Shown here: piece after piece, positions 1 to 64,000 of the stretch
How positions within the stretch are numbered: the stretch's first letter is position 1
How the letters are laid out: each line of letters begins with the position of its first letter
DNA from: Escherichia coli
GTDB lineage: Bacteria; Pseudomonadota; Gammaproteobacteria; Enterobacterales; Enterobacteriaceae
Length of the DNA stretch: 64,000 nucleotides
Direction: 5' to 3' (one strand)
NCBI RefSeq assembly: GCF_013315695.1
Contig: NZ_CP054353.1
Program-made: the position numbers and the translations under genes
Notes under the pieces: generated by a model
Database searches by the model: none
The model's input: only the letters and a program-made list of their open reading frames with translations
What the model was told of the DNA's origin: nothing

Positions 1-285
1 TCATACTTCAGAACACATACTCAATGTGTAAACAGCCATCTCTCCATCGGGATTAGAAGGGCGTAATACAAATATCGGTATACTGCCATTGTCAATGTAT
101 GTGGCTGCAACCCCTCCGTCAGGTGTAGCATACAAATCAAGTCCTTCACAAAACTCTTTTGCCGTAACCTTTTTAAGATGGTCAGCATATTTGATCATCT
201 GGAGGTGCATTTCCATCGTTTGGCTATTTCGTGGTGCGCTGCTAATGGCTTGCTTAATGTTCTCGTAGATCTGGGTTTCTGTCAT
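1..285 (-). CDS. Hypothetical protein, 94 aa, complete (stop at 1..3); not recognised
   Basis: Complete ORF in six-frame track; no motif I can assign. It is not the rcnR that I recall next to thiM in K-12 (wrong strand and sequence). Confidence 0.4.
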   Translation of the reverse strand: MTETQIYENIKQAISSAPRNSQTMEMHLQMIKYADHLKKVTAKEFCEGLDLYATPDGGVAATYIDNGSIPIFVLRPSNPDGEMAVYTLSMCSEV

Positions 286-317
286 TGTTTATCCCACCTA
301 TCAAATTTAGAAAAATA

Positions 318-339
318 ATATTAATTAGCTAATTAATAT
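318..339. promoter_or_regulatory. 22-bp perfect palindrome ATATTAATTAGCTAATTAATAT, candidate operator
   Basis: Read directly: sequence equals its own reverse complement over 22 bp; AT-rich, 33 bp upstream of the minus-strand ORF start at 285. Confidence 0.4.
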
Positions 340-497
340 AATCAATGGTTTTCACCATCTGAATGATAGTCGCTAATTGTTTCTTTTTCATTCCTTCTAT
401 GGGGTACAAAATGGGGTACACAGAGAAGAAGCAATTAATGGAGGCGAGCTTGCATCTGCAAGCCACTTCCCCTAAGCTGGCACAAAATATAGAGATT

Positions 498-631
498 CAA
501 CCAAACGACTCGGGGTGCCCTTCTGCGTGAAGGCTGAGAAATACCCGTATCACCTGATCTGGATAATGCCAGCGTAGGGAAGTCACGGACCACCAGGTCA
601 TTGCTTCTTCACGTTATGGCAGGAGCAAACT
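498..631 (+). promoter_or_regulatory. TPP (thiamine pyrophosphate) riboswitch, thi-box leader of thiM
   Basis: Conserved thi-box core CTGAGA...ACCTGATCTGGATAATGCCAGCGTAGGGAA immediately upstream of thiM start with RBS GGAG; matches the known thiM riboswitch from memory. Confidence 0.85.
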
Positions 632-1420
632 ATGCAAGTCGACCTGCTGAGTTCCGCGCAATCTGCGCACGCGTTACATCTTTTTCACAAACATTCCCCC
701 CTTGTGCACTGTATGACCAATGATGTGGTGCAAACCTTTACTGCCAATACCTTACTGGCGCTCGGTGCATCGCCAGCGATGGTCATCGAAACCGAAGAGG
801 CCAGTCAGTTTGCGGCAATCGCCAGTGCGTTGCTGATTAACGTTGGCACGCTGACGCAGCCACGCGCACAGGCGATGCGTGCCGCCGTTGAACAGGCAAA
901 ACGCTCTCAAACACCCTGGACGCTTGATCCAGTAGCGGTGGGTGCACTCGATTATCGCCGCCGTTTTTGTCTGGAACTTCTGTCTCATAAGCCAACCGCC
1001 ATACGTGGTAATGCTTCGGAAATCATGGCATTAGCTGGCGTTGCTAATGGCGGACGGGGAGTGGATACCACTGATGCCGCAGCTAACGCGATACCTGCTG
1101 CACAAACACTGGCACGGGAAACTGGCGCAATCGTCGTGGTCACTGGCGAGGTGGATTATGTTACCGATGGACATCGTATCGTTGGCATTCACGGTGGCGA
1201 TCCGCTAATGACCAAAGTGGTAGGAACTGGCTGTGCATTATCGGCGGTTGTCGCTGCCTGTTGTGCGCTACCAGGCGATACGCTGGAAAATATCGCATCT
1301 GCCTGTCACTGGATGAAACAAGCCGGAGAACGCGCAGTTGCCAGAAGCGAGGGGCCAGGCAGTTTTGTTCCACATTTCCTTGATGCGCTCTGGCAATTGA
1401 CGCAGGAGGTGCAGGCATGA
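632..1420 (+). CDS. thiM: Hydroxyethylthiazole kinase
   Basis: 262-aa ORF recognised as ThiM; preceded by TPP riboswitch; stop overlaps thiD start (ATGA). Confidence 0.9.
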
Positions 1421-2217
1421 AACGAATTAACGCTCTGACGATTGCCGGTACTGATCCGAGTGGTGGTGCGGGGATTCAGGCCGATCTTAAAACCTTCTCG
1501 GCACTTGGCGCTTATGGTTGCTCAGTTATTACTGCACTGGTGGCGCAAAATACCCGTGGCGTACAGTCGGTGTATCGCATTGAGCCTGATTTTGTCGCCG
1601 CCCAGCTCGATTCGGTGTTCAGTGATGTGCGAATCGACACCACTAAAATCGGTATGTTGGCGGAAACCGATATTGTTGAAGCGGTGGCAGAACGGTTGCA
1701 ACGTTATCAGATCCAAAACGTGGTACTCGACACCGTTATGCTGGCAAAAAGCGGCGACCCGCTGCTTTCACCTTCGGCGGTTGCTACGCTGCGCAGTCGA
1801 TTATTGCCACATGTTTCATTAATAACGCCAAACTTGCCCGAAGCAGCCGCCTTGCTCGACGCGCCACACGCGCGCACCGAACAGGAAATGCTGGAACAAG
1901 GGCGATCGCTGTTGGCGATGGGCTGTGGCGCAGTGCTAATGAAAGGTGGTCATCTGGATGATGAGCAAAGCCCGGACTGGCTGTTTACTCGTGAGGGGGA
2001 ACAACGGTTTACCGCACCGCGCATTATGACCAAAAACACTCACGGCACTGGTTGTACGCTCTCTGCGGCGTTGGCTGCACTGCGCCCGCGCCATACAAAC
2101 TGGGCTGACACCGTACAGGAGGCAAAAAGCTGGCTTTCATCGGCGTTAGCCCAGGCCGACACGCTGGAAGTTGGTCACGGTATTGGTCCGGTTCACCACT
2201 TCCACGCCTGGTGGTGA
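1417..2217 (+). CDS. thiD: Hydroxymethylpyrimidine/phosphomethylpyrimidine kinase
   Basis: 266-aa ORF recognised as ThiD (PfkB-like kinase); translationally coupled to thiM. Confidence 0.9.
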
Positions 2218-2272
2218 GCACCGTACTATAGCTGCTTTGGTGATTGTCAGCCTTTGGCGCTGACATTCAGGG

Positions 2273-3100
2273 ATGAAACCAATGCAGCTGAGAATCACCA
2301 GTCGAAAAAAATTCACCGCTTTATTATGCGCTCTTGGGCTAATTTCCATCGTTGCAATTTATCCGCGTCAGACGGTGAATTTTTTCTATTCGACAGCAAT
2401 TCAGATTAAAGACTACATCCACTTCTACGGTTATCGCCCGGTCAAATCTTTTGCTATTCGCATTCCTGCCAGTTACACCATTCATGGTATTGATGTTTCA
2501 CGCTGGCAGGAGCGAATCGACTGGCAGCGGGTGGCAAAAATGCGCGATAACGGTATTCGCTTACAATTTGCCTTTATTAAGGCGACGGAAGGCGAAAAGC
2601 TGGTGGACCCCTATTTTTCGCGTAACTGGCAACTAAGCCGCGAAAATGGCCTGCTGCGCGGGGCGTATCATTATTTTTCCCCGTCGGTATCCGCTTCAGT
2701 TCAGGCGAGATTATTTCTGCAAACGGTGGATTTCTCACAAGGCGATTTCCCTGCCGTGCTGGACGTAGAAGAACGGGGAAAATTATCGGCAAAAGAATTA
2801 CGCAAGCGGGTAAGTCAGTGGCTAAAAATGGTCGAAAAAAGTACGGGGAAAAAGCCGATTATTTACTCAGGAGCCGTTTTTTATCACACGAATCTGGCGG
2901 GCTATTTCAATGAATATCCGTGGTGGGTGGCTCACTACTATCAACGTCGTCCGGACAATGACGGCATGGCCTGGCGCTTCTGGCAGCATTCCGACCGTGG
3001 ACAGGTCGATGGCATTAATGGTCCGGTGGATTTTAATGTGTTTAATGGCACAGAGGAGGAGTTGCAGGGATTCGTTGATGGGATTAAAGAAACGCCTTAA
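2273..3100 (+). CDS. yegX: Glycoside hydrolase family 25 (lysozyme-like) protein
   Basis: 275-aa ORF with N-terminal hydrophobic segment; position after thiD matches K-12 yegX. Start codon uncertain (possibly a few codons downstream). Confidence 0.75.
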   Translation: MKPMQLRITSRKKFTALLCALGLISIVAIYPRQTVNFFYSTAIQIKDYIHFYGYRPVKSFAIRIPASYTIHGIDVSRWQERIDWQRVAKMRDNGIRLQFAFIKATEGEKLVDPYFSRNWQLSRENGLLRGAYHYFSPSVSASVQARLFLQTVDFSQGDFPAVLDVEERGKLSAKELRKRVSQWLKMVEKSTGKKPIIYSGAVFYHTNLAGYFNEYPWWVAHYYQRRPDNDGMAWRFWQHSDRGQVDGINGPVDFNVFNGTEEELQGFVDGIKETP

Positions 3101-3151
3101 ATAAGAAGCAGTGATATACTCCCACCAGACTCCCCGGCAGGAAAAAGACAA

Positions 3152-3898
3152 ATGGAACAAGCGCATACCCAGCTGATTGCCCAACTGAACGAACGTATTT
3201 TAGCGGCGGATAACACGCCGCTTTATATTAAGTTTGCCGAAACGGTAAAAAATGCCGTGCGCAGCGGGGTGCTGGAGCATGGCAATATTTTGCCCGGTGA
3301 GCGTGATTTAAGTCAGTTAACCGGCGTTTCGCGCATTACGGTGCGCAAGGCGATGCAGGCGCTGGAAGAAGAGGGCGTGGTGACGCGTTCGCGTGGTTAC
3401 GGCACGCAGATCAACAACATCTTCGAATACTCGCTGAAAGAAGCGCGGGGGTTTTCTCAGCAGGTGGTATTGCGCGGGAAAAAGCCCGATACGCTATGGG
3501 TTAACAAGCGTGTCGTGAAATGTCCCGAAGAAGTCGCGCAACAGCTGGCGGTCGAAGCGGGAAGTGATGTCTTTTTGCTTAAGCGTATTCGCTATGTCGA
3601 TGAAGAGGCGGTATCGATTGAGGAATCGTGGGTTCCGGCGCATTTAATTCATGATGTTGATGCCATCGGAATTTCTCTTTATGACTACTTCCGCAGCCAG
3701 CACATTTACCCACAACGTACGCGTTCCCGCGTTAGCGCCCGGATGCCGGATGCCGAGTTTCAGTCACATATTCAGTTAGATAGCAAAATACCGGTGCTGG
3801 TGATCAAGCAAGTGGCGCTTGACCAACAGCAACGGCCTATTGAGTACAGCATCAGCTACTGTCGCAGCGATCTATACGTTTTTGTGTGCGAGGAGTAG
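3152..3898 (+). CDS. yegW: GntR-family transcriptional regulator
   Basis: 248-aa ORF; N-terminal winged-HTH of GntR/HutC type (ILPGERDLSQLTGVSRITVRKA). Confidence 0.8.
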   Translation: MEQAHTQLIAQLNERILAADNTPLYIKFAETVKNAVRSGVLEHGNILPGERDLSQLTGVSRITVRKAMQALEEEGVVTRSRGYGTQINNIFEYSLKEARGFSQQVVLRGKKPDTLWVNKRVVKCPEEVAQQLAVEAGSDVFLLKRIRYVDEEAVSIEESWVPAHLIHDVDAIGISLYDYFRSQHIYPQRTRSRVSARMPDAEFQSHIQLDSKIPVLVIKQVALDQQQRPIEYSISYCRSDLYVFVCEE

Positions 3899-4837
3899 TT
3901 CCTCGCGCGTTGGCGCACAATCACCGCCCCGATGCCCGACAACCCACGACGCCACTGCATTGCCCAGTAATACGGCATCCGCCAGTGGCAGACCAGAGGC
4001 CAGCCCGGCAAGTACGCCGCCGGCATGACTGTCGCCCGCCCCAATGGTGTCTACAACTTGCGTTGGAAATGCCGGAATGCAGCCAGAAGCGTCGTTGCTG
4101 AAATACCATGCGCCCTCTTTATCGAGACGAATGATCAACGGCGCGGCAAATTTCTCCTGCCATTGCTTGCCTAGTGTTGTTATCTCTGCGGATAGAGCAA
4201 AACGTTCGGCGGCAATCTCAGCCTCCTGACGATTGAGTGACACTAAAGGTCGACAGGCCATGATCCGCGCCAGTAATACATCCGGGATATCGCCAATACG
4301 TGGGCCAAAATCGATAAACGGCGTCACGTCTTGCAGCTTTTCCAGCCATTCCACTAACAATTCGCCGCAGGGCGAGGCCAGTTGATAACCGGAAAAATAG
4401 AGCAGGCTGCCAGGCGCAACGGTTAATCGCGCCAGCCACTGGCGATTCCACTGATTTTCCACACCGCTGAATGACATAAAAGTGCGTTCGCCATCCGGCT
4501 CAACCAGCGCCAGACACCAGCCGTTATCACCTTCGGCGTTATCGATCAGGCTGATTAAGTCCTCTTTTGCCATCCGGTTGCGAATAATCTCCGCCCACAC
4601 CCCCTGACCGAGCGGCAAGGCATTACCCGCTTCGATGCCGAGGCGCTTTAATGCCACGGCAATATTCAGTGCACAGCCGCCAACGTTAACGCTCTGCTGT
4701 TTCAGTTCGATATCGCACCCACGCCAGGGGAGGGCATAAGCGTCGGCGATCACATCAATGACCGCCGCGCCGACGACCATCACCGGCTGACGCGTGGCTA
4801 ATTCAGGCAGCAGCGTGTGTAATCGAGCGCCGCTCAT
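3872..4837 (-). CDS. yegV: PfkB-family sugar kinase
   Basis: 321-aa ORF with ribokinase/PfkB-type motifs (DTIGAGD); convergent with and overlapping yegW by 27 nt. Confidence 0.8.
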   Translation of the reverse strand: MSGARLHTLLPELATRQPVMVVGAAVIDVIADAYALPWRGCDIELKQQSVNVGGCALNIAVALKRLGIEAGNALPLGQGVWAEIIRNRMAKEDLISLIDNAEGDNGWCLALVEPDGERTFMSFSGVENQWNRQWLARLTVAPGSLLYFSGYQLASPCGELLVEWLEKLQDVTPFIDFGPRIGDIPDVLLARIMACRPLVSLNRQEAEIAAERFALSAEITTLGKQWQEKFAAPLIIRLDKEGAWYFSNDASGCIPAFPTQVVDTIGAGDSHAGGVLAGLASGLPLADAVLLGNAVASWVVGHRGGDCAPTREELLLAHKNV

Positions 4838-5838
4838 ATCGCCTCCCGTTGTTGGCGATACTTCGCCAGCGCCGTGGCATAGCGGTTGAAATCAAGCTGA
4901 TTTACTGCATCCAGTTCCGCCTTTAACGCAGGATCGATAGCGTTAACGCCATGCAACGCGCCGCAAATTGCCGTCGCCATAGCACCGATGGTGTCTGTGT
5001 CGCCGCCAAGGTTAGCGCACAGGACGGCGCAACGGTTCGGGTCGGTTTGTGCCAGTTCAACCAGCGCAATGGCGCACGGAACGGACTCAATAGTGCTGGT
5101 ACCTGCGCCAACGACCTGGTAAAGCTGTTCGCTGGCGGATTCGGTGCCATCGGCATTGCGCACAATTTTCAGCGCAATCTCCAGACGTGCTGCCAGTGAG
5201 GCGCTGAAGGTAGTGATGCGTTTTTGTTGAGCATGTCGCGCAATTGAAGGCAGTGAATCAACAATCGCTGACCAGCTTTCTCCGTCAATGGCACGAGAAA
5301 TCGCCCATGCGATGACTACCGCCCCCGCAACCGCCAGATCGGATTTATGTGTCGGGCTGGAGGCCAGCGCCACATCATCAATAAAAGAGTCAATATCGCG
5401 CGCCGGAAGCAAACAACCTAATGGCGAGACGCGCATCGCTGCGCCGTTGGTCACGCCGTTATTTTCCAGTTCAGCAACGGGTTTACCGTCGCGAATGGCG
5501 TTAAGCGCAATCTTCGAGGTCGGACCTAGTACGTTTTTGTTAAAGGCGTCGAAACGCAGCGCCCAGTCGAGAATATTACGCCCAATCAGATCCGGATCGA
5601 TCTTGCCTTCACGTTCCAGTAACGCATCCGCCAGACACAGCGCCATCGAGGTATCGTCGGTGAATTCGGCGCGGTTAAAATAACAGGCTGCGTTATTCTC
5701 CTTTGGCCCAGGCAGAAAACGGTCAATCCAGCCAAAGTGTGCTTTGACGCGACTGCGCGGCCAAAGCTCGGAGGGCATCCCCATCGCATCCCCTAACGCC
5801 TGCCCATAAAGAGCACCGAGAATACGTTCTGTTTTCAT
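4834..5838 (-). CDS. yegU: ADP-ribosylglycohydrolase-family protein
   Basis: 334-aa ORF; synteny yegT-yegU-yegV; 4-nt overlap with yegV. Confidence 0.75.
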   Translation of the reverse strand: MKTERILGALYGQALGDAMGMPSELWPRSRVKAHFGWIDRFLPGPKENNAACYFNRAEFTDDTSMALCLADALLEREGKIDPDLIGRNILDWALRFDAFNKNVLGPTSKIALNAIRDGKPVAELENNGVTNGAAMRVSPLGCLLPARDIDSFIDDVALASSPTHKSDLAVAGAVVIAWAISRAIDGESWSAIVDSLPSIARHAQQKRITTFSASLAARLEIALKIVRNADGTESASEQLYQVVGAGTSTIESVPCAIALVELAQTDPNRCAVLCANLGGDTDTIGAMATAICGALHGVNAIDPALKAELDAVNQLDFNRYATALAKYRQQREAI

Positions 5839-7112
5839 TTAACTTCCCCTTGTGTCAACGCAATATCGCGATCATCGACCTTGATAGCCGTAATTTCGTT
5901 GTCGGATTCGCGGAAAAAAATCATGAACAGCACGGCGATAATGGCAATCATCACCGCGCCGAAAGTCCACATCCCGGCCCAGTTGAAAGTCAGTCCGTTT
6001 ACCGGTTCCTGATAAGCGAACATCTTTTCCATCATCACACCGCCAAGACGATAGCCGAGCAAACTGCCGAAGCCCTGGCAGCAGAGCGTGATCAGCCCCT
6101 GCGCGGCGGTACGCATATGCACGGGAGCTTTTTTATCGACATAGATGTAAGCGGTAACGTAGTAAAAATCGTAACTTACGCCGTGCAGCAAAATACCGAG
6201 GAACAGTAACGCGTAGGTGAAATATTCATCCGCACTACCGTAAATAAAGAAGCCATAGCGGATCGCAGCGGTGACCAGACCAAGTAATAATACCTTTTTG
6301 ATACCAAAGCGTTTGGTAAAAAACGGTAATGCCAGCATAAAGAAGATTTCAGAGAACTGGCCGAGCGTCATCCAGCCAGTGGCGTTTTTCATGCCAACTT
6401 CGGTCAGATAACCGTTGGCAAAGATGTAATAGAACGCCAGTGGCATCGCAAACAGGAATGAACAGAAGAAAAAGACGAGGAAGTTCTTATCGCGCAGCAG
6501 GATCAGCGCATCCAGGCCGAGCATGACTTTAATATCCATTTTGCCGGTGCTTTTTGGTGGCGTGTCGGGCAGGAAAAACGCAAACACACCAAGCAGAGCA
6601 GAACTTCCGGCGGTAATCAGCAGCGGGATGTTCGTCGGTGAGATATCGGCATAACCCAGCATTTGCGGCAAGAATCCACATGCCAGACCAGAGGCAATCC
6701 AGCCGATAGTGCCCATCACACGAATGCGCGGGAAATCACGCTCCACATCCGGCACGTTGGCAAAAGCGATACTGTTAGTCAGCGCAATGGTCGGCATATA
6801 GGTTAGCGAGTAGGCCAGCAGTAACGGGAAGAAGCCGGCAAAAGTGGTCTGTTGCGCAGCGAAATACATCAGCACCGCACCAGCGAACATCAATACCGCC
6901 AGCACTTTCTGTGCCGAGAAAAAGCGGTCAGTGATGGAGCCAACCAGAATCGGCGACAGGATCGCCGCAATGGCGGTACAGGCATACGACCAGCCAATTT
7001 CTCCGGCACTAAAACCGCTTTTACTTAACCACAACCACAATGGCACAAACCACGCGCCCCAGATAAACCATTCAACAAACATCATGAACGACAGCTTTGC
7101 TGTTGTTTTCAT
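5835..7112 (-). CDS. yegT: MFS nucleoside transporter family protein
   Basis: 425-aa highly hydrophobic multi-TM ORF; first gene of yegTUV operon by synteny. Confidence 0.8.
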   Translation of the reverse strand: MKTTAKLSFMMFVEWFIWGAWFVPLWLWLSKSGFSAGEIGWSYACTAIAAILSPILVGSITDRFFSAQKVLAVLMFAGAVLMYFAAQQTTFAGFFPLLLAYSLTYMPTIALTNSIAFANVPDVERDFPRIRVMGTIGWIASGLACGFLPQMLGYADISPTNIPLLITAGSSALLGVFAFFLPDTPPKSTGKMDIKVMLGLDALILLRDKNFLVFFFCSFLFAMPLAFYYIFANGYLTEVGMKNATGWMTLGQFSEIFFMLALPFFTKRFGIKKVLLLGLVTAAIRYGFFIYGSADEYFTYALLFLGILLHGVSYDFYYVTAYIYVDKKAPVHMRTAAQGLITLCCQGFGSLLGYRLGGVMMEKMFAYQEPVNGLTFNWAGMWTFGAVMIAIIAVLFMIFFRESDNEITAIKVDDRDIALTQGEVK

Positions 7113-7170
7113 CTTTTAATTCCTTCATGACAGGTAATGTAAGGTACGCGATGACGGTAATGACTCCAAC

Positions 7171-7674
7171 TTATTGATAGTGTTTTATGTTCAGATAATG
7201 CCCGATGACTTTGTCATGCAGCTCCACCGATTTTGAGAACGACAGCGACTTCCGTCCCAGCCGTGCCAGGTGCTGCCTCAGATTCAGGTTATGCCGCTCA
7301 ATTCGCTGCGTATATCGCTTGCTGATTACGTGCAGCTTTCCCTTCAGGCGGGATTCATACAGCGGCCAGCCATCCGTCATCCATATCACCACGTCAAAGG
7401 GTGACAGCAGGCTCATAAGACGCCCCAGCGTCGCCATAGTGCGTTCACCGAATACGTGCGCAACAACCGTCTTCCGGAGCCTGTCATACGCGTAAAACAG
7501 CCAGCGCTGGCGCGATTTAGCCCCGACATAGCCCCACTGTTCGTCCATTTCCGCGCAGACGATGACGTCACTGCCCGGCTGTATGCGCGAGGTTACCGAC
7601 TGCGGCCTGAGTTTTTTAAGTGACGTAAAATCGTGTTGAGGCCAACGCCCATAATGCGGGCTGTTGCCCGGCAT
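7171..7674 (-). CDS. insB: IS1 InsB' (transposase catalytic part; expressed as InsAB' by -1 frameshift)
   Basis: 167-aa ORF overlapping insA in the -1 frame; identical to the copy at 12049..12552. Confidence 0.9.
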
Positions 7675-7868
7675 CCAACGCCATTCATGGCCATATCAAT
7701 GATTTTCTGGTGCGTACCGGGTTGAGAAGCGGTGTAAGTGAACTGCAGTTGCCATGTTTTACGGCAGTGAGAGCAGAGATAGCGCTGATGTCCGGCGGTG
7801 CTTTTGCCGTTACGCACCACCCCGTCAGTAGCTGAACAGGAGGGACAGCTGATAGAAACAGAAGCCAC
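7593..7868 (-). CDS. insA: IS1 InsA (DNA-binding protein / transposition inhibitor)
   Basis: 91-aa ORF identical to the second copy at 11855..12130; zinc-finger [15 protein letters not shown]...CSHC. Confidence 0.95.
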
Positions 7869-8145
7869 TGGAGCACCTCAAAAACACCATCATACACTAA
7901 ATCAGTAAGTTGGCAGCATCACCCGCGATGACAATACCACTTAATAATACCTTTTAAATACCTTTGCGGTGAAAACTTGACCGCTGTAACATTTTTTCTG
8001 ATGAATCGAGCCAACAGAAAACGCTGAAAAAACATCCAAAAGATGGAAAAACTCGCCCGTAACGACCAGGATTATGATTGCCCGCAAAAGGCGGGCCAGG
8101 ACAATCCATAGCCGATATCCAATCGGAATTTACGGGAGCATAGTA

Positions 8146-9198
8146 ATGACAGATATTGCGCAGTTGCTTGGCAAAGACGCCGACAACCTTTTACAGCACC
8201 GTTGTATGACTATTCCTTCTGACCAGCTTTATCTCCCCGGACATGACTACGTAGACCGCGTGATGATTGACAATAATCGCCCGCCAGCGGTGTTACGTAA
8301 TATGCAGACGTTGTACAACACCGGGCGTCTGGCTGGCACAGGATATCTTTCTATTCTGCCGGTTGACCAGGGCGTTGAGCACTCTGCCGGAGCTTCATTT
8401 GCCGCTAACCCGCTCTACTTTGACCCGAAAAACATTGTTGAACTGGCGATCGAAGCGGGCTGTAACTGCGTGGCGTCAACTTACGGCGTGCTGGCATCGG
8501 TATCTCGGCGTTACGCGCATCGCATTCCATTCCTCGTCAAACTTAATCACAACGAGACGCTAAGTTACCCGAATACCTACGATCAAACGCTGTATGCCAG
8601 CGTGGAGCAGGCGTTCAATATGGGCGCGGTGGCGGTTGGGGCGACTATCTATTTTGGCTCGGAAGAGTCACGTCGCCAGATTGAAGAAATTTCTGCGGCT
8701 TTTGAACGTGCGCACGAGCTGGGCATGGTGACAGTGCTGTGGGCCTATTTGCGTAACTCCGCCTTTAAGAAAGATGGCGTTGATTACCATGTTTCCGCCG
8801 ACCTGACTGGTCAGGCGAACCATCTGGCGGCAACCATAGGTGCAGATATCGTCAAACAAAAAATGGCGGAAAATAACGGCGGCTATAAAGCGATTAATTA
8901 CGGTTATACCGACGATCGTGTTTACAGCAAATTGACCAGCGAAAACCCGATTGATCTGGTGCGTTATCAGTTAGCTAACTGCTATATGGGCCGGGCTGGG
9001 TTGATAAACTCCGGCGGTGCTGCGGGCGGTGAAACTGACCTCAGCGATGCAGTGCGTACTGCGGTTATCAACAAACGCGCTGGCGGAATGGGGCTGATTC
9101 TTGGACGTAAGGCGTTCAAGAAATCGATGGCTGACGGCGTGAAACTGATTAACGCCGTGCAGGACGTTTATCTCGATAGCAAAATTACTATCGCCTGA
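8146..9198 (+). CDS. fbaB: Fructose-bisphosphate aldolase class I
   Basis: ORF 8074..9198 recognised as FbaB; start placed at internal [10 protein letters not shown] (350 aa) as in K-12 from memory. Confidence 0.85.
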
Positions 9199-9283
9199 TA
9201 CGCCTTATACGAACAGCACTACCCCGTATGACGGAAAAGGCGTTTACGTCGCATCCGGCATAAAAACACGCGCACTTTGCTAC

Positions 9284-9311
9284 GGCTTCCCTATCGGGAG
9301 GCCGTTTTTTT
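9284..9311 (+). terminator. Rho-independent terminator candidate downstream of fbaB
   Basis: Hairpin GGCTTCCC-TATC-GGGAGGCC followed by TTTTTTT; a REP-like GCGTTTACGTCGCATCCGGCAT lies just upstream. Confidence 0.6.
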
Positions 9312-9371
9312 GCCTGTCATTCTGATTAATTTTCGAATTGTCGTTTTTGTGATCGTTATCTCGACATTTGA

Positions 9372-11571
<2,200 letters not shown>

Positions 11572-11854
11572 GGACGGTATATGACTAACCTGTTTGTTCG
11601 TAGCGGAATTTCTTTTGTCGATCGTAGCGAAGTTTTAGCCCATATCGGTAATGAGATGCTCGCGAAAGGTGTGGTTCATGATACCTGGCCACAGGCATTA
11701 ATTGCCAGAGAAGCAGAATTCCCTACCGGGATAATGCTTGAGCAGCACGCCATTGCAATACCGCATTGTGAGGCGATTCATGCTAAGTCGTCAGCCATTG
11801 GTGATGCTGCCAACTTACTGATTTAGTGTATGATGGTGTTTTTGAGGTGCTCCA

Positions 11855-12130
11855 GTGGCTTCTGTTTCTATCAGCTGTCCCTCCTGTTCAGCTACTGACG
11901 GGGTGGTGCGTAACGGCAAAAGCACCGCCGGACATCAGCGCTATCTCTGCTCTCACTGCCGTAAAACATGGCAACTGCAGTTCACTTACACCGCTTCTCA
12001 ACCCGGTACGCACCAGAAAATCATTGATATGGCCATGAATGGCGTTGGATGCCGGGCAACAGCCCGCATTATGGGCGTTGGCCTCAACACGATTTTACGT
12101 CACTTAAAAAACTCAGGCCGCAGTCGGTAA
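11855..12130 (+). CDS. insA: IS1 InsA
   Basis: 91-aa ORF, identical to copy 1. Confidence 0.95.
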
Positions 12131-12552
12131 CCTCGCGCATACAGCCGGGCAGTGACGTCATCGTCTGCGCGGAAATGGACGAACAGTGGGGCTATGTCGG
12201 GGCTAAATCGCGCCAGCGCTGGCTGTTTTACGCGTATGACAGGCTCCGGAAGACGGTTGTTGCGCACGTATTCGGTGAACGCACTATGGCGACGCTGGGG
12301 CGTCTTATGAGCCTGCTGTCACCCTTTGACGTGGTGATATGGATGACGGATGGCTGGCCGCTGTATGAATCCCGCCTGAAGGGAAAGCTGCACGTAATCA
12401 GCAAGCGATATACGCAGCGAATTGAGCGGCATAACCTGAATCTGAGGCAGCACCTGGCACGGCTGGGACGGAAGTCGCTGTCGTTCTCAAAATCGGTGGA
12501 GCTGCATGACAAAGTCATCGGGCATTATCTGAACATAAAACACTATCAATAA
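12049..12552 (+). CDS. insB: IS1 InsB'
   Basis: 167-aa ORF in the -1 frame relative to insA, identical to copy 1. Confidence 0.9.
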
Positions 12553-12840
12553 GTTGGAGTCATTACCTCAGCCATTTATCTGTTAAGGCCAACAAATAAA
12601 GTTCATTTTCAGCAAGCGGATGATGATAACGACGTGGCGGTATCGTTGGTTATTGCGTTGATTGTGGAAAATCCGCAGCAGCAATTGAAACTTTTACGCT
12701 GTTTATTTGGCAAGTTACAACAGCCCGATATCGTCGAGACACTAATTACTCTTCCTGAAACTCAGTTAAAGGAATACTTCACAAAGTATGTTTTAGATTC
12801 AGACGAATAAATCCCTCTGTAACAATAAAAAGGACTGTTT

Positions 12841-13125
12841 ATGAAACGCAAGATTATTGTCGCTTGCGGAGGCGCGGTTGCGACCTCCACGATGGCGGCG
12901 GAAGAAATTAAAGAGTTGTGTCAGAGTCATAATATTCCTGTTGAATTAATCCAGTGTCGGGTTAATGAAATAGAAACCTATATGGATGGCGTGCATTTGA
13001 TATGCACCACGGCCAAAGTGGATCGTAGTTTTGGCGATATTCCGTTAGTTCACGGCATGCCTTTTGTTTCTGGTGTCGGTATCGAAGCATTACAAAATAA
13101 AATTCTGACTATCTTACAGGGGTGA
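12841..13125 (+). CDS. gatB: Galactitol PTS EIIB component
   Basis: 94-aa ORF with PTS EIIB active-site cysteine context ([12 protein letters not shown]). Confidence 0.9.
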
Positions 13126-13128
13126 CCT

Positions 13129-14484
13129 ATGTTTTCAGAAGTCATGCGTTATATTCTCGACCTCGGCCCTACGGTGATGCTGCCGATTGTCATCATTATT
13201 TTTTCTAAAATATTAGGCATGAAGGCAGGCGATTGCTTTAAAGCGGGTCTGCATATCGGGATTGGCTTTGTTGGCATTGGCCTTGTGATTGGCTTAATGC
13301 TGGATTCCATTGGTCCGGCGGCGAAAGCGATGGCGGAAAATTTCGACCTGAATCTGCATGTGGTCGATGTCGGCTGGCCGGGCTCTTCACCCATGACCTG
13401 GGCGTCGCAAATTGCGCTGGTGGCGATTCCGATTGCGATTCTGGTTAACGTGGCGATGTTACTGACCCGTATGACGCGGGTGGTAAATGTTGATATCTGG
13501 AATATCTGGCATATGACCTTCACCGGCGCGTTGCTGCATCTGGCAACCGGTTCATGGATGATAGGGATGGCGGGTGTGGTAATTCACGCGGCGTTTGTTT
13601 ATAAGCTCGGCGACTGGTTTGCCCGCGATACCCGAAATTTCTTTGAGCTGGAAGGCATTGCCATCCCGCACGGTACGTCGGCGTATATGGGGCCAATTGC
13701 GGTGCTGGTGGATGCTATCATCGAGAAAATCCCAGGCGTTAACCGAATTAAATTTAGTGCCGACGATATTCAGCGCAAATTTGGTCCGTTTGGCGAGCCT
13801 GTCACCGTGGGTTTTGTGATGGGGCTGATTATCGGCATCCTCGCGGGTTACGATGTCAAAGGTGTATTGCAGCTGGCGGTAAAAACGGCGGCGGTTATGC
13901 TGCTGATGCCACGGGTGATTAAACCCATCATGGATGGTTTAACGCCCATCGCTAAGCAGGCCCGTAGTCGTTTACAGGCGAAGTTCGGCGGTCAGGAGTT
14001 CCTGATTGGCCTGGATCCCGCATTACTGCTGGGGCATACGGCGGTGGTATCGGCAAGCCTGATTTTTATCCCGCTCACCATTTTAATTGCTGTTTGTGTG
14101 CCGGGTAATCAGGTGCTGCCGTTTGGCGACCTTGCCACCATCGGCTTCTTTGTGGCGATGGCGGTCGCGGTGCATCGTGGAAATCTGTTCCGCACCTTAA
14201 TCTCGGGTGTCATCATTATGAGCATCACCCTGTGGATCGCGACGCAAACTATTGGTTTGCACACCCAACTGGCGGCTAATGCGGGCGCGTTAAAAGCCGG
14301 GGGTATGGTGGCTTCAATGGATCAGGGCGGTTCTCCCATTACCTGGTTACTGATTCAGGTTTTCTCCCCGCAAAATATTCCCGGTTTCATTATTATCGGC
14401 GCAATTTATCTGACCGGTATTTTCATGACCTGGCGTAGAGCGCGTGGTTTTATTAAACAAGAGAAAGCCGTTCTCGCAGAATAA
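13129..14484 (+). CDS. gatC: Galactitol PTS EIIC permease
   Basis: 451-aa polytopic membrane ORF following gatB. Confidence 0.9.
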   Translation: MFSEVMRYILDLGPTVMLPIVIIIFSKILGMKAGDCFKAGLHIGIGFVGIGLVIGLMLDSIGPAAKAMAENFDLNLHVVDVGWPGSSPMTWASQIALVAIPIAILVNVAMLLTRMTRVVNVDIWNIWHMTFTGALLHLATGSWMIGMAGVVIHAAFVYKLGDWFARDTRNFFELEGIAIPHGTSAYMGPIAVLVDAIIEKIPGVNRIKFSADDIQRKFGPFGEPVTVGFVMGLIIGILAGYDVKGVLQLAVKTAAVMLLMPRVIKPIMDGLTPIAKQARSRLQAKFGGQEFLIGLDPALLLGHTAVVSASLIFIPLTILIAVCVPGNQVLPFGDLATIGFFVAMAVAVHRGNLFRTLISGVIIMSITLWIATQTIGLHTQLAANAGALKAGGMVASMDQGGSPITWLLIQVFSPQNIPGFIIIGAIYLTGIFMTWRRARGFIKQEKAVLAE

Positions 14485-14531
14485 TTTTTACCTGAGGGGG
14501 AGGTTATCCCCCTTAACAATCAGGAGTTTTT

Positions 14532-15572
14532 ATGAAATCAGTGGTGAATGATACTGATGGTATCGTGCGCGTAGCAGAAAGCGTCATTCCTGAAATTAAA
14601 CATCAGGATGAGGTGCGGGTAAAAATTGCCAGCTCGGGCTTATGTGGTTCCGATTTACCCAGGATATTTAAAAATGGTGCACATTATTATCCAATAACGT
14701 TAGGCCATGAATTTAGCGGCTATATTGATGCGGTGGGATCCGGTATTGATGATTTACATCCCGGCGATGCGGTTGCCTGTGTGCCGTTATTACCCTGTTT
14801 TACTTGTCCAGAGTGTCTGAAAGGGTTTTATTCCCAGTGCGCAAAATATGATTTTATTGGCTCACGGCGTGATGGTGGATTTGCCGAATATATTGTCGTT
14901 AAGCGAAACAATGTCTTTGCACTACCTGCGGATATGCCTATTGAGGATGGCGCTTTTATTGAACCGATTACCGTTGGCCTGCATGCGTTCCATTTAGCGC
15001 AAGGATGTGAGAATAAAAACGTTATTATTATTGGTGCCGGAACCATTGGCCTGCTGGCAATTCAGTGCGCTGTCGCGCTGGGAGCAAAGAGTGTGACGGC
15101 TATCGACATTAGCTCAGAAAAACTGGCACTGGCAAAATCTTTCGGTGCGATGCAAACATTTAACAGCCGTGAAATGAGCGCGCCGCAAATACAGGGCGTT
15201 TTACGCGAGCTGCGCTTTAATCAGCTTATCCTCGAGACGGCTGGCGTCCCGCAAACCGTCGAACTGGCGGTAGAGATTGCCGGTCCTCATGCCCAACTGG
15301 CGCTGGTGGGCACGTTGCATCAGGATCTGCATTTAACATCGGCAACGTTTGGCAAAATATTGCGTAAAGAGCTGACGGTGATTGGCAGTTGGATGAACTA
15401 CTCCAGCCCTTGGCCGGGGCAGGAGTGGGAAACGGCGAGCCGGTTGCTGACAGAACGTAAGTTAAGCCTGGAGCCATTAATCGCTCACCGTGGAAGCTTT
15501 GAAAGCTTCGCCCAGGCGGTGCGTGACATCGCTCGTAATGCTATGCCGGGCAAAGTGTTGCTCATTCCCTGA
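14532..15572 (+). CDS. gatD: Galactitol-1-phosphate 5-dehydrogenase (Zn-dependent, MDR family)
   Basis: 346-aa ORF with zinc-ADH motifs (GHEFSG; GAGTIGL Rossmann fold). Confidence 0.9.
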   Translation: MKSVVNDTDGIVRVAESVIPEIKHQDEVRVKIASSGLCGSDLPRIFKNGAHYYPITLGHEFSGYIDAVGSGIDDLHPGDAVACVPLLPCFTCPECLKGFYSQCAKYDFIGSRRDGGFAEYIVVKRNNVFALPADMPIEDGAFIEPITVGLHAFHLAQGCENKNVIIIGAGTIGLLAIQCAVALGAKSVTAIDISSEKLALAKSFGAMQTFNSREMSAPQIQGVLRELRFNQLILETAGVPQTVELAVEIAGPHAQLALVGTLHQDLHLTSATFGKILRKELTVIGSWMNYSSPWPGQEWETASRLLTERKLSLEPLIAHRGSFESFAQAVRDIARNAMPGKVLLIP

Positions 15573-15677
15573 AACCGCGGGCCAGCGTGATGCTGGCCCG
15601 GTATTGTGCAAAACAGATCATTCACCAATGGTCCCCCTTCGTTTACACTAGCCACAATTGAATATGGGTAAATGACG

Positions 15678-16451
15678 ATGAATTCATTCGAGCGAAGGAA
15701 TAAGATCATCCAATTAGTGAATGAACAGGGAACCGTGCTTGTTCAGGATCTGGCGGGAGTATTTGCTGCCTCGGAAGCGACAATCCGTGCCGATTTGCGC
15801 TTTCTCGAACAAAAAGGCGTGGTTACGCGCTTTCATGGCGGTGCGGCGAAAATAATGTCCGGTAATAGTGAAACCGAGACCCAGGAAGTCGGGTTTAAAG
15901 AGCGATTTCAGCTCGCCAGCGCGCCAAAAAACAGAATAGCGCAGGCGGCAGTCAAAATGATCCACGAAGGGATGACCGTTATTCTCGACAGCGGAAGTAC
16001 GACAATGCTTATCGCCGAAGGATTAATGACCGCCAAAAATATCACGGTGATTACCAACAGTCTCCCGGCAGCATTTGCCCTTTCCGAAAATAAAGACATT
16101 ACTCTGGTCGTCTGCGGTGGCACGGTCCGCCATAAAACGCGCTCGATGCATGGCTCCATTGCTGAGCGTTCATTGCAGGATATTAATGCCGATTTAATGT
16201 TTGTCGGTGCTGATGGTATTGATGCGGTTAATGGTATTACGACCTTTAATGAAGGCTATTCGATTAGCGGGGCGATGGTCACAGCCGCAAATAAAGTGAT
16301 TGCCGTTCTCGATTCATCGAAATTTAATCGTCGCGGTTTTAATCAGGTACTGCCAATCGAAAAAATTGACATTATTATTACCGATGATGCTGTGTCTGAG
16401 GTGGATAAACTGGCATTGCAGAAGACACGGGTAAAATTAATTACGGTGTAG
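15678..16451 (+). CDS. gatR: DeoR-family repressor of the gat operon, apparently intact
   Basis: ORF 15672..16451 (259 aa) uninterrupted; N-terminal DeoR HTH and C-terminal sugar-phosphate-binding domain. Start codon choice uncertain. Confidence 0.8.
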   Translation: MNSFERRNKIIQLVNEQGTVLVQDLAGVFAASEATIRADLRFLEQKGVVTRFHGGAAKIMSGNSETETQEVGFKERFQLASAPKNRIAQAAVKMIHEGMTVILDSGSTTMLIAEGLMTAKNITVITNSLPAAFALSENKDITLVVCGGTVRHKTRSMHGSIAERSLQDINADLMFVGADGIDAVNGITTFNEGYSISGAMVTAANKVIAVLDSSKFNRRGFNQVLPIEKIDIIITDDAVSEVDKLALQKTRVKLITV

Positions 16452-16460
16452 TATTGTTCT

Positions 16461-16496
16461 GTATGCCGGATAAGGTGTTTACACCGCATCCGGCAT
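16461..16496. repeat. REP (repetitive extragenic palindromic) element
   Basis: GTATGCCGGATAAGGTGTTTACACCGCATCCGGCAT, the typical REP consensus, between convergent gatR and yegS. Confidence 0.7.
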
Positions 16497-16532
16497 TACG
16501 GATTCTCCCTGGTTCAACAGAGAATAGTTTGA

Positions 16533-17432
16533 TTAACGCAATAATGGACAATCTGGTGGTAATCGACAACGCAACGCCGCCGGAAGTATTTCAATATGGA
16601 AGTTTTGCCCACTCAACGGTTCGCCATCAAGATTAAAAGTGATTTCGTGTGGGGCTTGTATATCAAACCACGACGAAGCGCCTTCGATAATATTCGGGTT
16701 ATCTTCGTCAGATTTTAAGGTTGATACGAGAGCCGGAAGAATTTCATCGCCGGTAAAAATGCGCAGTTGCAGCAAGCCATCGTTAATTAACGCGTTCGGG
16801 CACAATTGCTGACCGCCACCGGCCTGACGCCCGTTACCAATACCAATGACCAGGGCGTCACCTTGCCAGTGAAAGTTTTCACCGCGGATTTCACAACGGT
16901 CCGGTTGCAGAGTATCCATGCGCATTAAGCCATGAATGATGTAAGAGACGCCACCCAGCGCGGCTTTTAATTTTTCCGGCGTTTCTGTGGTAATACGCGT
17001 CCCAAATCCGCCTGTCGCCATATTAATAAAACAGGTTTGTTTGTTGACCTGCGCTATATCTATCGCAATGGCGTTACCGGCAATTGCCAGTTTCAGCGCC
17101 TTATCCAGTGCCTCAGGAATCCCTACACTGGTGGCAAAATCATTGGCGGTTCCTAATGGCAAAATTCCCAGCGCGGGTATGTCATCCCCCTCACACTGAA
17201 TCAACGCCGTAGAAACTTCATTAATGGTGCCATCGCCACCACCGGCAATCACCGTTGCGACGCCCAACTTCCGGGCCTCCTCTACATATCGTGCGGCATC
17301 GCCTTTCTCCCAGGTGACCCGCACATGGATCGTCATTCCTTCCTCACGCAACAGCATAATTGCTTCGCGCAGGGGTAGATTGTCAGTACTTTTGCCATTA
17401 AGAATCAGTAAGCTGGCGGGAAATTCTGCCAT
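16533..17432 (-). CDS. yegS: Lipid kinase (diacylglycerol kinase catalytic domain family)
   Basis: 299-aa ORF with DAGK_cat motifs (GGDGT); K-12-like synteny. Confidence 0.85.
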
Positions 17433-17846
17433 GATCGTATGTGCCTTTATGATTGGTCTGTAGATAGTGTAGAGCAGAAAAGAAAAGGTAGAGTCAGAAC
17501 AGGATGAAAGTCGGAGGATAAAAAGTCAGTTCAAGTATGGAAGATTCAGTGGTTACCACCAGGAGCTTGCAATGGGGACAGCGAATACTAACGGCAGCCA
17601 CCGATAAATTTCAAAAAAGAGCATATACCTAATATTCAACTAAACAGTGGCATCTTCAATATACTATTAAAAATATATTAACCCCCCCATGGGGTTACCC
17701 GGAAGGGCATCCGTGTCTGTAATTCCTACTTATGTAGGAAATGTTGTACAGAACATTTATTATAATCCTATTCAAATATAATAATCATGCCATTATTATA
17801 TTTAAACACCAGAGCGTGTCGTTGGTATTTAATGGGGGAAGGTAAG

Positions 17847-18164
17847 ATGAAAAAGATAGCTGCTATATCATTAATTAGTGTTTTTCTTATGTCTGGTTGT
17901 GCTGTGCATAATGATGAGACAAGTATCGGTAAATTTGGCCTTGCATATAAAAGTAATATTCAGCGTAAACTCGATAACCAATACTACACCGAAGCCGAAG
18001 CTTCTTTAGCCAGGGGCAGAATTTCTGGTGCAGAAAATATAGTAAAAAATGATGCAGCTCATTTCTGTGTTACTCAGGGAAAAAAAATGCAGATAGTTGA
18101 CCTGAAGACAGAAGGTGCAGGATTACATGGCGTCGCTCGTCTGACATTCAAATGTGGAGAGTGA
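17847..18164 (+). CDS. yegR: Small lipoprotein
   Basis: Start placed at MKKIAAISLISVFLMSGC (lipobox LMSGC) within ORF 17787..18164; 105 aa. Confidence 0.7.
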   Translation: MKKIAAISLISVFLMSGCAVHNDETSIGKFGLAYKSNIQRKLDNQYYTEAEASLARGRISGAENIVKNDAAHFCVTQGKKMQIVDLKTEGAGLHGVARLTFKCGE

Positions 18165-18324
18165 GAATATTTTTTGGTAAGCGTCAAATATGCGCGTTCT
18201 GGCTGTGCGTAGCCGGAACCTGTGGGAGCACGATGCCGATAAGTGAAAGGCATCGTGCTATGAAGGAGGATTCTATCGATGTGGTCAATGGAAGATGGTT
18301 ACCAGGATACGACGGCTTATGCAT

Positions 18325-18411
18325 AAAAAATAAGCCCGTGTAAGGGAGATTACACAGGCTAAGGAGGTGGTTCCTGGTACAGCTAGCATTTTATGGGTTA
18401 TGTTTTTCAGC
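18325..18411 (-). ncRNA. cyaR: CyaR (RyeE) Hfq-dependent small RNA
   Basis: Minus-strand sequence GCTGAAAAACATAACCCATAAAATGCTAGCTGTACCAGGAACCACCTCCTTAGCCTGTGTAATCTCCCTTACACGGGCTTATTTTTT matches CyaR as I recall it, including the terminal hairpin and U-run. Confidence 0.85.
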
Positions 18412-18495
18412 GAAACGGATGATAACCTTAATAAATGCAGCTGTATGTGATCGGTTTCTAAGAATTTTCCATCCGGGAAAAATAATCGAAATTAA

Positions 18496-19857
18496 TCACT
18501 TACCGTGGGGGTTACGCGTGGTTTCCCCGGAGAAATTACGCATCAGCAGCGCGTAATTTAGCTCAAGATCCTGCGGGACCGGGATCCACACAGTATAACC
18601 ATCGCCTGGTGCGACCGGCATTGCTTCGCCTTTGGCGTTTTCCATATGCTCAAGGGTAAAGTTAATGTTCCCTTGCGGCGTCATCAGCTCAAGGCTGTCG
18701 CCAACGGAGAATTTATTTTTCACCGCTACCGCCGCGAGGTCGCCCTTGCGCTCACCGGTAAACTCACCAACAAACTGCTGGCGGTCAGAAACTGAATAAC
18801 CGTATTCGTAGTTCTGATAATCGTCGTGAGTATGACGACGCAGGAAACCTTCGGTATAGCCACGATGCGCCAGACCTTCCAGAGTTTCCAGCAGGCTGGT
18901 ATCGAATGGTTTTCCCGCAGCTGCGTCATCGATAGCTTTACGGTAAACCTGCGCGGTGCGTGCGCAATAGTAGAAAGATTTTGTACGACCTTCGATTTTC
19001 AGCGAATGCACGCCCATTTTGGTCAGGCGTTCAACGTGGGCGATAGCGCGCAGATCTTTCGAGTTCATGATGTAAGTGCCGTGCTCATCTTCAAACGCAG
19101 TCATATACTCGCCCGGACGCTGAGCTTCTTCGATCATAAACACTTTGTCGGTTGGCGCGCCGATACCCAGCGTCGGCTCAACATTTTGCACCGGAATCGG
19201 CTCGTACTTATGTACGATGTTGCCAACATCATCTTCTTTCCCTTCCTGGACGTTGTACTCCCAGCGGCAGGCGTTGGTGCAGGTGCCCTGGTTCGGGTCG
19301 CGCTTGTTGATATAGCCAGAGAGCAGGCAGCGACCGGAGTAGGCCATGCACAGCGCGCCGTGAACGAAGATTTCGATCTCCATATCCGGCACCTGATTGC
19401 GGATCTCTTCAATCTCTTCCAGCGACAGCTCGCGAGAGAGGATCACGCGGGTCAGGCCCATTTGCTGCCAGAATTTCACCGTCGCCCAGTTCACGGCGTT
19501 AGCCTGCACCGAGAGGTGGATCGGCATTTCAGGGAAGTGCTCGCGCACCAGCATAATCAGCCCTGGATCGGACATAATCAGCGCATCCGGCCCCATCTCC
19601 ACCACCGGTTTCAGGTCACGGATAAAGGTTTTCAGCTTGGCGTTGTGCGGTGCAATGTTGACCACGACATAAAACTTTTTCCCCAGCGCGTGGGCTTCAT
19701 TGATGCCGAGCTGAAGATTTTCGTGGTTGAATTCGTTGTTGCGCACACGCAGGGAGTAACGTGGCTGGCCCGCATAAACAGCATCTGCGCCATAAGCGAA
19801 AGCGTAACGCATATTTTTCAGCGTTCCCGCCGGGGAAAGGAGTTCCGGTTTAAACAT
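18496..19857 (-). CDS. yegQ: Peptidase U32 family protein
   Basis: 453-aa ORF recognised as YegQ; adjacent to cyaR as in K-12. Confidence 0.85.
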   Translation of the reverse strand: MFKPELLSPAGTLKNMRYAFAYGADAVYAGQPRYSLRVRNNEFNHENLQLGINEAHALGKKFYVVVNIAPHNAKLKTFIRDLKPVVEMGPDALIMSDPGLIMLVREHFPEMPIHLSVQANAVNWATVKFWQQMGLTRVILSRELSLEEIEEIRNQVPDMEIEIFVHGALCMAYSGRCLLSGYINKRDPNQGTCTNACRWEYNVQEGKEDDVGNIVHKYEPIPVQNVEPTLGIGAPTDKVFMIEEAQRPGEYMTAFEDEHGTYIMNSKDLRAIAHVERLTKMGVHSLKIEGRTKSFYYCARTAQVYRKAIDDAAAGKPFDTSLLETLEGLAHRGYTEGFLRRHTHDDYQNYEYGYSVSDRQQFVGEFTGERKGDLAAVAVKNKFSVGDSLELMTPQGNINFTLEHMENAKGEAMPVAPGDGYTVWIPVPQDLELNYALLMRNFSGETTRNPHGK

Positions 19858-19959
19858 AATTCTCTCGTTCTGATGACAGGTCAGATCCGCTTCACCTGAT
19901 GAAGCGGTTAGGGGAGTGCCCCCACTTTAAGGGCGGGCATTGTAGCGCAATCGGCGGGT

Positions 19960-20256
19960 TTAGCTCCAGTGTAAATGTCTGGAGGCGTCCTGGTTTTGGT
20001 TAAGGATACGAATGACGATAATTTCCTCTGGCGATTGCAGGAAATAAATTACGTGGCGTTCAAAAGGAAGAACAAAAATACCTTCGCCTAATTCAGGTCT
20101 GGGCGTACCTATATTATTGTTACTCAGAATCTGGAGAACGTCTGAAAGATGTTCCACATATCTGTCGGCTTGTGGTTCGCCGAAATGGTGATAGCTGTAA
20201 TACCAGATGCCTTCTAAATCCTCATTGGCTTTTGGCATGAGTTTTATAGTACGCAC
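19960..20256 (-). CDS. ParE-like type II toxin (RelE/ParE superfamily)
   Basis: 98-aa ORF directly downstream of a ParD-like ORF with a 1-nt gap; C-terminal ParE-like signature (IIVIRILNQNQD). Confidence 0.65.
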   Translation of the reverse strand: MRTIKLMPKANEDLEGIWYYSYHHFGEPQADRYVEHLSDVLQILSNNNIGTPRPELGEGIFVLPFERHVIYFLQSPEEIIVIRILNQNQDASRHLHWS

Positions 20257-20257
20257 A

Positions 20258-20509
20258 TTATTTCCTTATCCCTGCTTTCACCTTCCGTAAAAACGCGTCC
20301 TTTTCCCACGGCTGAGCTTCACCACTACTCAACCCTTCAGCGAGCATGTCACGTAACGCTTGCAGGCGAGACTCTGCTTGCTTTTCTCGAAGTAAGCGCA
20401 GCGACTCACGGATCACTTCGCTTTGGGTGCGATAGTCGCCGGATTCAATTAAGGACTCGATAAATTCACGCAACTCATCGCCGAGATCAACCGTCATCGT
20501 TCTGGCCAT
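20258..20509 (-). CDS. ParD-like antitoxin (ribbon-helix-helix)
   Basis: Start placed at MARTMTVDLGDELREFIESLIESGDYRTQSEVIRESLRLL (about 83 aa); RHH fold typical of ParD/CopG antitoxins. Confidence 0.65.
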   Translation of the reverse strand: MARTMTVDLGDELREFIESLIESGDYRTQSEVIRESLRLLREKQAESRLQALRDMLAEGLSSGEAQPWEKDAFLRKVKAGIRK

Positions 20510-20762
20510 TTTACACCCGCCTGTAAGTAAAAATCTTACATCAGTGTATTTCATAAACCGGATAGCGTCACGAAAGTATTAGAAGATATTTTGGCATATG
20601 AACATGTTCAGGAAGATAAGTATGGGATGGTAAACAAAGAAAGCACAACGAGTGCTCGTCAGTGCCCACTATTTTAATGGCGGAGGTTAATCTTAATTAT
20701 CAATAACTAAGAGTTGTTTTGATATAAAGCCGGACGCCAACAACCCACGCCCGGCATCGTAA

Positions 20763-21095
20763 TTACGTATTGTCTTTTACCGTCTGGCTTGTGCCATTGG
20801 CTTTAACGGAGGCAATTCCGGTTTCACGAGATTGCGCGGTGGCGTACATCTGGCTGGAGCCGATAATTTGATGATTGGCGGCTTTCAGATTGAAATAGAA
20901 TTTGCCGTTACTTGCCGTTTTTTTCTCATAGCGTTCTTCTTGCGGGCTGTTGCTACGTACCGACGCGATGCCCTTTTCCGCAGAGGCTTTTGAGGTATAC
21001 AGCTCGCTGGTGAGGATAGTCTCACCATTGCCCGCTTTTAGCACAAACCGGAATTGATTATCACTGCTCTTACTGAGTTCAAACCAACCAGCCAT
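20763..21095 (-). CDS. yegP: DUF1508/YegP-family protein
   Basis: Start at MAGWFELSK (110 aa); internal duplication of the YegP repeat. Confidence 0.75.
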   Translation of the reverse strand: MAGWFELSKSSDNQFRFVLKAGNGETILTSELYTSKASAEKGIASVRSNSPQEERYEKKTASNGKFYFNLKAANHQIIGSSQMYATAQSRETGIASVKANGTSQTVKDNT

Positions 21096-21285
21096 AATGA
21101 CTCCTTGATTGAAATTGCGTATCGAAAACAGCATCTAAAAGGACTGTTTGCCGATTAAAGTATGAGCGATTTTCAGGTGCTTGCCAGGGCGGAGAGATAA
21201 TGTCAGTTTGCTGACCATGCGTGGGATAATGTTGCCGGATCTGGTCTGAATGCCATCTCCGGCTAACAAAGTCATGTCGCTAAAA

Positions 21286-22008
21286 CTAAACGATGCGGCA
21301 AGCGTCGGCTTCCCAGCGATAACCGACACCGTAGACGGCGCGGATAAAAGACTGCTCTTCGTCCAGAGCTTCCAGCTTGCGGCGCAGGTTTTTAATGTGG
21401 CTGTCGATGGTGCGGTCGGTTACTACGCGGTAGTCGTCATAAAGATGGTTCAGCAACTGCTCGCGGGAGAACACTTTTCCTGGTTCATGAGAGAGCGTTT
21501 TCAGCAGACGAAATTCCGCAGGCGTCAGGTCAAGCATTTTTCCGCGCCATGAAGCCTGAAAACGACCTTCGTCGATAATCAACGGGCTTTCAGCATCCTG
21601 TTGCTGCAACTCGCGCTGCGGTTTGCAACGGCGCAAAATGGTTTTGACGCGCGCTACCACTTCCCGTGGGCTGTACGGCTTACAGATATAATCATCTGCG
21701 CCAATCTCCAGTCCGAGCAGGCGGTCGATCTCTTCGATTTTTGCTGTCACCATCACGATCGGAATGTCAGAAAAACGACGAATCTCCCGACACAACGTCA
21801 GGCCATCGGTGCCAGGGAGCATCAGATCCAACAGGATCAGATCCGGTGGTGTCTGGCGCACATATGGCAGTACCTGATCGCCGTGGCTGATAAGCGTCGG
21901 CGCATAGCTCGCAGCACGCAGATAATCAATGAGTAACTGTCCCAGCTTCGGTTCATCTTCCACGATCAAAATACGCGGTGTGTTTTCGTCGATTGGTAAC
22001 TCGGTCAT
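21286..22008 (-). CDS. baeR: Response regulator BaeR (OmpR family)
   Basis: 240-aa ORF with receiver domain ([10 protein letters not shown]...DLMLPG) and winged-helix output domain; overlaps baeS by 4 nt. Confidence 0.9.
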
Positions 22009-23408
22009 ACTTCTCTCTGTAAATCCCGTTCCAGCGGTAACTCTACTGTAATGCTTACCCCGCCAAAAGGCGAATGGGCAGCAATAATGCGACCATTATG
22101 TGCTTCAACAATGTTCAGGCAAATCGCCAGCCCCAGCCCGGAACCGCCGCTGGCTCGGTTGCGGGAGCCTTCGGTGCGATAAAAACGTTCAAACAATTTT
22201 TGTAGCTGATCGTCACTGACGCCCGGCGCGCTGTCGGCAAAGGTCAGGCGCACCGTTTTGTCGTGCTGCTCGGCAGAGATTTTCAGGCTACCGCCGCTGT
22301 CAGTGTAGCGCAGGCTGTTTTCCAGTAAGTTATTGAATAACTGCATTAAACGGTCGCGATCGCCAAATACGGTAATACTGTCTGGCAGGGAAAATTGCAG
22401 TTTCAGGCCACGGCTGGCGAATCGTTCGCGAAATGCGCCGCCCGCCACTTCCAGCAGTGGGATCAAATCTACCGGTGCTTTTTGATAGGCGAGAGCGCCT
22501 TCATCAGACATCGACAACTGATGGAGATCGTCAACCAGTTTGGTCAGTGTACCGACCTCCGCCTGTAAAGACGCCACCGTCTCCGGCGTGAATTTACGCA
22601 CGCCATCCTGAATAGCTTCCAGTTCGCCGCGCAGTACCGCTAAAGGCGTGCGCAGCTCGTGGGAGATATCGGCCATAAAATCGCGGCGCATCTGTTGGTT
22701 TTTCTCCAGCGTGCTGGCGAGCTGGTTGAAGTCTTGCGCCAGTTTGCCCAATTCATCTTCACTGGTGGGCGTCACGCGAGTAGTGAAATCGCCCGCTGCC
22801 AGTTTGTGTGTACCGTCCACCAGTCGTTTGACCGGAGCCAGCAAACCGCGCGCCAGTGGGAATGTCGCCAGCGCCGCTAACAAGGTAGATAAAGCGACAA
22901 TCAGCCAACTGGTTTGCCTCTGTTGTCTGTCAAAATTGATATCGGTATTGCGGGTCAGTCGTTCAACAGGGGAGGCGATCACCGCACCCACTTCCGCCCC
23001 ATTGACCATAATGGGCCGCCGTGTGCCGTCTGGTGGAATCGGTGCTCGCGGGCCAACCAGCACTTTGTTGTTTTGATCAACCACCCAGAATTGCGTGCGC
23101 CAGCCGTGTGGCGGCATACCGGGGCCGGGCTTATCTTCGTTGTTATCATGCTCCAGCGAACGTAGGATCTGAAATACAAAGCGATCGTTATTACGCAGGA
23201 AGCGCCAGTTCCCGTGCTGGGCGTACTGCTCACCAAGCGCATCGCCGAGCATTTGCAGCCGTTGTTCATTACCATGCTTGATGTAATCAATAAAGCCACG
23301 CTCAAAACTGATACGCACCGCCCAGTGCATACTGATCAGCAAGACAATGCAGGTGGCGAAAATCGCCAGAAACAGTTTGCCGGTAATACCGGGTCGCCAG
23401 AACTTCAT
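22005..23408 (-). CDS. baeS: Sensor histidine kinase BaeS
   Basis: 467-aa ORF with TM segments, HAMP domain, H-box (SHELRTPL) and ATPase motifs. Confidence 0.9.
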
Positions 23409-24820
23409 TGCGCGCTCCTTTTTCGCCGCGAAATAGCGACATTTTGATGCGTATCGTTCGGCACTCTGGCAAAGATGAACGCCGGAAGGGCGATGATAAA
23501 CGCCATGCTAAGCCAGGTGTACATAAAGACGGTTTGTGTGGTGCCGCTGTCGACGCTGACATGCTGTGAACCAAAAAGTCCCAGCAACAGCCCGGCGATA
23601 GTGACGCCGATACTCATCGACAATTGCATAATCATCGACAGCAGGCTGTTTCCGCTGCTCGCCAGATTGTCCGGGAGATCTTTCAGCGTCAGGGTGTTCA
23701 TAGAGGAGAAACGCGTCGAGTTGACCATCCCTTGTAAAAACAGGACGAACGGCAAAACGTAGTACCAGCCCAGCAGAGCGGTAGTCATAAACAGCAGGGT
23801 GACCAGCGACAGGCCCAGCGTGGTCGCCACCAGTACCCGACGGTAGCCAAAGCGATTCACCACCTGCACTACAATTCGCTTCATTCCCATGCTGCCGAGC
23901 ACCATCGGGATCATCATCAGTCCGGCATGGAACGGCGAGAAACCGAGGCCAATCTGTAAGAAAACCGGTGTCATAAAGGGCAACATGCCGCTACCGATAC
24001 GTCCGGCAAAACTCCCCGCCAGACCCAGCGAAAAGGTACGAGTACGGAACAGTTTCAGACTGAACAGGGCGCGGTTGTTATTTCTGGCGTGCAGCAGATA
24101 AAGCACCAGTGCCACCACGCCAACTGCGACCAGGCCAGCAATCGCCAGCGGCGATAAACCTGTACCTTTACTGCCGTCCAGCGCCAGGGTTAATACCGCC
24201 ATGCCAACCGCCAGCAATAAAAAGCCGGAGAGATCAAAGCGCCGCGTCTGCATGGTGTAGTTCGGCATTAACATCAGTGTGGCGATCGCACCGATAATCC
24301 CCACCGGAATGTTGATCAAAAAGATCCAGTGCCAGGAGGCGTACTCCACCAGCAGGCCGCCGAGCGCCGGACCGAGCAGCGGCCCGACCTGACCGGGTAA
24401 CGTGACAAAGGTCATCGCCGCCATATATTGCTCGCGCGGTACGATTTTCATCACCGTCAACCTGCCGACCGGCACCATCATCGCACCGCCAACGCCCTGT
24501 AACGCGCGTGCCAGCAACAGTTCGTTCAGCGTGCCGGAAAGTGCGCAAAATAGTGAACCGAGAGTAAACAGCACGATGGCGGTAAAGAAAATATTGCGCA
24601 CGCCGACTTTGTCCGCCAGCCAGCCGCTGGCGGGCAGCATCACCGCCACGGTCAGCACATAAGAGACAATGACCATGTGCATATGCAACGGACTTTCCCC
24701 GAGGCTTTGCGCCATTGAGGGAAGGGCGGTGTTTACGATGGTGGTGTCCAGCGACTGCATAAAGAAGCCGAAAGCCACAATCCACAATTGCCAGCGGGTG
24801 CTGTCGGGAAGATCTGTCAT
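23405..24820 (-). CDS. mdtD: MFS transporter MdtD
   Basis: 471-aa 14-TM-like hydrophobic ORF between mdtC and baeS. Confidence 0.85.
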
Positions 24821-27800
24821 TTACTCGGTTACCGCTTGTTTAGGTTTACGCGAAAAACGCAGCCGCAGACGGTCGAAAAAGAGATACACCACCGGCGTGG
24901 TATACAGCGTCAGAAGCTGGCTCATGACCAGACCGCCGACAATGGTGATCCCCAATGGTTGCCGCAACTCCGAGCCGTCACCGCCCGACAATACCAGCGG
25001 CAGCGCACCAAACAGCGCCGCCAGGGTAGTCATCATAATCGGGCGAAAACGCAGCAGACAGGCCTGGAAAATAGCTTCCTGCGGCGTGAGGTTACCGTGC
25101 CGTTGGGCTTCAAGCGCAAAATCGACCATCATAATGGCGTTTTTCTTCACGATGCCGATTAATAGCATGATCCCTATCAGGGCGATTAGGCTGAACGGGG
25201 CATTGAACAGCTCCAGCGCCAACAGCGCTCCAACGCCCGCCGAGGGCAGGGTGGAGAGAATCGTCAGCGGATGTACGTAACTCTCGTAAAGGATACCCAG
25301 CACGATATACACCGTGGCGATGGCGGCGATAATCAGGATCACCTGCGAGTTCATCGTCTCCTGGAACACCTGCGCCGTGCCGGCAAAACTACCGCGCACC
25401 GTCGAAGGCACACCAAGCTGGGTCATTGCGCGATCGATCGCCGCACTGGCGTCCGAGAGCGATTTCCCGGTCGGCAGGTTGAACGAGATGGTCGAGGCCG
25501 CCGATAATCCCTGATGATTCACCGATAGTGGGGCATTCGCCGGTTGCCATTTAGCGAAATACGACAGCGGGATCGCTTTTCCTTCGTTATTGATAACGAA
25601 CATTTTTTCCAGCGCACTGATGTCCTGGGTATAGCGCGGATCCACTTCCATCACCACTTTATACTGGTTCATCGGCTGGTAAATGGTCGAGATTTGCCGC
25701 TGACCGAAGGCGTTATTTAACAGGCTGTTGGCGGCCTGCACGTCGATTCCCAGCCGTGCCATGGTGTCGCGGTCGTAAACCAGATTCATTTCCGCGCCGT
25801 TATCCTGCTGGTCGGAGTTCACGTCCGCCAGTTCCGGCAATGTCGCCAGTTTTTTGCGGATTTTCGGCTCCCATTCGCGCAGTGCCGCCAGGTCGTCGGA
25901 TAACAACGTGTACTGATAGCTGGCGTTCGACTGACGTCCGCCAACGCGAATATCCTGCACTGCCATCAGGAACAGATTCGCCCCCGGTTCTTTCGCCAGC
26001 TTCACCCGCAAACGGTCGATAATTTGCTGCGCCGTTTCGCTGCGTTCGTCGCGTGGCTTGAGGGTGATAAACATCATCCCGCTGTTCACTCGCGAACCGC
26101 CGGTAAAGCCGGTGACATTATCCACCGCCGGATCGTCACGGATAATTTTCATGAAATCCTGCAACTTACCGCGCATCGCCTGAAACGAAATACTCTGATC
26201 CGCCTGTATCCCGCCCATCAACACGCCGGTGTCCTGCTCCGGAAAGAAGGTTTTCGGGATCGAGATATACAGCCAGATATTCAGCGCAATGGTGCCAAGC
26301 AGCACCACACCCACCAGACGGGTATGATTGAGCACCCATTTCAGCGACTTGCCGTAGCCTTGTTGCAGAGCAACCAACATGCGACCAAATCCACGCAGTC
26401 GCTTTTGCTCGCGCGGCTTGCTGGCTTTTAGCATCCAGCCGCACATCATTGGCGTTAGCGTCAGGGAAACCAGCAACGAAATACCAATGGCGACAGAAAG
26501 CGTCACGGCAAACTCGCGTAACAGGCGGCCCGGCAATCCGCCCATCAACAGCAGCGGCAGGAACACCGCCACCAGTGACAGACTCATTGATAGCACCGTA
26601 AAGCCGACTTCACGGGTGCCTTGCAGTGCGGCCTGTAGCGGTTTCATCCCCGCTTCCAGATGACGGGCAATGTTTTCCAGCACCACGATGGCGTCATCCA
26701 CCACAAAGCCAGTGGCGATGGTGAGCGCCATTAACGAAATATTATTGAGACTGAAACCACACAGGTACATCGCCGCAAACGTACCAATCAGCGAAACCGG
26801 CACCGCAACGGCGGGAATAATGGTGGCGCGACCCGAACGCAGGAATAAAAACACCACCAGAATCACCAGCGCCACCGAGATAATCAGCGTCTGCTCAACC
26901 TCTTCCAGCGACGCGCGGATAGTAGGGGAGCGATCCTGGGCAATTTGCAGATCAATCGCCGCCGGAATGGTCTCCTGCAACTCCGGTAATTTTGCTCGGA
27001 TGCTGTCTACCGTCTGGATAATATTGGCTTCCGGCAGCTTGCGGATCATCAGCAAAATGGCCGGTTTGGCGTTGGTCATCCCGGCGTTACGTACATCTTG
27101 TACAGAGTCGGTCACCGTCGCCACATCGCCCAGACGAACCGCTCCGCCGTTGTTGTAATGAATAATCAGCGGCTGATATTCAGCGGCAGTTTTCAGTTCG
27201 TCATTGGTCTGGATCTGCCAGCGGTGGGTGCCATCTTCCAGTGCGCCCTGCGGTTTACGCACGTTGGCATTGCTGATGGCAGTGCGTACGTCGTCCAGCG
27301 AGACGCCCTGATTAAACAGCGCCTGCGGATTCAGCCCGACGCGTACGGCGGGCAGCGAGCTGCCGCCAACATCGACATCACCGACACCGTCGATTTGCGA
27401 AATCGTCGGAGCCAGCTGCGTCGAGGCGAAATCGTACAGTTCACCCTGCGAATAAGTATCGGATGTCAGCGTGAGGATCATAATTGGCGCATCCGACGGG
27501 TTCGCTTTGCGATAGGTCGGACGGCTGGGCATCCCGCTGGGTAGCAGACTTTGCGCGGCGTTGATCGCCGCCTGCACATCGCGCGCTGCGCCGTTGATAT
27601 CCCGGTCAAAATCAAACTGCAAAATAATGCGCGTGCTGCCGAGCGAACTGCTGGAGGTCATTTCGCTGACTCCGGCAATGCGCCCAAGTGAGCGCTCCAG
27701 CGGCGTGGCAACGGAAGACGCCATTGTTTCTGGTGACGCACCGGGCAGCGAGGCGCTGACCATGATCACCGGAAAATCGACCTGCGGCAGCGGGGCGACT

Positions 27801-27898
27801 GGCAGCATACGGAAACCCAGTATGCCGCACAGGGTAATGGCGACCGACAGTAAAATCGTCGCCACCGGGCGGTAAATGAAGAGGGCAAAAAACTTCAC
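24821..27898 (-). CDS. mdtC: RND multidrug efflux pump subunit MdtC
   Basis: 1025-aa RND permease; operon position. Confidence 0.9.
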
Positions 27899-30800
27899 TT
27901 ACGCCTCCTCTTCATGACGGGCAAAGCGGCTTTTGGTCCACAATGCCAGGCGGTCGAATAGCAGATAAATCACCGGCGTGGTAAACAGCGTCAGCACCTG
28001 GCTGACAATCAGACCGCCGACCATGCCGATACCTAACGGACGACGCAGTTCCGCGCCGACCCCGGTACTCAACATCAGCGGCAGCGCACCAAGCAGAGCC
28101 GCCAGAGTGGTCATCAGGATCGGACGAAAACGCAACAGACAAGCCTGGTAAATAGCTTCGCGCGGCGACATGCCTTGCTCGCGCTCAGCAGCCAGCGCGA
28201 AGTCGATCATCATGATGGCGTTCTTCTTCACGATACCGATCAGCAAAATAATGCCGATAATGGCAATCACATCCAGTTCGCTACCGGCAATCATTAACGC
28301 CAGCAGCGCGCCGACCCCTGCGGTGGGTAGCGTCGAGAGAATGGTGATCGGGTGAATAAAGCTCTCGTACAGAATGCCGAGCACGATATACATCGCCACC
28401 ACCGCCGCGACAATCAGCCAGACCGTGCTGCCCAGCGCCGACTGGAAGGCGAGGGTGCTGCCCTGGAACTGCGTGGTGATATCCACCGGCAGATTCAGCG
28501 TCTTTTCGGTGTCCATAATCGCTTGCACCGCATCGCCCAGCGAATAGTTATCCGGCACGTTAAAGGAGATGGTCGTTACCGGGAACTGATCCAGATGGTT
28601 GATGGAAAGCGGCGCAAAACGCTGCTCAATTTTGGCAATTGAGCTTAGCGGCACCACGCCGCCGTCGCTGCTGGTCAGGCGAATAGTATCCAGCGCCGCA
28701 AGCCCAGGAGTATTTTCGGTGTTGTGCTCCAGCACCACGCGATACTGGTTGGCCTGAGTATAAATAGTGGAAATCAGTCGCTGACCAAACGCGTTGTAAA
28801 GGGCGTTATCGACGTCCGCCATGCTGATCCCCAGACGGCTGGCGCTGTCGCGATCAACATTGACATACGCCACCAGCCCTTTGTCCTGCCAGTCGCTGGA
28901 GACATCAGAAAGCTGTGGCAGCTGCTGGAGTTTTTCCATCAACTGTGGCACCCAGGTACTGAGCGCATCCAGTGACGTGGCCTGCAAGGTAAACTGGTAC
29001 TGGGTGCGGCTGACCTGAGTATCAATAGTCAGGTCCTGCGTTGGTTGCAGGAAGAGATCGACGCCCGGCACTTTATCTACCGCCGTTTGCAGACGGGCGA
29101 TGACTTTTTGCACCCGGTCATCTCGTTCATCCAGTGGTTTGAGATTGATCTGTAAACGTGCACTGTTCAGCGACGGGTTAGTGCCATCAACGCCAACAAA
29201 TGAGGTCAAACTTTGCACTGCCGGATCCTGCAAAATCACGTCCGCGACCTGGCGTTGCCGCTGGGCCATATTGGCAAAGGAGCTGGATTGCGGTGCCTGC
29301 AAAGTGCCCTGAATAATGCCGTTGTCCTGCACCGGGAAGAAACCTTTCGGAATGAACACCCACAGCAGCACGCTAAGCAGCAGCGTGCTGAGCGCCACGC
29401 TTAAGGTCAGCCACGGATGATTCAGCACTTTCGCCAGTCCACGACCATAGGCGGCGATTATCCTGTCGAACATTTTCTCCGAGGCACGGGAGAAGCGGTT
29501 CTGTTTACGCAGTGACTCCTGGCTGAGCATCCGTGCGCACATCATCGGCGTCAGGGTCAGCGACACCACGGCTGAGATCAAAATCGCGACTGCCAGAGTA
29601 ATGGCAAATTCGCGGAACAGTCGCCCGACGATATCGCCCATAAATAGCAGTGGGATCAACACTGCAATCAGTGAGAAGGTCAGCGAGATAATGGTAAAGC
29701 CGATTTCACCCGCGCCTTTGAGCGCCGCCGCCAGCGGTTTTTCGCCTTTTTCGATATAGCGGGAAATGTTTTCGATCACCACGATGGCGTCATCGACCAC
29801 AAATCCGGTGGCGATAGTTAACGCCATCAGCGTCAGGTTATTGATTGAAAAATCGAGAAACACCATGACCGCGAAGGTGCCGATTAACGACAGCGGCACG
29901 GCGACGCCGGGAATGATGGTCGCCGGAATATTGCGCAAAAACAGGTAGATAATCATGACTACCAGCGCGATAGCCATCATCAATTCAAACTGAGTATCAT
30001 CGACGGATGCGCGAATATTGGTGGTACGGTCAGAAAGTACCGTCACCTTCACCGATTTCGGCAGACTCTCGGTGAGCTGTGGCAGCATCTGCCGGATGCT
30101 GTCGGCGGTGGAGATAATGTTAGCACCTGGCTGGCGCTGAACATTCATCACAATGGCCTGTTCTTTGTTCGCCCACGCGCCGAGCCAGCTGTTTTCTGCT
30201 CCTTGCTCTACGGTTGCGACATCGCCCAGACGAATCGGCGCGCCGTTCTGGTAGGCAATAATTAGCTGGCGATACTCTTCGGCGGATTGCATCTGGTCGT
30301 TCGCGGAAAGGGTGACCGCGCGGGAAGGGCCGTCGAGGCTACCTTTTGCCGAGTTAACGTTAGCGCCGGTAATGGCGGTGCGCACGGTTTCGCTGGTCAG
30401 GCCGAGGGCGGCAATCGCCTGAGCGTTAAGTTTGACGCGAACAGCCGGACGCTGACCGCCGGAAAGTGTCACCAGGCCGACGCCGGAAATCTGCGAGATT
30501 TTCTGCGCGACGCGGGTTTCCACCATATCTTCCACTTGCGTCATCGGCATGGCGGTTGAGGTGACAGCGAGCGTCATGATCGGCGGATCTGCCGGGTTCA
30601 CTTTGCTGTAAACCGGCGGGTTAGGCAGATCGCTCGGCAACAAGTTGGTCGCAGCGTTAATCGCGGCCTGCACTTCCTGCTCGGCGACATCGAGCGGTAA
30701 TGTTAGCTGGAACTGTAAGGTGATAACTGACGCACCGCCGGAACTTTGCGACGACATCTGTTTCAGGCCAGACATCTGCCCAAACTGGCGTTCAAGCGGC

Positions 30801-31021
30801 GCGGTAACGGCAGAGGTCATGACATCCGGGCTCGCACCTGGGTAGAGGGTAACCACCTGAATGGTCGGATAGTCCACTTCCGGCAGCGCCGAAACGGGCA
30901 GGGCTCGATAACCGATAATCCCGGCGAGTAAGATCGCCACCATCAGCAGCGTGGTGGCGACAGGACGCATAATAAACAGGCGCGACGGGCCGCCTGTGCT
31001 GCTCGGGGGTAACACCTGCAT
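27899..31021 (-). CDS. mdtB: RND multidrug efflux pump subunit MdtB
   Basis: 1040-aa RND permease paralogous to MdtC; overlaps mdtA stop by 1 nt. Confidence 0.9.
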
Positions 31022-32268
31022 CAGGAGCGTGCTCCTTTTTTCGCGTATTCGCGGCTGGTGGCTTTCTCTTCCGAAGTGGTGGCGCTCTGGGCTTCCACCA
31101 CTTCCACTTTCGCCCCTTCGGTCAGGCGATCAATTCCGTCCGTCACTACGCGGTCGCCCGCAGAAATACCTGCGCGGATCACCACTTTCTGACTGTCCTG
31201 AATGCCCGGTGTCACCAGATGTTTGCTGACTTTGTTTTCGCTATTCAGTACCCAGACAAAATGGCCTTCGTTGCCCATTTGCAGGGCGGCGGTGGGGATC
31301 ACCACGGCGTTTTGTTCGGTGTCGACTAACATGCGCGCGTTAACAAACTGATTGGGAAACAGCGCATCATCCTGATTATTAAAGCGAGCTTTCACTTTAA
31401 TCGTACCGGTAGTGGCATCGATTTGGTTATCGAGGCTTAACAGCGTGCCTTCGCTTAATTTCTTCGAGTTGGTGCGATCCCAGGCTTCTACCACCAGCGG
31501 TTTCCCGGCTTTTTGCGCCTGCACGACGGTAGCGATATCGCTTTCCGGCAGGGTAAAGAGCAAATCGATAGGATGCGTCTGGGTGATCACCACAATCCCG
31601 GTGGTATCACCACTGGAGATTTGGTTACCAACATCAACCTGCTTGAGACCAACGCGACCATCGACTGGTGCGGTGATGCGGCTCCAGTCGAGTTGCAGCT
31701 GTGCGCTGGCGACGCTTGCTTCATCAGCCTTAATGGTGCCTTCGGTTTCACTGACCAGCGCCTGTTGGGCATCCAGCTCCTGGCGGGAGACAAGATTGGT
31801 TTTTGCCAGTTGTTGATAACGCGCCAGGTCACGGCGGGCGTTGGCAAGCGTGGCTTTATCTTTTGCCAGTTGGCCCTGGGCTTGTGCTAATGCAACTTTG
31901 AACTGGCTGGGGTCAATTTCTGCCAGTAAATCGCCTGCTTTGACCTGCTGGCCTTCCAGGAAATGCAACGCCATCAGTTGACCGTCCACGCGGCTGCGCA
32001 CCGTAACAGTATTAGCGGCGGTAATGGTGCCAAGCCCGGTGAGGTAACGCGGAACAGCCTGTTCTACGGCGGTCGCCGCCTGAACCGGGGCTAATGGGCC
32101 GGAACGCATACCACGGCGACCACCCGCTGGCGATTGCTGCGCTTGTTTCGTCGCCCCTGGGGCTGCACTCCGGGAGTCATTGCGGCCTTGCCAGAACCAG
32201 AATGCGGCGATGGCGGCGATAACCACCACGATTACGATTACCCAACGGGATTTATAACTGCCTTTCAT
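31021..32268 (-). CDS. mdtA: RND efflux membrane fusion protein MdtA
   Basis: Start placed at [16 protein letters not shown] (415 aa) inside the longer six-frame ORF 31021..32415. Confidence 0.85.
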
Positions 32269-32321
32269 CGTTAAGAGTTTCTCTTCCTGAAACGTTTCGC
32301 GGAATGATACTAGTGTAGCCA

Positions 32322-32339
32322 GCCAATCAGGGAGAAAAA
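32322..32339 (-). promoter_or_regulatory. Candidate BaeR-binding box in the mdtA promoter
   Basis: Plus-strand GCCAATCAGGGAGAAAAA is the reverse complement of a sequence close to the BaeR consensus TTTTTCTCCATDATTGGC as I recall it; about 55 bp upstream of mdtA start. Confidence 0.5.
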
Positions 32340-32496
32340 TGGAGGAATTATGAAACACTATCGGGAATCGTCTGAATGGCGGGCACATTTGCGAGCACGC
32401 ATCCAGTAATAACACAGGAAACTATTTTATCTACGCGTTAGCGATAGACTGCATTCAGGGCAAAAGGAGGTAGGCCGACGATTTCAGCGGGACGCT

Positions 32497-32640
32497 GAAA
32501 CGGGAAAGCCCCTCCCGAGGAAGGGGCCTTAAATAAGGAAAGGGTCATGATGAAGCTACTCATCATCGTGGTGCTCTTAGTGATTAGCTACCCTGCATAC
32601 TAAGACTACCAGGGCGGGGGAAACCCCGCTCTACCCTCAC
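32497..32640 (-). ncRNA. sibB: Sib-family antisense sRNA (antitoxin) covering the ibs ORF; ends approximate
   Basis: Inferred from the known ibs/sib arrangement; minus-strand hairpin (GCCCCT...AGGGGC at 32508..32527) followed by a U-rich tract would form its terminator. Confidence 0.5.
32547..32603 (+). CDS. ibsB: Ibs-family type I toxin peptide, 18 aa (MMKLLIIVVLLVISYPAY)
   Basis: Tiny hydrophobic ORF with RBS AAGGAAAGGG, inside the first of two about 325-bp tandem repeat units; A/B naming is tentative. Confidence 0.75.
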   Translation: MMKLLIIVVLLVISYPAY

Positions 32641-32825
32641 TCCTGAAATTATGCCTTCACGATAAGATTGTCAATCCGCAGGCTTTGTAGTCTGCGATCC
32701 TGCCAGCAAATATTCTTTGCGAGTCGTTACGGAATAATCACCGAGGAAACTATTTTGTTCACGCGTTAGCGATAGACTGCATTCAGGGCGAAAGGAGGTA
32801 AGCCGACGATTTCAGCGGGACGCTG

Positions 32826-32962
32826 AAACGGGAAACCCTCTCCCGGAGAAGAGGGCTTTTAATAAGGAAAGGGTTATGATGAAGCACGTCATCATACTGG
32901 TGATACTCTTAGTGATTAGCTTCCAGGCTTACTAAGAACACCAGGGGGAGGGGGAAACCTCT
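32826..32962 (-). ncRNA. sibA: Sib-family antisense sRNA (second copy); ends approximate
   Basis: Same architecture as the first unit; hairpin CCCTCT...AGAGGG at 32835..32855. Confidence 0.5.
32876..32935 (+). CDS. ibsA: Ibs-family type I toxin peptide, 19 aa (MMKHVIILVILLVISFQAY)
   Basis: Second tiny hydrophobic ORF in the second repeat unit with the same RBS context; A/B naming tentative. Confidence 0.75.
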   Translation: MMKHVIILVILLVISFQAY

Positions 32963-33155
32963 CCCTAACCCTCACTCCTGAAATTATGTCACTCCGCCCT
33001 TAGTGTCAATCGACGGCTCTCCGTTCTTGCGAGGCGAATAGCAAAATTTTCTGCGCCGCCGGGCCTAATTCTGAAAGTTTCTTCGTTTGCTCTTATTTCA
33101 TTATTGCAATCGGTATGATACCGGACCTCAATAATTCTCTAAGAAAGGATTTCTT

Positions 33156-33815
33156 ATGAGCGAACAAATCACGTTTGCCACCAGCGATTTTGCCAGTAAC
33201 CCGGAACCACGTTGCCCCTGCATTTTGCTGCTGGATGTTTCTGGTTCTATGAACGGTAGACCCATTAATGAACTTAACGCCGGATTGGTTACCTTTCGCG
33301 ATGAGCTGCTTGCCGACCCGCTGGCCTTAAAAAGAGTGGAACTCGGTATTGTGACGTTCGGCCCAGTGCATGTGGAACAACCCTTTACCAGCGCCGCTAA
33401 TTTTTTCCCGCCCATCCTGTTTGCCCATGGGGATACACCAATGGGCGCCGCCATTACCAAAGCCCTGAATATGGTTGAGGAGCGCAAACGTGAGTATCGC
33501 GCCAATGGTATTTCCTATTATCGTCCGTGGATTTTCCTGATTACCGATGGCGCACCAACCGATGAGTGGCAGGCTGCTGCCAACAAGGTGTTTCAGGGGG
33601 AAGAAGATAAGAAGTTTGCCTTCTTTTCCATCGGTGTTCAGGGGGCGGATATGAAGACGCTGGCCCAAATCAGCGTTCGTCAGCCTTTGCCTCTTCAAGG
33701 ATTACAATTCCGCGAACTATTTAGCTGGTTATCCAGTTCGCTGCGTTCGGTTTCCCGCTCCACGCCGGGAACGGAAGTTGTACTGGAAGCGCCAAAAGGC
33801 TGGACGTCAGTGTGA
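33156..33815 (+). CDS. yegL: von Willebrand factor A (vWA) domain protein, TerY-like
   Basis: 219-aa ORF with MIDAS motif DVSGSM near the N-terminus; stop overlaps yegK start. Confidence 0.85.
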
Positions 33816-34573
33816 GCTGGCGTCTGGTTTATGCATCAGCCGTTGGAACGTCGCACATCAGCGCTGACTTGTCTTGCCAGGATGCCTGCCAGATGCAGGT
33901 TGCCTGGCTAGAAGACCAGCAGCCATTATTGTCGGTATTTGTCGCTGATGGCGCAGGCAGCGTCTCGCAGGGAGGCGAAGGTGCGATGCTTGCCGTCAAT
34001 GAAGCGATGGCTTATATATCGCAAAAAGTGCAGGGTGGGGAATTGGGGCTTAATGATGTCCTCGCAACGGATATTGTACTGACTATTCGTCAGCGATTTT
34101 TTGCCGAGGCAGAGGCCAAAGAATTAGCGGTTCGCGATTTTGCCTGCACATTTCTGGGGCTGATTTCATCGCCTAACGGCACATTGATTATGCAGATTGG
34201 CGATGGTGGCGTGGTGGTAGATTTGGGGCACGGTTTGCAATTGCCGCTCACGCCGATGGTGGGTGAATATGCCAACATGACGCATTTCATTACCGATGAA
34301 GATGCCGTTTCCAGACTGGAAACTTTCACCAGCACTGAGCGTGCGCATAGAGTTGCAGCATTTACGGATGGTATTCAGAGACTGGCGTTAAATATGCTGG
34401 ATAATTCTCCGCATGTGCCTTTCTTTACCCCGTTTTTCAATGGACTGGCGTCAGCAACGCAGGAACAACTCGATTTATTACCTGAATTGTTAAAGCAGTT
34501 TTTGTCCAGCCCGGCGGTAAACGAGCGTACGGATGATGATAAAACGTTGGCACTGGCTATGTGGTTACCATGA
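33812..34573 (+). CDS. yegK: PP2C-family serine/threonine protein phosphatase
   Basis: 253-aa ORF with PP2C-like metal-binding aspartates (FVADGAGS...DGGVVV); 13-nt overlap with yegI start. Confidence 0.8.
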
Positions 34574-36510
34574 AACCCACTTTATATACTGCTACTGGTG
34601 AGTGCGTTACGCCAGGCCGTGAACTGGGCAAAGGCGGTGAAGGTGCGGTTTATGATATCGAGGAGTTTGCCGATAGCGTCGCCAAGATTTATCACACGCC
34701 GCCACCCGCCTTAAAACAGGACAAACTTGCCTTTATGGCTGCGACAGCTGACGCGCAGTTGTTGAATTATGTCGCCTGGCCGCAGGCAACGCTTCACGGT
34801 GGACGAGGCGGAAAAGTAATCGGTTTTATGATGCCAAAAGTTTCTGGTAAAGAACCGATTCATATGATCTATAGCCCGGCACATCGTCGTCAACGTTACC
34901 CTCATAGTGCGTGGGATTTTCTACTCTATGTTGCGCGCAATATTGCTTCATCTTTTGCTACGATTCACGAGCACGGGCACGTCGTGGGTGACGTAAACCA
35001 GAACAGCTTTATGGTAGGTCGCGACAGCAAAGTAGTGTTGATTGATAGCGACTCCTTTCAGATTAACGCCAATGGCACGCTGCATTTATGCGAAGTCGGC
35101 GTGTCGCATTTTACGCCGCCAGAGCTACAAACCTTGCCATCATTTGTCGGCTTTGAACGCACCGCGAATCACGATAATTTTGGCCTTGCGTTGCTGATTT
35201 TTCACGTCTTGTTTGGTGGGCGGCATCCTTATTCCGGTGTACCGCTTGTCTCTGATGCGGGTAATGCACTGGAGACGGATATTGCCCATTTCCGTTATGC
35301 CTACGCGTCAGATAATCAGCGACGTGGTTTAAAACCGCCGCCACGATCTATTCCGCTGTCGATGTTACCGGGCGATGTTGAAGCCATGTTTCAGCAGGCA
35401 TTCACGGAAAGTGGCGTGGCAACCGGGCGTCCGACGGCAAAAGCGTGGGTAGCGGCACTTGATTTACTACGCCAACAGTTAAAGAAATGTACCGTTTCGG
35501 CAATGCATGTTTATCCCGGTCATTTGGCTGACTGCCCGTGGTGTGCGCTGGATAATCAAGGCGTTATCTATTTTATTGATCTCGGCGAAGAGGTCATTAC
35601 CACCAGCGGTGATTTTGTGCTGGCGAAAGTCTGGGCGATGGTGATGGCGTCAGTAGCACCGCCAGCATTGCAACTGCCATTACCCGATCATTTCCAACCG
35701 ACTGGCAGGCCGCTTCCTTTAGGCCTGTTACGGCGTGAATACATCATTCTGATTGAGATCGCACTGTCAGCGTTATCGCTGTTGCTTTGCGGCCTTCAGA
35801 CAGAACCACGTTATATTATTTTGGTTCCTGTGCTGTCGGCTATCTGGATTATTGGCAGCCTGACAAGCAAAGCGTACAAAGCAGAAATCCAGCAACGCCG
35901 TGAGGCGTTTAATCGTGCGAAAATGGACTATGACCATTTAGTCAGCCAGATCCAACAGTTGGGCGGGCTGGAAGGTTTTATCGCCAAACGGATGATGCTC
36001 GAAAAAATGAAGGACGAAATTCTTGGGTTACCGGAAGAAGAAAAGCGCGATCTGGCAGCACTTCAGGACACCGCAAGGGAACGGCAGAAGCAGAAGTTTC
36101 TGGAGGGATTTTTTATTGATGTTGCCTCTATTCCCGGCGTTGGCCCTGCGCGTAAAGCGGCGTTACGGTCCTTTGGTATTGAAACGGCGGCAGACGTTAC
36201 CCGACGGAGCGTTAAGCAAGTAAAAGGTTTTGGTGATCATCTGACCCAGGCGGTTATCGACTGGAAAGCGAGTTGCGAACGCCGTTTTGTGTTCAGGCCG
36301 AATGAAGCGGTAACGCCAGCAGACAGACAAGCGGTAATGGCGAAAATGACCGCCAAACGACATCGGCTGGAATCGGCGTTGACTGTCGGTGCGACAGAGT
36401 TGCAGCGATTCCGCCTTCATGCTCCAGCACGGACCATGCCGTTGATGGAGCCGCTACGTCAGGCGGCAGAAAAACTGGCTCAGGCGAAGGCTGATTTAAG
36501 CCGCTGCTGA
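34561..36510 (+). CDS. yegI: Atypical membrane Ser/Thr protein kinase-like protein with C-terminal helix-hairpin-helix
   Basis: 649-aa ORF; kinase catalytic-loop-like HGHVVGDVNQNS and DSD (DFG-like); two predicted TM helices (about residues 390-430); C-terminal coiled region with HhH motif IPGVGPARKAAL. Confidence 0.8.
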   Translation: MVTMKPTLYTATGECVTPGRELGKGGEGAVYDIEEFADSVAKIYHTPPPALKQDKLAFMAATADAQLLNYVAWPQATLHGGRGGKVIGFMMPKVSGKEPIHMIYSPAHRRQRYPHSAWDFLLYVARNIASSFATIHEHGHVVGDVNQNSFMVGRDSKVVLIDSDSFQINANGTLHLCEVGVSHFTPPELQTLPSFVGFERTANHDNFGLALLIFHVLFGGRHPYSGVPLVSDAGNALETDIAHFRYAYASDNQRRGLKPPPRSIPLSMLPGDVEAMFQQAFTESGVATGRPTAKAWVAALDLLRQQLKKCTVSAMHVYPGHLADCPWCALDNQGVIYFIDLGEEVITTSGDFVLAKVWAMVMASVAPPALQLPLPDHFQPTGRPLPLGLLRREYIILIEIALSALSLLLCGLQTEPRYIILVPVLSAIWIIGSLTSKAYKAEIQQRREAFNRAKMDYDHLVSQIQQLGGLEGFIAKRMMLEKMKDEILGLPEEEKRDLAALQDTARERQKQKFLEGFFIDVASIPGVGPARKAALRSFGIETAADVTRRSVKQVKGFGDHLTQAVIDWKASCERRFVFRPNEAVTPADRQAVMAKMTAKRHRLESALTVGATELQRFRLHAPARTMPLMEPLRQAAEKLAQAKADLSRC

Positions 36511-36522
36511 GCCATTTTTCAA

Positions 36523-37875
36523 TTAACGAAACACCACTTCCGCCCAGCGTGCCAGCCCGGCGGTGACGGAGCCAAAGTCATCGCCGCCTGCAATCGGAAT
36601 GCCCGGCAACTGTTCTGCCAGCGCTTTTTTAATCAGCGGCGATCGGGCGCTACCACCAGTCAGATAGATGACATCCGGTTTTTCCTGGGCGTTATCCAGC
36701 GCCAGTTGCACCTGTTCCAGAATTCGCGCCAGTGGCTGGTTGAGGGCGCTTTCCAGCCCTTGCTGGCTAATCAGAGTAGCCAGTTCATCGCTGATAAACG
36801 GCAGTGAGGCGCGGGTTTCCGCTACGCTTGAAAGCGCAATTTTGCTCTCTTCTGCGCTACGTACCAGGCGATAGCTTAAACGCTGACGCCAGACTTTCTG
36901 TAACAGGGCCACTTTTTCCGGTTCGCGGGCATCGCGTACCAGATCGTTAAGCAGACGACCATTGGCACTACTGTAGAAATCACTTTGCGCAGGGACGTCG
37001 TTGATGGCAACCGCATTCCACCACGGCAGAATCGGCAGCGCGATGCCTTTTTCGGTTTCGCCACCCATGCCCAGTAACGGCATCAGGTTTTTAAACGCCA
37101 GTGCGATATCCAGATCGTTACCGCCAATACGGCAACCACTGTGACCCAGCAGGCTGGCTTCACGATCGAGGCGCGAACGCCACTGTGGCCCCATTAGCAG
37201 TAAAGAACAGTCAGTCGTACCACCGCCGATATCCACCACCAGCACCCGTTTTTCTTCCTGCAAGGTGGCTTCGTAATCCAGCCCAGCCGCGACCGGCTCG
37301 TACTGGAATACCACATCCTTAAACCCGGCACGCTTCGCCGCGCGTTCCAGAATCCCTTGCGCCTGGGTGTTTGCTTCATCGCCGCCCAGCCCCTGGAAGT
37401 TGATCGGGCGACCAATCACTGCCTGAGTAATTGCCTCCGGCAGTTGAGCCTGCGCCTGCTGGCGAATGTGCAACATCATTGCGCAGACCAGATCCTCAAA
37501 CAGCGCTACCTGCTGCGGTTTTAAGCCGCTGGCACCGAGGAACGATTTTGGTGATTTCACAAACCACACCTCTTCTGGATCATCAATGTACTGTGCCAGT
37601 GAGGAAAGACCGAACTGCACGCTTTTCGCCGTAACATCGATATCTTCTTCGCGGTTATAACGAATCGCCCGACGCAGCAGCGCCTGCGTTTCATCGTCGT
37701 CTGCCGGAACGTCATGATGGCGGTACAGCCATTCGCTTACCGCTTCACGCGTTGGCGCGCAAAGCATTGAAGGCAGCAGCGTGCTGTCGTTTTCCATTTT
37801 TAGCAAATGCGGTTTACCGTCGCGCATGACCGCCACTAAACAGTTTGCTGTACCGTAATCAAAACCAATAAACAC
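36523..37875 (-). CDS. yegD: Hsp70/actin-like ATPase family protein
   Basis: Hsp70-type nucleotide-binding motifs (IGFDYGTAN; DIGGGTTD); start placed at a GTG (37873..37875) giving 450 aa; six-frame ORF extends to 37938. Confidence 0.8.
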   Translation of the reverse strand: MFIGFDYGTANCLVAVMRDGKPHLLKMENDSTLLPSMLCAPTREAVSEWLYRHHDVPADDDETQALLRRAIRYNREEDIDVTAKSVQFGLSSLAQYIDDPEEVWFVKSPKSFLGASGLKPQQVALFEDLVCAMMLHIRQQAQAQLPEAITQAVIGRPINFQGLGGDEANTQAQGILERAAKRAGFKDVVFQYEPVAAGLDYEATLQEEKRVLVVDIGGGTTDCSLLLMGPQWRSRLDREASLLGHSGCRIGGNDLDIALAFKNLMPLLGMGGETEKGIALPILPWWNAVAINDVPAQSDFYSSANGRLLNDLVRDAREPEKVALLQKVWRQRLSYRLVRSAEESKIALSSVAETRASLPFISDELATLISQQGLESALNQPLARILEQVQLALDNAQEKPDVIYLTGGSARSPLIKKALAEQLPGIPIAGGDDFGSVTAGLARWAEVVFR

Positions 37876-38008
37876 GAAATAATCCCCATGCCGGTGAAGA
37901 AGGGGCGTGACTTTAGCGAAATGTTGCCGTCGCGACAACCGGAATATGAAAGCAAAGCGCAGCGTCTGAATAACGTTTATGCTGAAAGCGGATTAACAAG
38001 GAGATGCG

Positions 38009-38857
38009 ATGTATACCCTGAACTGGCAGCCGCCGTATGACTGGTCGTGGATGTTGGGATTTCTCGCCGCCCGTGCGGTGAGCAGCGTGGAAACGGTCGC
38101 GGACAGTTATTATGCCCGTAGTCTGGCGGTAGGCGAATATCGCGGCGTGGTGACTGCTATTCCGGATATAGCCCGCCATACTCTGCACATAAATTTAAGT
38201 GCAGGTTTAGAACCTGTTGCCGCTGAGTGTCTGGCGAAAATGAGCTGCCTGTTTGATCTGCAATGTAACCCGCAGATTGTTAACGGTGCGTTGGGCAAGT
38301 TAGGCGCGGCGCGGCCCGGATTGCGTTTACCCGGCAGTGTTGATGCTTTTGAGCAGGGCGTGCGGGCGATTTTAGGCCAACTGGTGAGCGTGGCGATGGC
38401 GGCAAAATTGACCGCCAGAGTGGCACAGCTTTATGGCGAACGGCTGGATGATTTTCCGGATTATGTCTGCTTCCCCACGCCTCAGCGGCTGGCTGCAGCC
38501 GACCCGCAGGCATTAAAAGCGTTAGGTATGCCGTTGAAACGGGCAGAGGCACTGATTCATCTGGCAAATGCGGCGCTGGAGGGCACCTTACCAATGACAA
38601 TACCGGGCGACGTAGAACAAGCGATGAAAAAACTGCAAACTTTTCCGGGGATCGGGCGCTGGACGGCGAATTATTTCGCCTTGCGCGGCTGGCAGGCGAA
38701 AGATGTTTTTCTGCCGGATGATTATCTGATTAAACAGCGATTTCCGGGAATGACACCGGCACAAATCCGCCGTTATGCCGAGCGCTGGAAACCCTGGCGT
38801 TCTTATGCGTTGTTGCATATCTGGTATACGGAAGGCTGGCAACCAGACGAAGCATGA
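38009..38857 (+). CDS. alkA: DNA-3-methyladenine glycosylase II
   Basis: 282-aa ORF recognised as AlkA (HhH-GPD superfamily). Confidence 0.9.
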   Translation: MYTLNWQPPYDWSWMLGFLAARAVSSVETVADSYYARSLAVGEYRGVVTAIPDIARHTLHINLSAGLEPVAAECLAKMSCLFDLQCNPQIVNGALGKLGAARPGLRLPGSVDAFEQGVRAILGQLVSVAMAAKLTARVAQLYGERLDDFPDYVCFPTPQRLAAADPQALKALGMPLKRAEALIHLANAALEGTLPMTIPGDVEQAMKKLQTFPGIGRWTANYFALRGWQAKDVFLPDDYLIKQRFPGMTPAQIRRYAERWKPWRSYALLHIWYTEGWQPDEA

Positions 38858-38862
38858 CGTTG

Positions 38863-38955
38863 GTCGCCGGATGCGGTGCGAGCGCCTTATCCGGCCTGGG
38901 GAATGAGCGATTTGTAGGCATGATAAGACGCGTTAGCGTCGCATCAGGCAATGGG
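38863..38955. repeat. Pair of REP elements between convergent alkA and dgcE
   Basis: GCCGGATGCGGTGCGAGCGCCTTATCCGGCC and GACGCGTTAGCGTCGCATCAGGCA match the REP consensus. Confidence 0.65.
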
Positions 38956-38967
38956 GCAAACGCTCCC

Positions 38968-41900
38968 TCAGTTAATCGCGAAATAACTGCTATTCACCAG
39001 CAAATCCAGCGGTTGGGCATCGGCAATCACATCGCCATAAATCAGATCGACGCCGATGCCCGAAAGCGTATCCATCACTAAGGGTAAAACGACTGGCCCG
39101 GCGATGGTTTTCATCCCGAGTCGCTGAGCATGCCCCTGAATAATCGTAATCAGCATCTCATCCATCAAATTACCCTGCACGCTGGCGCATAACTCACCAT
39201 CAAGTAGCAGGTAATCTGCCATATTTGCTTTCAGCGAGTTGAAGATTTGCAGATCGCGGCCCACCTGACTGAATACGATCCGACATCCCGCCAGCCGCAG
39301 TTTTTGCACGCTTGCTGCGTGATCTAAAATCGCGTCTGCCGGAATAATCAGATGTAATAACCGTGGTGGTAGAGGGCTATTTTCCAGCTGCTCAATTAGT
39401 TCATTCACCAGCGTGGCGCTACTCAAACCGGCAACGGAAAGGGGGAGGGCGATGCTTAAGCCTTTACTGGCAATCGCTTTTGCGGCCTGCTGGAAAAAAT
39501 CGTGGAATACCCGTCGGTCAAGAGCATGGCTAAGTGCCGGATCGCTGAAGCTACGACGAAATGTTTGTTCATCAATAATCTCGCCTTCGCAACTCCAGAG
39601 CTTAAGTGAAATCAGCCACAAATTACGCGCTTGCGGGATCCGCGGCGAAGCGACACCGTGGGCGATCATCATCAACTGATTCTCTTTAATCATCCGCCTC
39701 TGTTCATCAAGCGATATCGCCGCCCGTTCGCTATGTGCGGCAGCTTGCTGCGGTTCGTAAACCGTCACCCGGCCCCGTCCACCATTTTTGGAGGCATAAC
39801 AGGCGATATCAGCCTGCGACATCACTTCAGCCGCCTGATGATTGTTGTCATCAATCAAGGTAATCCCGGCACTGGCACCTACCCGATGTACACGTCCTTC
39901 CCAGATAAAGTGATAGTCATTCACGGCGCTGATAATGCGTGTAGCGATAAAACGCGCACTTTCGACATTACAATCTGGCAGCAGCAGACCAAATTCATCG
40001 CCACCGAGTCGCGCCAGCACGTCGCTGGAGCGCAGCATACTCAGCATCAACGACGCCAGTTCGCGCAGTAAAGCGTCGCCCGCCGCATGCCCGGCGCTGT
40101 CATTCACCGCTTTAAAGCGATCAAGATCGATAAACACCAGGGCATGTCGCTGATGCGTACTGTTTACCGTTTGCAGCAGGATGCGTAGTTGCTTCTCAAA
40201 ACTGGCGCGATTGGCGAGATGCGTCAGTGCATCATGGGAGGCGCTGTAGCTCAGCTGGCGCAGCATTTTGCGTGATTCGGTGACGTCCTGAATCACCAGA
40301 ACCGAGCCTATATTGCTGCCGTCCAGAGTACTTAACGGCGTAATACTGTAATGCACGTCGTAGCTGCCGCCGCTTCGGCAGTGCAACACCACATCTTGTT
40401 CAATCGCGGAACGTGAGGTGTCGGCACTGTAAATGTTCTCCATTAATGGTCCGTTGTCGCCAAAAGTAATATGCAACACCGTCAGGAGCGGAACACCTAA
40501 CGCTTCTTCCTGCGTCCAGCCGCTCATCTTCTCCTTCTCCGCCACCGGATTCATAAAGGTAATTTTCATTGCCATATCAATACAGACCACGGCTTCGCCG
40601 ATGGAATCCAGCGTTATGTGCAGGCGCTCTTTTTCCTGAAACAATGCCTCGTTAAGCTGTTTCACTTCGGTCATATCCATATTAATGCCGAGCAGGCGTT
40701 CGACTTCGCCTTCTTTATTCAGTACCCGGTTAGCGAGGGCGCGGATATGGCGAATGCCGTCTTTCACGGTAATGCGAAATTCCAGTTTAAAGGGCGAGCG
40801 TGATTGCAACGAATCACGAATCACGAATCACTTTTTCGGCGTGTTGGCGATCTTCCGGCAGCACGCACTCGTACCACACCTGCCAGTTCGGTTTGATATG
40901 CGGAGGAATTTCATACAGCTCGAACATCCGCTTATCCCAGCTAAAAATATTCGGCTTCAGCTCCCACTCCCAGATGCCAATCCCGCCCGCTTCGTTAGCC
41001 AGCGTGATGCGCTCCATCAGTTGCTGATTCACCTGTTCGGTGCGTTTTAGCTCGTTAATGTCTTCAATCTGAGCGATAAAATAGAGCGGCGTGCCATCCG
41101 TGTGGCGCACCAGTGAGACGGCAAGCAACGCCCAGACAACATCGCCATTGCGGTTGTAGTAGCGTTTTTCCATTGAATAGGTGTTTATTTCACCGCTGAT
41201 CAGCTTTTCAACCTGTTGGAGATCTTTATTGAGATCCTCCGGCCAGGTCAGTTGCTGAAAGGTGAGTCCGCGCAGCTCTTCCTGACTGTAACCGAGAAAC
41301 TGGCAGAGTGCTTTGTTGGATTGCAGCCATTGCCCCTCGGTGCCCACTAATGCCATGCCGATGGCGGAATATTCCATGGCGTTACGAAAACGGGTTTCGC
41401 TTTCGGAAATGTGTTTGCGTTCCGCACGAAAGGCATACATCACCATGGTCATGATGTTGGCGGGCAGCAGGATCAGCAAAAACGGTAGCCACGGCATATG
41501 GCTCATCAGGTATGTACGCGGCGTAGCAAGCAGGGAGGGATCAGCGGCCATCATCAGTGACACCATCATCACCGTGGTAAGGAAGATCAAAAAGGCTTCC
41601 ATTCGTGGCAGGCGCACGGCGCTCCACATCAACAGCACAATAATGAAAGTAAAAGGCCACGGCAGATACAGCATCGAAAGCCAGCTTAACGTCAGTGTGA
41701 TGGCTAACGTGAGCAGCGACTCAAAAAGCAACCGTGGGTTGCGATGGCGCAGCAGATAGTGTGGTTTAAATAACAATCCCAGCGGCACCAGTGCCAGTGC
41801 GCCGATGGATTCTGACAGTACCCATATCAAAAATGCCCTGAGAGGATCGTCTCCGGGCGTCAGCAGGATAACCAGAACACCCCCTAACAGAGGTGGAACA

Positions 41901-42298
41901 ATGGCGCTGCCGAGTGCTAGACGCAGCCAGTCAGCCAGATTTTGCAATGGGTTATACCACGGCAGCAATTTACGCAGTAGCACTGCCCCGACCACGGCTT
42001 CAACAATATTGATGGTCGTCCAGGTCATGTTCAGCGAGCTGGTGGAAAAAAGCAGGATGGATGCGGCGATATTTCCCAGCGAGCAGCTCAGCGCAATCCC
42101 CGGCCACATGCGCCCGGCATGGCGATAAAACGCCACCATCATGATGGACGTCGGGAACCACAGTGGGGCGAGTTGGGTGCCAAACTGCGAAAGCTCAAGT
42201 GAGAAAAGGGTGAAGATAAACGAGACTAAACCTAAACTGACCAGGTGAAGCAGCGGGTGGGGCAGGGCAATTAATACATGCTGTGATTGTTTGCTCAT
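38968..42298 (-). pseudogene. dgcE: Diguanylate cyclase DgcE (MASE1-PAS-GGDEF-EAL), frameshifted by a 7-bp tandem duplication
   Basis: Two ORFs (40814..42298 membrane MASE1 plus PAS; 38968..40824 PAS-GGDEF-EAL) in different frames overlapping at three tandem copies of GAATCAC (40811..40831); deleting one copy gives a continuous ORF of about 1105 aa. Confidence 0.8.
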
Positions 42299-42615
42299 TA
42301 CCGCTTTATCCGCAAGACCAGGTCGCCAGTATTCGTTTCTGTGTTTATGCTAGTACAAAAGTTTTACATTTTATATGCGAATTGCTCATAAAGTGACGTA
42401 AAGGCGGATAATTTGCGCAACTGCGTATAACAATTTTTACCTTGTATAAAACTGATCAACGTAATTTGCCACCGGGAATTCTTCGTCAACAATTAACTCT
42501 GAGCGCGCGGCAACGCTATTCGACTGGTATCAGGCGGATGAAATCCCTATAATTGCCGCGTTTGGCGCTTCGTCGCCCCCTTCCTAACATCCAGGTTAAT
42601 CAGGTCGCTAAATAT

Positions 42616-43257
42616 ATGACTGATCAGTCTCATCAGTGCGTCATTATCGGTATCGCTGGCGCATCGGCTTCCGGCAAGAGTCTTATTGCCAGTACCCTTT
42701 ATCGTGAATTACGTGAGCAAGTCGGTGATGAACACATCGGCGTAATTCCCGAAGACTGCTATTACAAAGATCAAAGCCATCTGTCGATGGAAGAACGCGT
42801 TAAGACCAACTACGACCATCCCAGCGCGATGGATCACAGCCTGCTGCTTGAGCATTTACAAGCATTGAAACGCGGCTCGGCAATTGACCTGCCGGTTTAC
42901 AGCTATGTTGAACATACGCGTATGAAAGAAACGGTGACGGTTGAGCCGAAGAAAGTCATCATTCTCGAAGGCATTTTGCTGCTAACGGATGCGCGTTTGC
43001 GTGACGAACTTAACTTCTCAATTTTCGTTGATACCCCGCTGGATATCTGCCTGATGCGCCGCATCAAGCGTGACGTTAACGAGCGTGGGCGTTCAATGGA
43101 TTCAGTGATGGCGCAATATCAAAAAACCGTGCGCCCGATGTTTCTGCAATTCATTGAGCCTTCTAAACAATATGCGGACATTATCGTGCCGCGCGGCGGG
43201 AAAAACCGCATCGCCATCGATATATTGAAAGCGAAAATAAGTCAGTTCTTTGAATAA
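42616..43257 (+). CDS. udk: Uridine/cytidine kinase
   Basis: Start at [22 protein letters not shown] (P-loop), 213 aa. Confidence 0.9.
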
Positions 43258-43348
43258 GCTTGATAAATTGTGTACCGTTCAGTGATAACCTGGTATGCCC
43301 TTGACGTAATTGGCGTTAAGGGAGTGATGCGCGAAAGGAGAAAATGCC

Positions 43349-43930
43349 ATGCGTCTGTGTGACCGAGATATTGAAGCCTGGCTTGATGAAGGCCGTTTGT
43401 CGATCAACCCACGTCCGCCAGTGGAGCGTATTAACGGCGCGACGGTGGATGTGCGCCTGGGCAATAAATTTCGTACCTTCCGTGGTCACACGGCAGCGTT
43501 TATCGATCTGAGCGGTCCCAAAGATGAAGTGAGCGCCGCGCTTGACCGCGTGATGAGCGATGAGATCGTTCTCGATGAAAGCGAGGCGTTCTATCTTCAC
43601 CCAGGAGAGCTGGCGCTGGCGGTGACGCTGGAGTCGGTGACGCTGCCAGCCGATCTGGTGGGCTGGCTGGACGGGCGTTCTTCACTGGCGCGTCTGGGGC
43701 TGATGGTGCACGTCACCGCGCACCGCATCGATCCGGGCTGGTCTGGCTGCATTGTGCTGGAGTTCTACAACTCCGGTAAGCTGCCGCTGGCGCTGCGTCC
43801 GGGCATGTTAATTGGTGCGCTGAGCTTTGAGCCGCTTTCCGGCCCGGCGGCGCGACCTTACAACCGCCGTGAAGATGCGAAATATCGCAACCAGCAGGGC
43901 GCGGTAGCCAGCCGAATCGATAAAGACTAA
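43349..43930 (+). CDS. dcd: dCTP deaminase
   Basis: 193-aa ORF recognised as Dcd ([17 protein letters not shown]). Confidence 0.9.
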
Positions 43931-43951
43931 TTCAGGCCCATTGAGGATACC

Positions 43952-45805
43952 ATGAGACGATTTCTGACGACGCTGATGATACTCCTGGTCGTGCTGGTGG
44001 CCGGGTTATCTGCGTTAGTGTTGCTGGTGAATCCGAATGATTTCCGCGACTATATGGTCAAGCAAGTTGCTGCACGTAGCGGTTATCAATTGCAGCTCGA
44101 CGGGCCACTGCGTTGGCACGTCTGGCCGCAGCTTAGTATCCTCTCCGGGCGAATGTCTCTCACCGCCCAGGGCGCGAGCCAGCCACTGGTTCGCGCCGAC
44201 AACATGCGTCTGGACGTGGCGCTTTTACCACTACTGAGTCATCAACTGAGCGTTAAGCAGGTGATGCTAAAAGGGGCTGTGATCCAACTGACGCCGCAGA
44301 CGGAAGCGGTGCGCAGTGAAGACGCTCCGGTTGCACCGCGCGACAATACCTTGCCGGATCTGTCAGACGATCGCGGATGGTCGTTTGATATATCCAGTCT
44401 TAAGATGGCGGACAGCGTGCTGGTGTTCCAGCATGAAGATGACGAGCAGGTGACAATCCGCAATATCCGCCTGCAAATGGAACAAGATCCCCAACATCGT
44501 GGCTCATTTGAGTTCTCCGGGCGGGTTAATCGCGATCAGCGCGACCTCACGATATCCCTTAACGGTACGGTAGATGCTTCTGATTATCCGCATGATTTAA
44601 CGGCGGCTATTGAACAAATTAACTGGCAGTTGCAGGGTGCCGATTTACCAAAACAAGGTATTCAGGGGCAGGGGAGTTTCCAGGCCCAGTGGCAGGAGTC
44701 ACATAAACGCCTTTCATTTAACCAAATTAGTTTGACCGCCAATGACAGTACGCTGAGCGGGCAAGCACAGGTCACGTTGACAGAGAAACCGGAATGGCAG
44801 CTGAGACTGCAATTCCCGCAACTGAATCTTGACAACCTCATCCCGCTTAAAGAAACAGCGAACGGTGAAAACGGTGCCGCGCAGCAAGGGCAGAGCCAAT
44901 CCACGTTGCCGCGCCCGGTCATTTCTTCGCGTATTGATGAACCGGCCTATCAGGGATTGCATGGCTTTACGGCTGATATTTTGTTGCAGGCCAGTAACGT
45001 GCGCTGGCGCGGAATGAATTTTACAGACGTTGCCACGCAAATGACCAACAAGTCGGGTTTGCTGGAAATTACTCAACTGCAGGGCAAGCTTAACGGTGGA
45101 CAGGTTTCGCTGCCGGGCACGCTGGACGCGACATCAATAAATCCGCGGATAAACTTCCAGCCACGGCTGGAAAACGTTGAGATTGGTACCATTCTGAAGG
45201 CGTTTAACTATCCGATTTCGTTGACCGGAAAGATGTCACTGGCTGGTGATTTCTCCGGTGCTGACATAGATGCCGACGCATTCCGCCACAACTGGCAAGG
45301 ACAGGCACATGTCGAAATGACCGACACACGCATGGAAGGGATGAACTTCCAGCAGATGATTCAGCAAGCGGTAGAACGTAATGGTGGTGATGTGAAGGCC
45401 GCTGAAAACTTTGATAACGTGACGCGTCTTGACCGCTTTACCACCGATTTGACGTTGAAGGATGGCGTCGTGACGTTAAACGACATGCAAGGTCAATCGC
45501 CAGTGCTGGCGCTGACAGGGGAAGGCATGTTGAATCTGGCAGATCAAACCTGCGACACCCAGTTTGACATTCGTGTGATTGGTGGCTGGAACGGAGAAAG
45601 CAAACTGATTGATTTCCTCAAAGAAACGCCAGTACCGCTGCGGGTTTATGGCAACTGGCAGCAACTCAATTACAGCCTGCAAGTGGATCAGTTACTGCGC
45701 AAACATCTACAGGACGAAGCGAAACGTCGCCTGAATGACTGGGCCGAGCGGAATAAAGATTCCCGCAATGGCAAAGATGTGAAGAAGTTGCTGGAGAAGA
45801 TGTAA
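43952..45805 (+). CDS. asmA: Outer membrane assembly protein AsmA
   Basis: 617-aa ORF with N-terminal signal anchor; synteny dcd-asmA. Confidence 0.85.
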   Translation: MRRFLTTLMILLVVLVAGLSALVLLVNPNDFRDYMVKQVAARSGYQLQLDGPLRWHVWPQLSILSGRMSLTAQGASQPLVRADNMRLDVALLPLLSHQLSVKQVMLKGAVIQLTPQTEAVRSEDAPVAPRDNTLPDLSDDRGWSFDISSLKMADSVLVFQHEDDEQVTIRNIRLQMEQDPQHRGSFEFSGRVNRDQRDLTISLNGTVDASDYPHDLTAAIEQINWQLQGADLPKQGIQGQGSFQAQWQESHKRLSFNQISLTANDSTLSGQAQVTLTEKPEWQLRLQFPQLNLDNLIPLKETANGENGAAQQGQSQSTLPRPVISSRIDEPAYQGLHGFTADILLQASNVRWRGMNFTDVATQMTNKSGLLEITQLQGKLNGGQVSLPGTLDATSINPRINFQPRLENVEIGTILKAFNYPISLTGKMSLAGDFSGADIDADAFRHNWQGQAHVEMTDTRMEGMNFQQMIQQAVERNGGDVKAAENFDNVTRLDRFTTDLTLKDGVVTLNDMQGQSPVLALTGEGMLNLADQTCDTQFDIRVIGGWNGESKLIDFLKETPVPLRVYGNWQQLNYSLQVDQLLRKHLQDEAKRRLNDWAERNKDSRNGKDVKKLLEKM

Positions 45806-45815
45806 GACAAGTTAT

Positions 45816-45852
45816 GCAGATGGCGGCGTCAATTTGTCGCCATCTGTATTTA
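45816..45852. terminator. Candidate bidirectional terminator between convergent asmA and higA-like gene
   Basis: Hairpin GCAGATGGCGGCG-TCAATTT-GTCGCCATCTG followed by TATTTAT. Confidence 0.5.
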
Positions 45853-45857
45853 TAGCA

Positions 45858-46148
45858 CTAAGCAGCATGTGGATATTGAATTTCAATACGTTGAATATGC
45901 AATCCTGCATGAGCCATCATGGTGATCAATTTATCGATACTAAAGATCTGGATCTTACCTCTGGCAAGTTCAGATATGCGAGGTTGAGTGACCCCTAAAG
46001 CAGACGCTGCCTGAGCCTGGCTAAACCCTTGTTGTTCAATCCAGTTATTAATGATCGTTACAAGTTCGGCACGGATCCGCATATTTTCCGCTTGTTCAGG
46101 GGTGTCACTCACCGCATCCCACACACTATCAAAGGTTTCAATTTTCAT
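45858..46148 (-). CDS. HigA-like antitoxin (XRE-family HTH)
   Basis: HTH QAQAASALGVTQPRISELARGK; immediately downstream of and overlapping a RelE/ParE-superfamily toxin-like ORF, the HigB-HigA gene order. Start codon uncertain (46148 or 46166). Confidence 0.65.
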   Translation of the reverse strand: MKIETFDSVWDAVSDTPEQAENMRIRAELVTIINNWIEQQGFSQAQAASALGVTQPRISELARGKIQIFSIDKLITMMAHAGLHIQRIEIQYPHAA

Positions 46149-46475
46149 TTTTCCGCTCCTGAACAAGTTCTTTATAGCGTCGTTTGTCTAAATCAATATC
46201 CGATTGACTGGTAGTCTGTGTTTTCTTTTGAAAACAATGCAATACGTAAACCGCTTCTTCAAATTTTGCGATATACATGACGCGATAGATCCCATCAGCA
46301 TCGCGAGTACGAATCTCTCGCACACCAGGGCCGATAGTTGAAAAGGTTTCCAGTCGTATGGGTTTAACCCTTGTTGGATCCTGTCGAGTTGATAGCCAAT
46401 TTCCTGTCGAGACGATTCTGGAAATGCGCGTAAATCGTCAAGACTGGTATCAAGAAAAGCCAGCTTTTTTCTCAT
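46138..46475 (-). pseudogene. HigB-like toxin (RelE/ParE superfamily), split by a frameshift
   Basis: N-terminal part (46188..46475) and C-terminal part (46138..46323) are in different frames; adding one T/A in the A4 run at 46341..46344 gives a continuous toxin of about 112 aa. Confidence 0.6.
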
Positions 46476-46549
46476 TACTCCATCCTTAGATTATACTAAA
46501 TTTTGTATAAATCAAATGCGCAGTTTGAACCTGCGCATTTGATGTTTTA

Positions 46550-48133
46550 TCACACTTCGTACTCCATCTCGCCATCCTTACGTAGCGGAATAATTTGCAC
46601 CTTCTGCACGCGATGGCTTTCCACCTGCAACGTTTTAAGCAAATAATCCCCCACCTGAACTTCTTCGCCAGGTTTTGGAATACGCTGCAAATATTCCATC
46701 AATAGCCCGGCAATGGTGTGATATTCACGTTTTTCATCCAGCGGCAGCGGCACATATTGCACCAGATCCTCCAGCGGCATATGACCATTCGCCGTCCAGG
46801 AACCGTCCGCATTTTTCTGAATATCATGGCGGGCGTCGATCTCTTCCACTTCGTTCGGTAAGTTACCGGCAATGGTTTCAGTGACGTCACTTAATGTCAC
46901 AATTCCTTCCACCGAGCCAAACTCATCCACTACAAAAGCAAAGTGCGTGCGGGCATTACGGAACTGCTCCAGGGCAGGTAACAACGGCAAGGTTTCCGGG
47001 AACACCAGCGGCTGGCGAATCAACACCCGCAGGTTGAGCGGTTCGCCGCGCAGAGACTGTTGTAGCAGGTCGATAACGTGAACAACACCGAGCAAATCTT
47101 CTGCGTCATCACCGTCGGTAACCACCAGCCGCGTATGCTGATTTCGCTCCAGCAACTGGCGGATTTCTTCTTCCGGTGCGTTGAGATCGATATGCTCAAT
47201 ATCGTGGCGCGACGTCATAATGCTGCTGACGGTGCGCTGGTTAAGATTAAGTACCCGCTCAATCATCCGCCGTTCCTGCGGATTAAAGATTTGCTGGTTA
47301 CCATGATCCACCAGCATAGACGCGGTTTCGGCGTCCAGTTCCGCATCTTCTTTTTGCCCGCTAAGCAGGCGCATTACCGCTTCGGTAGTCCGCTGGCGCA
47401 GCGTCTGGTTAGCGGAAAGAAAACGTCGCCGGTTAAAGATAGCCAACTGATTGAGCGCCTCGATCATCACCGAGAAACCAATAGCAGCGTACAGGTAGCC
47501 TTTCGGAATGACGAAGCCGAAACCTTCTGCCACCAGGCTAAAGCCAATCATCAACAGGAAGCTTAAGCAGAGAATAACGATCGTCGGGTGACTGTTAACA
47601 AATTGCGTTAATGGCTTGCTGGCCATCAACATCAGGCTGATAGCGATAACGACGGCGGCCATCATGACCAGTAAATGGTCGACCATCCCGACGGCGGTAA
47701 TCACCGAGTCGAGTGAGAAGATGGCGTCCAGTACCACAATTTGTGTCACCACCCCCCAGAACTTCGCACCTTTGCGTTGTGTGGGGTTATTGCTGTCTTT
47801 CCCCTCCAGCCGTTCGTTCAGCTCCATCGTGGCTTTGAACAGCAGGAAGAAACCACCAAACAGCATGATTAAATCGCGGGCGCTAAAGGTAAACGAGCGG
47901 AAGCTGAACAGCGGTTGAGTCAGGGTGACCAGCCAGGAGATTGACGCCAGCAGTAACAGGCGCATTAACATCGCCAGCAGCAGCCCGGTAACCCGTGCGC
48001 GGTCGCGCTGCTTCGGCGGTAGTTTTTCGGCGAGGATGGCAATAAAGACCAGGTTATCAATGCCGAGGACCAGTTCGATTACAATCAGCGTGATTAACCC
48101 GGCCCAGATAGACGGATCGGCAATCCATTCCAT
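46550..48133 (-). CDS. yegH: TerC/CBS/CorC-domain membrane protein
   Basis: Start placed at [13 protein letters not shown] (527 aa); TerC-like membrane domain plus CBS pair and CorC C-terminal domain. Confidence 0.8.
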
Positions 48134-48601
48134 AGTAAGTACAAAACCTATTCGTTGTATGACAAATGTCACAATTCGATCATGGATAAATCGGGGCAAA
48201 AATGCAATGTTGCAGCACTATTTATCTCATATTATTTGAGGGTAATAACCTCACATTATCCCTGAATTAAAAGTGGTAATAATAAAACATTATTTAAGAA
48301 ATATCGCATGTGGAGACACTATATTAAATATTGTCAACCTAAAGAAACTCCTAAAAACCATATTGAATGACACTTAATATAATTCTTAAAAATAGCCAAT
48401 TGCCGAATTGTTACCTTGCCTGCTATTCCGTTAGCTGTAACACTTCCTCCTGCATTATTGGAGAGCCAATATTCAATTACCATAATGTCACCTTATATTC
48501 GGAAGTTAATTTCCGCAATAACCCTTTCTCATCAACGACTGTATGTTGAGAGAGTTTTAAAAATTAAGCTAAATCAGTGTATTGGTAGCTAAAAAGCCAG
48601 G

Positions 48602-48613
48602 GGCGGTAGCGTG
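48602..48613 (+). promoter_or_regulatory. ops element (GGCGGTAGCGTG) within JUMPstart, RfaH-dependent antitermination site in the wza leader
   Basis: Exact ops core GGCGGTAGCGT about 180 bp upstream of wza start. Confidence 0.8.
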
Positions 48614-48791
48614 TCTGGATGCCTGAAAGACCAGTCTGAATTATTCTGTCAATAGCCTGCGGATGAAATCAATTTTTTTAGGACTGATGCCAGTTAAATT
48701 TTTATTCAATTAACTGCAAGGTAAATGTGCATGGCGACATTGCTATTAATAGTGCACAGGATAATTACTCTGCCAAAGTGATAAATAAACA

Positions 48792-49931
48792 ATGATGAAA
48801 TCCAAAATGAAATTGATGCCATTATTGGTGTCAGTAACCTTGATAAGCGGTTGCACAGTACTTCCGGGCAGCAATATGTCGACGATGGGGAAAGACGTCA
48901 TCAAACAGCAGGACGCTGATTTCGATCTCGACAAAATGGTGAATGTTTATCCGCTGACCCCGCGCCTGATTGATCAATTACGCCCACGCCCCAACGTAGC
49001 GCGCCCCAATATGACGCTGGAAAGTGAGATCGCGAATTATCAGTATCGCGTCGGGCCGGGGGACGTTCTTAATGTCACCGTCTGGGATCACCCGGAACTC
49101 ACCACGCCAGCTGGTCAGTACCGCAGCTCCAGCGACACCGGCAACTGGGTACAGCCTGACGGCACCATGTTCTACCCGTATATCGGCAAGGTTCACGTCG
49201 TGGGGAAAACGCTCGCTGAAATCCGCAGTGATATTACCGGGCGCTTAGCGACGTACATCGCTGACCCGCAGGTGGACGTTAATATCGCCGCCTTCCGCTC
49301 ACAAAAGGCCTATATCTCCGGACAGGTGAATAAATCCGGCCAACAGGCGATCACCAACGTGCCACTGACCATTCTCGATGCCATCAACGCCGCGGGTGGC
49401 CTGACTGATACCGCTGACTGGCGCAACGTGGTGCTAACACACAATGGTCGTGAAGAGCGCATTTCTTTGCAGGCGCTGATGCAAAACGGCGACCTCAATC
49501 AGAACCGACTGCTTTACCCCGGCGATATTCTTTACGTGCCGCGTAATGATGATCTGAAAGTATTTGTGATGGGTGAAGTGAAGAAACAGAGCACCCTGAA
49601 AATGGACTTTAGCGGCATGACCCTGACTGAAGCCCTGGGCAATGCTGAAGGCATCGACATGACCACCTCCAACGCCAGCGGCATCTTTGTCATTCGTCCG
49701 CTGAAAGGCGAGGGCGGGCGTAATGGCAAGATTGCCAATATCTACCAGCTGGATATGTCCGATGCCACGTCGCTGGTGATGGCGACAGAATTCCGCCTGC
49801 AACCTTATGACGTGGTGTATGTCACCACCGCCCCGGTTTCCCGCTGGAACCGTCTGATCAATCAGTTGCTGCCAACTATTAGCGGTGTCCGTTACATGAC
49901 GGATACAGCCAGCGACATTCATAACTGGTAA
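48792..49931 (+). CDS. wza: Outer membrane polysaccharide export lipoprotein Wza
   Basis: 379-aa ORF with lipobox LISGC; first gene of the colanic acid cluster. Confidence 0.9.
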
Positions 49932-49936
49932 TCGTC

Positions 49937-50380
49937 ATGTTTAACAACATCTTAGTTGTCTGTGTCGGCAATATTTGCCGCTCCCCGACGGCGGAACGCT
50001 TACTGCAACGTTATCACCCGGAGCTGAAAGTGGAGTCCGCTGGACTCGGCGCGCTGGTCGGTAAGGGCGCTGACCCTACTGCTATCAGCGTCGCCGCAGA
50101 ACATCAACTGTCTCTGGAAGGTCACTGTGCACGGCAAATCAGCCGCCGTCTGTGTCGCAACTACGACCTGATTTTGACCATGGAAAAGCGCCATATCGAA
50201 CGCTTATGCGAGATGGCACCCGAGATGCGCGGCAAAGTGATGCTGTTTGGTCACTGGGATAACGAATGTGAAATCCCCGATCCGTATCGCAAAAGCCGGG
50301 AAACGTTTGCAGCGGTGTACACATTACTTGAACGGTCTGCCCGCCAGTGGGCGCAGGCATTGAACGCAGAGCAGGTATAA
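49937..50380 (+). CDS. wzb: Low-molecular-weight protein-tyrosine phosphatase Wzb
   Basis: 147-aa ORF with LMW-PTP P-loop CVGNICRS. Confidence 0.9.
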   Translation: MFNNILVVCVGNICRSPTAERLLQRYHPELKVESAGLGALVGKGADPTAISVAAEHQLSLEGHCARQISRRLCRNYDLILTMEKRHIERLCEMAPEMRGKVMLFGHWDNECEIPDPYRKSRETFAAVYTLLERSARQWAQALNAEQV

Positions 50381-50382
50381 GA

Positions 50383-52545
50383 ATGACAGAAAAAGTAAAA
50401 CAACATGCCGCTCCGGTAACGGGCAGTGATGAAATCGATATTGGTCGCCTGGTCGGCACCGTCATTGAAGCGCGCTGGTGGGTAATTGGCATCACCGCCG
50501 TATTTGCCCTCTGTGCCGTGGTTTACACCTTCTTCGCCACGCCGATTTATAGTGCCGACGCACTGGTACAAATCGAGCAAAACAGCGGCAATTCGTTAGT
50601 GCAGGACATTGGTTCGGCATTAGCCAACAAACCGCCAGCATCGGACGCCGAGATCCAGTTGATTCGTTCGCGTCTGGTGCTTGGTAAAACGGTGGACGAT
50701 CTCGACCTCGATATTGCAGTGAGCAAAAACACGTTCCCGATTTTCGGTGCGGGCTGGGATCGCCTGATGGGACGCCAGAACGAGACGGTAAAAGTGACCA
50801 CCTTTAACCGCCCGAAAGAGATGGCGGATCAGGTGTTTACGCTTAATGTGCTGGACGATAAAAACTACACTCTGAGCAGCGATGGCGGCTTTAGCGCCCG
50901 TGGGCAAGCGGGCCAGATGCTGAAAAAAGAAGGCGTCACGCTGATGGTTGAAGCCATTCACGCCCGCCCGGGCAGTGAGTTTACCGTCACCAAATACTCC
51001 ACGCTGGGGATGATCAATCAACTGCAAAACAGCCTGACGGTAACGGAGAACGGCAAAGACGCAGGCGTACTGAGCCTGACTTATACCGGTGAAGATCGCG
51101 AACAGATCCGCGACATTCTTAACAGCATCGCCCGTAACTATCAGGAACAAAATATTGAGCGCAAATCCGCGGAAGCGTCGAAAAGCCTCGCCTTCCTCGC
51201 GCAACAGTTACCGGAAGTACGTAGCCGCCTTGATGTTGCCGAAAATAAATTGAATGCCTTCCGTCAGGATAAAGATTCTGTTGATCTGCCGCTGGAAGCG
51301 AAAGCGGTGCTCGATTCGATGGTGAACATCGACGCACAATTGAACGAACTGACCTTTAAAGAAGCGGAAATCTCCAAGCTGTACACCAAAGTTCACCCGG
51401 CGTATCGCACGCTGCTGGAGAAACGGCAGGCGCTGGAAGACGAAAAAGCCAAACTTAATGGTCGCGTAACGGCGATGCCGAAAACCCAGCAGGAGATTGT
51501 CCGTCTGACCCGCGATGTCGAGTCTGGTCAGCAGGTCTATATGCAGCTGCTGAATAAAGAGCAGGAGCTGAAAATCACCGAAGCCAGCACCGTCGGCGAT
51601 GTGCGCATTGTTGACCCGGCAATCACCCAGCCAGGTGTACTGAAACCGAAGAAAGGGCTGATTATCCTCGGCGCGATTATCCTTGGCCTGATGCTCTCTA
51701 TCGTGGGTGTACTGCTGCGCTCGTTGTTTAATCGTGGCATCGAAAGCCCGCAGGTGCTGGAAGAACACGGTATCAGCGTCTATGCCAGCATCCCGTTGTC
51801 GGAATGGCAGAAAGCGCGCGATAGCGTCAAAACCATCAAAGGAGTTAAACGCTATAAACAGAGCCAGCTACTGGCGGTAGGGAATCCAACCGATCTGGCG
51901 ATTGAAGCCATCCGCAGTCTGCGTACCAGTCTGCACTTCGCGATGATGCAGGCGCAGAACAATGTGTTGATGATGACCGGGGTTAGCCCGTCAATCGGTA
52001 AAACCTTTGTCTGCGCTAACCTGGCGGCGGTGATCAGTCAGACCAATAAACGGGTGTTGTTGATCGACTGCGATATGCGCAAAGGCTACACCCACGAGTT
52101 GTTGGGCACCAATAACGTCAATGGCCTGTCGGAAATTTTGATTGGTCAGGGCGATATTACTACCGCTGCTAAACCGACCTCTATTGCCAAATTTGATCTG
52201 ATCCCGCGCGGTCAGGTGCCGCCAAATCCTTCTGAACTGTTGATGAGCGAACGCTTTGCCGAACTGGTGAACTGGGCGAGTAAAAACTACGACCTGGTGT
52301 TGATTGATACGCCGCCGATTCTGGCAGTGACCGATGCGGCAATTGTTGGTCGTCATGTCGGAACCACGTTAATGGTGGCGCGTTATGCGGTCAACACATT
52401 GAAAGAAGTGGAAACCAGTCTGAGCCGCTTTGAGCAAAACGGTATTCCGGTGAAAGGGGTGATTCTGAACTCCATCTTCCGCCGCGCCAGCGCGTATCAG
52501 GATTATGGCTATTACGAATACGAATATAAGTCGGATGCGAAATAA
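50383..52545 (+). CDS. wzc: Tyrosine autokinase / polysaccharide co-polymerase Wzc
   Basis: Start at MTEKVKQHAAPV (720 aa); Walker A GVSPSIGKT and C-terminal tyrosine-rich tail YQDYGYYEYEYKSDAK. Confidence 0.9.
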   Translation: MTEKVKQHAAPVTGSDEIDIGRLVGTVIEARWWVIGITAVFALCAVVYTFFATPIYSADALVQIEQNSGNSLVQDIGSALANKPPASDAEIQLIRSRLVLGKTVDDLDLDIAVSKNTFPIFGAGWDRLMGRQNETVKVTTFNRPKEMADQVFTLNVLDDKNYTLSSDGGFSARGQAGQMLKKEGVTLMVEAIHARPGSEFTVTKYSTLGMINQLQNSLTVTENGKDAGVLSLTYTGEDREQIRDILNSIARNYQEQNIERKSAEASKSLAFLAQQLPEVRSRLDVAENKLNAFRQDKDSVDLPLEAKAVLDSMVNIDAQLNELTFKEAEISKLYTKVHPAYRTLLEKRQALEDEKAKLNGRVTAMPKTQQEIVRLTRDVESGQQVYMQLLNKEQELKITEASTVGDVRIVDPAITQPGVLKPKKGLIILGAIILGLMLSIVGVLLRSLFNRGIESPQVLEEHGISVYASIPLSEWQKARDSVKTIKGVKRYKQSQLLAVGNPTDLAIEAIRSLRTSLHFAMMQAQNNVLMMTGVSPSIGKTFVCANLAAVISQTNKRVLLIDCDMRKGYTHELLGTNNVNGLSEILIGQGDITTAAKPTSIAKFDLIPRGQVPPNPSELLMSERFAELVNWASKNYDLVLIDTPPILAVTDAAIVGRHVGTTLMVARYAVNTLKEVETSLSRFEQNGIPVKGVILNSIFRRASAYQDYGYYEYEYKSDAK

Positions 52546-52550
52546 CGAGA

Positions 52551-52615
52551 TCCGTTGTCGGATGCGATGCTGACGCATCTTATCCGACCTACGTTCACGC
52601 CGCATCCGGCAACAG
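52551..52615. repeat. REP-like palindromic elements downstream of wzc
   Basis: GTCGGATGCGATGCTGACGCATCTTATCCGAC and GCCGCATCCGGCA palindromes. Confidence 0.55.
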
Positions 52616-52673
52616 AACCCGTAAACAAGCTTATAAACCGGCAGAACATCTCGACACTCCGGGAGAACAACCT

Positions 52674-53513
52674 ATGAAAGACAATCCGCTGATCTCAATC
52701 TATATGCCGACCTGGAACCGCCAACAACTGGCGATTCGGGCGATAAAATCGGTCCTGCGCCAGGACTACAACAACTGGGAGATGATTATCGTGGATGATT
52801 GCTCCACCTCCTGGGAACAACTACAACAGTACGTCACCGCCCTCAACGATCCGCGCATCACTTACATTCACAACGACATTAACAGCGGGGCGTGCGCGGT
52901 ACGTAACCAGGCGATTATGCTGGCGCAAGGGGAATACATCACCGGGATCGATGATGATGATGAATGGACACCCAACCGCCTGAGCGTCTTCCTCGCCCAT
53001 AAACAGCAACTGGTCACTCACGCCTTTTTGTACGCTAACGACTACGTTTGCCAGGGCGAAGTCTATTCCCAACCGGCAAGCTTGCCGCTGTATCCCAAAT
53101 CGCCGTATTCACGCCGCCTGTTCTACAAACGCAATATCATTGGCAATCAGGTTTTTACCTGGGCATGGCGTTTCAAAGAGTGTTTGTTCGATACCGAACT
53201 GAAAGCGGCACAGGATTACGACATCTTCCTGCGGATGGTGGTGGAGTACGGCGAACCGTGGAAAGTGGAAGAGGCGACGCAGATCCTGCATATCAATCAC
53301 GGCGAAATGCAGATCACCTCGTCACCGAAAAAATTCTCCGGATACTTCCACTTTTACCGCAAGCACAAAGACAAATTCGACCGCGCCAGCAAAAAATATC
53401 AGCTGTTTACCCTCTACCAGATCCGCAATAAACGCATGACCTGGCGCACTTTGCTGACGCTGCTGTCGGTGCGTAACGGCAAACGTCTGGCTGATGGTAT
53501 TCGGGGGCGCTAA
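52674..53513 (+). CDS. wcaA: Colanic acid biosynthesis glycosyltransferase WcaA (GT2)
   Basis: 279-aa ORF with GT2 motifs (IIVDD...DDDDEW); cluster position. Confidence 0.85.
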   Translation: MKDNPLISIYMPTWNRQQLAIRAIKSVLRQDYNNWEMIIVDDCSTSWEQLQQYVTALNDPRITYIHNDINSGACAVRNQAIMLAQGEYITGIDDDDEWTPNRLSVFLAHKQQLVTHAFLYANDYVCQGEVYSQPASLPLYPKSPYSRRLFYKRNIIGNQVFTWAWRFKECLFDTELKAAQDYDIFLRMVVEYGEPWKVEEATQILHINHGEMQITSSPKKFSGYFHFYRKHKDKFDRASKKYQLFTLYQIRNKRMTWRTLLTLLSVRNGKRLADGIRGR

Positions 53514-53515
53514 AG

Positions 53516-54004
53516 ATGCTGGAAGATCTGCGCGCCAACAGCTGGAGTTTACGCCCGTGCTGCATGGTTCTTGCCTATCGCGCCGCTCATTTTTGTTCGG
53601 TGTGGCGCAAAAAGAACGTCCTCAACAATCTGTGGGCGGCCCCGCTGCTGGTGCTGTATCGCATTATCACCGAATGCTTTTTCGGTTATGAAATCCAGGC
53701 CGCCGCGACCATAGGCCGACGCTTTACTATCCATCACGGTTACGCCGTGGTGATCAATAAAAACGTGGTCGCGGGGGATGATTTCACCATTCGTCACGGC
53801 GTCACTATCGGCAATCGTGGTGCCGATAACATGGCATGTCCACACATTGGCAATGGCGTCGAACTCGGTGCCAACGTCATTATTCTTGGTGATATCACGC
53901 TTGGTAACAACGTCACCGTGGGCGCGGGCAGCGTGGTGCTCGACTCTGTCCCGGACAACGCGCTGGTGGTGGGAGAAAAAGCGCGAGTGAAGGTAATTAA
54001 ATGA
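53516..54004 (+). CDS. wcaB: Colanic acid acetyltransferase WcaB (hexapeptide-repeat)
   Basis: 162-aa ORF with left-handed beta-helix hexapeptide repeats. Confidence 0.85.
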   Translation: MLEDLRANSWSLRPCCMVLAYRAAHFCSVWRKKNVLNNLWAAPLLVLYRIITECFFGYEIQAAATIGRRFTIHHGYAVVINKNVVAGDDFTIRHGVTIGNRGADNMACPHIGNGVELGANVIILGDITLGNNVTVGAGSVVLDSVPDNALVVGEKARVKVIK

Positions 54005-55218
54005 ATATTCTGCAATTTAATGTGCGACTGGCGGAAGGCGGGGCAGCAGGTGTGGCGTTAGATCTCCACCAGCGTGCGCTGCAACAGGGGCTGGCATCAC
54101 ATTTTGTCTACGGCTACGGCAAAGGCGGCAAAGAGAGCGTCAGTCATCAAAACTATCCGCAGGTCATCAAACATACGCCGCGGATGACCGCGATGGCGAA
54201 CATTGCGTTGTTTCGTCTGTTTAATCGCGATCTGTTCGGCAATTTCAATGAGTTATATCGCACCATTACTCGCACACCGGGTCCGGTGGTCCTGCATTTT
54301 CATGTGCTGCACAGCTACTGGTTGAATCTTAAGAGCGTGGTGCGCTTTTGCGAAAAAGTGAAAAACCATAAACCGGATGTCACTCTGGTCTGGACACTGC
54401 ACGACCACTGGAGCGTTACCGGACGCTGCGCCTTTACCGACGGTTGCGAAGGCTGGAAAACGGGCTGCCAGAAATGCCCGACCTTAAATAATTATCCGCC
54501 GGTGAAGATTGATCGCGCACACCAACTGGTGGCGGGCAAACGGCAGTTATTCCGCGAGATGCTGGCACTGGGCTGTCAGTTTATTTCCCCCAGCCAGCAT
54601 GTGGCAGACGCTTTCAATAGTCTGTACGGTCCAGGGCGTTGCCGGATTATCAATAACGGTATTGATATGGCAACCGAAGCGATTCTGGCGGACTTGCCTC
54701 TGGTGCGCGAAACCCAGAACAAGCCGAAAATCGCGGTGGTGGCGCATGATCTGCGTTACGACGGCAAAACTAACCAGCAACTGGTACGCGAGATGATGGC
54801 GCTGGGCGACAAAATCGAACTGCATACCTTTGGTAAGTTCTCGCCGTTCACCGCTGGCAACGTGGTTAATCACGGCTTTGAAACTGACAAGCGCAAGTTG
54901 ATGAGCGCGCTCAATCAGATGGATGCGCTGGTATTCAGTTCTCGCGTCGATAACTACCCGCTGATTTTGTGTGAGGCGCTATCGATTGGCGTGCCGGTGA
55001 TTGCCACCCATAGCGACGCGGCGCGTGAAGTGTTGCAAAAATCCGGCGGTAAAACCGTCAGCGAAGAAGATGTGCTGCAACTGGTGCAGTTAAGCAAACC
55101 GGAAATCGCACAGGCGATATTTGGTACCACGCTGGCTGAGTTCAGCCAGCGCAGCCGCGCCGCCTACAGTGGACAACAGATGCTGGAGGAGTATGTCAAC
55201 TTCTATCAGAATCTGTAG
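54001..55218 (+). CDS. wcaC: Colanic acid glycosyltransferase WcaC (GT1/GT4)
   Basis: 405-aa ORF; cluster position. Confidence 0.85.
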   Translation: MNILQFNVRLAEGGAAGVALDLHQRALQQGLASHFVYGYGKGGKESVSHQNYPQVIKHTPRMTAMANIALFRLFNRDLFGNFNELYRTITRTPGPVVLHFHVLHSYWLNLKSVVRFCEKVKNHKPDVTLVWTLHDHWSVTGRCAFTDGCEGWKTGCQKCPTLNNYPPVKIDRAHQLVAGKRQLFREMLALGCQFISPSQHVADAFNSLYGPGRCRIINNGIDMATEAILADLPLVRETQNKPKIAVVAHDLRYDGKTNQQLVREMMALGDKIELHTFGKFSPFTAGNVVNHGFETDKRKLMSALNQMDALVFSSRVDNYPLILCEALSIGVPVIATHSDAAREVLQKSGGKTVSEEDVLQLVQLSKPEIAQAIFGTTLAEFSQRSRAAYSGQQMLEEYVNFYQNL

Positions 55219-56413
55219 CTACCTGCTGCTGCCGCTGATCTACCTGCTGGTTAACGTCAAAATCGCCCAGCTTGGCGAAAGTTTCCCCATCACCATCGTC
55301 ACTTTTTTACCTGTCTTGTTACTGCTGTTTTTAGAACGCATCAGCGTTAAAAAATTGATGATTGCCTTAGGGATTGGCGCGGGACTCACGGCGTTTAACT
55401 ACCTGTTTGGTCAGTCGTTGGATGCCAGTAAATACGTCACTTCAACCATGCTTTTTGTCTATATTGTGATCATTATTGGCATGGTGTGGAGTATTCGTTT
55501 TAAAACAATTTCGCCACACAACCATTGCAAGATATTACGTTTTTTTTATCTGGTGGTCGGGCTGGTGGTGGCGCTGGCGGCGGTGGAGATGGCGCAAATT
55601 ATCCTCACCGGCGGCAGCAGTATTATGGAGTCGATTTCGAAATATCTGATTTACAGCAACAGCTATGTGCTGAATTTCATTAAATTCGGCGGCAAGCGCA
55701 CGACAGCACTTTATTTCGAACCGGCATTTTTCGCTCTGGCATTAATCTCAATTTGGCTCAGCATCAAACAGTTTGGTATCAAAACGCCTAAAACCGATGC
55801 TATGATTCTCGCAGGGATAATATTATCCGGATCGTTTTCAGGGGTTATGACCTTTATCCTGTTTTATTTGCTGGAGTGGGCATTTCAATATCTGAATAAA
55901 GAGGCGATTAAGAAAAGGTTACCGTTAGCATTGATTTCTCTGGCTGTATTCCTGGTTGGTGTGGTAATTGCATTTCCTTATATTTCCACCCGTCTGGGCG
56001 ATTTAGGTACAGAAGGATCGTCATCATATTATCGTATTGTCGGTCCGCTGGTGATGGTCGGTTATTCTTTGACCCATATTGACGGTGTAGTCAGATTTGG
56101 CTCACTTTATGAATATGTCGCATCATTCGGAATATTTAACGGTGCGGATGTCGGAAAAACCATAGACAATGGTTTGTATCTGCTGATTATTTATTTTTCC
56201 TGGTTCGCGGTGTTTTTATCACTGTGGTACATGGGGAAAGTGATAAAAATGATGATCAACGCTTTTGGTGATAACCGCAATTTTCGCGTGCAATTATATC
56301 TTTTTACTCCGGTATCGCTGTTTTTTACCGGTTCGATATTTAGCCCGGAATATGCATTTTTAATCGTCTGTCCGTTTATTTTGCGAAAAGCGTTAAATAT
56401 ACACCCTAAATAA
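55193..56413 (+). CDS. wcaD: Colanic acid polymerase WcaD
   Basis: Polytopic membrane ORF; start placed at internal MSTSIRICSYLLLPL; overlaps wcaC end. Confidence 0.8.
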   Translation: MSTSIRICSYLLLPLIYLLVNVKIAQLGESFPITIVTFLPVLLLLFLERISVKKLMIALGIGAGLTAFNYLFGQSLDASKYVTSTMLFVYIVIIIGMVWSIRFKTISPHNHCKILRFFYLVVGLVVALAAVEMAQIILTGGSSIMESISKYLIYSNSYVLNFIKFGGKRTTALYFEPAFFALALISIWLSIKQFGIKTPKTDAMILAGIILSGSFSGVMTFILFYLLEWAFQYLNKEAIKKRLPLALISLAVFLVGVVIAFPYISTRLGDLGTEGSSSYYRIVGPLVMVGYSLTHIDGVVRFGSLYEYVASFGIFNGADVGKTIDNGLYLLIIYFSWFAVFLSLWYMGKVIKMMINAFGDNRNFRVQLYLFTPVSLFFTGSIFSPEYAFLIVCPFILRKALNIHPK

Positions 56414-56493
56414 TTCGAGTTGCAGGAAGTTGGTGAGCGAGGAAAACCAACGCACATGCAGTTTGAAGTATGACGGGTATTACGAGGTAAAAC

Positions 56494-57240
56494 ATGTTGC
56501 TTAGCATAATCACTGTCGCGTTTCGTAACCTCGAAGGGATAGTCAAAACACACGCCTCGCTGGCGCATCTGGCGCAGGCGGACGATATCAGCTTCGAATG
56601 GATTGTTGTCGATGGCGGTTCCAATGACGGCACCCGTGAGTACCTGGAAAATCTCAAGGGTATCTATAACCTACGCTTTGTCAGCGAACCAGATAACGGT
56701 ATCTACGACGCCATGAACAAGGGCATTGCGATGGCACAAGGCAAGTTCGCGTTGTTTCTCAACTCGGGCGATATTTTTCATCAGGATGCCGCATATTTTG
56801 TCCGTAAGTTAAAAGTGCAAAAAGATAACGTGATGATCACCGGCGATGCGCTGCTGGATTTTGGCGACGGGCATAAAATTAAACGTAGCGCCAAACCGGG
56901 CTGGTATATTTACCACAGCCTGCCCGCCAGTCATCAGGCGATATTTTTCCCGGTGTCCGGCTTGAAGAAATGGCGTTATGACCTGGAATATAAAGTTTCG
57001 TCCGACTACGCGCTGGCGGCCAAAATGTATAAAGCTGGTTATGCATTTAAAAAACTCAATGGCCTGGTGTCTGAATTTTCTATGGGTGGGGTATCAACCA
57101 CCAATAATATGGAATTGTGTGCTGACGCCAAAAAAGTCCAACGGCAGATATTGCACGTGCCTGGCTTTTGGGCTGAATTATCCTGGCATTTACGCCAACG
57201 TACGACCTCAAAGACGAAAGCCTTATATAACAAAAGCTGA
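56494..57240 (+). CDS. wcaE: Colanic acid glycosyltransferase WcaE (GT2)
   Basis: 248-aa ORF; GT2-like N-terminus ([10 protein letters not shown]...DGGSNDGT). Confidence 0.85.
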
Positions 57241-57255
57241 ATATAAGGGAAAACG

Positions 57256-57804
57256 ATGCAGGATTTAAGTGGATTCTCGGTGCCGAAAGGGTTCCGGGGT
57301 GGCAACGCTATTAAAGTGCAATTGTGGTGGGCAGTACAGGCAACAATATTTGCCTGGTCGCCACAAGTATTGTATCGCTGGCGGGCATTTTTATTACGTT
57401 TATTCGGCGCAAAAATAGGAAAAAACGTAGTGATTCGTCCGTCAGTAAAAATTACCTATCCGTGGAAATTAACCTTAGGTGATTACGCGTGGGTCGGCGA
57501 TGAGGTCAATTTATATACCCTCGGTGAAATAACCATTGGCGCACATTCGGTGATATCGCAAAAAAGTTATTTATGCACCGGTAGCCACGACCATGCAAGT
57601 CAACATTTCACCATTAACGCCACGCCTATTGTGATTGGCGAGAAATGCTGGCTGGCAACCGATGTCTTTGTTGCCCCTGGCGTCACGATCGGCAACGGCA
57701 CCGTCGTGGGTGCGCGAAGCAGTGTTTTTAAATCGCTTCCGGCAAATGTGGTTTGCCGGGGGAATCCCGCAGTGGTGATACGCGAACGCGTTGAAACTGA
57801 ATAA
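57256..57804 (+). CDS. wcaF: Colanic acid acetyltransferase WcaF (hexapeptide-repeat)
   Basis: 182-aa ORF with hexapeptide repeats. Confidence 0.85.
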   Translation: MQDLSGFSVPKGFRGGNAIKVQLWWAVQATIFAWSPQVLYRWRAFLLRLFGAKIGKNVVIRPSVKITYPWKLTLGDYAWVGDEVNLYTLGEITIGAHSVISQKSYLCTGSHDHASQHFTINATPIVIGEKCWLATDVFVAPGVTIGNGTVVGARSSVFKSLPANVVCRGNPAVVIRERVETE

Positions 57805-57830
57805 ATTCAAAAAATACAGAGGAATAAGAC

Positions 57831-58952
57831 ATGTCAAAAGTCGCTCTCATCACCGGTGTAACCGGACAAGACGGTTCTTACCTGGCAGAGTTTCTGCTGG
57901 AAAAAGGTTACGAGGTGCATGGTATTAAGCGTCGTGCATCGTCATTCAACACCGAGCGCGTGGATCACATTTATCAGGATCCGCACACCTGCAACCCGAA
58001 ATTCCATCTGCATTATGGCGATCTGAGTGATACCTCCAACCTGACGCGCATTTTGCGTGAAGTACAGCCGGATGAAGTGTACAACCTGGGGGCAATGAGC
58101 CACGTTGCGGTTTCTTTTGAGTCACCGGAATATACCGCTGACGTTGATGCGATGGGTACGCTGCGCCTGCTCGAGGCGATCCGCTTCCTCGGTCTGGAAA
58201 AGAAAACCCGTTTCTATCAGGCTTCCACCTCTGAACTGTACGGTCTGGTGCAGGAAATTCCGCAGAAAGAAACCACGCCGTTCTACCCGCGATCTCCGTA
58301 TGCGGTCGCCAAACTGTACGCCTACTGGATCACCGTTAACTACCGCGAATCCTACGGCATGTACGCCTGCAACGGTATTCTCTTCAACCATGAATCCCCG
58401 CGCCGTGGCGAAACCTTCGTTACCCGCAAAATCACCCGCGCAATCGCCAATATCGCCCAGGGGCTGGAGTCGTGCCTGTATCTCGGCAATATGGATTCCC
58501 TGCGTGACTGGGGCCACGCCAAAGACTACGTAAAAATGCAGTGGATGATGCTGCAACAGGAACAACCGGAAGATTTCGTTATTGCCACCGGCGTTCAGTA
58601 CTCCGTGCGTCAGTTCGTGGAAATGGCGGCGGCACAGCTGGGCATCAAACTGCGCTTTGAAGGCACGGGCGTTGAAGAGAAGGGCATTGTGGTTTCCGTC
58701 ACCGGGCATGATGCACCAGGCGTTAAACCGGGTGATGTGATTATCGCCGTTGACCCGCGCTACTTCCGTCCTGCTGAAGTAGAAACACTGCTCGGCGACC
58801 CGACCAAAGCGCACGAAAAACTGGGCTGGAAACCGGAAATCACCCTCAGAGAGATGGTGTCTGAAATGGTGGCTAATGACCTCGAAGCGGCGAAAAAACA
58901 CTCTCTGCTGAAATCTCACGGCTACGACGTGGCGATCGCGCTGGAGTCATAA
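57831..58952 (+). CDS. gmd: GDP-mannose 4,6-dehydratase
   Basis: 373-aa SDR-family ORF ([19 protein letters not shown]) recognised as Gmd. Confidence 0.9.
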
Positions 58953-58954
58953 GC

Positions 58955-59920
58955 ATGAGTAAACAACGCATTTTTATTGCTGGCCATCGCGGGATGGTCG
59001 GTTCCGCCATCAGGCGGCAGCTCGAACAGCGCGGTGATGTAGAGCTGGTATTACGCACCCGCGATGAACTGAACCTGCTGGACAGCCGCGCCGTGCATGA
59101 TTTCTTTGCCAGCGAACGTATTGACCAGGTCTATCTGGCGGCGGCGAAAGTGGGCGGCATTGTTGCCAACAACACGTATCCGGCGGATTTCATCTATCAG
59201 AACATGATGATTGAGAGCAACATCATTCACGCCGCGCATCAGAACGACGTGAACAAACTGCTGTTTCTCGGATCGTCCTGTATCTACCCGAAACTGGCAA
59301 AACAGCCGATGGCAGAAAGCGAGTTATTGCAGGGTACGCTGGAGCCGACTAACGAGCCTTATGCTATTGCCAAAATCGCCGGGATCAAACTGTGCGAATC
59401 TTACAACCGCCAGTATGGACGCGATTACCGCTCGGTCATGCCGACCAACCTGTATGGCCCGCATGACAACTTCCACCCGAGTAATTCGCATGTGATCCCT
59501 GCATTGCTGCGTCGCTTCCACGAGGCGACGGCACAGAATGCACCGGACGTGGTGGTGTGGGGCAGCGGTACACCGATGCGCGAATTTCTGCACGTCGATG
59601 ATATGGCGGCGGCGAGCATTCATGTGATGGAGCTGGCGCACGAAGTCTGGCTGGAGAACACCCAACCGATGCTGTCGCACATTAACGTCGGCACGGGCGT
59701 TGACTGCACTATCCGCGAGCTGGCGCAAACCATCGCCAAAGTGGTGGGTTACAAAGGTCGGGTGGTTTTTGATGCCAGTAAACCGGATGGTACGCCGCGC
59801 AAACTGCTGGATGTGACGCGCCTGCATCAGCTTGGCTGGTATCACGAAATCTCACTGGAAGCGGGGCTTGCCAGCACTTACCAGTGGTTCCTTGAGAATC
59901 AAGACCGCTTTCGGGGGTAA
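58955..59920 (+). CDS. fcl: GDP-L-fucose synthase
   Basis: 321-aa SDR-family ORF ([14 protein letters not shown]) following gmd. Confidence 0.9.
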
Positions 59921-60402
59921 TGATGTTTTTACGTCAGGAAGACTTTGCCACGGTAGTGCGCTCCACTCCGCTTGTCTCTCTCGACTTTATTGTCGAGAAC
60001 AGTCGCGGCGAGTTTCTGCTTGGCAAAAGAACCAACCGCCCGGCGCAGGGTTACTGGTTTGTGCCGGGAGGGCGCGTGCAGAAAGACGAAACGCTGGAAG
60101 CCGCATTTGAGCGGCTGACGATGGCGGAACTGGGGCTGCGTCTGCCGATAACAGCAGGCCAGTTTTACGGTGTCTGGCAGCACTTTTATGACGATAACTT
60201 CTCTGGCACGGATTTCACCACTCACTATGTGGTGCTCGGTTTTCGCTTCAGAGTAGCGGAAGAAGAACTGTTACTGCCGGATGAGCAGCATGACGATTAC
60301 CGCTGGCTGACGCCGGACGCGTTGCTCGCCAGTGACAATGTTCACGCTAACAGCCGCGCCTATTTTCTCGCTGAGAAGCGTGCCGGAGTACCCGGATTAT
60401 GA
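59920..60402 (+). CDS. gmm: GDP-mannose mannosyl hydrolase (Nudix)
   Basis: 160-aa ORF; start may be the second ATG (59923). Confidence 0.85.
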
Positions 60403-61622
60403 AAATACTGGTCTACGGCATTAACTACTCGCCGGAGTTAACCGGCATCGGCAAGTACACCGGCGAGATGGTGGAATGGCTGGCGGCACAAGGTCATGAG
60501 GTGCGGGTTATTACCGCACCGCCTTACTACCCGCAATGGCAGGTGGGCGAGAACTATTCCGCCTGGCGGTACAAACGAGAAGAGGGGGCCGCCACGGTGT
60601 GGCGCTGCCCGCTGTACGTGCCAAAACAGCCGAGCACCCTGAAACGCCTGTTACATCTCGGCAGTTTTGCCGTCAGCAGTTTTTTCCCGTTGATGGCGCA
60701 ACGTCGCTGGAAGCCGGATCGCATTATTGGCGTAGTGCCAACGCTGTTTTGCACGCCGGGAATGCGCCTGCTGGCGAAACTCTCTGGTGCGCGTACCGTG
60801 CTGCATATTCAGGATTACGAAGTGGACGCCATGCTGGGGCTGGGCCTTGCCGGAAAAGGCAAAGGCGGCAAAGTGGCACAGCTGGCGACGGCGTTCGAAC
60901 GTAGCGGACTGCATAACGTCGATAACGTCTCCACGATTTCGCGTTCGATGATGAATAAAGCCATCGAAAAAGGCGTGGCGGCAGAAAACGTCATCTTCTT
61001 CCCCAACTGGTCAGAAATTGCCCGTTTTCAGCATGTCGCAGACGCCGATGTTGATGCCCTTCGTAACCAGCTTGGCCTGCCGGATAACAAAAAAATCATT
61101 CTTTACTCCGGCAATATTGGTGAAAAGCAGGGGCTGGAAAACGTTATTGAAGCTGCCGATCGCCTGCGTGATGAACCGCTGATTTTTGCCATTGTCGGGC
61201 AGGGCGGCGGCAAAGCTCGGCTGGAAAAAATGGCGCAACAGCGTGGTCTGCACATCATGCAATTTTTTCCGCTGCAATCGTATGACGCTTTACCCGCACT
61301 GCTGAAGATGGGCGATTGCCATCTGGTAGTGCAAAAACGCGGCGCGGCAGATGCCGTATTACCGTCGAAACTGACCAATATTCTGGCGGTAGGCGGTAAC
61401 GCGGTGATTACTGCTGAAGCCCACACAGAACTGGGACAGCTTTGCGAAACCTTTCCGGGCATTGCGGTTTGCGTAGAACCGGAATCGGTCGAGGCGCTGG
61501 TGGCGGGGATCCGTCAGGCGCTCCTGCTGCCCAAACACAACACGGTGGCACGTGAATATGCCGAACGCACGCTCGATAAAGAGAACGTGTTACGTCAATT
61601 TATAAATGATATTCGGGGATAA
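60399..61622 (+). CDS. wcaI: Colanic acid glycosyltransferase WcaI (GT1/GT4)
   Basis: 407-aa ORF; cluster position. Confidence 0.85.
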
Positions 61623-61624
61623 TT

Positions 61625-63061
61625 ATGGCGCAGTCGAAACTCTATCCAGTTGTGATGGCAGGTGGCTCCGGTAGCCGCTTATGGCCGCTTTCCCGCGTAC
61701 TTTACCCCAAGCAGTTTTTATGCCTGAAAGGCGATCTCACCATGCTGCAAACCACCATCTGCCGCCTGAACGGCGTGGAGTGCGAAAGCCCGGTGGTGAT
61801 TTGCAATGAGCAGCACCGCTTTATTGTCGCGGAACAGCTGTGTCAACTGAACAAACTCACCGAGAACATTATTCTCGAACCGGCAGGGCGTAACACTGCA
61901 CCTGCCATTGCGCTGGCGGCGCTGGCGGCAAAACGTCATAGCCCGGAGAGCGACCCGTTAATGCTGGTCTTGGCGGCGGATCATGTGATTGCCGATGAAG
62001 ACGCGTTCCGTGCCGCCGTGCGTAATGCCATGCCATATGCCGAAGCGGGCAAGCTGGTGACCTTCGGCATTGTGCCGGATCTACCTGAAACCGGATATGG
62101 CTATATTCGTCGCGGTGAAGTGTCTGCGGGTGAGCAGGATACGGTGGCCTTTGAAGTGGCGCAGTTTGTCGAAAAACCGAATCTGGAAACCGCCCAGGCC
62201 TATGTAGCAAGCGGCGAATATTACTGGAACAGCGGCATGTTCCTGTTCCGCGCCGGATGCTATCTCGAAGAACTGAAAAAATATCGCCCGGATATTCTCG
62301 ACGCCTGTGAAAAAGCGATGAGCGCCGTCGATCCGGATCTCGATTTTATTCGTGTGGATGAAGAAGCGTTTCTGGCCTGCCCGGAAGAGTCGGTGGATTA
62401 CGCGGTCATGGAACGAACGGCAGATGCCGTTGTGGTGCCGATGGATGCAGGCTGGAGCGATGTCGGCTCCTGGTCCTCTTTATGGGAGATCAGCGCCCAC
62501 ACCGCCGAGGGCAACGTTTGCCACGGTGATGTGATTAATCACAAAACCGAAAACAGCTATGTGTATGCCGAATCTGGCCTGGTCACCACCGTCGGGGTGA
62601 AAGATTTGGTGGTAGTGCAGACCAAAGATGCGGTGCTGATTGCCGACCGTAACGCGGTTCAGGATGTGAAAAAAGTGGTCGAGCAGATCAAAGCCGATGG
62701 TCGCCATGAGCATCGGGTGCATCGCGAAGTGTATCGCCCGTGGGGCAAATATGACTCTATCGACGCGGGCGATCGCTACCAGGTGAAACGCATCACCGTG
62801 AAACCGGGCGAAGGTTTGTCGGTACAGATGCATCATCACCGCGCGGAACACTGGGTAGTGGTCGCAGGAACGGCAAAAGTCACCATCGACGGTGATATCA
62901 AGCTGCTTGGTGAAAACGAGTCCATTTATATTCCGCTGGGGGCGACGCATTGCCTGGAAAACCCGGGGAAAATTCCGCTCGATTTAATTGAAGTACGCTC
63001 CGGCTCTTATCTCGAAGAGGATGATGTGGTGCGCTTCGCGGATCGCTACGGACGGGTGTAG
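61625..63061 (+). CDS. cpsB: Mannose-1-phosphate guanylyltransferase (ManC)
   Basis: 478-aa ORF with nucleotidyltransferase N-terminus ([15 protein letters not shown]) and cupin C-terminus. Confidence 0.9.
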
Positions 63062-63162
63062 CAGTTGCATAATCAACCGGATTAATTCTTCGGTAAATAA
63101 CGACAAAAACAAAATTGGCCGTTTCGGTCAGGGCCAACTATTGCCTGAAAAAGGGTAAAGAC

Positions 63163-64000
63163 ATGAAAAAATTAACCTGCTTTAAAGCCTATGATATTCG
63201 CGGGAAATTAGGCGAAGAACTGAATGAAGATATTGCCTGGCGCATTGGTCGCGCCTATGGCGAATTTCTCAAACCGAAAACCATTGTGTTAGGCGGTGAT
63301 GTCCGCCTCACCAGCGAAACCTTAAAACTGGCGCTGGCGAAAGGTTTACAGGATGCGGGCGTCGATGTGCTGGATATTGGCATGTCCGGCACCGAAGAGA
63401 TCTATTTCGCCACGTTCCATCTCGGCGTGGATGGCGGCATCGAAGTTACCGCCAGCCATAACCCGATGGATTACAACGGCATGAAGCTGGTGCGCGAAGG
63501 GGCTCGCCCGATCAGCGGCGATACCGGACTGCGCGACGTCCAGCGTCTGGCAGAAGCCAACGACTTTCCTCCCGTTGATGAAACCAAACGCGGTCGCTAT
63601 CAGCAAATCAACCTGCGTGATGCATACGTTGATCACCTGTTCGGTTATATCAATGTCAAAAACCTTACGCCGCTCAAGCTGGTGATCAACTCCGGGAACG
63701 GCGCAGCGGGTCCGGTGGTGGACGCCATCGAAGCCCGTTTTAAAGCCCTCGGCGCACCGGTGGAGTTAATCAAAGTGCATAACACGCCGGACGGCAATTT
63801 CCCCAACGGTATTCCTAACCCGTTGCTGCCGGAATGCCGCGACGACACCCGTAATGCGGTCATCAAACACGGCGCGGATATGGGCATTGCCTTTGATGGC
63901 GATTTTGACCGCTGTTTCCTGTTTGACGAAAAAGGGCAGTTTATTGAGGGCTACTACATTGTCGGCCTGCTGGCAGAAGCATTCCTCGAAAAAAATCCCG
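63163..64000 (+). CDS. cpsG: Phosphomannomutase (ManB), 5' portion only; continues past the window end
   Basis: ORF starting [19 protein letters not shown] with phosphoserine motif TASHNP; no stop within the window. Confidence 0.85.

Follow-up and report, generated by a model that had tools for sequence, protein, structure and literature searches.

A probable rptR-orf115 deletion chimera and its orphaned RptR operator at the edge of a defence island in the thiM riboswitch aptamer of Escherichia coli

The first 285 nucleotides of a 64,000-nucleotide stretch of Escherichia coli DNA (NZ_CP054353.1; the whole stretch is called the window below) contain a minus-strand open reading frame (ORF) that most likely represents a deletion chimera, in which the 5' part of rptR is fused to the 3' part of an unrelated gene, orf115. 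Upstream of it lies an RptR operator without its repressor, and both stand at the edge of a defence island that occupies the aptamer of the thiM riboswitch. We put the probability of this reading at roughly 85%. The repressor family and its operator were already known, and the ORF is a decayed copy with an orphaned operator. An initial annotation of the window had assigned the operator to the family of the adjacent gene and had placed the pair at a variable junction with partner genes, if any, outside the window, all of which stands; it had also treated the family as unrecognised and the gene as intact, neither of which does. The features to which the text refers are listed here by window position.

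1-285, minus strand: chimeric 94-aa ORF, rptR' fused in frame to 'orf115 (two PHROG families, one per half).
1-141, minus strand: orf115-derived part, codons 49-94 plus stop (identity to P0009).
About 133-137, minus strand: scar of a further 27-bp in-frame deletion (P0001 and strain MS 21-1 have 27 extra bases).
142-285, minus strand: rptR-derived part, codons 1-48, corresponding to RptR helices alpha1-alpha3 (Pfam, 9R2Z and P0005 alignments).
143-497, no strand: conserved right-end block, with the 5' half of rptR, promoter/operator, repeats and outward-facing leader (genome search).
308-313, no strand: degenerate second RptR box TAGAAA, on the gene side of the core at a distance of 18 bp (two 9-bp repeat units).
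318-339, no strand: perfect 22-bp palindrome ATATTAATTAGCTAATTAATAT with 11-bp arms (sequence, simulations).
326-331, no strand: TAGCTA core, the RptR minimal site, TTAGCTAA being the published repeat core (PMC12255303).
318-345, minus strand: candidate sigma-70 promoter, -35 TTGATT (345-340), 16-bp spacer with TAGCTA, -10 TAATAT (323-318), assigned by eye.
363-335, minus strand: alternative candidate promoter TTCAGA-17-TATATT (promoter scan).
399-420, plus strand: two direct copies of ATGGGGTACA, 12 bp apart, candidate integrase arm-type sites (repeat search).
448-463, no strand: inverted repeat GCTTGC-ATCT-GCAAGC (stem conserved, loops differing in diverged copies).
498-579, plus strand: att core, 82 bp of the TPP aptamer (attL/attR alignment, exact repeat at the integrase end).
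501-597, plus strand: intact thiM TPP riboswitch aptamer (71.2 bits, gathering score 54.3).
632-1420, plus strand: thiM (hydroxyethylthiazole kinase), followed by thiD and yegX (ORF listing, MS 21-1 annotation).

The ORF is complete, as had been claimed for it, with ATG at 285-283, TGA at window bases 3-1, and a Shine-Dalgarno-like AGGTGGG, read from the sequence, 7 nt upstream of the ATG. An exact-sequence look-up showed that the 94-aa product is identical to WP_174183221.1 / QKM90650.1, an E. coli 'hypothetical protein' on record from one contig only. The initial annotation found no family that it could name, whereas the N-terminal half belongs to a characterized one. Pfam HTH_73 (PF24718) matches aa 2-51 with E=1.4e-17, covering model positions 1-50 of 71 only, and residues 1-52 of PDB entry 9R2Z chain A (RptR) match the same half with E=6.8e-17. 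Compared with an intact 79-aa copy from a thiM island (P0005), which itself aligns with 9R2Z residues 1-77 (E=2.3e-31), the ORF is 91% identical across aa 1-54. RptR was the sole significant PDB relative, as matches to Ika8 and Ika4 contained no stretch passing threshold, and the resemblance to RptR and HTH_73 is confined to the N-terminal 50-53 residues. Among 5.8 billion proteins searched, 142 relatives were found, almost all of them 79 aa long, from Gammaproteobacteria and often named 'transcription factor', with query coverage of ~54-57%. No Xre-type HTH or other Pfam match besides HTH_73 was detected in the 94-aa ORF, no NCBIfam family was found for it, and PADLOC returned no match for the ORF, intact RptR or orf115.

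The remainder of the ORF has a different origin. Within the PHROGs, phrog_30666 corresponds to aa 1-53 (E=2.8e-34) and phrog_35183 to the tail, and the C-terminal 44 residues are identical at 43 of 44 positions (98%) to residues 72-115 of the orf115 product (P0009), a 115-aa Escherichia protein that has an N-terminal signal-peptide-like segment and no Pfam domain. A 103-aa form of the ORF (P0001; also in MS 21-1) reads ...KEFCEG followed by LDFVGQKSIAKMYATPDGG..., being of RptR type through Gly48 and of P0009 sequence thereafter; in P0009 the joined sequence begins after ...WR, as LDFVGKKSIAKM.... DNA alignment showed that the window allele differs from the 103-aa form solely by a 27-bp in-frame deletion between two TGTA microrepeats. 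DNA homology with other thiM islands ends at base 143, and those islands match window 143-640 only. The orf115-derived segment was found in 69 E. coli genomes, most of which have it within an intact orf115. In the undeleted layout (E. coli loci L014-L018), orf115 and rptR are separate genes on the same strand, ~4.5 kb apart; an E. albertii contig (L003) has the order rcnR-int-HNH-orf115-... and stops short of rptR. The MS 21-1 copy has been flagged by PGAP as a pseudogene, 'incomplete; missing C-terminus'. These comparisons indicate that the 94-aa ORF is a derived chimera made by deletion.

RptR (RMS-proximal transcriptional regulator) is a 79-aa homodimeric autorepressor from the RRDM island of EPEC E2348/69, where rptR stands first in a type I R-M/DarTG2 defence island (Zhang et al., Nucleic Acids Res 2025, PMC12255303). 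Its crystal structure has been determined (9R2Z); helix alpha4 provides the modelled DNA contacts (T57-K61, with E58 and K61 invariant), and nearly all reported contacts of the dimer interface lie in alpha4 and the C-terminus (L65, R68, L69, A72, L74) (PMC12255303). The window ORF departs from the full four-helix architecture of ~79 aa, as RptR homology ends at residue 48-52 and both alpha4 and the C-terminal dimer interface are missing. Because it lacks these elements, the chimera would be expected neither to dimerise in the manner of RptR nor to contact DNA, and presumably cannot act as RptR. For the same reason, and in view of the published structure and the L74R and S60G mutants, autoregulation by its own product is not expected; homodimerisation, box binding and promoter repression are all predicted to be negative.

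The reading frame was kept through two deletions, each in-frame outcome being a 1-in-3 chance, and it follows a good ribosome-binding site, so some residual or new activity of the chimera may be allowed for. It is nonetheless quite improbable that the chimera has gained a new role, for example by titrating an RptR partner or a phage trigger through alpha1-alpha3, or as a decoy. The preserved frame and intact expression signals favor such a role, and the lineage is not rare among draft assemblies, the 103-aa form being on record from 350 contigs, yet from 3 of 5426 complete E. coli genomes. However, evidence of selection is lacking, the copies are near-identical and the contig count may represent one clone; half of a secreted protein's domain is unlikely to fold without its signal peptide; and no other rptR that might be modulated was found inside the 64-kb window. 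Still less credence is due to the proposal of the initial annotation, a small autoregulated accessory gene, here taken as an intact and unrecognised autoregulator whose dimer would bind the 22-bp palindrome. While completeness of the ORF, its ribosome-binding site, a frame that outlasted two deletions and the overlap of the palindrome with candidate promoters are all compatible with it, the ORF consists of halves from two unrelated families, the RptR-like half has lost the recognition and dimerisation helix, and the C-terminal half comes from a signal-peptide protein whose signal peptide is now gone. Moreover, the allele is on one contig, and only 3 complete genomes have the 103-aa form, whereas 563 have the module.

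The palindrome ATATTAATTAGCTAATTAATAT, located 33 bp upstream of the start codon of the ORF, was confirmed as perfect over 22 bp and is the longest in the window, where the runner-up has 7-bp arms. When the whole window was simulated 100 times with a first-order Markov model, arms of at least 11 bp arose in 2 runs; for the local stretch 286-400, with 25% GC, such arms arose in 0.035% of runs (P=3.5e-4). No match to the palindrome with up to 3 mismatches was present in 100 dinucleotide shuffles. Five diverged thiM-adjacent copies (window, strain 135, L014, O157:H7 EDL933 and C41(DE3); 85-89% identical overall, with differences of up to ~15%) share an invariant 12-bp core, AATTAGCTAATT; outer arm positions vary, and in EDL933 and C41 conservation is lost over the outermost 5 bp of both arms. 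By this comparison, the conserved element is shorter than the full 22-bp symmetry, on which the earlier description had relied. Its suggestion that such a palindrome is a site for a dimeric repressor was nevertheless sound in principle, as the center, TAGCTA, is the minimal site of the dimeric autorepressor RptR.

In EPEC, this minimal site is a 6-bp palindrome that resides inside 9-bp repeats, TTTAGCTAA, overlapping the -10 element, and EMSA and reporter assays demonstrated that RptR binds the motif (PMC12255303). The dimer was modelled on the 6-bp site in one groove with AlphaFold 3 and checked by EMSA and mutants; full repression needs two boxes, and single-box binding is poor (PMC12255303). 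In the window, TAGCTA lies 41-46 bp before the ATG and within both candidate promoters, which is the placement of an RptR box within its promoter. This position is conserved at 19 of 20 rptR loci, the exception (L019) having TTGCTA together with the accepted variant TATCTA. The two boxes of Pseudoalteromonas form a perfect 26-bp palindrome, and one of the two boxes in Vibrio is TAGATA. The same variant occupies the position of the degenerate window box TAGAAA in EDL933 and Atlantibacter, both the accepted variants and the 9-bp register being taken from the EPEC study (PMC12255303). A search of 286-497 found no second accepted box, which leaves the window with one box rather than two. Because the thiM locus has a single canonical box and published single-box binding is poor, even intact RptR copies at this locus may be weak autoregulators. 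Both candidate promoters of the ORF overlap the palindrome; their hexamers were assigned from sequence, with the EPEC RptR boxes that overlap the -10 as a parallel, and they are best regarded as provisional. Another TTAGCTAA box was noted at window positions 8968-8981, where it forms part of a 14-bp palindrome, CAGTTAGCTAACTG, with no rptR nearby. Other E. coli loci have it at the corresponding position, which seems to fall in the fbaB region, and it is most likely a chance occurrence in core sequence.

Two other interpretations of the palindrome were considered. It could be a recombination site of the island, bound by the integrase (as an arm site), an excisionase or IHF, and not a transcriptional operator: it sits 160 bp from the att core in the island arm, direct repeats are close by (399-420), and AT-rich symmetric DNA is typical of IHF/Xis regions. 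This is very improbable, since TTAGCTAA is equally spaced before rptR in type I R-M operons of Vibrio and Pseudoalteromonas, which have no adjacent thiM-type att, since the motif is bound by RptR in the published assays (PMC12255303), and since short islands with this integrase family in other genera (L033, L045, L064) have no rptR between their two aptamer copies. That the palindrome is instead a functionless chance product of AT-rich intergenic DNA, as the local GC of 25% and the unconserved outer 5 bp in EDL933 and C41 might suggest, is scarcely credible given the low frequency of such arms in local simulations, a 12-bp core that is invariant among diverged copies and conserved across genera, and its coincidence with an experimentally defined binding site. 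An RptR operator remains the preferred identification of this element.

RptR homologues occur in several genetic settings, type I R-M being associated with 54 of 117 of them only (PMC12255303). The intact rptR of Vibrio lentus and Pseudoalteromonas precedes hsdM by 33 bp in type I operons into which defence cargo is embedded, an arrangement also described for the family in the EPEC study (PMC12255303). The rptR-headed operons of these hosts (L007-L013) carry variable cargo between hsdS and hsdR, comprising GmrSD, AAA_15/DUF3696, DarT-Macro and SLFN/AlbA_2, and their HsdM proteins are unusually long, at 821-826 aa. Intact homologues in Pantoea dispersa (L022) and Buttiauxella (L023-L024), with the gene at 10001-10240, lie within ~10-kb elements that resemble phage satellites, with an integrase directly or a short way upstream, numerous small ORFs and a major-capsid-protein-E gene. 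There, rptR is not beside a type I R-M operon, and a TTAGCTAA box is nonetheless present ~40 bp upstream.

The genomic surroundings of the ORF were reconstructed from relatives. In MS 21-1 the order is rcnR, a copy of the TPP aptamer, a 435-aa tyrosine integrase, an HNH endonuclease, the chimeric ORF, the TPP riboswitch and thiM. MS 21-1 equals the window in every alignable column of 1-640, the 27-bp indel aside, and the island content to the left of the window start, taken from that strain, is probably the same. The partner genes that had been proposed to lie beyond the window start would then be the tyrosine integrase and the HNH enzyme, which matches type IV methyl-directed restriction models. 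In MS 21-1 the gene after the chimeric ORF is this HNH endonuclease, in convergent orientation, and the ORF does not occupy the place of the first gene of a defence operon. The ORF is not rcnR, as had been recognized, and in relatives rcnR is found beyond the inserted island. Strain 135 and many other genomes have a longer island, with int, GmrSD, orf115, an Xre-type regulator, a resolvase, an HTH_36 protein and intact rptR, and the general layout is rcnR - aptamer copy - integrase - cargo - rptR - aptamer - thiM.

An exact repeat of 82 bp flanks the island in MS 21-1 and strain 135, of which only the attR copy (498-579) is inside the window; in both strains, the integrase begins 67 bp past the attL aptamer copy, and in L001 the repeat copies are at 9597-9678 and 12525-12606. 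Flanking repeats with an adjacent integrase are the arrangement of a site-specific integrative island, and a presence/absence polymorphism at a fixed site, with the same target used in other hosts, was found as well. The thiM aptamer itself serves as the attachment site, and the strain-variable junction of the initial annotation is the integration site of this island beside thiM. The right-end block (143-497) was found in 563 of 5426 complete E. coli genomes (~10%) and adjoins the thiM riboswitch in every copy examined, including integrase-less remnants in O157:H7 EDL933 and the BL21-derived C41(DE3). Judging from these alignments, a small defence island carrying an integrase has inserted in the thiM aptamer, and window 143-497 forms its end nearest thiM. 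An 'rcnR-thiM' island with type IV R-M appears in the supplement of Hochhauser et al. (2023), a paper in which the riboswitch goes unmentioned (PMC10121019).

The island arm next to the att core contains both the ATGGGGTACA repeats and the GCTTGC-N4-GCAAGC repeat. One or two copies of ATGGGGTACA are kept in EDL933, C41 and Atlantibacter, and none was found on the integrase-side arm of L001; their identification as integrase arm-type sites is a guess from position and sequence. Positions 425-435 (GAAGAAGCAAT) can pair at 11 of 11 bases with 600-610, the anti-SD region of thiM, and 12 of 13 bases of 470-482 are complementary to 567-579 in the aptamer's 3' part. The former pairing is not conserved in EDL933 or C41 and the latter loses a pair in C41; interference of the island leader with the riboswitch through these pairings was considered and dropped, as their conservation is poor and they are probably chance or by-products of promoter sequence. 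A consensus scan of 1-700 found no plus-strand thiM promoter. By eye, a weak plus-strand candidate, TTGCAT-17-TAAGCT (450-478), may be discerned, for which C41(DE3) has TTGCAA-17-TAATCT. Where the island is present, island DNA precedes thiM, whose native promoter region has stayed at attL, before the integrase.

Relatives of the integrase, gathered with one genome per species, revealed the breadth of this target choice. In 22 of 23 close relatives (64-84% identity, ~16 enterobacterial genera; L025-L047), int is preceded at a distance of ~85 bp by the end of an aptamer-core copy, and the far island end, where visible, has a full-scoring aptamer followed by thiM. Host and island sequences diverge right after GCCAGCGTAG(GG) in 20 relatives. 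The attL aptamer copies score 55-64 bits and have a broken P1, and the consensus fold of 20 attL-to-int leaders contains P2/P3 and P4/P5 only, with neither P1 nor a conserved helix between the aptamer and the int ribosome-binding site. Control of the integrase by TPP was considered and is unsupported, the attL copies having a broken P1 and no conserved linking structure.

Distant integrase relatives (29-36% identity) from marine Gammaproteobacteria lie directly 3' of rnpB, the RNase P RNA gene, at 12 loci (L048-L055, L057-L059, L061), with the rnpB region at ~3000-3915 and int at ~4001 in each; the hosts include Methylophaga, Marinomonas, Microbulbifer and Oleiphilus. A partial second rnpB copy is present at 7140-7342 of L049. 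This arrangement suggests that rnpB may be the attachment site of the distant relatives. An incomplete literature search found no paper describing a riboswitch or rnpB as an attachment site. A broader scheme, in which aptamer attachment extends across Enterobacterales with a sister group at rnpB and integration newly couples the integrase or thiM to TPP, is unlikely as a whole, the regulatory coupling being speculative. If true, it would mean that the native thiM promoter and an aptamer copy precede the integrase, and that thiM depends on a promoter and leader supplied by the island.

The following history of the locus would account for the chimera and its orphaned operator. One end of the island would originally have had an rptR reading into the island from a promoter with a TAGCTA operator and a degenerate box 18 bp away. 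The 79-aa RptR of intact copies would, as a dimer, place two alpha4 helices into one major groove at TAGCTA and thus repress its own promoter along with whatever cargo follows. An internal deletion of several kb would then have fused the 3'-terminal 56 codons of orf115, in frame, to codon 48 of rptR, and a later 27-bp slippage deletion between the TGTA microrepeats would have yielded the 94-aa product, which retains alpha1-alpha3 and is without alpha4 and the C-terminus. These events would have orphaned the operator. Barring a further rptR at some other genomic location, the promoter probably drives a junk fusion ORF constitutively.

With these findings, a 'hypothetical protein' can be annotated as a wrecked rptR, the palindrome as a published RptR operator without its repressor, and the strain-variable junction beside thiM is explained by an island. 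Of the complete E. coli genomes, ~10%, O157:H7 and BL21 derivatives among them, have island-derived sequence in place of the native promoter region directly upstream of the thiM riboswitch, and work on thiM regulation in island-bearing strains should allow for this replaced upstream region. The structured-RNA loci that serve as attachment sites also gain a riboswitch aptamer, the target of this integrase lineage, whose distant relatives lie at rnpB; this may be relevant to island-finding tools.

The locus may be compared with several known systems. It shares with EPEC RptR the homologous N-terminal residues 1-52, a defence-island context and a promoter in which a TAGCTA / TTAGCTAA box lies ~41-46 bp before the start and overlaps promoter elements. 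In contrast to EPEC RptR, the window ORF ends its RptR sequence after residue 48 and continues with a foreign tail instead of alpha4; it has one canonical box where EPEC has three, and no type I R-M operon downstream; and it is situated at the att end of an integrase island, whereas the EPEC gene lies between IS elements. Closer counterparts are the intact 79-81-aa 'HTH-like domain-containing proteins' encoded beside thiM in ~10% of E. coli genomes, at the same locus and with the same promoter/operator block (EDL933 WP_000141034.1, BL21/C41 WP_001318412.1, strain 135 WP_059327986.1). The closest of these are at least 91% identical to the shared N-terminal part of the window ORF, but they are full length with alpha4, and several have a second box, TAGATA, 18 or 9 bp from TAGCTA.

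Controller (C) proteins of type II R-M systems, such as C.PvuII and C.AhdI, are likewise small dimeric autoregulators that head a restriction operon and act on palindromic boxes in their own promoter. They use an Xre/lambda-cI-type HTH and ~35-bp C-boxes that span two major grooves, whereas RptR is unrelated in sequence and is modelled on a 6-bp site in a single groove; the 94-aa ORF has neither the Xre-type fold nor a C-box operator. As for the island, integrative elements that target tRNA or tmRNA genes, with which Williams 2002 is reportedly linked, carry a tyrosine integrase beside attL. The thiM island resembles them in that its integrase adjoins one copy of a duplicated and highly conserved structured-RNA sequence and the target is restored at the other end, and it shares with them and with the 'rcnR-thiM' island the presence/absence polymorphism and defence cargo. 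It differs in its target, which is a riboswitch aptamer within a 5' leader and not a tRNA gene.

What the first reader, a model, noticed from the sequence alone, without database searches (positions are those of the whole stretch)
399..420. Direct repeat ATGGGGTACA x2 between the unknown ORF and the thiM riboswitch
Two identical 10-mers at 399..408 and 411..420, 12 bp apart centre to centre, lie in the 350-bp divergent intergenic region. Such tandem direct repeats can be binding sites for response regulators or other regulators; the TPP riboswitch does not explain them.
Basis: seen in the sequence. Interest (0 to 1): 0.25.

Follow-up and report, generated by a model that had tools for sequence, protein, structure and literature searches.

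The report
Integrase arm sites beside thiM riboswitch
The two identical 10-mers are most likely docking sites for the integrase of a small mobile island that inserts into the thiamine (TPP) riboswitch in front of thiM and replaces the gene's promoter and the front half of the riboswitch with its own copies.

Summary
In detail: ATGGGGTACA occurs at 399-408 and 411-420, with no other copy in the window. On its own it is weak evidence, because 64 kb of random sequence yields about one such repeat.

Comparison with other genomes changes the picture. Window 1-497 is not E. coli core DNA. It is the right end of an integrative island found in about 10% of complete E. coli genomes. The island's tyrosine integrase sits at the other end, beside a duplicated 82-bp piece of the thiM TPP riboswitch (window 498-579).

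The decamer is one unit of a 12-bp-period tandem motif, nTGrGGTACA, present in 1 to 3 copies while the flanking sequence diverges. The same motif recurs in the same orientation on the other arm, overlapping the integrase start codon. It changes in step with integrase subfamily (GGTACA, GACACA, TCACACA). Relatives with about 30% identity that insert into the RNase P RNA gene show the same layout.

The integrase is predicted to have an N-terminal domain folded like the arm-binding domains of the lambda and HPI integrases. My best reading is arm-type integrase sites in attR (confidence about 0.7). A host response-regulator site is unlikely.

Arm sites themselves are ordinary. A riboswitch serving as the attachment site appears to be undescribed.

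The parts
399..408 (+). Repeat unit 1 (ATGGGGTACA): proposed arm-type integrase-binding site in the P arm of attR
   Evidence: Aligned with unit 1 of the 3-unit arrays in L008, L011, L014, L020 and L031.
411..420 (+). Repeat unit 2 (ATGGGGTACA): proposed arm-type site. It corresponds to unit 3 of the 3-unit arrays; the middle unit CTGAGGTACAAG is missing in this lineage.
   Evidence: Alignments. O157:H7 keeps only this unit (L007).
286..497 (.). Island-derived right arm (P arm of attR). Absent from K-12 and about 90% of E. coli, where rcnR and the native thiM promoter lie here.
   Evidence: Most genomes match the window only from base 498 onward. K-12 lineage locus L004. The arm is present in 570 of 5426 genomes.
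498..579 (+). 82-bp identity block duplicated at both island ends (att core region). Here it is the island-supplied 5' part of the TPP aptamer.
   Evidence: Both copies read in L001. L011 and other loci carry a diverged island-type P1/P3 in this copy. The block ends at ...GCGTAGGG.
567..579 (.). Inferred zone of strand exchange (TGCCAGCGTAGGG), at the 3' end of the identity block
   Evidence: Inference only. attL and attR differ as far right as the P5 loop in L013 and as far as about window 552 in L028. The exact crossover is not determined.
501..597 (+). TPP riboswitch aptamer of thiM, chimeric: 5' part from the island, 3' part native
   Evidence: Rfam RF00059, 71.2 bits, full length.
450..478 (+). 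Putative island-borne sigma-70 promoter for thiMD: TTGCAT (450-455), 17-bp spacer, TAAGCT (473-478)
   Evidence: Read from the sequence. TTGC and TAAnCT are invariant in all group A arms and in the fossil arms. It falls below the threshold of the promoter scanner. The native promoter is separated from thiM by the island. This is an inference.
448..463 (.). Conserved palindrome GCTTGCA-TC-TGCAAGC with a variable centre, overlapping the putative -35; function unknown
   Evidence: Alignments: the stem is constant and the centre varies (ATCT, AAGA, GCCA, TTCA, GTCA, ACCA).
1..285 (-). Island gene for an HTH_73 (PF24718) protein, with its C-terminal part replaced (94 aa against 79 aa in the intact form)
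   Evidence: Pfam E 1.1e-17 but only profile positions 1-50 of 71. Annotated as a pseudogene in MS 21-1.
632..2217 (+). thiM (632-1420) and thiD (1417-2217), the operon whose leader is the island's target
   Evidence: ORFs; annotation of homologous loci; ThiM is 100% identical to that of MS 21-1 and AF3.

Best explanation
Window 1-497 is the right end of a small integrative island of about 3-13 kb. The island inserts by tyrosine-recombinase site-specific recombination into the DNA that encodes the thiM TPP riboswitch aptamer. It carries its own promoter and its own copy of the first ~80 nt of the aptamer, so after insertion thiMD is read from island DNA through a chimeric riboswitch. The native promoter and the native 5' aptamer half are left in front of the integrase gene at the other end.

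The two decamers are units of a 12-bp-period array of arm-type sites. I propose that the integrase's N-terminal domain binds them, together with matching sites that overlap its own start codon on the other arm. This would bridge arm and core DNA and assemble the recombination complex, and probably also autoregulate int.

Shown here: the island boundaries, the duplicated core, the motif architecture, its covariation with integrase lineage, and the predicted fold of the integrase N-terminus. Inferred: physical binding by Int, a requirement for recombination, the promoter, and the exact crossover point. In this lineage the array has lost its middle unit and the int-proximal copies are degenerate, so the sites may be weakened.
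For: 1. Island anatomy. In 5424 of 5426 E. coli genomes something matches the window, but nearly all match only from base 498. MS 21-1, AF3, KSC1031, 504211 and ECZP248 have the order rcnR, native PthiM, riboswitch copy, int (435 aa), cargo, HTH_73 gene, repeats, riboswitch, thiM. The 82-bp duplicated block was read directly.

2. Unit-wise conservation. The motif nTGrGGTACA at a 12-bp period is kept in arms that are only 69-93% identical overall. Copy number is 1, 2 or 3, differing by exact 12-bp units.

3. Both arms carry the motif. In L011, TTGAGGTACA and TTGGGGTACA (the latter is the int start codon) lie 61 and 85 bp past the core, in the same orientation as the three far-arm copies. Of 8 hits to TGGGGTACA with at most one mismatch in 17 kb on both strands, 5 are in the two arms.

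4. Covariation across 21 enterobacterial relatives, all sitting next to a TPP riboswitch 5' part. Where int starts ATGGGGTACA, the far arm has GGTACA units. Where it starts ATGGGACACA, the far arm has GTGGGTCACA/GTGAGACACA/CTGGGACACA. Where it starts ATGGCACACA, the far arm has CTGTCACACA units. The 9-mer at the int start predicts three phased far-arm copies in 9 of 13 islands, a 13-fold enrichment.

5. Independent replicate. Relatives at about 30% identity lie next to RNase P RNA. Their int starts inside ATGGTACAnAAACTGGTACA. The only other TGGTACA pair in each 21-kb locus is a second 12-bp tandem at the far end, beside an rnpB fragment.

7. Int is the only protein shared by all islands that show this architecture.

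8. In old island remnants that lack a cognate int, the repeats have decayed while the promoter-proximal ~75 bp is conserved.

9. Precedent: the arm-type P' sites of KplE1 IntS overlap the intS promoter and mediate autoregulation (PMC2951348).
Against: There is no binding or recombination experiment.

In the window's own island type the int-proximal copies are degenerate (TTAAGGTACA, AAGGGGTCGT, ATGAGGTCAA). The int-start 9-mer does not find the far-arm copies there, so covariation is weakest exactly where it matters most.

E. coli B keeps three perfect units without any integrase. That could mean recent decay, or a second function.

No attP junction (excised or tandem form) was found in metagenome or viral contigs.

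The integrase itself lies outside the window, so its presence in the source genome is inferred from 100% ThiM identity and a 100% identical arm in MS 21-1, AF3 and MSB1_4I.
Confidence: 0.7

Rival explanations
1. The repeats began as arm-type sites but are now vestigial in this lineage. They are relics of a decaying island and no longer support recombination or regulation.
For: The window has 2 units where canonical islands have 3, and O157:H7 has 1. The int-proximal copies of this island type are degenerate. The neighbouring HTH_73 gene is truncated or a pseudogene. The MS 21-1-type island is only 2.9 kb. Remnants without int are common: 570 genomes carry the arm, 225 carry int.
Against: The two units are perfect 10/10 copies. 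The L001-type integrase ORF is intact at 435 aa, and the same protein (WP_001257775.1) is annotated in L001, L006 and L009. Identical 2-unit arms occur in several unrelated strains.
Confidence: 0.18
2. The repeats bind another island-encoded DNA-binding protein. This could be a recombination directionality factor (Xis, Cox or TorI-like) or the adjacent HTH_73 protein, controlling excision direction and the divergent promoters.
For: RDFs typically bind tandem direct repeats on one arm and can also repress int (PMC2951348). The repeats start 8 bp upstream of a promoter-like site for the HTH_73 gene (-35 at 391-386). HTH_73 is kept in many remnants that lack int.
Against: The repeats persist in L003, L013, L031 and all group B islands, which lack HTH_73; there a terminator directly precedes them. 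No Xis- or AlpA-type family was found among the small island ORFs. Minimal islands share only Int. The motif tracks the int start codon across 30%-identity relatives.
Confidence: 0.07
3. The repeats are a binding site for a host regulator, such as an OmpR/PhoB-type response regulator, that controls thiM or the divergent ORF.
For: Tandem direct repeats about one helical turn apart are typical of response-regulator boxes. The repeats lie 30 bp upstream of the putative -35 for thiM, a position suited to an activator. The group B2 units CTGTCACACA resemble Pho-box half sites (from memory).
Against: The DNA is island-borne, not native. The motif differs between island subfamilies in front of the same host operon. 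It recurs at int start codons. There is no other copy in 64 kb. The period is 12 bp, not 10-11. The repeats decay in old remnants although the promoter-proximal part stays conserved.
Confidence: 0.03
4. The repeat is a chance duplication or replication-slippage product with no function. Alternatively, the units are iterons for the island's replication-initiator-like protein.
For: Ten-mer repeats at short offsets occur by chance about once per 64 kb. Some islands encode a replication-initiator-like HTH protein 0.5-1 kb away (phrog_270).
Against: Motif, phase and position are conserved across genera and across 30%-identity integrase relatives. Islands without the initiator-like gene (L001, L033, L037) keep the repeats. 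Typical iterons, at 17-22 bp, are longer than these 10-bp units (from memory).
Confidence: 0.02

Closest known systems
Arm-type sites of heterobivalent tyrosine integrases (lambda Int P1/P2/P'1-3; P2 Int TGTGGACA direct repeats; KplE1 IntS P' sites; Yersinia HPI Int)
   Same: Short motif, unlike the core sequence, in tandem direct copies on both arms of attP within about 200 bp of the core. The integrase has a three-strand-plus-helix N-terminal domain joined by a flexible linker. Sites overlap the start of the int gene, as in KplE1, where this gives negative autoregulation (PMC2951348).
   Different: The period is 12 bp. All copies are in one orientation on both arms. In many relatives the units run into the int coding sequence and encode its first residues (MVQKLVQ, MLHKLLHK). 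The N-terminal domain belongs to Pfam DUF6538, which has no assigned function. Details of the lambda and P2 sites are from memory. No binding data exist here.
Genomic islands and prophages that integrate into tRNA or tmRNA genes (P4-like, HPI, KplE1 and others)
   Same: A tyrosine integrase sits next to a structured-RNA gene. A segment of the target is duplicated at both ends. The element carries a replacement copy so the target stays intact. Empty sites exist in sister strains. Distant relatives of this integrase use rnpB in the classical 3'-end manner.
   Different: The target is a cis-regulatory riboswitch aptamer in an mRNA leader, not a stable RNA gene. The element replaces the 5' part and must also bring a promoter. 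I found no description of this in the paper library.
SXT/R391 integration into the 5' end of prfC
   Same: Integration at the 5' end of an operon, with the element supplying a new promoter and a new 5' segment so the target gene remains expressed (from memory; not checked in a paper).
   Different: SXT replaces protein-coding sequence. Here the replaced part is the ligand-sensing RNA aptamer. The islands are 3-13 kb and carry defence-type cargo; no conjugation genes appear in their annotation.
The 'rcnR-thiM' island listed by Hochhauser et al. 2023 (PMC10121019, supplementary table)
   Same: Same chromosomal position and same kind of cargo: an island of about 8 kb with a type IV restriction system, matching the GmrSD island in KSC1031.
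   Different: That catalogue gives the mobile-element type as 'None'. It does not mention the riboswitch target, the integrase specificity or the arm repeats.

Membership tests
Arm-type integrase-binding sites (lambda/P2/HPI type) | Lie in the arms of attP/attL/attR, outside the core, within about 200 bp of it | tested here: met
   Window repeats are 78-99 bp left of the 82-bp identity block and 159-180 bp from its right end. Island boundaries were defined by comparison with empty sites and by the duplicated block.
Arm-type integrase-binding sites (lambda/P2/HPI type) | Several copies of one short motif on both arms, different from the core sequence | tested here: met
   Canonical islands have 3 copies on the far arm and 2 on the int-proximal arm. 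In the window's own island type the int-proximal copies are degenerate.
Arm-type integrase-binding sites (lambda/P2/HPI type) | The motif co-evolves with the cognate integrase rather than with the host | tested here: met
   GGTACA, GACACA and TCACACA units track integrase subgroups in front of the same thiM target. The rnpB-targeting 30%-identity relatives keep TGGTACA tandems on both arms.
Arm-type integrase-binding sites (lambda/P2/HPI type) | The integrase has a separate N-terminal arm-binding domain | tested here: met
Arm-type integrase-binding sites (lambda/P2/HPI type) | Bound by the integrase and required for integrative or excisive recombination | not testable with these tools
   Needs gel shift or footprinting and recombination assays.
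Integrative island with an att site in a structured-RNA locus | Integrase next to the target; target segment duplicated at both ends; empty site in relatives; target restored | tested here: met
   Both riboswitch copies are recognised by Rfam in L014 and by the genome annotation. thiM follows attR in eight other genera.
Integrative island with an att site in a structured-RNA locus | Evidence of current mobility (attP circle, or identical element in different hosts) | tested here: inconclusive
   No attP junction was found in metagenome or viral contigs. However, the HTH_73 protein (tblastn, 79 aa) is 100% identical between Enterobacter chuandaensis L014 and E. coli L008/L011, and their right-arm DNA is near-identical in the alignment. 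That points to recent transfer.
Response-regulator (OmpR/PhoB-type) direct-repeat box | Motif fixed for a given host regulator and shared by other promoters of its regulon | tested here: not met
   There is no other copy in the 64-kb window. The motif varies with island subfamily in front of the same operon. Only this window, not the whole genome, could be scanned.
Recombination directionality factor (Xis/Cox/TorI) sites | A cognate small DNA-binding RDF encoded by the element | tested here: inconclusive
   No Xis/AlpA/HTH_17-type hit reached Pfam's cut-off among the small ORFs. HTH_73 is absent from many islands that have the repeats. Minimal islands share only Int. Unrecognised RDFs cannot be excluded.

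The most novel reading that the evidence does not exclude
The decamers mark a previously undescribed family of mobile islands whose DUF6538-type tyrosine integrases use DNA encoding structured RNA as their attachment site. In Enterobacterales the target is the ligand-binding aptamer of the thiM TPP riboswitch; in marine gammaproteobacteria it is RNase P RNA. The riboswitch-targeting islands rewire the locus. thiMD becomes dependent on an island promoter and a chimeric aptamer. The integrase is placed behind the native thiM promoter and a truncated aptamer. The 12-bp arm-site arrays could then let Int couple recombination to control of both its own gene and the island-borne thiM promoter.
Probability: 0.45. 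Interest if true: 0.72.

Novelty: new variant of a known kind. Interest (0 to 1): 0.55.

Why it matters
If correct, a riboswitch aptamer joins tRNA, tmRNA and a few protein genes as a dedicated landing site for mobile elements. Roughly one E. coli genome in ten, including O157:H7 and the laboratory B/BL21 lineage, would then express thiMD from foreign promoter DNA through a half-foreign riboswitch.

The result also gives the integrase-only defence islands at rcnR-thiM a mechanism. Those islands were catalogued without an assigned mobile-element type.

It proposes a function, arm-site binding, for Pfam DUF6538.

It offers a compact set of parts (integrase, 12-bp arm units and an ~80-bp core) that could be tested as a site-specific integration tool.

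For annotation, it explains the duplicated TPP riboswitch calls in these genomes.

Tried and rejected
- **Decamer elsewhere in the window:** none found, so enrichment could not be used.
- **Promoter and terminator scan of 250-650:** no plus-strand promoter reached the tool's threshold, so the thiM promoter proposal rests on conservation only.
- **Pfam, NCBIfam and PHROGs on the integrase:** only the catalytic domain or a generic 'integrase' label; no named arm-binding domain for the query itself.
- **Pfam on small island ORFs, looking for an excisionase:** nothing convincing.
- **Literature searches:** combinations of thiM, rcnR, riboswitch, attB, integrase and rnpB found no description of this system.
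- **Search for an attP junction:** the pattern for right arm, core and left arm gave no match in metagenome or viral contigs.
- **Plasmid and phage collections:** only mislabelled chromosomal fragments, or nothing.
- **ORF 363-530 as an explanation:** rejected. It would translate the repeats as MGYKMGYT, but its upstream part is not conserved.
- **Sigma-54 promoter at TGGCAC (479-484):** rejected, because there is no GC element at -12.
- **Core-type inverted repeats around the crossover:** I could not define them convincingly and left them open.

Full report
**1. The observation**

The sequence reads ...ttcttctATGGGGTACAaaATGGGGTACAcagag... The two identical decamers are at 399-408 and 411-420. 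No further copy exists in the 64-kb window, even with one mismatch.

The repeat lies in the 346-bp gap between a minus-strand ORF (1-285) and thiM (632-1420). It is about 80 bp upstream of the TPP riboswitch, which Rfam places at 501-597 (71.2 bits).

The repeat is not statistically remarkable within the window. There are seven exact direct repeats of at least 10 bases at offsets of 10-30 bp. Random Markov-1 sequences of the same length give 1.2 on average, and 24 of 30 have at least one. Whether it means anything had to be settled by comparison with other genomes.

**2. The region is the end of a mobile island, not a native regulatory region**

A megablast of window 1-640 against 5426 complete E. 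coli genomes matched almost all of them, but only from base 498 onward. In the K-12 lineage the DNA left of that point is rcnR plus the native thiM promoter, TTTACA-N17-TACCAT.

In strain MS 21-1, whose right arm is 100% identical to the window and whose ThiM is 100% identical, the gene order is as follows:
- rcnR and the native thiM promoter
- a first TPP riboswitch copy
- a 435-aa tyrosine integrase
- an HNH endonuclease
- a truncated HTH-like gene
- the sequence of window 286-497, including the repeat
- a second riboswitch copy, then thiM

Reading both junctions shows an 82-bp block (window 498-579, caaccaaacgactcgggg...ccagcgtaggg) present at both ends. This is the signature of site-specific integration into the riboswitch aptamer.

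Larger versions of the island (8-13 kb) carry varied cargo between the same two ends. The cargo includes GmrSD type IV restriction, an AIPR protein, serine recombinases and a replication-initiator-like protein.

The right arm is present in 570 of 5426 genomes. These include int-less remnants in O157:H7 Sakai and in E. coli B REL606/BL21. The integrase gene is present in 225 genomes.

The position appears as 'rcnR-thiM', with a type IV restriction system and no assigned element type, in a supplementary table of Hochhauser et al. 2023. I found no paper describing the riboswitch as the target.

**3. The island brings its own riboswitch half and, by inference, a promoter**

In ECZP248 and in several other genera, the thiM-proximal riboswitch copy has a different P1 5' strand. 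Its P3 stem also differs with compensatory changes (CCCATCAATGATGGG against CCCTTCTGCGTGAAGG). The int-proximal copy has the host's version. The 5' part of the working thiM riboswitch is therefore island DNA, and Rfam still scores it as a complete aptamer.

Differences between the two copies extend as far right as about window 552 (L028) and the P5 loop (L013). This places strand exchange in the last part of the block, roughly 567-579. That is an inference, not a mapped crossover.

The native promoter is now several kb away and points into int, so thiMD must be transcribed from the island arm. The best candidate is TTGCAT (450-455), N17, TAAGCT (473-478). Its TTGC and TAAnCT positions are invariant in all arms. 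It is below the threshold of the promoter scanner.

**4. What the decamers are**

I aligned right arms from ten E. coli island variants (69-100% identical to the window) and five other genera.
- The decamer is one unit of the motif nTGrGGTACA, repeated with a strict 12-bp period.
- Canonical islands have three units (ATGGGGTACAaaCTGAGGTACAagRTGGGGTACA).
- The window type has two, exactly the three-unit array minus its middle unit.
- O157:H7 has one.
- The surrounding sequence diverges freely.

The same motif occurs at the other end of the island in the same orientation. In ECZP248 this is TTGAGGTACA and TTGGGGTACA, 61 and 85 bp beyond the core, and the second is the integrase start codon. Of eight matches to TGGGGTACA with at most one mismatch in 17 kb on both strands, five are in the two arms.

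**5. Covariation**

A scan of one genome per species found 21 enterobacterial relatives of the integrase (64-84% identity, 15 genera). Every one lies about 85 bp downstream of the 5' part of a TPP riboswitch. Where the far end was captured, thiM follows it.

The relatives fall into subgroups, and the repeat motif changes with the subgroup on both arms together:

| Int gene starts | Far-arm units |
|---|---|
| ATGGGGTACA | GGTACA units |
| ATGGGACACA | GTGGGTCACA, GTGAGACACA, CTGGGACACA |
| ATGGCACACA | CTGTCACACA, CTGTCACTCA, CTGTCACACA |

In the third group a TGTCACTCG is also found in the int-proximal arm.

Across 13 islands I used the nine bases after the first base of the int start codon as a probe. 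It recovered three phased far-arm copies in nine islands. That is 28 hits in 1950 nt of arm against 619 in 578,656 nt of background, about 13-fold. Period, copy number and distance from the riboswitch stay the same.

A host transcription factor would not change its site with the island. An island protein common to all of them would.

**6. An independent replicate in distant relatives**

Relatives with about 30% identity, from marine gammaproteobacteria, lie 60-95 bp downstream of a complete RNase P RNA gene. Their int ORFs begin inside ATGGTACAnAAACTGGTACA.

In L037, L040 and L041 the only other TGGTACA pair in the 21-kb locus is a second tandem. It is 12 bp apart, on the same strand, 3-8 kb downstream, and directly beside a partial second copy of rnpB.

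Many integrases of this clade start MVQKLVQ, MLHKLLHK or MPHKLPHKMPH. These read as translations of 12-bp repeats. The architecture therefore belongs to the integrase clade, whatever the target.

**7. The integrase looks able to bind arms**

AlphaFold2 with a 46-sequence alignment gave a confident model (pLDDT 90). The N-terminal domain has three strands and a helix (9-55) plus a second helix. A disordered linker (80-98) follows, then core-binding and catalytic domains.

Unrelated folds score similarly, so this is supportive rather than decisive. Twenty-one of 28 N-termini in the clade hit Pfam DUF6538, best E 1.7e-14. The query itself scores only E 0.056.

**8. Rivals**

*The neighbouring HTH_73 protein or an excisionase.* The repeats are kept in islands without HTH_73 (L003, L013, L031, all of group B), where a terminator directly precedes them. 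No excisionase family was detected. Minimal 3-kb islands share only the integrase.

It is also contradicted by what happens in old remnants. Upstream of newer insertions in Erwinia, Mangrovibacter, Silvania and Enterobacter lie older right arms. Their promoter-proximal 75 bp is conserved but their repeats have decayed. This suggests the repeats serve the island, not thiM expression.

*Vestigial sites.* The most serious caveat is that in this particular lineage the sites may be relics. One unit is lost, the int-proximal copies are degenerate, and the adjacent gene is damaged.

*Open points.* E. coli B keeps three perfect units without int, which is unexplained unless the decay is recent. No excised attP form was found in public contigs.

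**9. Comparison with what is known**

Functionally this is the classical arm-site arrangement of lambda, P2, HPI and KplE1 integrases. It includes sites overlapping the start of int, which in KplE1 give negative autoregulation (PMC2951348).

The differences are:
- the 12-bp period
- the single orientation
- the extension of the units into the int coding sequence
- the DUF6538 N-terminal domain
- above all, the target

Integration into tRNA and tmRNA genes is textbook. Supplying a new 5' end and promoter is known from SXT at prfC (from memory). A riboswitch aptamer as attachment site, with a chimeric aptamer as the product, is something I could not find described.

**10. Verdict**

My best explanation is arm-type integrase sites in attR of a riboswitch-targeting island, with confidence about 0.7. 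The repeats themselves are an ordinary kind of element. The system they reveal is a new variant of a known kind and is moderately interesting (0.55).

Noticed in passing
window 498-579; L001 3598-3679 and 6526-6607: The thiM TPP riboswitch aptamer is the attachment site of an integrative island. 82 bp are duplicated at both island ends, and the working riboswitch is a chimera of island 5' part and host 3' part. In some islands (L011, L014) the island half has a different P3 stem with compensatory changes.
   Followed up: yes
L001 3540-3770 (attL); same in L005, L009, L011: After integration, the native thiM promoter and the native 5' aptamer part, now lacking the P1 3' strand and expression platform, point directly into the integrase gene. 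Genome annotation calls this a second TPP riboswitch. Whether int expression responds to thiamine is unknown.
   Followed up: partly
L036-L050, e.g. L040 9536-9906 and 17312-17330; L037 13128-13342: Integrase relatives at about 30% identity in marine gammaproteobacteria are integrated at the 3' end of the RNase P RNA gene (rnpB). They have the same 12-bp tandem TGGTACA pairs at the int start and at the far island end.
   Followed up: partly
alignment A2 (integrase N-termini); L036 9968, L041 9971: Many integrases of this clade begin MVQKLVQ, MLHKLLHK or MPHKLPHKMPH. Their first codons read as translations of the 12-bp tandem DNA repeats, so the binding sites and the start of the coding sequence overlap.
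   Followed up: partly
window 448-463: Palindrome GCTTGCA-TC-TGCAAGC overlapping the putative -35 of the island-borne thiM promoter. The stem is invariant in all arms and fossil arms while the central bases vary. Function unknown.
   Followed up: no
window 1-285 (minus strand): The ORF next to the repeats is an HTH_73 (PF24718) gene whose C-terminal third has been replaced. It matches profile positions 1-50 of 71 and is 94 aa against 79 aa. MS 21-1 has the same gene with a 27-bp insertion, annotated as a pseudogene.
   Followed up: partly
L015 about 9690-9840; L033, L019 and L014 upstream of attL: In several genera the riboswitch copy into which the present island inserted is itself preceded by an older, decayed island right arm: terminator, degenerate repeats, conserved promoter part. 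This implies serial integrations at the same site and fixation of island promoter DNA in front of thiM.
   Followed up: partly
L019 10001-18413: The Silvania hatchlandensis island combines a group A-type integrase (frameshifted) and int-proximal arm with a group B-type far arm (CTGGGACACAagCTGGCACACA). It is a hybrid or the result of recombination between islands.
   Followed up: no
L005 12895-14466; L011 5941-6912; L001 5198-5923: Island cargo is dominated by defence-type genes: GmrSD type IV restriction, an AIPR family protein and HNH endonucleases. The rcnR-thiM position is listed with RM_type_IV and element type 'None' in Hochhauser et al. 2023 (PMC10121019, supplement).
   Followed up: partly
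window 19552, 27397, 43620, 46379, 52530, 55219: Six other exact direct repeats of at least 10 bases at offsets of 15-29 bp occur in the window, more than the roughly 1.2 expected by chance. I did not examine them.
   Followed up: no

Follow-up and report, generated by a model that had tools for sequence, protein, structure and literature searches.

Results

An IS1 element splits gatA in an otherwise complete gat locus

The window, by which we mean the whole 64,000-nucleotide stretch of Escherichia coli DNA that was analyzed, contains all seven gat genes (gatYZABCD-gatR) in their canonical order between fbaB and yegS. Five of these genes are full length and gave end-to-end matches to NCBIfam models, all on the + strand: gatY, encoding a 284-aa tagatose-1,6-bisphosphate aldolase subunit (9426-10280; NF006626 and TIGR01858 matched over their full length; the RefSeq protein at a near-identical locus is WP_000289798.1); gatZ, encoding 420 aa (10309-11571; NF011626 positions 1-420, 898 bits); gatB, encoding the 94-aa EIIB (12841-13125; NF007643 positions 1-94 of 94); gatC, encoding the 451-aa EIIC (13129-14484; TIGR00827, 711 bits); and gatD, encoding the 346-aa galactitol-1-phosphate 5-dehydrogenase (14532-15572; NF007642, 726 bits). 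The gene for the DeoR-family repressor, gatR, is also uninterrupted on the + strand; with the RefSeq start it spans 15678-16451 and encodes 257 aa, and an alternative ATG at 15672 yields a 259-aa ORF. The only gat lesion in the window lies in gatA, the gene for the EIIA component of the galactitol phosphotransferase system (PTS).

Inside gatA we found a complete IS1 of the IS1A type, 768 bp long and on the + strand (11800-12567), which places it in the same direction as the gat operon. A 39-nt IS1 end pattern gave 2 matches in the window where 0 were expected from 100 shuffles. The element has the length of about 768 bp typical of its family, together with terminal inverted repeats of about 23 bp that are imperfect in the manner of IS1 (GGTGATGCTGCCAACTTACTGAT versus GGTAATGACTCCAACTTATTGAT, agreeing at 18 of 23 positions by hand count), a 9-bp target duplication, and overlapping insA and insB' frames. 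In the ORF list, insA encodes 91 aa (11855-12130, + strand) and insB' encodes 167 aa (12049-12552, + strand). Their joining by a programmed -1 frameshift was read from this overlap and from the RefSeq label at a near-identical locus, 'IS1-like element IS1A family transposase, programmed frameshift'. Transposition of IS1 duplicates 9 bp of target, sometimes 8, and the element in gatA is bordered on both sides by the perfect 9-bp direct repeat TCAGCCATT (11791-11799 and 12568-12576).

The gatA ATG is at 11581 and the final base ahead of IS1 is nucleotide 219 of the gene, so that the break falls exactly after codon 73, precisely where the initial annotation had placed it. The same annotation had claimed that IS1 parts gatY, gatZ and the 5' portion of gatA from gatBCD, which the coordinates and ORFs bear out, and that a 150-aa GatA returns once IS1 and one copy of the duplication are removed. 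Splicing 11581-11799 to 12577-12810 did restore a 150-aa ORF followed by a stop codon. The restored protein matched the NCBIfam equivalog NF007236 over positions 1-150 of 150 with 298 bits (cut-off 139), has the same sequence as GatA of strain MS 21-1, and departs from the K-12 protein at a single residue, A20T.

As it stands in the window, the disrupted gatA ORF encodes 81 aa (11581-11826), made up of 73 GatA residues and 8 residues contributed by IS1 (GDAANLLI), and its product covers only positions 1-73 of the 150-position GatA model. The sole EIIA domain of the restored protein, Pfam PTS_EIIA_2 at residues 10-136, is halved by the element; a full-length EIIA-Gat (150 aa with one PTS_EIIA_2 domain) is absent, its frame being split after residue 73. 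The 5' fragment (codons 1-73; 11581-11799, + strand), described in RefSeq as 'incomplete; missing C-terminus', retains His62 in a PHC motif, which we take to be the phosphorylation site. The 3' fragment (codons 71-150 in frame; 12568-12810, + strand) is described as 'missing N-terminus', and the sole start codon of its own is an internal GTG at 12634 that opens a 58-aa ORF.

The repressor is intact, unlike that of K-12

K-12 MG1655 has the same operon, with the same gene order and the same neighbors (yegS, fbaB and yegT), and there too the locus has been altered by an insertion sequence. In that strain gatR is split by IS3E, at a point corresponding to about position 15976 of the window, and gatC is also a pseudogene. 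The initial annotation had stated, correctly, that K-12 gatR contains an insertion, and had described the 259-aa gatR ORF of the window as uninterrupted. The comparison agrees on both counts: gatR is contiguous here, and it encodes a GatR identical to that obtained by piecing together the two K-12 fragments. Sousa et al. (PMC5850726) ascribe the constitutive expression of gat in K-12 to its gatR insertion. K-12 therefore differs from the window in having an element of another family in the repressor gene and constitutive expression, whereas here the gene occupied by IS1 is a structural one and gatR is intact. The outcome expected here is the opposite of that in K-12, namely loss of function rather than constitutive expression.

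The insertion in gatA is recent and belongs to one clone

The exact gatA-IS1 junction occurred in 2 of 5,426 complete E. coli genomes: MSB1_4I, a rectal-swab isolate from Australia, and AF3, a blood-culture isolate from the UK. The RefSeq records of both genomes already show gatA as a pseudogene in two fragments, with an 'IS1A family transposase' between them. Across about 60 kb, 5 positions separate the window from MSB1_4I, and we therefore assign it to the MSB1_4I/AF3 clone. Other relatives were ranked with an IS-free query, since a query spanning the IS lets genomes with a nearby IS1 outrank true relatives. By this ranking the closest other genomes were MS 21-1 (human colon, USA) and AF14 (blood, UK), which differ from the window by 1 and 3 SNPs, respectively, across a gat region of 6,524 bp. 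In each of them gatA is intact at 150 aa, and neither carries the IS1 in gatA or the second IS1 copy of the window (see below). The existence of near-identical relatives without the insertion indicates that the IS1 in gatA is recent and specific to one clone.

Copies of insertion sequences are a classic source of misassembly, and gatY of AF3 shows a possible homopolymer-type error, but the chance that an assembler misplaced an IS1 copy in gatA is negligible: a perfect target duplication is present, and two assemblies that come from separate studies in different countries show the same junction, as does the window, itself 5 SNPs from MSB1_4I. The insertion is real, heritable, recent and confined to one clone.

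Two separate simple insertions of IS1

The window holds a second IS1, 100% identical to the gatA copy over the whole 768 bp, on the - strand at 7156-7923. It lies between yegT and fbaB, 43 bp ahead of the ATG of yegT, and is flanked by its own 9-bp duplication, CGCGATGAC (7147-7155 and 7924-7932). Both MSB1_4I and AF3 also carry this copy, making the two IS1 junctions a clone-specific marker common to the Australian and UK isolates. The presence of an identical IS1 pair 3.9 kb apart, together with at least 40 IS1-matching pieces in MSB1_4I, points to recent IS1 activity in the lineage. The second copy is a product of that same activity in the clone and is separate from the gatA lesion.

The pair of 100% identical IS1 copies, inverted relative to each other and bracketing 7924-11799, also invites the reading that the copies and the 3.9 kb between them (fbaB, gatY, gatZ and the 5' part of gatA) form a composite transposon that moved as a unit or was imported. 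This is extremely unlikely. The two copies have separate perfect 9-bp duplications, CGCGATGAC for one and TCAGCCATT for the other, and a duplication for each copy implies two separate simple insertions. The gene order yegT-fbaB-gatYZABCDR-yegS is the same in K-12 and in the relatives that lack IS1, and the DNA between the elements shows no SNP relative to those relatives across gatY and the 5' part of gatA. We rejected a Tn9-like composite transposon on the grounds that no outer duplication is shared and that the synteny is native. Instead, a simple transposition of IS1 very probably inactivated gatA in one recent, IS1-rich E. coli clone.

Predicted consequences for galactitol use and downstream expression

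With its EIIA domain cut after residue 73 of 150, the strain should be unable to make a functional EIIA-Gat. In the PTS phosphorelay, phosphate cannot reach GatB without EIIA-Gat. Its loss would thus break the relay to GatB and GatC, galactitol would be neither taken up nor phosphorylated, and the strain would be galactitol-negative, the natural reading of a halved EIIA. Another galactitol-family EIIA encoded elsewhere in the genome, such as the product of an sgcA-like gene, might substitute. The diagnostic trait predicted for the strain is a galactitol (dulcitol) negative phenotype.

Effects beyond gatA itself are also predicted. Polarity is a classical property of IS1 insertions, whichever way the element points, and this one interrupts the gatYZABCD transcription unit midway, where it would be expected to lower transcription of gatBCD from the gatY promoter. 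Because GatR is intact and inducer would not enter the cell, the remainder of the operon would stay repressed. Malamy, Starlinger, Saedler, Adhya and co-workers reportedly described classical mutations of the gal and lac operons in the 1970s in which an inserted IS1 had polar effects. Those mutations resemble the present one in combining a 768-bp IS1 with a 9-bp duplication within a polycistronic sugar operon, and in the expectation that the gene hit is lost and downstream expression reduced. They were selected laboratory mutants, however, whereas the gatA insertion is found in a natural isolate and its polarity is only predicted.

A consensus promoter scan of positions 9150-13200 returned 3 promoter-like sites, compared with 5.3 expected from shuffled sequence. 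The site upstream of gatY (TTGAAA-16-TATTTT; 9368-9395, + strand) is undisturbed, lies just past a terminator-like fbaB hairpin (9282-9305), and is a candidate gat operon promoter. The left end of IS1 has its own inward promoter-like site (11807-11834). A weak native site (TTGGCA-16-TATCGT; 12707-12734) lies in the 3' fragment of gatA, 107 bp upstream of gatB, and may leave room for some gatBCD transcription. At the right end of IS1, which faces outward, and at its junction, the scan of this region returned no promoter-like site.

The initial annotation had suggested that gatBCD expression might be driven by IS1. For this to happen, either transcription leaving IS1 or a hybrid promoter formed at its right end would have to express gatBCD free of GatR, and some features favor such rewiring: IS1 has the same direction as gatBCD, its left-end promoter-like site was detected, and IS1 ends are said (by Prentki et al. 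in 1986) to supply hybrid promoters with a -35 element. Against rewiring, the left-end promoter of IS1 is weak and is repressed by InsA, IS1 insertions are polar as noted above, the scan was empty at the right end and junction, the best right-end hybrid found by eye (TTGGAG at 12554-12559, a spacing of 17, and TATCTG) agreed at 6 of 12 positions, and GatB, GatC and GatD, even if made, would leave the transporter without its EIIA. An outward IS1 promoter for gatBCD was therefore rejected as unsupported by both the scan and manual reading, and we consider rewiring of the operon by IS1 very unlikely.

IS1 has entered the gat operon repeatedly across E. coli

Among the 5,426 complete genomes, gatA was found in 5,003 and was fragmented in 61. 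To survey IS1 insertions we used a junction query of 300 bp of gatZ-gatA joined to 300 bp of IS1, which is specific for orientation and detects IS1 alone, not other insertion sequences or deletions. Counted per genome, without correction for phylogeny or target preference, IS1 in the same orientation lay on or beside the gatZ-gatA segment in 33 of 5,426 genomes, and a mirror query placed IS1 in the opposite orientation beside the segment in 25 of 5,426, at no fewer than 16 different spacings. Both orientations together represent at least 20 separate IS1 arrangements. As controls, the same method and manner of counting gave 2 genomes for yegT, a neighbor that is non-essential and close in GC content, and 0 for yegI.

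Several of the same-orientation insertions were mapped, and these fall at distinct positions. IS1 after gatA nucleotide 219, with duplication TCAGCCATT, is the event in the clone of the window (2 genomes). IS1 after nucleotide 218, with duplication GTCAGCCAT, was present in 13 genomes including MMC-J-0050; after nucleotide 195, with TGTGAGGCG, in ATCC 98082, a K-12 derivative; and after nucleotide 44, with TGTCGATCG, in Ecol_517. In PEC41 the element is at the 3' end of gatZ, with duplication CGCTACGGC. IS1 after nucleotide 154, found in 8 genomes including Ecol_AZ147 and strains named ST540, has no duplication and is accompanied by a deletion through gatB. These carriers share with the window the element family, the operon and the expected result, and the event at nucleotide 218 has the same orientation and is only 1 bp away; the insertion points and target duplications nonetheless differ, which marks them as separate IS1 events. 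Carriers of the opposite orientation include REL606 and C600 (gatZ annotated as split), TG1 and NEB Turbo, as well as isolates from pigs, cattle, deer, frogs, poultry and lettuce.

Several of the other carriers bear further gat lesions: a gatY stop, a frameshift in gatZ or gatD, an IS5 insertion in gatC, or a deletion from the 5' part of gatA into gatB. The multiple lesions in some of these lineages look like operon decay. As in the window, gatR is annotated as intact in MMC-J-0050, Ecol_AZ147, PEC41 and Ecol_517.

IS1 prefers AT-rich targets. The GC content of gatA is 42.6%, and the insertion described here lies at the edge of a trough of 33% GC, which fits that preference. Two of the five same-orientation gatA sites fall within 1 bp of each other, an event with a chance probability of about 0.064; the proximity of the insertions after nucleotides 218 and 219 is therefore suggestive of a hotspot, though not significant.

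Discussion

Work from the Gordo and Sousa groups documents the inactivation of gat by insertion sequences in experimental populations. Gat-negative mutants sweep through K-12 populations colonizing the mouse gut, 79% of them through IS insertions (Barroso-Batista 2014, PMC3945185), and insertions in gatA, gatC, gatZ and the gatY regulatory region produce the gat-negative state (PMC3945185). The inactivation rate of the locus is about 1e-5 per generation (Lourenco 2016, PMC5094792), galactitol inhibits the growth of gat-positive K-12, and loss of gat confers a benefit of ~8% in the mouse gut (PMC3945185, PMC5094792). Gat-negative clones are also common among Enterobacteriaceae from the feces of healthy humans (Sousa 2017, PMC5850726), and in several of the sampled human hosts they were dominant (PMC5850726).

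The mouse-gut mutants are like the insertion described here in that an insertion sequence in the gat structural genes or the gatY regulatory region abolishes galactitol use. They differ in background: those mutants arose in laboratory K-12 with gatR already inactive, whereas the clone that carries the present insertion is natural and human-associated and has an uninterrupted gatR. When gatR was restored, K-12 gave no gat-negative mutants in mice within 19 days and instead gained IS insertions that inactivated the repressor (PMC5850726). The adaptive argument made for K-12 therefore does not carry over directly to a strain with an intact repressor.

It is possible, but doubtful, that the gatA insertion was positively selected, galactitol uptake being a liability in the host gut through galactitol-1-phosphate toxicity or the cost of expression. 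The excess of IS1 in the gat region (33 and 25 genomes, compared with 2 and 0 at the controls), the several lineages with multiple structural gat lesions and an annotated intact gatR, the growth inhibition and gut benefit measured in K-12, and the dominance of gat-negative clones in some human hosts all argue for selection. Weighing against it are the behavior of K-12 with restored gatR, the fact that our counts are uncorrected for phylogeny, and the burst of IS1 in this clone, which favors drift; the enrichment itself could also reflect the taste of IS1 for an AT-rich stretch in a dispensable operon.

A bolder reading, which we consider less likely than not, is that the AT-rich middle of gatA (nucleotides 218/219), and more broadly the region from gatZ to gatB, is a natural IS1 hotspot and that loss of galactitol uptake is recurrently favored in host-associated E. 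coli despite a working GatR. If so, the mouse-gut result obtained with deregulated K-12 would reflect a polymorphism that is general and still ongoing among wild and clinical lineages, and the clone shared by an Australian rectal swab and a UK blood culture would be one example of it.

Taken by itself, the IS1 in gatA is an ordinary knockout, already recorded in the RefSeq annotation, in an operon that is a published mutational hotspot and a frequent IS target. Our literature search returned nothing specific on this strain or lesion, on IS1 insertions in gatZ of B strains, or on IS1 polarity or outward transcription. What is mildly new is that structural genes are knocked out with the repressor intact, both here and in several natural lineages, a modest extension of the published picture. 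The insertion adds one more case for placing gat among the loci that insertion sequences most readily inactivate in E. coli.

IS1 insertions around gatZ-gatA-gatB

Orientation-specific junction queries against 5,426 complete E. coli genomes identified IS1 on or adjoining the gatZ-gatA query segment in 33 genomes in the same orientation as the gatA copy in the window and in 25 in the opposite orientation, counted without regard to kinship. The same approach at the control loci yegT and yegI returned 2 and 0 genomes, respectively. Carriers at the gatZ-gatA segment include the laboratory strains REL606, C600, TG1 and NEB Turbo.

MMC-J-0050 (NZ_CM128547.1) carries an IS1 at positions 8300-9067 of its extracted locus, as do 12 similar genomes. 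This copy has the same orientation as the gatA IS1 of the window, lies 1 bp upstream of its site, and is associated with the target duplication GTCAGCCAT. The MMC-J-0050 lineage differs from that of the window, their gat regions being ~96-98% identical, and the MMC-J-0050-type insertion is an independent event. In that lineage gatY contains an internal stop and gatR is annotated as intact.

A second IS1 upstream of yegT

The window contains a second IS1, on the minus strand at 7156-7923, that is 100% identical to the gatA copy and flanked by its own pair of repeats, CGCGATGAC (7147-7155 and 7924-7932). It lies upstream of both neighbouring genes, 43 bp from the start codon of yegT and 222 bp from fbaB, a placement that probably separates yegTUV from their own promoter. 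MS 21-1 and AF14, the nearest relatives, lack this insertion. Together, the yegT-side and gatA copies form an inverted pair enclosing 3,876 bp (fbaB-gatYZA’), and recombination between them could invert this segment.

Further annotated lesions within the clone

AF3 (NZ_OZ547117.1), the UK member of the clone, has two additional annotated lesions: a 1-bp deletion in a GC-rich run near nucleotide 40 of gatY (6928-7781 of the AF3 locus), and an internal stop in yegT (3337-4614). Neither was found in the window or in MSB1_4I, and they represent either decay subsequent to the IS1 insertions or long-read assembly errors. The RefSeq annotation of the near-identical MSB1_4I lists two frameshifted pseudogenes: dgcE, for a diguanylate cyclase, and one for a RelE/ParE-family toxin. 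Their coordinates map from there to approximately 38968-42298 and 46138-46475 of the window, respectively.

The yegR-yegQ-yegP region

In the lineage of the window, the annotated gap between yegR and yegQ/trhP is only ~330 bp (18164-18496), whereas in K-12 the same gap (1115-1990 of the K-12 locus) holds a P2-like remnant (ogrK, yegZ, ‘cryptic prophage PR-X’). A ParD/RelE toxin-antitoxin pair sits between yegQ and yegP in the window’s lineage.

gatR substitutions and the distribution of gatA

MS 21-1 and AF14 have kept gatA intact, and each has a different non-synonymous substitution in gatR (10102-10875 of either locus; 257-aa numbering): R86K in MS 21-1, equivalent to window position 15934, and E114K in AF14, equivalent to position 16017. 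R86K is the single SNP of MS 21-1 in 6.5 kb, and E114K is among three in AF14. Two substitutions are too few to interpret, but selection on the GatR repressor may be shifting in this lineage.

Species-wide, a near-identity megablast search returned no gatA match in 423 of the 5,426 complete genomes, which indicates that part of the species is without gatA at least, and probably without the gat operon.

Follow-up and report, generated by a model that had tools for sequence, protein, structure and literature searches.

CyaR, a small RNA of E. coli, binds Hfq and represses ompX, nadE, luxS, yqaE, yobF, and hdeD by means of its seed; its transcription is activated by cAMP-CRP and is also influenced by CpxR and possibly by sigma-E (PMC5861431, PMC11795201). 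The gene, alternatively named ryeE, was recognized earlier as a phage target in E. coli (Bobay et al., PMC3603311), and this role of cyaR/ryeE is thus already part of the published record. At the cyaR RNA site, strain W carries a P2 prophage, K-12 carries ogr-D', and strain B carries P2*B, and the site is empty in Crooks (PMC3032704 Table 2). In the annotation of MG1655, 2167183-2167811 is assigned to the cryptic prophage PR-X (629 bp), an example of a relic at the attachment site of an RNA gene. P2-like prophages can also deliver cargo: the cdt-V operons of E. coli O157 are described as such, as far as the work by Svab et al. (2013) is reported in PMC5136569.

Here, we describe the cyaR locus in a 64,000-nt stretch of E. 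coli DNA (contig NZ_CP054353.1), which we refer to as the window. We are highly confident in a joint explanation for this locus, i.e., an intact cyaR gene with an empty P2 attB site, arranged as in the majority of E. coli genomes and followed by a block around yegR that is most likely an older relic. The evidence for yegR as older cargo is the only new element of this picture, and only a mildly new one; the remainder is known and ordinary.

To begin with the RNA gene, the whole window was compared with Rfam 15 at gathering thresholds, and RF00112 (CyaR_RyeE) matched at 18413..18328 (-) with 100.7 bits (gathering score 47), E = 6.2e-19, and model positions 1-85/85. Together with the identity to MG1655, this defines cyaR (ryeE) as an 87-nt sRNA gene at 18325..18411 on the minus strand, 5' GCUGAAAAAC...GGGCUUAUUUUUU 3'. 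Its sequence, GCUGAAAAAC...CACGGGCUUAUUUUUU, is identical to MG1655 cyaR (b4438, NC_000913.3 2167114-2167200) at 87/87 positions. The element is an intact cyaR of the K-12 allele, and the agreement is far beyond chance. The RNA folds with -19.8 kcal/mol (z = -3.0 vs shuffles) into a 5' stem, a small seed hairpin, and the terminator. The seed hairpin (RNA nt 37-50; 18362..18375 (-)), which appears in both the MFE and the centroid fold, consists of an AGGA/UCCU stem and an ACCACC loop, and it contains the conserved C-rich anti-Shine-Dalgarno region GGAACCACCUCCUU, an invariant block of the Rfam consensus alignment. The Rho-independent terminator (18325..18360 (-)) was recovered by a terminator scan, by the fold, and in the Rfam structure line; according to the scan, it comprises an 11-bp stem at 18360..18333, followed by the T-run/U-tail TATTTTTT. 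A preliminary description made from the sequence alone had placed an 87-nt CyaR with its terminator on the minus strand between yegR and yegQ, and the Rfam score, the identity to MG1655, and the stem bear this out, as do the positions of yegQ/trhP (18496..19857 (-)) and yegR (17847-18164 (+)) in the ORF list and in RefSeq. The conserved upstream neighbour yegQ lies on the same strand as cyaR and ends 84 nt upstream of its 5' end.

The region upstream of cyaR equals MG1655 at 99/100 nt, with the sole difference at -100. Within the identical 99 nt, a candidate promoter can be read from the sequence at 18419..18461 (-). TATCAT at 18424..18419 may serve as the -10 element, and TTAGAAACCGATCACA at 18461..18446, centred near -42, is a candidate CRP site in a class II-like position; a CRP-like half-site, TCACA, is found near -42. 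If the mechanism described in the literature (PMC5861431, PMC11795201) applies, cAMP-CRP would activate this promoter. The 87-nt RNA would then contact Hfq through its terminator and U-tail, and its C-rich seed GGAACCACCUCC would pair with the ribosome-binding regions of ompX, nadE, luxS, yqaE, hdeD, and other mRNAs, which would block translation and/or lead to mRNA decay. K-12 and the window have in common the 87 nt of CyaR, the promoter region, the yegQ/trhP neighbour, the seed hairpin, and the terminator, and they diverge only past the terminator. As both gene and promoter correspond to the K-12 reference, the consequences for CyaR biology are small.

The 3' end of the gene coincides with a phage attachment site. 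A sensitive blastn search of 18290-18430 against 50,697 phage records revealed that positions 24355-24382 of phage P2 (AF063097 / NC_001895) equal 18324-18351 of the window, with 100% identity over 28 nt. In the P2 record, 24356-24382 carry the annotations attP and 'Int attP core' and lie between ogr and int. The corresponding 27-nt attB core in the window (18325..18351, AAAAAATAAGCCCGTGTAAGGGAGATT on the + strand) is formed by the last 27 nt of cyaR, i.e., by the descending half of the terminator stem and the T-run. Judged by this sequence identity, the CyaR terminator doubles as the P2 attachment site, which is unoccupied in the window, and we regard a cyaR gene with an empty P2 attB at its 3' end as practically certain. 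In earlier work on P2, the preferred attachment site was named 'locI', and we take the cyaR site to be the same. Integration of P2 would duplicate the core and thereby regenerate the 3' end of the sRNA, which would explain why the remnant-bearing K-12 and the window share the same CyaR sequence. An occupied counterpart is provided by strain FDAARGOS_1276: homology from the yegR side stops at window position 18351, and a site-specific integrase, a C-like repressor, cox, and P2 early genes follow, with int located 80 nt past the breakpoint. This strain carries a full P2-like prophage at exactly the cyaR core. The earlier characterization of the site as a known integration hotspot is thereby substantiated, both by the identity to the P2 attP core and by P2-like prophages at the exact point in other strains. 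P2-like prophages or their remnants occupy the cyaR/ryeE site in W, B, K-12, and FDAARGOS_1276, whereas the window is unoccupied, like E. coli Crooks and about 77% of the complete genomes. A perfect empty core predicts that the source strain would be open to P2 lysogeny at its preferred site.

In K-12, ogrK and a truncated 'phage late control D' pseudogene (yegZ) lie between yegR and cyaR, and the window lacks both. The preliminary description had placed these two K-12 genes next to cyaR and noted their absence here, and annotation and pairwise alignment agree with it on both points. By pairwise BLAST, window positions 17400-18342 correspond to 2100-3032 of the K-12 locus and 18317-19000 to 3636-4319; K-12 carries about 603 bp extra according to the alignment, so that the compact arrangement of the window is not found there. 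The additional K-12 DNA is bracketed by a partial direct repeat of the P2 core, TAAAAAATAAGCCCGTGTA, of which the yegR-side copy is truncated. The PR-X annotation of MG1655 stops before yegR. In K-12, PR-X thus precedes yegR, whereas in the window, yegR comes after a 160-bp spacer from cyaR, to which it is convergently oriented.

We then determined how common the empty site is. Of 5426 complete E. coli genomes, 4204 (77%) contain an uninterrupted match, covering at least 80% in a single place, to a 131-bp probe with the core at its centre (18270-18400). A second probe spanned the K-12-type junction, which leads from the chromosome to the truncated D'; it was contiguous in only 356/5426 genomes (6.6%), and the examples listed are the K-12 laboratory derivatives ER1709, CJ236, and JM109. 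In roughly 16% of the genomes, the site is interrupted by other DNA; the one case examined is the P2-like prophage of FDAARGOS_1276. In agreement with this, a search with 2.5 kb found at least 80% in one place in 4578 genomes, a number that includes joined pieces of the K-12 type. Isolates with the empty site are diverse and match the window at 95-100% identity. Most E. coli share this remnant-free, ordinary arrangement, and K-12 is the outlier; the window is thus not unusual in this respect. This has a corrective value, as the absence of ogrK and yegZ from other E. coli is not remarkable once K-12 is recognized as atypical at this position. Since 77% of the genomes share the remnant-free state and only 356 have the K-12-type junction, it is likely the pre-P2 state relative to K-12.

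The frequencies also bear on the reverse polarity, in which the window would be derived: an ogrK-D' remnant or a full P2 prophage would once have been present and would have been lost, either precisely excised or deleted. Turnover of P2-like prophages at this site does occur, about 16% of the genomes carrying DNA other than the K-12 remnant there, and precise excision by Int/Cox restores a perfect core. However, the K-12 remnant has neither int nor cox and its yegR-side repeat is truncated, which precludes precise excision; furthermore, the K-12-type junction is limited to 356/5426 genomes, exemplified by K-12 laboratory strains, and the empty site is spread across diverse isolates at 95-100% identity. 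We consider such a loss highly improbable. A full prophage that was cleanly excised would leave no trace, and the description of the locus would be the same.

The window is free of P2 genes at this site. The yegR block (17520..18324; 805 bp) is AT-rich, with a GC content of 0.33-0.40 (lowest value 0.33) vs about 0.51 in the flanks, and is without counterpart in divergent Escherichia and in most Enterobacteriaceae. One edge of the block falls precisely where cyaR ends: the sequences of 'E. coli' E69 (L042), Escherichia sp. E1V33 (L060), and E. whittamii (L092) lose their homology to the window at 18325, the last base of the gene, and regain it at 17524. The distal breakpoint 17524 was also observed in E. 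albertii, and 17509 in Salmonella. At this other, yegS-proximal edge, we identified a decayed direct repeat of the att core (17520..17546). On the minus strand, i.e., the strand of cyaR, it reads AATCTTCCATACTTGAACTGACTTTTT (17546..17520) and matches the core AATCTCCCTTACACGGGCTTATTTTTT at 19/27 positions in the same orientation, part of the match being T-run. In the 64-kb window, searched on both strands, this is the sole match of at least 18/27 besides the true core, and 19/27 was reached in 0.27% of mononucleotide shuffles of the 892-nt interval (P = 0.0027). The decayed repeat lies 88 nt from the yegS match. Beyond the repeat, ATCCTCCGACTTTCATCC aligns with TGTACCACGACTTTCATCC, which follows the CyaR T-run in compact genomes, as would be expected if an element had entered by recombination within the core. 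We could recognize neither an integrase nor a phage gene nor an att arm in the block; its sole convincing ORF is yegR, and a distant-mode blastn search of the 805 bp against the 50,697 phage records returned only ON470606.1 and AY639599.1.

The breakpoints, the low GC content, and the decayed repeat suggest with good, if not full, confidence that the yegR block was left by an element that had once integrated at the cyaR att core; the lack of phage and integrase genes and the modest 19/27 match count against this. An older integrative element that used the same core would have left the 805-bp block behind, with one end at the last base of cyaR and the other at the decayed core. Compared with relics at RNA-gene attachment sites such as PR-X of K-12, the yegR block resembles them in its core-repeat bounds, its AT-richness, and its presence or absence between lineages; it differs in having neither a phage nor an integrase gene. 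In a subset of E. coli genomes, for example GN02050, DFS.1, and ZH063, an AT-rich insert of about 170 bp, corresponding to positions 1871-2041 of locus L002, directly follows the yegR stop codon (window position 18169) inside the block.

To place the block in a wider context, we scanned one genome per bacterial species for a CyaR core pattern and obtained at least 120 loci, all enterobacterial, in which the seed pattern is present by construction of the scan. The loci were typed by tblastn with YegQ, YegR, YegS, GatR, and YegP of the window and with Int and Ogr of P2; 108 of those listed had enough flanking sequence to be informative. In essentially all of the at least 120 loci, yegQ lies directly upstream of cyaR. 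The terminator stem differs among genera with its pairing potential kept (E. coli GCCUGUGU...ACACGGGC vs GCCUGCGU...ACGCAGGC in many others), and as a result of this variation, the exact 27/27 P2 core was found in only 7 of the at least 120 loci listed, most others reaching 24-26/27. The compact order yegQ-cyaR-yegS, in which yegS (a lipid kinase; 16533..17432 (-) in the window according to the ORF list and RefSeq) directly follows cyaR, was the most frequent type (63/108 informative loci), with yegS located about 80-100 nt from the CyaR 3' end. It includes Klebsiella, Raoultella, Kosakonia, many Enterobacter and Citrobacter, Atlantibacter, and Cedecea, and it occurs without yegR in the three divergent Escherichia lineages E69, E1V33, and E. 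whittamii as well. An insert of 0.15 to 5 kb precedes yegS in 27/108 loci, P2-like ogr or int adjoins cyaR in seven, and yegS was not reached within the flank in 11. By tblastn, YegR was not detected outside Escherichia among the loci listed. Nearly every E. coli genome sampled carries yegR.

For the loci with an insert, the best match to each locus' own core was sought between cyaR and yegS. In several of them, a distal core repeat was found 78-94 nt from the yegS match, compared to 88 nt in the window. The clearest example is E. albertii, in which a 3.4-kb insert ends in a distal repeat of 25/27 that lies 88 nt from the yegS match, as in the window. Further distal repeats were identified in Enterobacter sichuanensis (21/27), Pluralibacter (18/27), and Mangrovibacter phragmitis (18/27), and three additional insert loci had distal core matches of 16-17/27. 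The E. albertii insert encodes CdtA, CdtB, and CdtC (Pfam CDtoxinA, 2.5e-43 and 9e-35; Exo_endo_phos, 2e-14). In strain NBRC 107761 (L008), cdtA-cdtB-cdtC are located about 1.0-3.2 kb downstream of cyaR and before yegS, and neither P2 int nor ogr was detected at this cyaR locus by tblastn. The cdt operons known from P2-like prophages thus have a counterpart in E. albertii cdtABC, which sits in the cyaR slot with a 25/27 repeat. In Salmonella enterica subsp. diarizonae (L085), an SseK/NleB-family effector (2e-177) and a CesT-family chaperone are encoded 0.4-1.9 kb downstream of cyaR at a GC content of 0.38. The cyaR-yegS slot of this locus has no convincing distal core repeat (best 15/27), and the repeat signature is therefore not universal.

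The comparison speaks to a simpler reading of the window, namely a pristine and never-invaded ancestral hotspot, with yegR-cyaR-yegQ and nothing in between. The site does lack P2 genes, its att core is perfect (27/27), and the arrangement is the majority state in E. coli. Nevertheless, in the majority of the other Enterobacteriaceae and in three divergent Escherichia lineages, yegR is missing and yegS comes right after cyaR; the yegR block is rich in AT, begins exactly at the att core, and has a decayed core repeat at its far end; and in other species, the slot holds different cargo that is framed by repeats in the same way. We therefore judge a pristine site to be unlikely; instead, the window probably shows an older invasion layer at the same hotspot. 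The wording 'ancestral, uninvaded' used in the preliminary description can be retained in its first sense, as the likely pre-P2 state (77% of the genomes vs 356 genomes), and fails in its second, as the yegR block probably represents an older layer of invasion.

The polarity of the yegR insertion follows from parsimony over the at least 120 loci, a sample that places E. fergusonii and some cryptic clades outside. Alternatively, the block could be ancestral to Escherichia, with E69, E1V33, and E. whittamii having lost it by recombination between core repeats and the 19/27 match reflecting either that history or chance. This alternative gains from a degraded block in the non-coli Escherichia L099, in which most of yegR is gone, from the ease of deletion between direct repeats, and from the fact that the Escherichia species were drawn from the at least 120 loci listed. 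On the other hand, the outgroups Klebsiella, Citrobacter, Kosakonia, Raoultella, Atlantibacter, and others are compact, and E. albertii and Salmonella have unrelated cargo in the same slot. A block flanked by att cores would still imply some earlier insertion, and chance is countered by P ~0.003 even before the exact position and orientation of the repeat are counted. We rate this alternative as quite doubtful. Under the preferred reading, i.e., an insertion of the block at the core, the degraded block of L099 indicates that the insertion is older than E. coli sensu stricto.

The slot on the 3' side of cyaR serves as a recurrent landing pad in which cargo persists longer than the element that brought it. 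Beyond this, we lean towards the broader view that the cyaR 3' end has been a long-lived, cargo-depositing hotspot throughout Enterobacteriaceae, at which one integrative element after another that used the terminator/att core would decay and yegR, cdtABC, or the SseK/NleB effector with its CesT-like chaperone would stay, so that yegR would be domesticated cargo. An origin as relic cargo would offer a rationale for the narrow distribution of yegR and for its lack of a phenotype, and it would tie yegR to the virulence cargo (cdtABC and the SseK/NleB effector) found in the same slot of sister species.

According to the ORF list and RefSeq, yegR encodes a predicted lipoprotein of 105 aa with a signal peptide and the lipobox LMSGC. 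Its precomputed family, PF27694, is almost confined to Escherichia/Shigella and has no function assigned; a Pfam search of YegR yielded only a sub-threshold match to DUF333. Inactivation of yegR was without phenotype in chemostats (PMC3708739). Distant homologues were found in an IS-flanked region of Enterobacter sp. BIDMC 29 and on a metagenome contig; they are located neither at cyaR nor in prophages, and a donor element could not be identified from them. We also considered YegR as a phage gene, given a match to phrog_21109 (2e-72) and tblastn matches in two 'phage' records, and rejected this assignment, as the records are mis-bounded prophages; YegR is also not known to be a P2 gene. ON470606.1 (Escherichia phage vB_EcoM-720R8, partial) represents a P2-like prophage deposited together with host yegR, yegS, and gatR at 31.9-34.8 kb, and AY639599.1 is a 2.3-kb junction fragment. 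The host flank in ON470606.1 probably explains why YegR has a PHROG family of its own.

Regarding other features of the window, a ParE toxin (Pfam 6.9e-14) and a ParD antitoxin (7.3e-19) are encoded at 19960-20554 (-), between yegQ/trhP and yegP, a position at which K-12 has nothing. The islets described at the 'yegQ locus' of Salmonella (SAIDI-1) lie on this ParE/ParD side of yegQ and not on the cyaR side (PMC7400221). The gene gatR (15672-16451 (+)), which encodes the DeoR-family repressor of the galactitol operon, is intact in the window and split by IS3E in K-12. The Rfam scan further revealed, above the gathering score, two SIB antitoxin RNAs at 32532-32674 and 32861-33009 (-), a TPP riboswitch at 501-597 (+), a JUMPstart element at 48575-48613 (+), and an algC RNA at 63109-63158 (+).

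Follow-up and report, generated by a model that had tools for sequence, protein, structure and literature searches.

The yegP–yegQ interval of Escherichia coli contains two small genes in some genomes and nothing but a short spacer in others, which raises the question of whether this pair is a genuine toxin–antitoxin (TA) module, how it reached this site and what maintains it. We analyzed a 64,000-nucleotide stretch of E. coli DNA carrying the pair, referred to as the window. Lying between yegP and yegQ, the locus is a ParD/ParE toxin–antitoxin operon of the ordinary two-gene kind. Gene order in this region is mdtD-baeS-baeR-yegP-parD-parE-yegQ-CyaR-yegR-yegS, the direct neighbors being yegP (DUF1508) and yegQ, alias trhP (peptidase U32). 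The pair shows a type II TA layout: both genes are small, adjacent and co-directional, the antitoxin gene comes first, a single leader lies upstream, and the TAA stop codon of parD (20260–20258) is separated by one base from the GTG of parE at 20256. A first-pass annotation of this DNA had described two minus-strand ORFs 1 nt apart, the upstream one encoding a ribbon-helix-helix (RHH) protein of about 83 aa and the downstream one a 98-aa ParE-like toxin, in the canonical antitoxin–toxin order. Both ORFs were found (Table 1), and profile, PDB-sequence and fold evidence identified the upstream product as ParD and the downstream product as ParE, with both proteins scoring above the curated cut-offs of their families. 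An ORF pair with such profile matches lies far beyond chance. As RefSeq already names both proteins, the module is not new to databases; its automatic annotation has both genes right, except that the ParD start is placed 15 codons too early. Our literature searches found no experimental work on this module and nothing specific on the yegP–yegQ locus.

Table 1. Features of the parDE cassette and its borders in the window.
Feature	Position	Strand	Remarks
yegP intrinsic terminator	20721–20755	−	GCCGGGCG...CGTCCGGC plus T-rich tail; context, outside the module
Whole cassette, ~780 bp	19949–20728	−	bounds from alignment with empty sites
Perfect 12-bp palindrome TGAACATGTTCA	20599–20610		~30 bp upstream of the −35 box
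Putative σ70 promoter	20543–20571	−	−35 GTGACG (20571–20566), 17-nt spacer, −10 TACACT (20548–20543)
Palindrome TGTAAG-N7-CTTACA	20522–20540	−	between −10 box and ribosome-binding site
Purine-rich Shine-Dalgarno-like stretch GGCGGGTG	20514–20521	−	5' of the parD ATG at 20509
parD	20258–20509	−	ATG 20509; 83-aa antitoxin, N-terminal ribbon-helix-helix DNA-binding, C-terminal ParE-binding
AAGGA, Shine-Dalgarno-like, for parE	20263–20267	−	within the last parD codons; read from sequence
parE	19960–20256	−	GTG start; 98-aa toxin
yegQ/trhP leader, conserved	19858–19948	−	downstream of parE

The antitoxin matched PF03693 (E 4.3e-19, residues 1–78 of 83) and TIGR02606 (E 2.3e-25; 88.4 bits versus a cut-off of 46.2), the "CC2985 antidote" model; the generic RHH_1 model stayed below threshold (18.6 versus 20.5 bits). 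Its sequence matches in the PDB were PrpA (7ycs_D, 1.9e-27), VcParD2 (7b22), CcParD1 (3kxe_C) and MtParD1 (8c24_C). The alignment with PrpA spans ParD residues 2–78, the alignment with VcParD2 begins at residue 1, and the DNA-reading β-strand RTMTVD is identical in ParD and PrpA. The longest ORF for parD reaches the ATG at 20554 and would yield 98 aa, as annotated in RefSeq; the true start should be that of the 83-aa protein. Transcription is predicted to start near 20536, downstream of the ATG at 20554, which would rule out the 98-aa form. Of two carrier genomes that were inspected closely, one has a frameshift flag on parD, which applies solely to the longer 98-aa model.

The toxin matched PF05016 (E 6.9e-14; 52.6 bits versus a cut-off of 23). 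Both this model and the RefSeq name "RelE/ParE family" would equally fit an mRNA interferase of the RelE type instead of a gyrase poison. However, only ParE-type chains were retrieved in the PDB sequence search, namely PrpT (6.2e-13), MtParE1, CcParE1 and VcParE2 (~2e-7) as well as MoParE3, and no RelE, YoeB, HigB or YafQ chain matched at E ≤ 1. The AF2 model (pLDDT 94.2) has the topology β1-α1-α2-β2-β3-β4, with strands at residues 3–6, 60–65, 68–74 and 78–86 and helices at residues 8–25 and 27–46, the latter forming the N-terminal α-hairpin that is specific to ParE folds. In Foldseek, the best 22 hits were of the ParE type with query-normalized TM-scores of 0.73–0.87, except for MtParE2 (8c26) at 0.56, and the RelE, YoeB and YafQ types (TM ~0.5–0.68) ranked below all ParE-type chains. 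A 113-sequence alignment of the family has eight nearly invariant positions, all of which the toxin retains, and its partner is a ParD (PF03693) rather than a RelB. A RelE-type activity is thus hardly conceivable, and profile, PDB-sequence and fold searches concur in placing the pair among the solved ParD–ParE complexes, not among the RelE-type RNases.

Certain chromosomal ParE proteins, e.g. ParE1 of Pseudomonas aeruginosa, have been reported to be weakly toxic or non-toxic. VcParE2, CcParE1 and MtParE1 carry Trp at a key position of the hairpin, whereas the window toxin has Phe25, which aligns with Trp25 of VcParE2. Since a W25F exchange in the VcParE2 context lowered toxicity (preprint 10.1101/2025.07.24.666505), the toxin may be mild. 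By analogy with VcParE2 (PMC3001019) and MtParE1 (PMC10899793), for which inhibition and poisoning of gyrase have been demonstrated, the window ParE would target gyrase and its toxicity would be neutralized by ParD. The ParE protein of Yersinia pYV is likewise toxic and triggers the SOS response (PMC10203498).

Among solved structures, the best match for both proteins is PrpA–PrpT of Pseudoalteromonas rubra plasmid pMBL6842 (PDB 7YCS/7YCU), which combines a PF03693 antitoxin with a PF05016 toxin just as the window pair does. PrpT superimposes on the ParE model with a TM-score of 0.87 and an rmsd of 1.1 Å, although identity is only ~33%. PrpA autoregulates its own operon and also binds plasmid iterons (PMC7848731). 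PrpAT is plasmid-borne and iteron binding by PrpA sets copy number, whereas the window module is chromosomal and has no replicon nearby. For PrpT/PrpA, the closest solved relative, no gyrase assay has been reported. Vibrio cholerae ParD2–ParE2, Caulobacter crescentus ParD1–ParE1 and Mycobacterium tuberculosis ParDE1 belong to the same family and fold (TM 0.83–0.85); their toxins are 26–31% identical to the window ParE, and operators and complex stoichiometries differ among the three. RK2 ParDE, ParDE-I (YacA/YacB) of IncI/IncF plasmids and PaaR–PaaA–ParE of O157 also possess ParE-fold toxins (PaaA2–ParE2 scored TM 0.77 in the fold search). However, antitoxins of other families are found in RK2 (PF09386) and ParDE-I (COG3905; PMC6614396, PMC7848731), and identity with ParDE-I was rejected on this ground (PMC6614396). 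The O157 system employs the PaaA antitoxin and the separate regulator PaaR, whereas the window ParD carries its own RHH domain. A three-component system, in which a distinct regulator gene accompanies an antitoxin devoid of a DNA-binding domain, was also rejected, as the antitoxin has this domain and no supported third ORF is present in the 253-bp leader (20510–20762), which contains just two unsupported ORFs of 28–33 aa. The pair is neither the O157 parD-parE3 (named in PMC3141249) nor PaaA-ParE, because the yegP–yegQ site of Sakai is empty.

A plasmid relative is parDE of the Klebsiella pneumoniae IncFIB/FII plasmid pINF078-VP, with 92% identity for ParD and 67% for ParE. It shares gene order, the GTG start of a 98-aa ParE and the operator-like palindrome with the window module, but differs by a parD of 88 aa, a 14-nt overlap with parE and a consensus TATAAT promoter. 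Synonymous sites are saturated, and the split between the chromosomal and the pINF078-VP lineages must therefore be old. A frameshift has turned the related copy examined on the E. coli IncF plasmid pJJ1887-5 into a pseudogene, and for many similar matches on IncF plasmids no CDS is annotated.

A consensus promoter scan made no call on the gene strand. The putative parDE promoter agrees with the consensus at 8 of 12 positions, which is below the scanner threshold and accounts for its being missed; it would be weak, and its assignment follows from alignment of the TACACT −10 box with the perfect TATAAT of the Klebsiella plasmid homolog. The palindrome downstream of the −10 box is likely the ParD operator. 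Its position is kept on the E. coli chromosome, in pJJ1887-5 (as TGTAAA...CTTACA), in pINF078-VP (as GTAAGA...TCTTAC) and in P. gergoviae, and the DNA around it cannot be aligned among these four diverged lineages. The footprinted PrpA motif is TTTG(T/A)AAT with a TGTAA core (PMC7848731, PMC9731233), and only this core recurs in the window palindrome. The full motif RTTTGWAATR is not recognizable in the window promoter: allowing ≤2 mismatches, it had 205 matches versus ~305 expected by chance, with nothing convincing in the promoter. Promoter and operator function, as well as autoregulation, are predicted. The 12-bp palindrome further upstream does not vary among the window, SE11, PapRG-04-4 and E. 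whittamii, but the plasmid homolog lacks it. A terminator-like hairpin at 20641–20657 was not counted as a part, because the structure is not kept in PapRG-04-4. Opposite the purine-rich stretch preceding parD, alignments show GGAGAG or GGAGA in strain PapRG-04-4, in E. whittamii and in the plasmid copy from Klebsiella. The location of AAGGA inside parD and the 1-nt gap suggest translational coupling of parE.

The first-pass annotation had taken K-12 to lack a parDE module at this site and had described the module as apparently strain-specific and accessory. Alignment of the interval confirmed the former: the cassette corresponds to DNA missing in K-12, in O157 Sakai and in E. albertii, all of which carry a 21-bp spacer, as seen in K-12 strain BW25113, in place of ~780 bp. 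On one side the cassette starts directly after the stem of the yegP terminator, which is common to K-12 (the scanner called a shorter inner hairpin with the same right arm, 20741–20729), and on the other side it abuts the yegQ/trhP leader, whose sequence does not differ between K-12, Sakai and E. albertii. The terminator scan revealed no terminator-like site on the gene strand between parE and yegQ, and parDE transcripts may therefore read into yegQ. The accessory status likewise held, since 1843 of 5426 complete E. coli genomes (~1/3) carry the cassette, but this frequency marks a common polymorphism rather than a strain-specific element. Carriers have one chromosomal copy of the cassette, located at yegP–yegQ wherever checked, and it also occurs in E. 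whittamii.

Its accessory, mobile-type distribution points to a horizontal origin of the cassette. An insertion is supported by the empty site of E. albertii, by the low GC content of the cassette (43.4% versus 51.9% for the window) and by its low divergence from E. whittamii. Between E. coli and E. whittamii the cassette is 2–5 times less diverged than the flanking genes, with a pS of 0.19 versus 0.32–0.57 in the flanks (Fisher p 0.006 to 1e-7). Apparently, the cassette was transferred from one Escherichia species to another and reached precisely the same position with no recombinase of its own; no recombinase gene was found within it. Flanking direct or inverted repeats were considered as signatures of transposition or integration, but only short matches at chance level were detected. 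One imperfect 14-nt repeat occurs at 19915–19928 and 20661–20674. We also considered that the 21-bp spacer of K-12 is the scar of a deletion leaving the 3' end of parE. In shuffling tests p was ~0.01 versus E1V33 but 0.32 versus the window, and this reading was dropped because of the latter value and because E. albertii has the same spacer. The K-12 spacer is instead read as the ancestral empty site, perhaps with some microhomology (TTTAC...GAGC) where the cassette was inserted. In the field, the way in which TA cassettes integrate is unsettled (PMC7167474).

The spacer between yegP and yegQ exists in at least four states: empty, with parDE, with a parDE remnant, or with a 5-kb island of uncharacterized genes, which takes the place of the cassette in 298 genomes. 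Internally deleted, decayed copies are found in Escherichia sp. E1V33 and E3659. The module has existed for long enough that decay or overwriting has affected several lineages. Elsewhere, decay is seen in P. gergoviae and IncF plasmid copies. Because relatives are so often decayed, loss of the module is evidently tolerated. In the E. coli carriers sampled, the module is intact, both CDSs being annotated under the match in 39 of 39 genomes. Both genes are under purifying selection. ParD is identical in protein sequence across three E. coli alleles, with 3–4 synonymous and no non-synonymous changes, and its dN/dS is 0–0.03 overall (0.03 versus E. whittamii), as compared to 0.11–0.26 for parE. 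Relatives were detected on 880 enterobacterial plasmids at the DNA level, and tblastn with ParE found homologs on 2640 plasmids.

We consider it probable that the ~780-bp chromosomal cassette carries a functional, canonical type II ParD–ParE operon. In such a scheme, the weak σ70 promoter would direct synthesis of a bicistronic parD-parE mRNA. ParD would dimerize via its N-terminal RHH domain and, alone or with ParE, bind the TGTAAG-N7-CTTACA palindrome downstream of the −10 box to repress the operon, while its C-terminal part would wrap round the toxin and thereby neutralize it. Translation of parE from its GTG by means of the AAGGA inside parD would keep the toxin below the antitoxin. Once ParD is depleted, with proteolysis as the likeliest route by comparison with other ParD proteins, unbound ParE would poison DNA gyrase, so that DNA breaks would arise, the SOS response would be induced, and cells would filament and stop growing. 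Toxicity, the gyrase target and protease dependence are in this scheme transferred from relatives. Most likely, the module is maintained as a selfish addiction cassette whose stabilizing or stress-related effect, if any, is minor.

Other roles can be envisaged. The chromosomal ParD might mainly serve to neutralize the ParE of related plasmid parDE systems, or to repress these systems via the common operator, and thereby spare the host from post-segregational killing. The high identity of ParD relative to ParE in pINF078-VP, the operator-like palindrome common to the plasmid copies and the abundance of plasmid relatives (880 by DNA, 2640 by ParE) are in line with this idea, as are the many frameshifted IncF copies in E. 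coli, which would make sense if selection ceased to favor the copies on plasmids. However, ParD–ParE specificity may hinge on a few C-terminal residues (Aakre et al. 2015, cited in PMC7354431), and six of the seven ParD differences to pINF078-VP fall into the C-terminal half. Moreover, a benefit from the antitoxin alone predicts decay of parE, yet parE is under purifying selection, and we judge this role improbable. We see just as little prospect for a largely inert passenger, i.e. a pair with a weak or non-toxic ParE that plays no part in cell physiology and that drift and hitch-hiking maintain up to its eventual deletion or overwriting. This would account for its absence from ~2/3 of E. coli genomes and from E. 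albertii, its replacement by the 5-kb island, the internal deletions in E1V33 and E3659, the decay in P. gergoviae and IncF plasmids, and the Phe at the position of VcParE2 Trp25. But both ORFs are intact in the carriers sampled, with dN/dS clearly less than 1, and conservation extends to the family-invariant residues, the operator-like palindrome and the ribosome-binding sites.

Some type II TA systems serve in abortive infection. A phage that depletes ParD or stops host transcription could in this manner unleash ParE to kill or arrest the cell, and it would fit that the yegP–yegQ spacer is a variable hotspot, alternatively occupied by the 5-kb island, and that ParE matches two phage protein families. 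However, neither protein matches PADLOC-DB and no defense genes adjoin the cassette, which makes a role in phage defense very doubtful. It is also conceivable that ParD is the selected component, because ParD is far more conserved than ParE and the operator-like palindrome is common to plasmids. It could act in trans on related plasmid parDE modules, either against addiction or through cross-repression, or, like PrpA, have other DNA targets. In addition, unterminated parDE transcription could tie the tRNA-modification gene trhP (yegQ) to TA autoregulation in one third of strains. We regard this combined scenario as unlikely.

The locus adds one uncharacterized chromosomal ParDE module to the accessory genome of E. 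coli, which is little beyond bookkeeping. By-products are the 83-aa ParD in place of the 98-aa RefSeq protein and, with TGTAAG-N7-CTTACA, a predicted operator of this ParD subfamily that is amenable to testing. The yegP–yegQ hotspot with its at least four states is a further one. ParE toxins and fluoroquinolones share the same enzyme target, and as one third of strains carry the module, it can reasonably be included as a covariate when quinolone tolerance is studied (PMC10575684). An apparent remnant of the module in strain HS-01 consists of DNA riddled with homopolymers, probably through assembly error.

The two co-directional minus-strand ORFs reported in the first-pass annotation are present exactly as described, an antitoxin ORF followed by a toxin ORF. 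The toxin ORF starts with GTG one base after the TAA stop codon of the antitoxin ORF. The pair is flanked by yegP (DUF1508) upstream and yegQ (trhP; peptidase U32) downstream, yielding the gene order mdtD-baeS-baeR-yegP-parDE-yegQ-CyaR-yegR-yegS. RefSeq already names both products as RelE/ParE-family toxin and ParD-family antitoxin (WP_001259171.1, WP_001329834.1). The module is a known and previously annotated kind of system; a paper on this particular module was not found.

Profile searches bore out the proposed identity as ParE-like toxin and cognate antitoxin. The toxin matched PF05016 (ParE_toxin; E 6.9e-14), while the antitoxin matched PF03693 (ParD_antitoxin; 4.3e-19) and NCBIfam TIGR02606 (ParD, CC2985 type; 2.3e-25), all above the curated cut-offs. 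Both the Pfam family and the RefSeq name leave the toxin ambiguous between RelE and ParE. Among PDB sequences, the toxin exclusively matched ParE-type chains, with PrpT of the Pseudoalteromonas rubra plasmid pMBL6842 (7ycs) scoring best (6.2e-13), followed by MtParE1 (8c24), CcParE1 (3kxe) and VcParE2 (7r5a) at ~2e-7 and also MoParE3; no RelE, YoeB or HigB chain was matched even at E <= 1. Correspondingly, the antitoxin matched PrpA (1.9e-27), VcParD2, CcParD1 and MtParD1. An exhaustive HMMER search retrieved 2143 representative clusters of toxin homologues (E <= 1e-3), and a 113-sequence alignment drawn from them revealed that all eight nearly invariant family positions are retained. The AlphaFold model based on the same alignment (pLDDT 94.2) has the ParE topology b1, a1-a2 hairpin, b2-b4. 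In Foldseek searches against the PDB, the top 22 hits were ParE-type toxins with query-normalised TM-scores of 0.73-0.87, MtParE2 (8c26; 0.56) being the exception, whereas RelE, YoeB and YafQ types scored ~0.5-0.68. Taken together, sequence matches, family positions, topology and structural ranking settle the assignment of the toxin to the ParE branch.

RefSeq/PGAP models the antitoxin as a 98-aa protein, but four observations favour ATG 20509, and thus an 83-aa protein, as the true start. Profile and PDB alignments open at residue 1-2 of the shorter form, and plasmid ParD homologues begin with MARTMTV. PapRG-04-4 and E. whittamii carry an extra nucleotide immediately ahead of ATG 20509 that disrupts the upstream extension, which explains the RefSeq "frameshifted" flag on this parD gene, and the 83-aa protein is intact and identical or nearly so. 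Finally, ATG 20509 is preceded by a conserved GGAG-type ribosome-binding site, and the proposed -10 box falls within the supposed extension.

Features of the parDE locus and additional RNA elements in the window
Feature	Position	Strand	Details
TPP riboswitch	501-597		Rfam
CyaR sRNA	18328-18413		Rfam; adjoins yegQ
yegQ/trhP leader	19858-19948		91 bp
Hairpin in yegQ/trhP leader	19907-19887		CCGCTTCA-TCAGG-TGAAGCGG; perfect 8-bp stem
Imperfect copy of leader motif	19915-19928		TTAAAGTGGGGGCACT; downstream of parE
Module-specific DNA (cassette)	19949-20728		~780 bp
parE	20256-19960	-	GTG start; 98 aa
Shine-Dalgarno-like site of parE		-	AAGGA; 6 nt upstream of GTG, within parD; from sequence
parD, favoured start	20509-20258	-	ATG; 83 aa
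parD, RefSeq/PGAP model	20554-20258	-	ATG; 98 aa; extension 20510-20554
Candidate operator palindrome	20540-20522	-	TGTAAG-N7-CTTACA; directly downstream of putative promoter
Putative promoter, -10	20548-20543	-	TACACT
Putative promoter, -35		-	GTGACG; 17 nt upstream of TACACT; leader alignment
12-bp palindrome	20599-20610		TGAACATGTTCA; perfect; upstream of putative parD promoter
Motif in parD leader	20660-20674		ATTAAAATAGTGGGCACT
Sib antitoxin RNAs	32532-33009		two in tandem, between mdtA and yegL; Rfam RF00113, 142-150 bits
JUMPstart element	48575-48613		Rfam; upstream of wza
algC RNA motif	63109-63158		Rfam

The module-specific DNA opens directly after the yegP terminator stem and closes 11 nt past the parE stop codon. 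A single chromosomal copy of the full cassette is carried by 1843 of 5426 complete E. coli genomes, at the yegP-yegQ locus wherever checked. Identity to the window is >=99% in 188 carriers and 95-99% in 1655; sampled members of the latter group such as the B1 strain SE11 exhibit about 97.4%. The full cassette also occupies the same site in E. whittamii (ParE 93% identical), while Escherichia sp. E1V33 and E3659 share one internally deleted remnant. Comparative alignment detected an empty site with a nearly identical 146-bp spacer in K-12 derivatives, O157 Sakai and E. albertii. The module had been thought to be missing from K-12 and to be a strain-specific accessory element: its absence from K-12 is confirmed and it is indeed accessory, but it is a common polymorphism rather than strain-specific.

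Empty sites could alternatively mean that an ancestral gene pair was lost in K-12. However, the window strain and E. whittamii have diverged far less at synonymous sites in the module than in its flanks: dS is 0.20 for parD and 0.23 for parE (combined pS 0.19), as compared to 0.42 for yegQ (pS 0.32; Fisher p versus module 0.0058), 0.72 for baeR (pS 0.46; 9.4e-07) and 1.05 for yegP (pS 0.57; 1.5e-07). This low divergence, the GC content of the cassette (43% versus 52% for the window) and the empty site in E. albertii leave ancestral loss unsupported and support horizontal acquisition of the cassette and its exchange among Escherichia lineages into one same site.

Another allele, present in 298 of the 5426 genomes, carries an island encoding a PcfJ-domain protein, DUF1266 and DUF4034 proteins and one hypothetical protein. 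This 5.2-kb island (positions 6280-11480 of the E. coli A36 locus) replaces the core of the cassette, corresponding to window positions 19979-20666. Since both cassette ends persist, i.e. the last six parE codons plus stop (99% identity) and 61 bp of the leader (95% identity), the island overwrote a resident parDE. Two independent rearrangements, the A36 island junction and the E1V33/E3659 deletion, break no more than about 10 bp away from the parD-leader motif ATTAAAATAGTGGGCACT; this may reflect either a recombination hotspot or chance. E. coli HS-01 has homopolymer-rich DNA at the parDE position (874-1500 of its locus) translating to K and F runs; errors in sequencing or assembly are a much likelier source of this DNA than a genuine allele. 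The LC-1302-2020 locus matches the parDE region by 100% and loses collinearity with the window further left (1-18495), with offsets of 167 bp at yegS and 1387 bp at the TPP riboswitch, so the window derives from a related but distinct strain.

In carriers, the pair is maintained rather than decaying, as indicated by low dN/dS and intact annotation: each of the 39 carrier genomes sampled has an annotated CDS for both genes at the match. Three E. coli alleles encode the same ParD protein (3-4 synonymous, 0 non-synonymous differences), which differs from E. whittamii ParD by one residue (dN/dS about 0.03), while dN/dS of ParE is 0.11-0.26. Frequent loss shows that the module is dispensable.

Relatives at the DNA level (60-80% identity) are found on 880 plasmids and ParE homologues (tblastn) on 2640, chiefly of Klebsiella, Escherichia and Enterobacter. 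Antitoxins are usually expected to diverge faster than toxins, but this ParD–ParE subfamily shows the reverse: the antitoxin is unusually better conserved, since ParD is 92% but ParE only 67% identical to the intact copy on K. pneumoniae plasmid pINF078-VP (1995-2544 of its locus), with synonymous sites being saturated. Likewise, ParD matches PrpA far more strongly than ParE matches PrpT. Some other relatives are decayed. A frameshift has turned parDE of the E. coli IncF plasmid pJJ1887-5 (2500-3045 of its locus) into a pseudogene, and an annotated CDS is lacking from many similar matches on IncF plasmids. The copy between alr and tyrB in P. gergoviae ATCC 33028 (3750-4290 of its locus) lost its start codon (ATG to ATA) and its parE is truncated at codon 43.

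The leader alignment combined three alleles from E. coli with those of E. whittamii and one Klebsiella plasmid homologue. The putative parD promoter matches 8/12 consensus positions, its -10 box facing a consensus TATAAT in the Klebsiella homologue; a generic promoter scan did not call it. The TGTAAG-N7-CTTACA palindrome recurs at the matching position on both pJJ1887-5 and pINF078-VP as well as in the decayed copy of P. gergoviae, although the surrounding DNA is unalignable; it is a phylogenetic footprint and the best operator candidate. PrpA and window ParD have an identical DNA-reading strand (RTMTVD), and the footprinted PrpA motif TTTG(T/A)AAT has a TGTAA core (PMC7848731, PMC9731233); the full motif is absent here. 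The AAGGA site inside parD would fit translational coupling of parE. As the terminator scan found no terminator-like site between parE and yegQ, transcriptional read-through into trhP is possible. The TGAACATGTTCA palindrome is invariant across the four Escherichia alleles examined and missing from the plasmid homologue. K-12, O157 Sakai and E. albertii share an identical yegQ/trhP leader, although their coding flanks differ by 6-11%; the leader has no Rfam match and may serve to regulate trhP.

A canonical ParD–ParE module is the best-supported account of the locus. ParDE-I (YacA/YacB), whose antitoxin is a COG3905 protein (PMC6614396), is ruled out, as are the O157 ParE systems by the empty Sakai site and a three-component system by the lack of a supported third ORF at the module. 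PADLOC matched the module to no known defence system. ParD would sequester ParE and repress its own operon through the palindrome; upon loss of ParD, ParE would be freed to poison gyrase. The analysis itself shows family, fold, integrity and selection; from the relatives VcParE2 (PMC3001019), MtParE1 (PMC10899793) and pYV ParE (PMC10203498) we infer the function of promoter and operator as well as toxicity and gyrase as the target. Phe25 of window ParE aligns with Trp25 of VcParE2, in which W25F reduced toxicity (preprint 10.1101/2025.07.24.666505), and PrpA, the nearest solved relative, has an extra DNA-binding role (PMC7848731).

Elsewhere in the window, the Sib RNAs oppose ibs type I toxin genes and represent a second toxin–antitoxin locus unrelated to parDE. 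The ogrK P2 remnant, which lies beside yegQ in K-12, is absent in this strain.

Follow-up and report, generated by a model that had tools for sequence, protein, structure and literature searches.

Two tandem type I toxin–antitoxin modules between mdtA and yegL in an Escherichia coli chromosome: the ibsB/sibB–ibsA/sibA locus

The region between mdtA and yegL in the analysed window (one stretch of 64,000 nucleotides of E. coli DNA) is almost certainly the chromosomal ibsB/sibB–ibsA/sibA locus, in which two type I toxin–antitoxin modules lie in tandem. The ibs/sib assignment draws on the sequence and its family membership, on gene order, on the RNA fold and the geometry of the overlap, and on the distribution of the locus in the population, and the transcription, repression and toxicity of the modules would be those published for the K-12 and Salmonella homologues. 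The repeats, which we take to be those called 'QUAD' repeats by an older name, are already known and form the textbook E. coli sibA/sibB locus, the anatomy of which is not unusual. The locus was described in K-12 in 2008, its mechanism was dissected in 2010, it is represented in Rfam, and its toxins are routinely annotated by the NCBI pipeline. It carries little weight as a discovery, and its usefulness lies in a clean confirmation and in exact coordinates for both RNAs (Table 1).

Identity of the locus

A scan of the whole window against Rfam at gathering thresholds returned two full-length matches to the SIB_RNA model (RF00113), both on the minus strand and both spanning model positions 1–147 of 147. 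With a gathering score of 56 for the model, the match in the sibA unit (33009–32861) reached 149.5 bits (E 3.3e-31) and that in the sibB unit (32674–32532) reached 141.7 bits (E 2.9e-29). The K-12 sibA and sibB genes gave 149.5 and 142.0 bits with the same model, equal to the window scores. Because the model begins at the −35 box and ends before the terminator, the coordinates of the Rfam matches are not those of the transcripts; its positions 1–36 cover the sibB promoter. A preliminary description, made from the sequence alone, had placed the region in the Ibs toxin/Sib antisense RNA family and proposed a covariance-model search of the minus strand. The two matches, the mapping of the K-12 genes and the Ibs names in RefSeq agree with that placement, and the antisense RNA size that it predicted (110–145 nt) accords with the K-12 annotated lengths of 144 and 136 nt.

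The order yegL–sibA/ibsA–sibB/ibsB–mdtA and the tandem layout are the same in K-12 (MG1655; ibsA is b4667 and ibsB is b4668), relative to which the window is the reverse complement at this locus. Along its length, unit 2 is nearly identical to K-12, and unit 1 is identical to the K-12 ibsB unit at 317 of 330 positions. NCTC86 is the closest strain at the locus, with 100% identity to the window over an 881-nt region. In RefSeq its two ORFs are named 'type I toxin-antitoxin system Ibs family toxin' and 'toxin IbsA' and are flanked by mdtA and yegL; the annotation lists the toxin ORFs only, without sib genes.

Table 1. Positions of the ibs/sib features, the flanking genes and the other Rfam elements in the window
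Feature	Position	Strand	Basis
mdtA, multidrug efflux pump membrane-fusion subunit	31021–32268	−	NCTC86/K-12 annotation by coordinates; ORF list
Unit 1, ibsB-type/sibB module and upstream conserved block, adjoining mdtA	32407–32734		Direct repeats; two-unit alignment
sibB terminator hairpin, 11-bp stem, 4-nt loop, then UUUCC	32505–32530	−	Fold; conserved with compensatory changes in seven Sib RNAs
sibB antisense antitoxin RNA, 136 nt, +1G	32503–32638	−	K-12 sibB (b4437), 130/136 identical; RF00113
ibsB ribosome-binding site, AAGGAAAGGG, 3 nt before ATG	32534–32543	+	Sequence read
ibsB-type toxin ORF, 18 aa, MMKLLIIVVLLVISYPAY, F15Y relative to K-12 IbsB	32547–32603	+	K-12 ibsB, 52/57 nt identical; translation; WP_001386901.1
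Predicted sibB promoter, TTGACA 32674–32669, CATAAT 32653–32648 overlapping TAATTT 32651–32646	32646–32674	−	Sequence read
Unit 2, ibsA/sibA module, adjoining yegL	32735–33062		Direct repeats; two-unit alignment
sibA terminator hairpin, 11-bp stem, 4-nt loop, then UUUCCC	32833–32858	−	Fold; seven-Sib alignment
sibA antisense antitoxin RNA, 144 nt, +1G	32830–32973	−	K-12 sibA (b4436), 143/144 identical; RF00113
ibsA ribosome-binding site, AAGGAAAGGG, 3 nt before ATG	32863–32872	+	Sequence read
ibsA toxin ORF, 19 aa, MMKHVIILVILLVISFQAY	32876–32935	+	K-12 ibsA, 60/60 nt identical; WP_010723109.1
Predicted sibA promoter, TTGACA 33009–33004, CATAAT 32988–32983 overlapping TAATTT 32986–32981	32981–33009	−	Sequence read
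yegL, vWA-domain protein	33156–33815	+	NCTC86/K-12 annotation by coordinates; ORF list
TPP riboswitch ahead of thiM	501–597	+	Rfam, above gathering score, 71.2 bits
CyaR sRNA	18328–18413	−	Rfam, above gathering score, 100.7 bits
JUMPstart element, ~165 nt ahead of wza, which opens the colanic acid cluster	48575–48613	+	Rfam, above gathering score, 57.3 bits
algC RNA motif, just upstream of cpsG (phosphomannomutase)	63109–63158	+	Rfam, above gathering score, 78.2 bits

Repeat units, toxin ORFs and Sib RNAs

The tandem arrangement was recovered by a repeat search as four in-register families of direct repeats (D1–D4), with a start-to-start spacing of 328–335 bp, so the unit length of roughly 325 bp given in the preliminary description was slightly short. 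That account had also placed the repeats at 32417–32995. The features are indeed found there, but the repeat similarity runs wider, from ~32407 to ~33060, and the sibA −35 box (33009–33004) lies outside. Alignment of the two units gave a mean column identity of 87%, in keeping with the divergence that had been noted. Conservation is highest in the 124 nt that precede each ibs ORF (89%), compared with 72–80% for the ORF and RNA core. These upstream blocks (32407–32530 and 32735–32858) gave no alignment to the mapped ibsC/D/E promoter regions. Given their better conservation and their lack of alignment to the ibsC/D/E promoters, the promoter and 5′ UTR of ibsA and ibsB seem to be a distinct conserved module, with putative signals. 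Reading by eye gave only weak matches as candidate ibs promoters in both units, and these differ from the promoters of ibsC/D/E.

Both tiny hydrophobic peptides are encoded exactly as first quoted, and the strong ribosome-binding site described earlier is present three nucleotides ahead of the ATGATG start of each ORF. IbsA is identical to its K-12 counterpart (19/19 aa), and the IbsB-type peptide matches K-12 IbsB at 17 of 18 residues. The GRAVY values are 2.11 for the first (IbsB-type) peptide and 1.98 for the second (IbsA). The two ORFs are not chance ORFs, since a GRAVY of at least 2.0 is reached by only 3 of the 328 ATG ORFs of 15–25 aa in the 64-kb window, and two of these three are alternative in-frame starts of the IbsB-type peptide.

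On the opposite strand, both predicted sib promoters have a perfect TTGACA −35 hexamer, separated by 15 nt from CATAAT and by 17 nt from TAATTT, and the K-12-mapped start is a G located 7–9 nt past the −10 hexamers. The sibA promoter stretch is identical to that of K-12. In sibB the −10 hexamer is CATAAT in the window versus CATACT in K-12, the window version being closer to consensus. The terminator hairpins are G+C-rich and are followed by a U-tract of three U only. Thus, of the hairpin plus U-tract reported earlier, the hairpin on the opposite strand holds, with its 11-bp stem, and the U-tract is reduced to the first letters of UUUCC(C). The sib promoters and the minus-strand sib terminators both escaped a generic promoter and terminator scan, because of the 15-nt spacer to CATAAT and the presence of only three U. 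At the level of sequence, each unit would have its own promoter and terminator for a ~140-nt Sib RNA.

The single plus-strand 'terminator' called by that scan (32836–32855) is the sibA terminator palindrome read from the other strand. On the plus strand, this hairpin is followed by CUUUUAAUAA and lies in the ibsA 5′ UTR, just before the ribosome-binding site, where it could impose structure on the ibsA mRNA or act as an attenuator. In unit 1, the corresponding hairpin has a poorer T-run.

The predicted folds of both RNAs are more stable than those of shuffled controls (SibA, MFE −58.5 kcal/mol, z = −4.9; SibB, MFE −58.9 kcal/mol, z = −4.2) and consist of a closing stem between the 5′ and 3′ parts, three internal hairpins and an 11-bp terminal hairpin. 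The RNAalifold consensus of the two window and five K-12 Sib RNAs kept 41 pairs, and compensatory changes were present in 8 of these. The complementarity of SibA takes in the whole ibsA ORF and extends 46 nt beyond it on the ATG side and 38 nt beyond the stop codon; around the whole ibsB ORF, the corresponding extensions of SibB are 44 nt and 35 nt. The ribosome-binding sites of both ORFs are therefore inside the Sib-complementary regions, that of ibsB lying in the segment equivalent to the second target recognition segment of SibC (TRD2, below). Such complete overlap, including the ribosome-binding site, sets Ibs/Sib apart among cis-antisense systems (PMC2943612).

According to the summary given by Han et al. 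(2010; PMC2943612), K-12 has five constitutively expressed Sib RNAs of ~140 nt, and the Ibs peptides of 18–19 aa are toxic, with toxicity repressed by Sib; the results of Fozo et al. (2008) are cited here as summarised in that paper and in later ones. For SibC, the pairing partner of TRD1 (+46 to +68), a hairpin loop, lies inside the ORF, and that of TRD2 (+99 to +115), a single-stranded segment, is the translation-initiation region. The two domains act independently to start pairing, which then spreads, and the duplex is cleaved by RNase III (PMC2943612). TRD1 and TRD2 also lie where the family varies most, and they set which ibs mRNA is recognised (PMC2943612). The earlier statement on these units, that Sib RNAs tell their cognate ibs mRNA from the others, is correct in general, but ibsA, one of the two toxin genes here, is the published exception: non-cognate Sib RNAs appear to recognise it, and cells without SibA are viable (PMC2943612).

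By analogy with these data, the plus strand of each unit would encode a hydrophobic membrane peptide of 18–19 aa, and the minus strand would be transcribed from a near-consensus promoter into a structured ~140-nt Sib RNA. The constitutive Sib RNA would contact its cognate ibs mRNA first through two exposed segments, with the TRD1-equivalent pairing within the 3′ half of the ORF and the TRD2-equivalent at the translation-initiation region. Pairing would then spread, translation would be blocked, the duplex would be degraded and no toxin would be made; if Ibs accumulated, it would act at the inner membrane. The detail of the recognition domains and of RNase III comes from SibC/ibsC rather than from SibA or SibB, for which it is presumed.

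The window RNAs share with K-12 ibsC/sibC the RF00113 family, the overlap geometry, the closing stem, the TRD1 internal hairpin, the single-stranded TRD2 and the terminator hairpin (PMC2943612). In contrast, SibC has only 56–59% identity to them in the alignment, and ibsC/sibC is a single copy at fau–serA, with an ibs promoter region that is not alignable with the A and B units. Moreover, SibC starts at +1A and is NAD-capped, whereas SibA and SibB, which were assayed as separate RNA species, both start at +1G and lack the NAD cap, unlike SibC, SibD and SibE (PMC12956327); the window keeps +1G in both RNAs. Salmonella IbsA/SibA belongs to the same family, with a 19-aa type I toxin repressed by SibA, and suggests a molecular target for Ibs. 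For Salmonella IbsA, a 2025 preprint (bioRxiv 10.1101/2025.05.26.656083) reported inhibition of the Fo sector of ATP synthase, although this is another species, and the target (the Fo a and b subunits) and the virulence role are reported for Salmonella only. The E. coli ldr/rdl loci are likewise chromosomal type I systems, tandem in one intergenic region and with a cis-encoded antisense RNA (PMC2887945, PMC2943612), but their 35-aa toxin is unrelated, and their antisense RNA, unlike Sib, does not span the whole ORF and initiation region.

Population distribution and the B-type allele

The distribution of the locus was evaluated by megablast with positions 32280–33160 (881 nt) as the query against 5,426 complete E. 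coli genomes. A match was found in 5,419 genomes, with at least 80% query coverage in 5,260. For the 136-nt sibB/ibsB segment, 13 records were identical and 1,277, about a quarter of the E. coli records, had at least 99% identity; the B-type allele of the window is common in E. coli. The stretch 32280–32387 (query positions 1–108) was unaligned in many E. coli genomes, which indicates that the mdtA promoter-proximal region is variable.

The window differs from K-12 ibsB/sibB in the peptide (F15Y), in the −10 hexamer described above and in SibB itself, where six differences were found in 136 nt. All six are in or at the edge of segments equivalent to the recognition domains: five fall among the 23 nt that align to SibC TRD1, and the sixth sits at the 3′ edge of the segment equivalent to TRD2. 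In the ORF, five changes were found, namely F15Y and four synonymous changes, a proportion that fits continued selection on the peptide. Two of the SibB changes make the TRD1-equivalent segment identical to SibA, and the longest identical run of SibA and SibB in this region is 16 nt in the window versus 9 nt in K-12. Over the 23 nt of the TRD1-equivalent segment, SibA and SibB of the window differ at 5 positions, and the TRD2-equivalent segment contains 14 nt common to both. The TRD1-equivalent segment of the B-type unit is partly SibA-like, probably through gene conversion between the tandem units.

Unit number also varies. RIVM_C039205, an example of a three-unit allele, has three RF00113 matches and encodes the peptides MMKLVIIVVLLVISYPAY, MMKLLIIVVLLVISFPAY and IbsA, in that order. 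Three-unit alleles occupy the same site and contain the same ibsA unit, and their mdtA-proximal unit shares the ...ISYPAY C-terminus with the window; they differ in carrying an extra B-type unit, whereas the window has two units in all. The copy number of ibs is known to vary among enterobacterial genomes, with seven ibs genes in E. coli O157:H7 Sakai (PMC2887945). The B-type unit of the window looks like a mosaic of the two B-type units, its ORF resembling K-12 in the 5′ part and the 'Y' unit in the 3′ part, and gene conversion is its simplest and probable origin. We also considered descent from a three-unit ancestor by simple unequal crossover of its two B-type units and rejected it, as the observed pattern is the reverse of that left by a simple deletion.

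Two other explanations of the locus were weighed against two active modules. In one, a single unit would be a decaying, non-functional copy, most plausibly the ibsB-type unit with its F15Y substitution and six RNA changes, and only ibsA/sibA would be active. The mdtA-adjacent unit is indeed the more polymorphic (96% identity to K-12, versus 99% for sibA), the number of units differs between strains, and the curated K-12 annotation calls IbsB only a 'putative toxic peptide'. However, the ORF, the ribosome-binding site, the perfect −35, the CATAAT −10 and the terminator hairpin of this unit are all intact, its covariance score equals that of K-12 sibB (141.7 vs. 142.0 bits), and neither the 1,277 records sharing the segment at ≥99% identity nor the predominance of synonymous changes in the ORF is what decay would leave, so that we consider loss of this unit very improbable.

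The other explanation, a non-coding intergenic repeat family with fortuitous small ORFs and a stand-alone sRNA that has other targets, draws on history: the Sib family came to notice through its intergenic repeats and abundant sRNAs, its ORFs were recognised later, and the Rfam name is 'Short Intergenic Abundant RNA'. Against this, the ORFs are kept across the A–E paralogues with a shared ribosome-binding site and ATGATG, and they are kept across strains with mostly synonymous changes. Furthermore, the published toxicity and repression assays, in the form summarised in PMC2943612, refute it for K-12, and its probability is close to nil.

Within the reading of two type I modules, the allelic differences bear on how separate the modules are. 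The 16-nt run shared by SibA and SibB means that SibA might cross-repress the ibsB-type mRNA, which would leave the modules partly redundant rather than insulated. In addition, all six SibB changes lie in or beside recognition segments while one residue of the peptide is changed, a pattern that could reflect ongoing diversifying selection on RNA–RNA specificity within E. coli. We regard this proposal of cross-repression and diversifying selection as rather unlikely. The possible SibA/ibsB cross-talk and the clustering of allelic differences are speculative matters of specialist interest; the clustering in recognition segments and the variation between two and three units may be relevant to the insulation of paralogous antisense RNAs.

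Surroundings within the window

Over the 64 kb, the window aligns with NCTC86 at 96–98.6% identity in blocks, versus 100% at the ibs/sib region, which suggests that the ibs/sib haplotype may be shared across lineages by recombination. The possibility that the window is NCTC86 itself was ruled out by the block identity, by two IS1 insertions and by the different first 497 nt. Positions 1–497, upstream of the thiM TPP riboswitch, have no counterpart in NCTC86 at this position, where rcnR is found instead; in the best-matching genomes they are annotated as 'HTH-like domain-containing protein'. No complete E. coli genome of the collection covered the first 2.5 kb in full at >98.9% identity, and the best partial match had 99.5% identity over 94%. 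Taken with the IS1 content, this may hint at Shigella or at an E. coli lineage absent from the collection.

In the interval that separates mdtA from unit 1, a 19-codon plus-strand ORF (32351–32410) has GGAGGA as its ribosome-binding site; it was considered as a gene and rejected. The full ORF is present in RIVM_C039205, but in K-12 a TGG to TGA change leaves 9 codons, and it is therefore unlikely to be a conserved gene.

The region of NCTC86 syntenic with the window contains two type II toxin–antitoxin pairs, ParD/ParE between yegP and yegQ (about 19950–20550 in transferred coordinates) and a RelE/ParE protein with an HTH protein between yegH and asmA (about 45840–46460, likewise transferred). 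Both are probably present in the window as well, since they are inside blocks that align to it with few gaps.

The two IS1 copies (768 bp each, at 7156–7923 and 11804–12571) contain InsA/InsB ORFs, are in opposite orientation, and are both absent from NCTC86. Each has its own 9-bp target duplication (CGCGATGAC and TCAGCCATT). One copy is between yegT and fbaB, and the other interrupts gatA (galactitol PTS IIA), an insertion that probably inactivates galactitol uptake.
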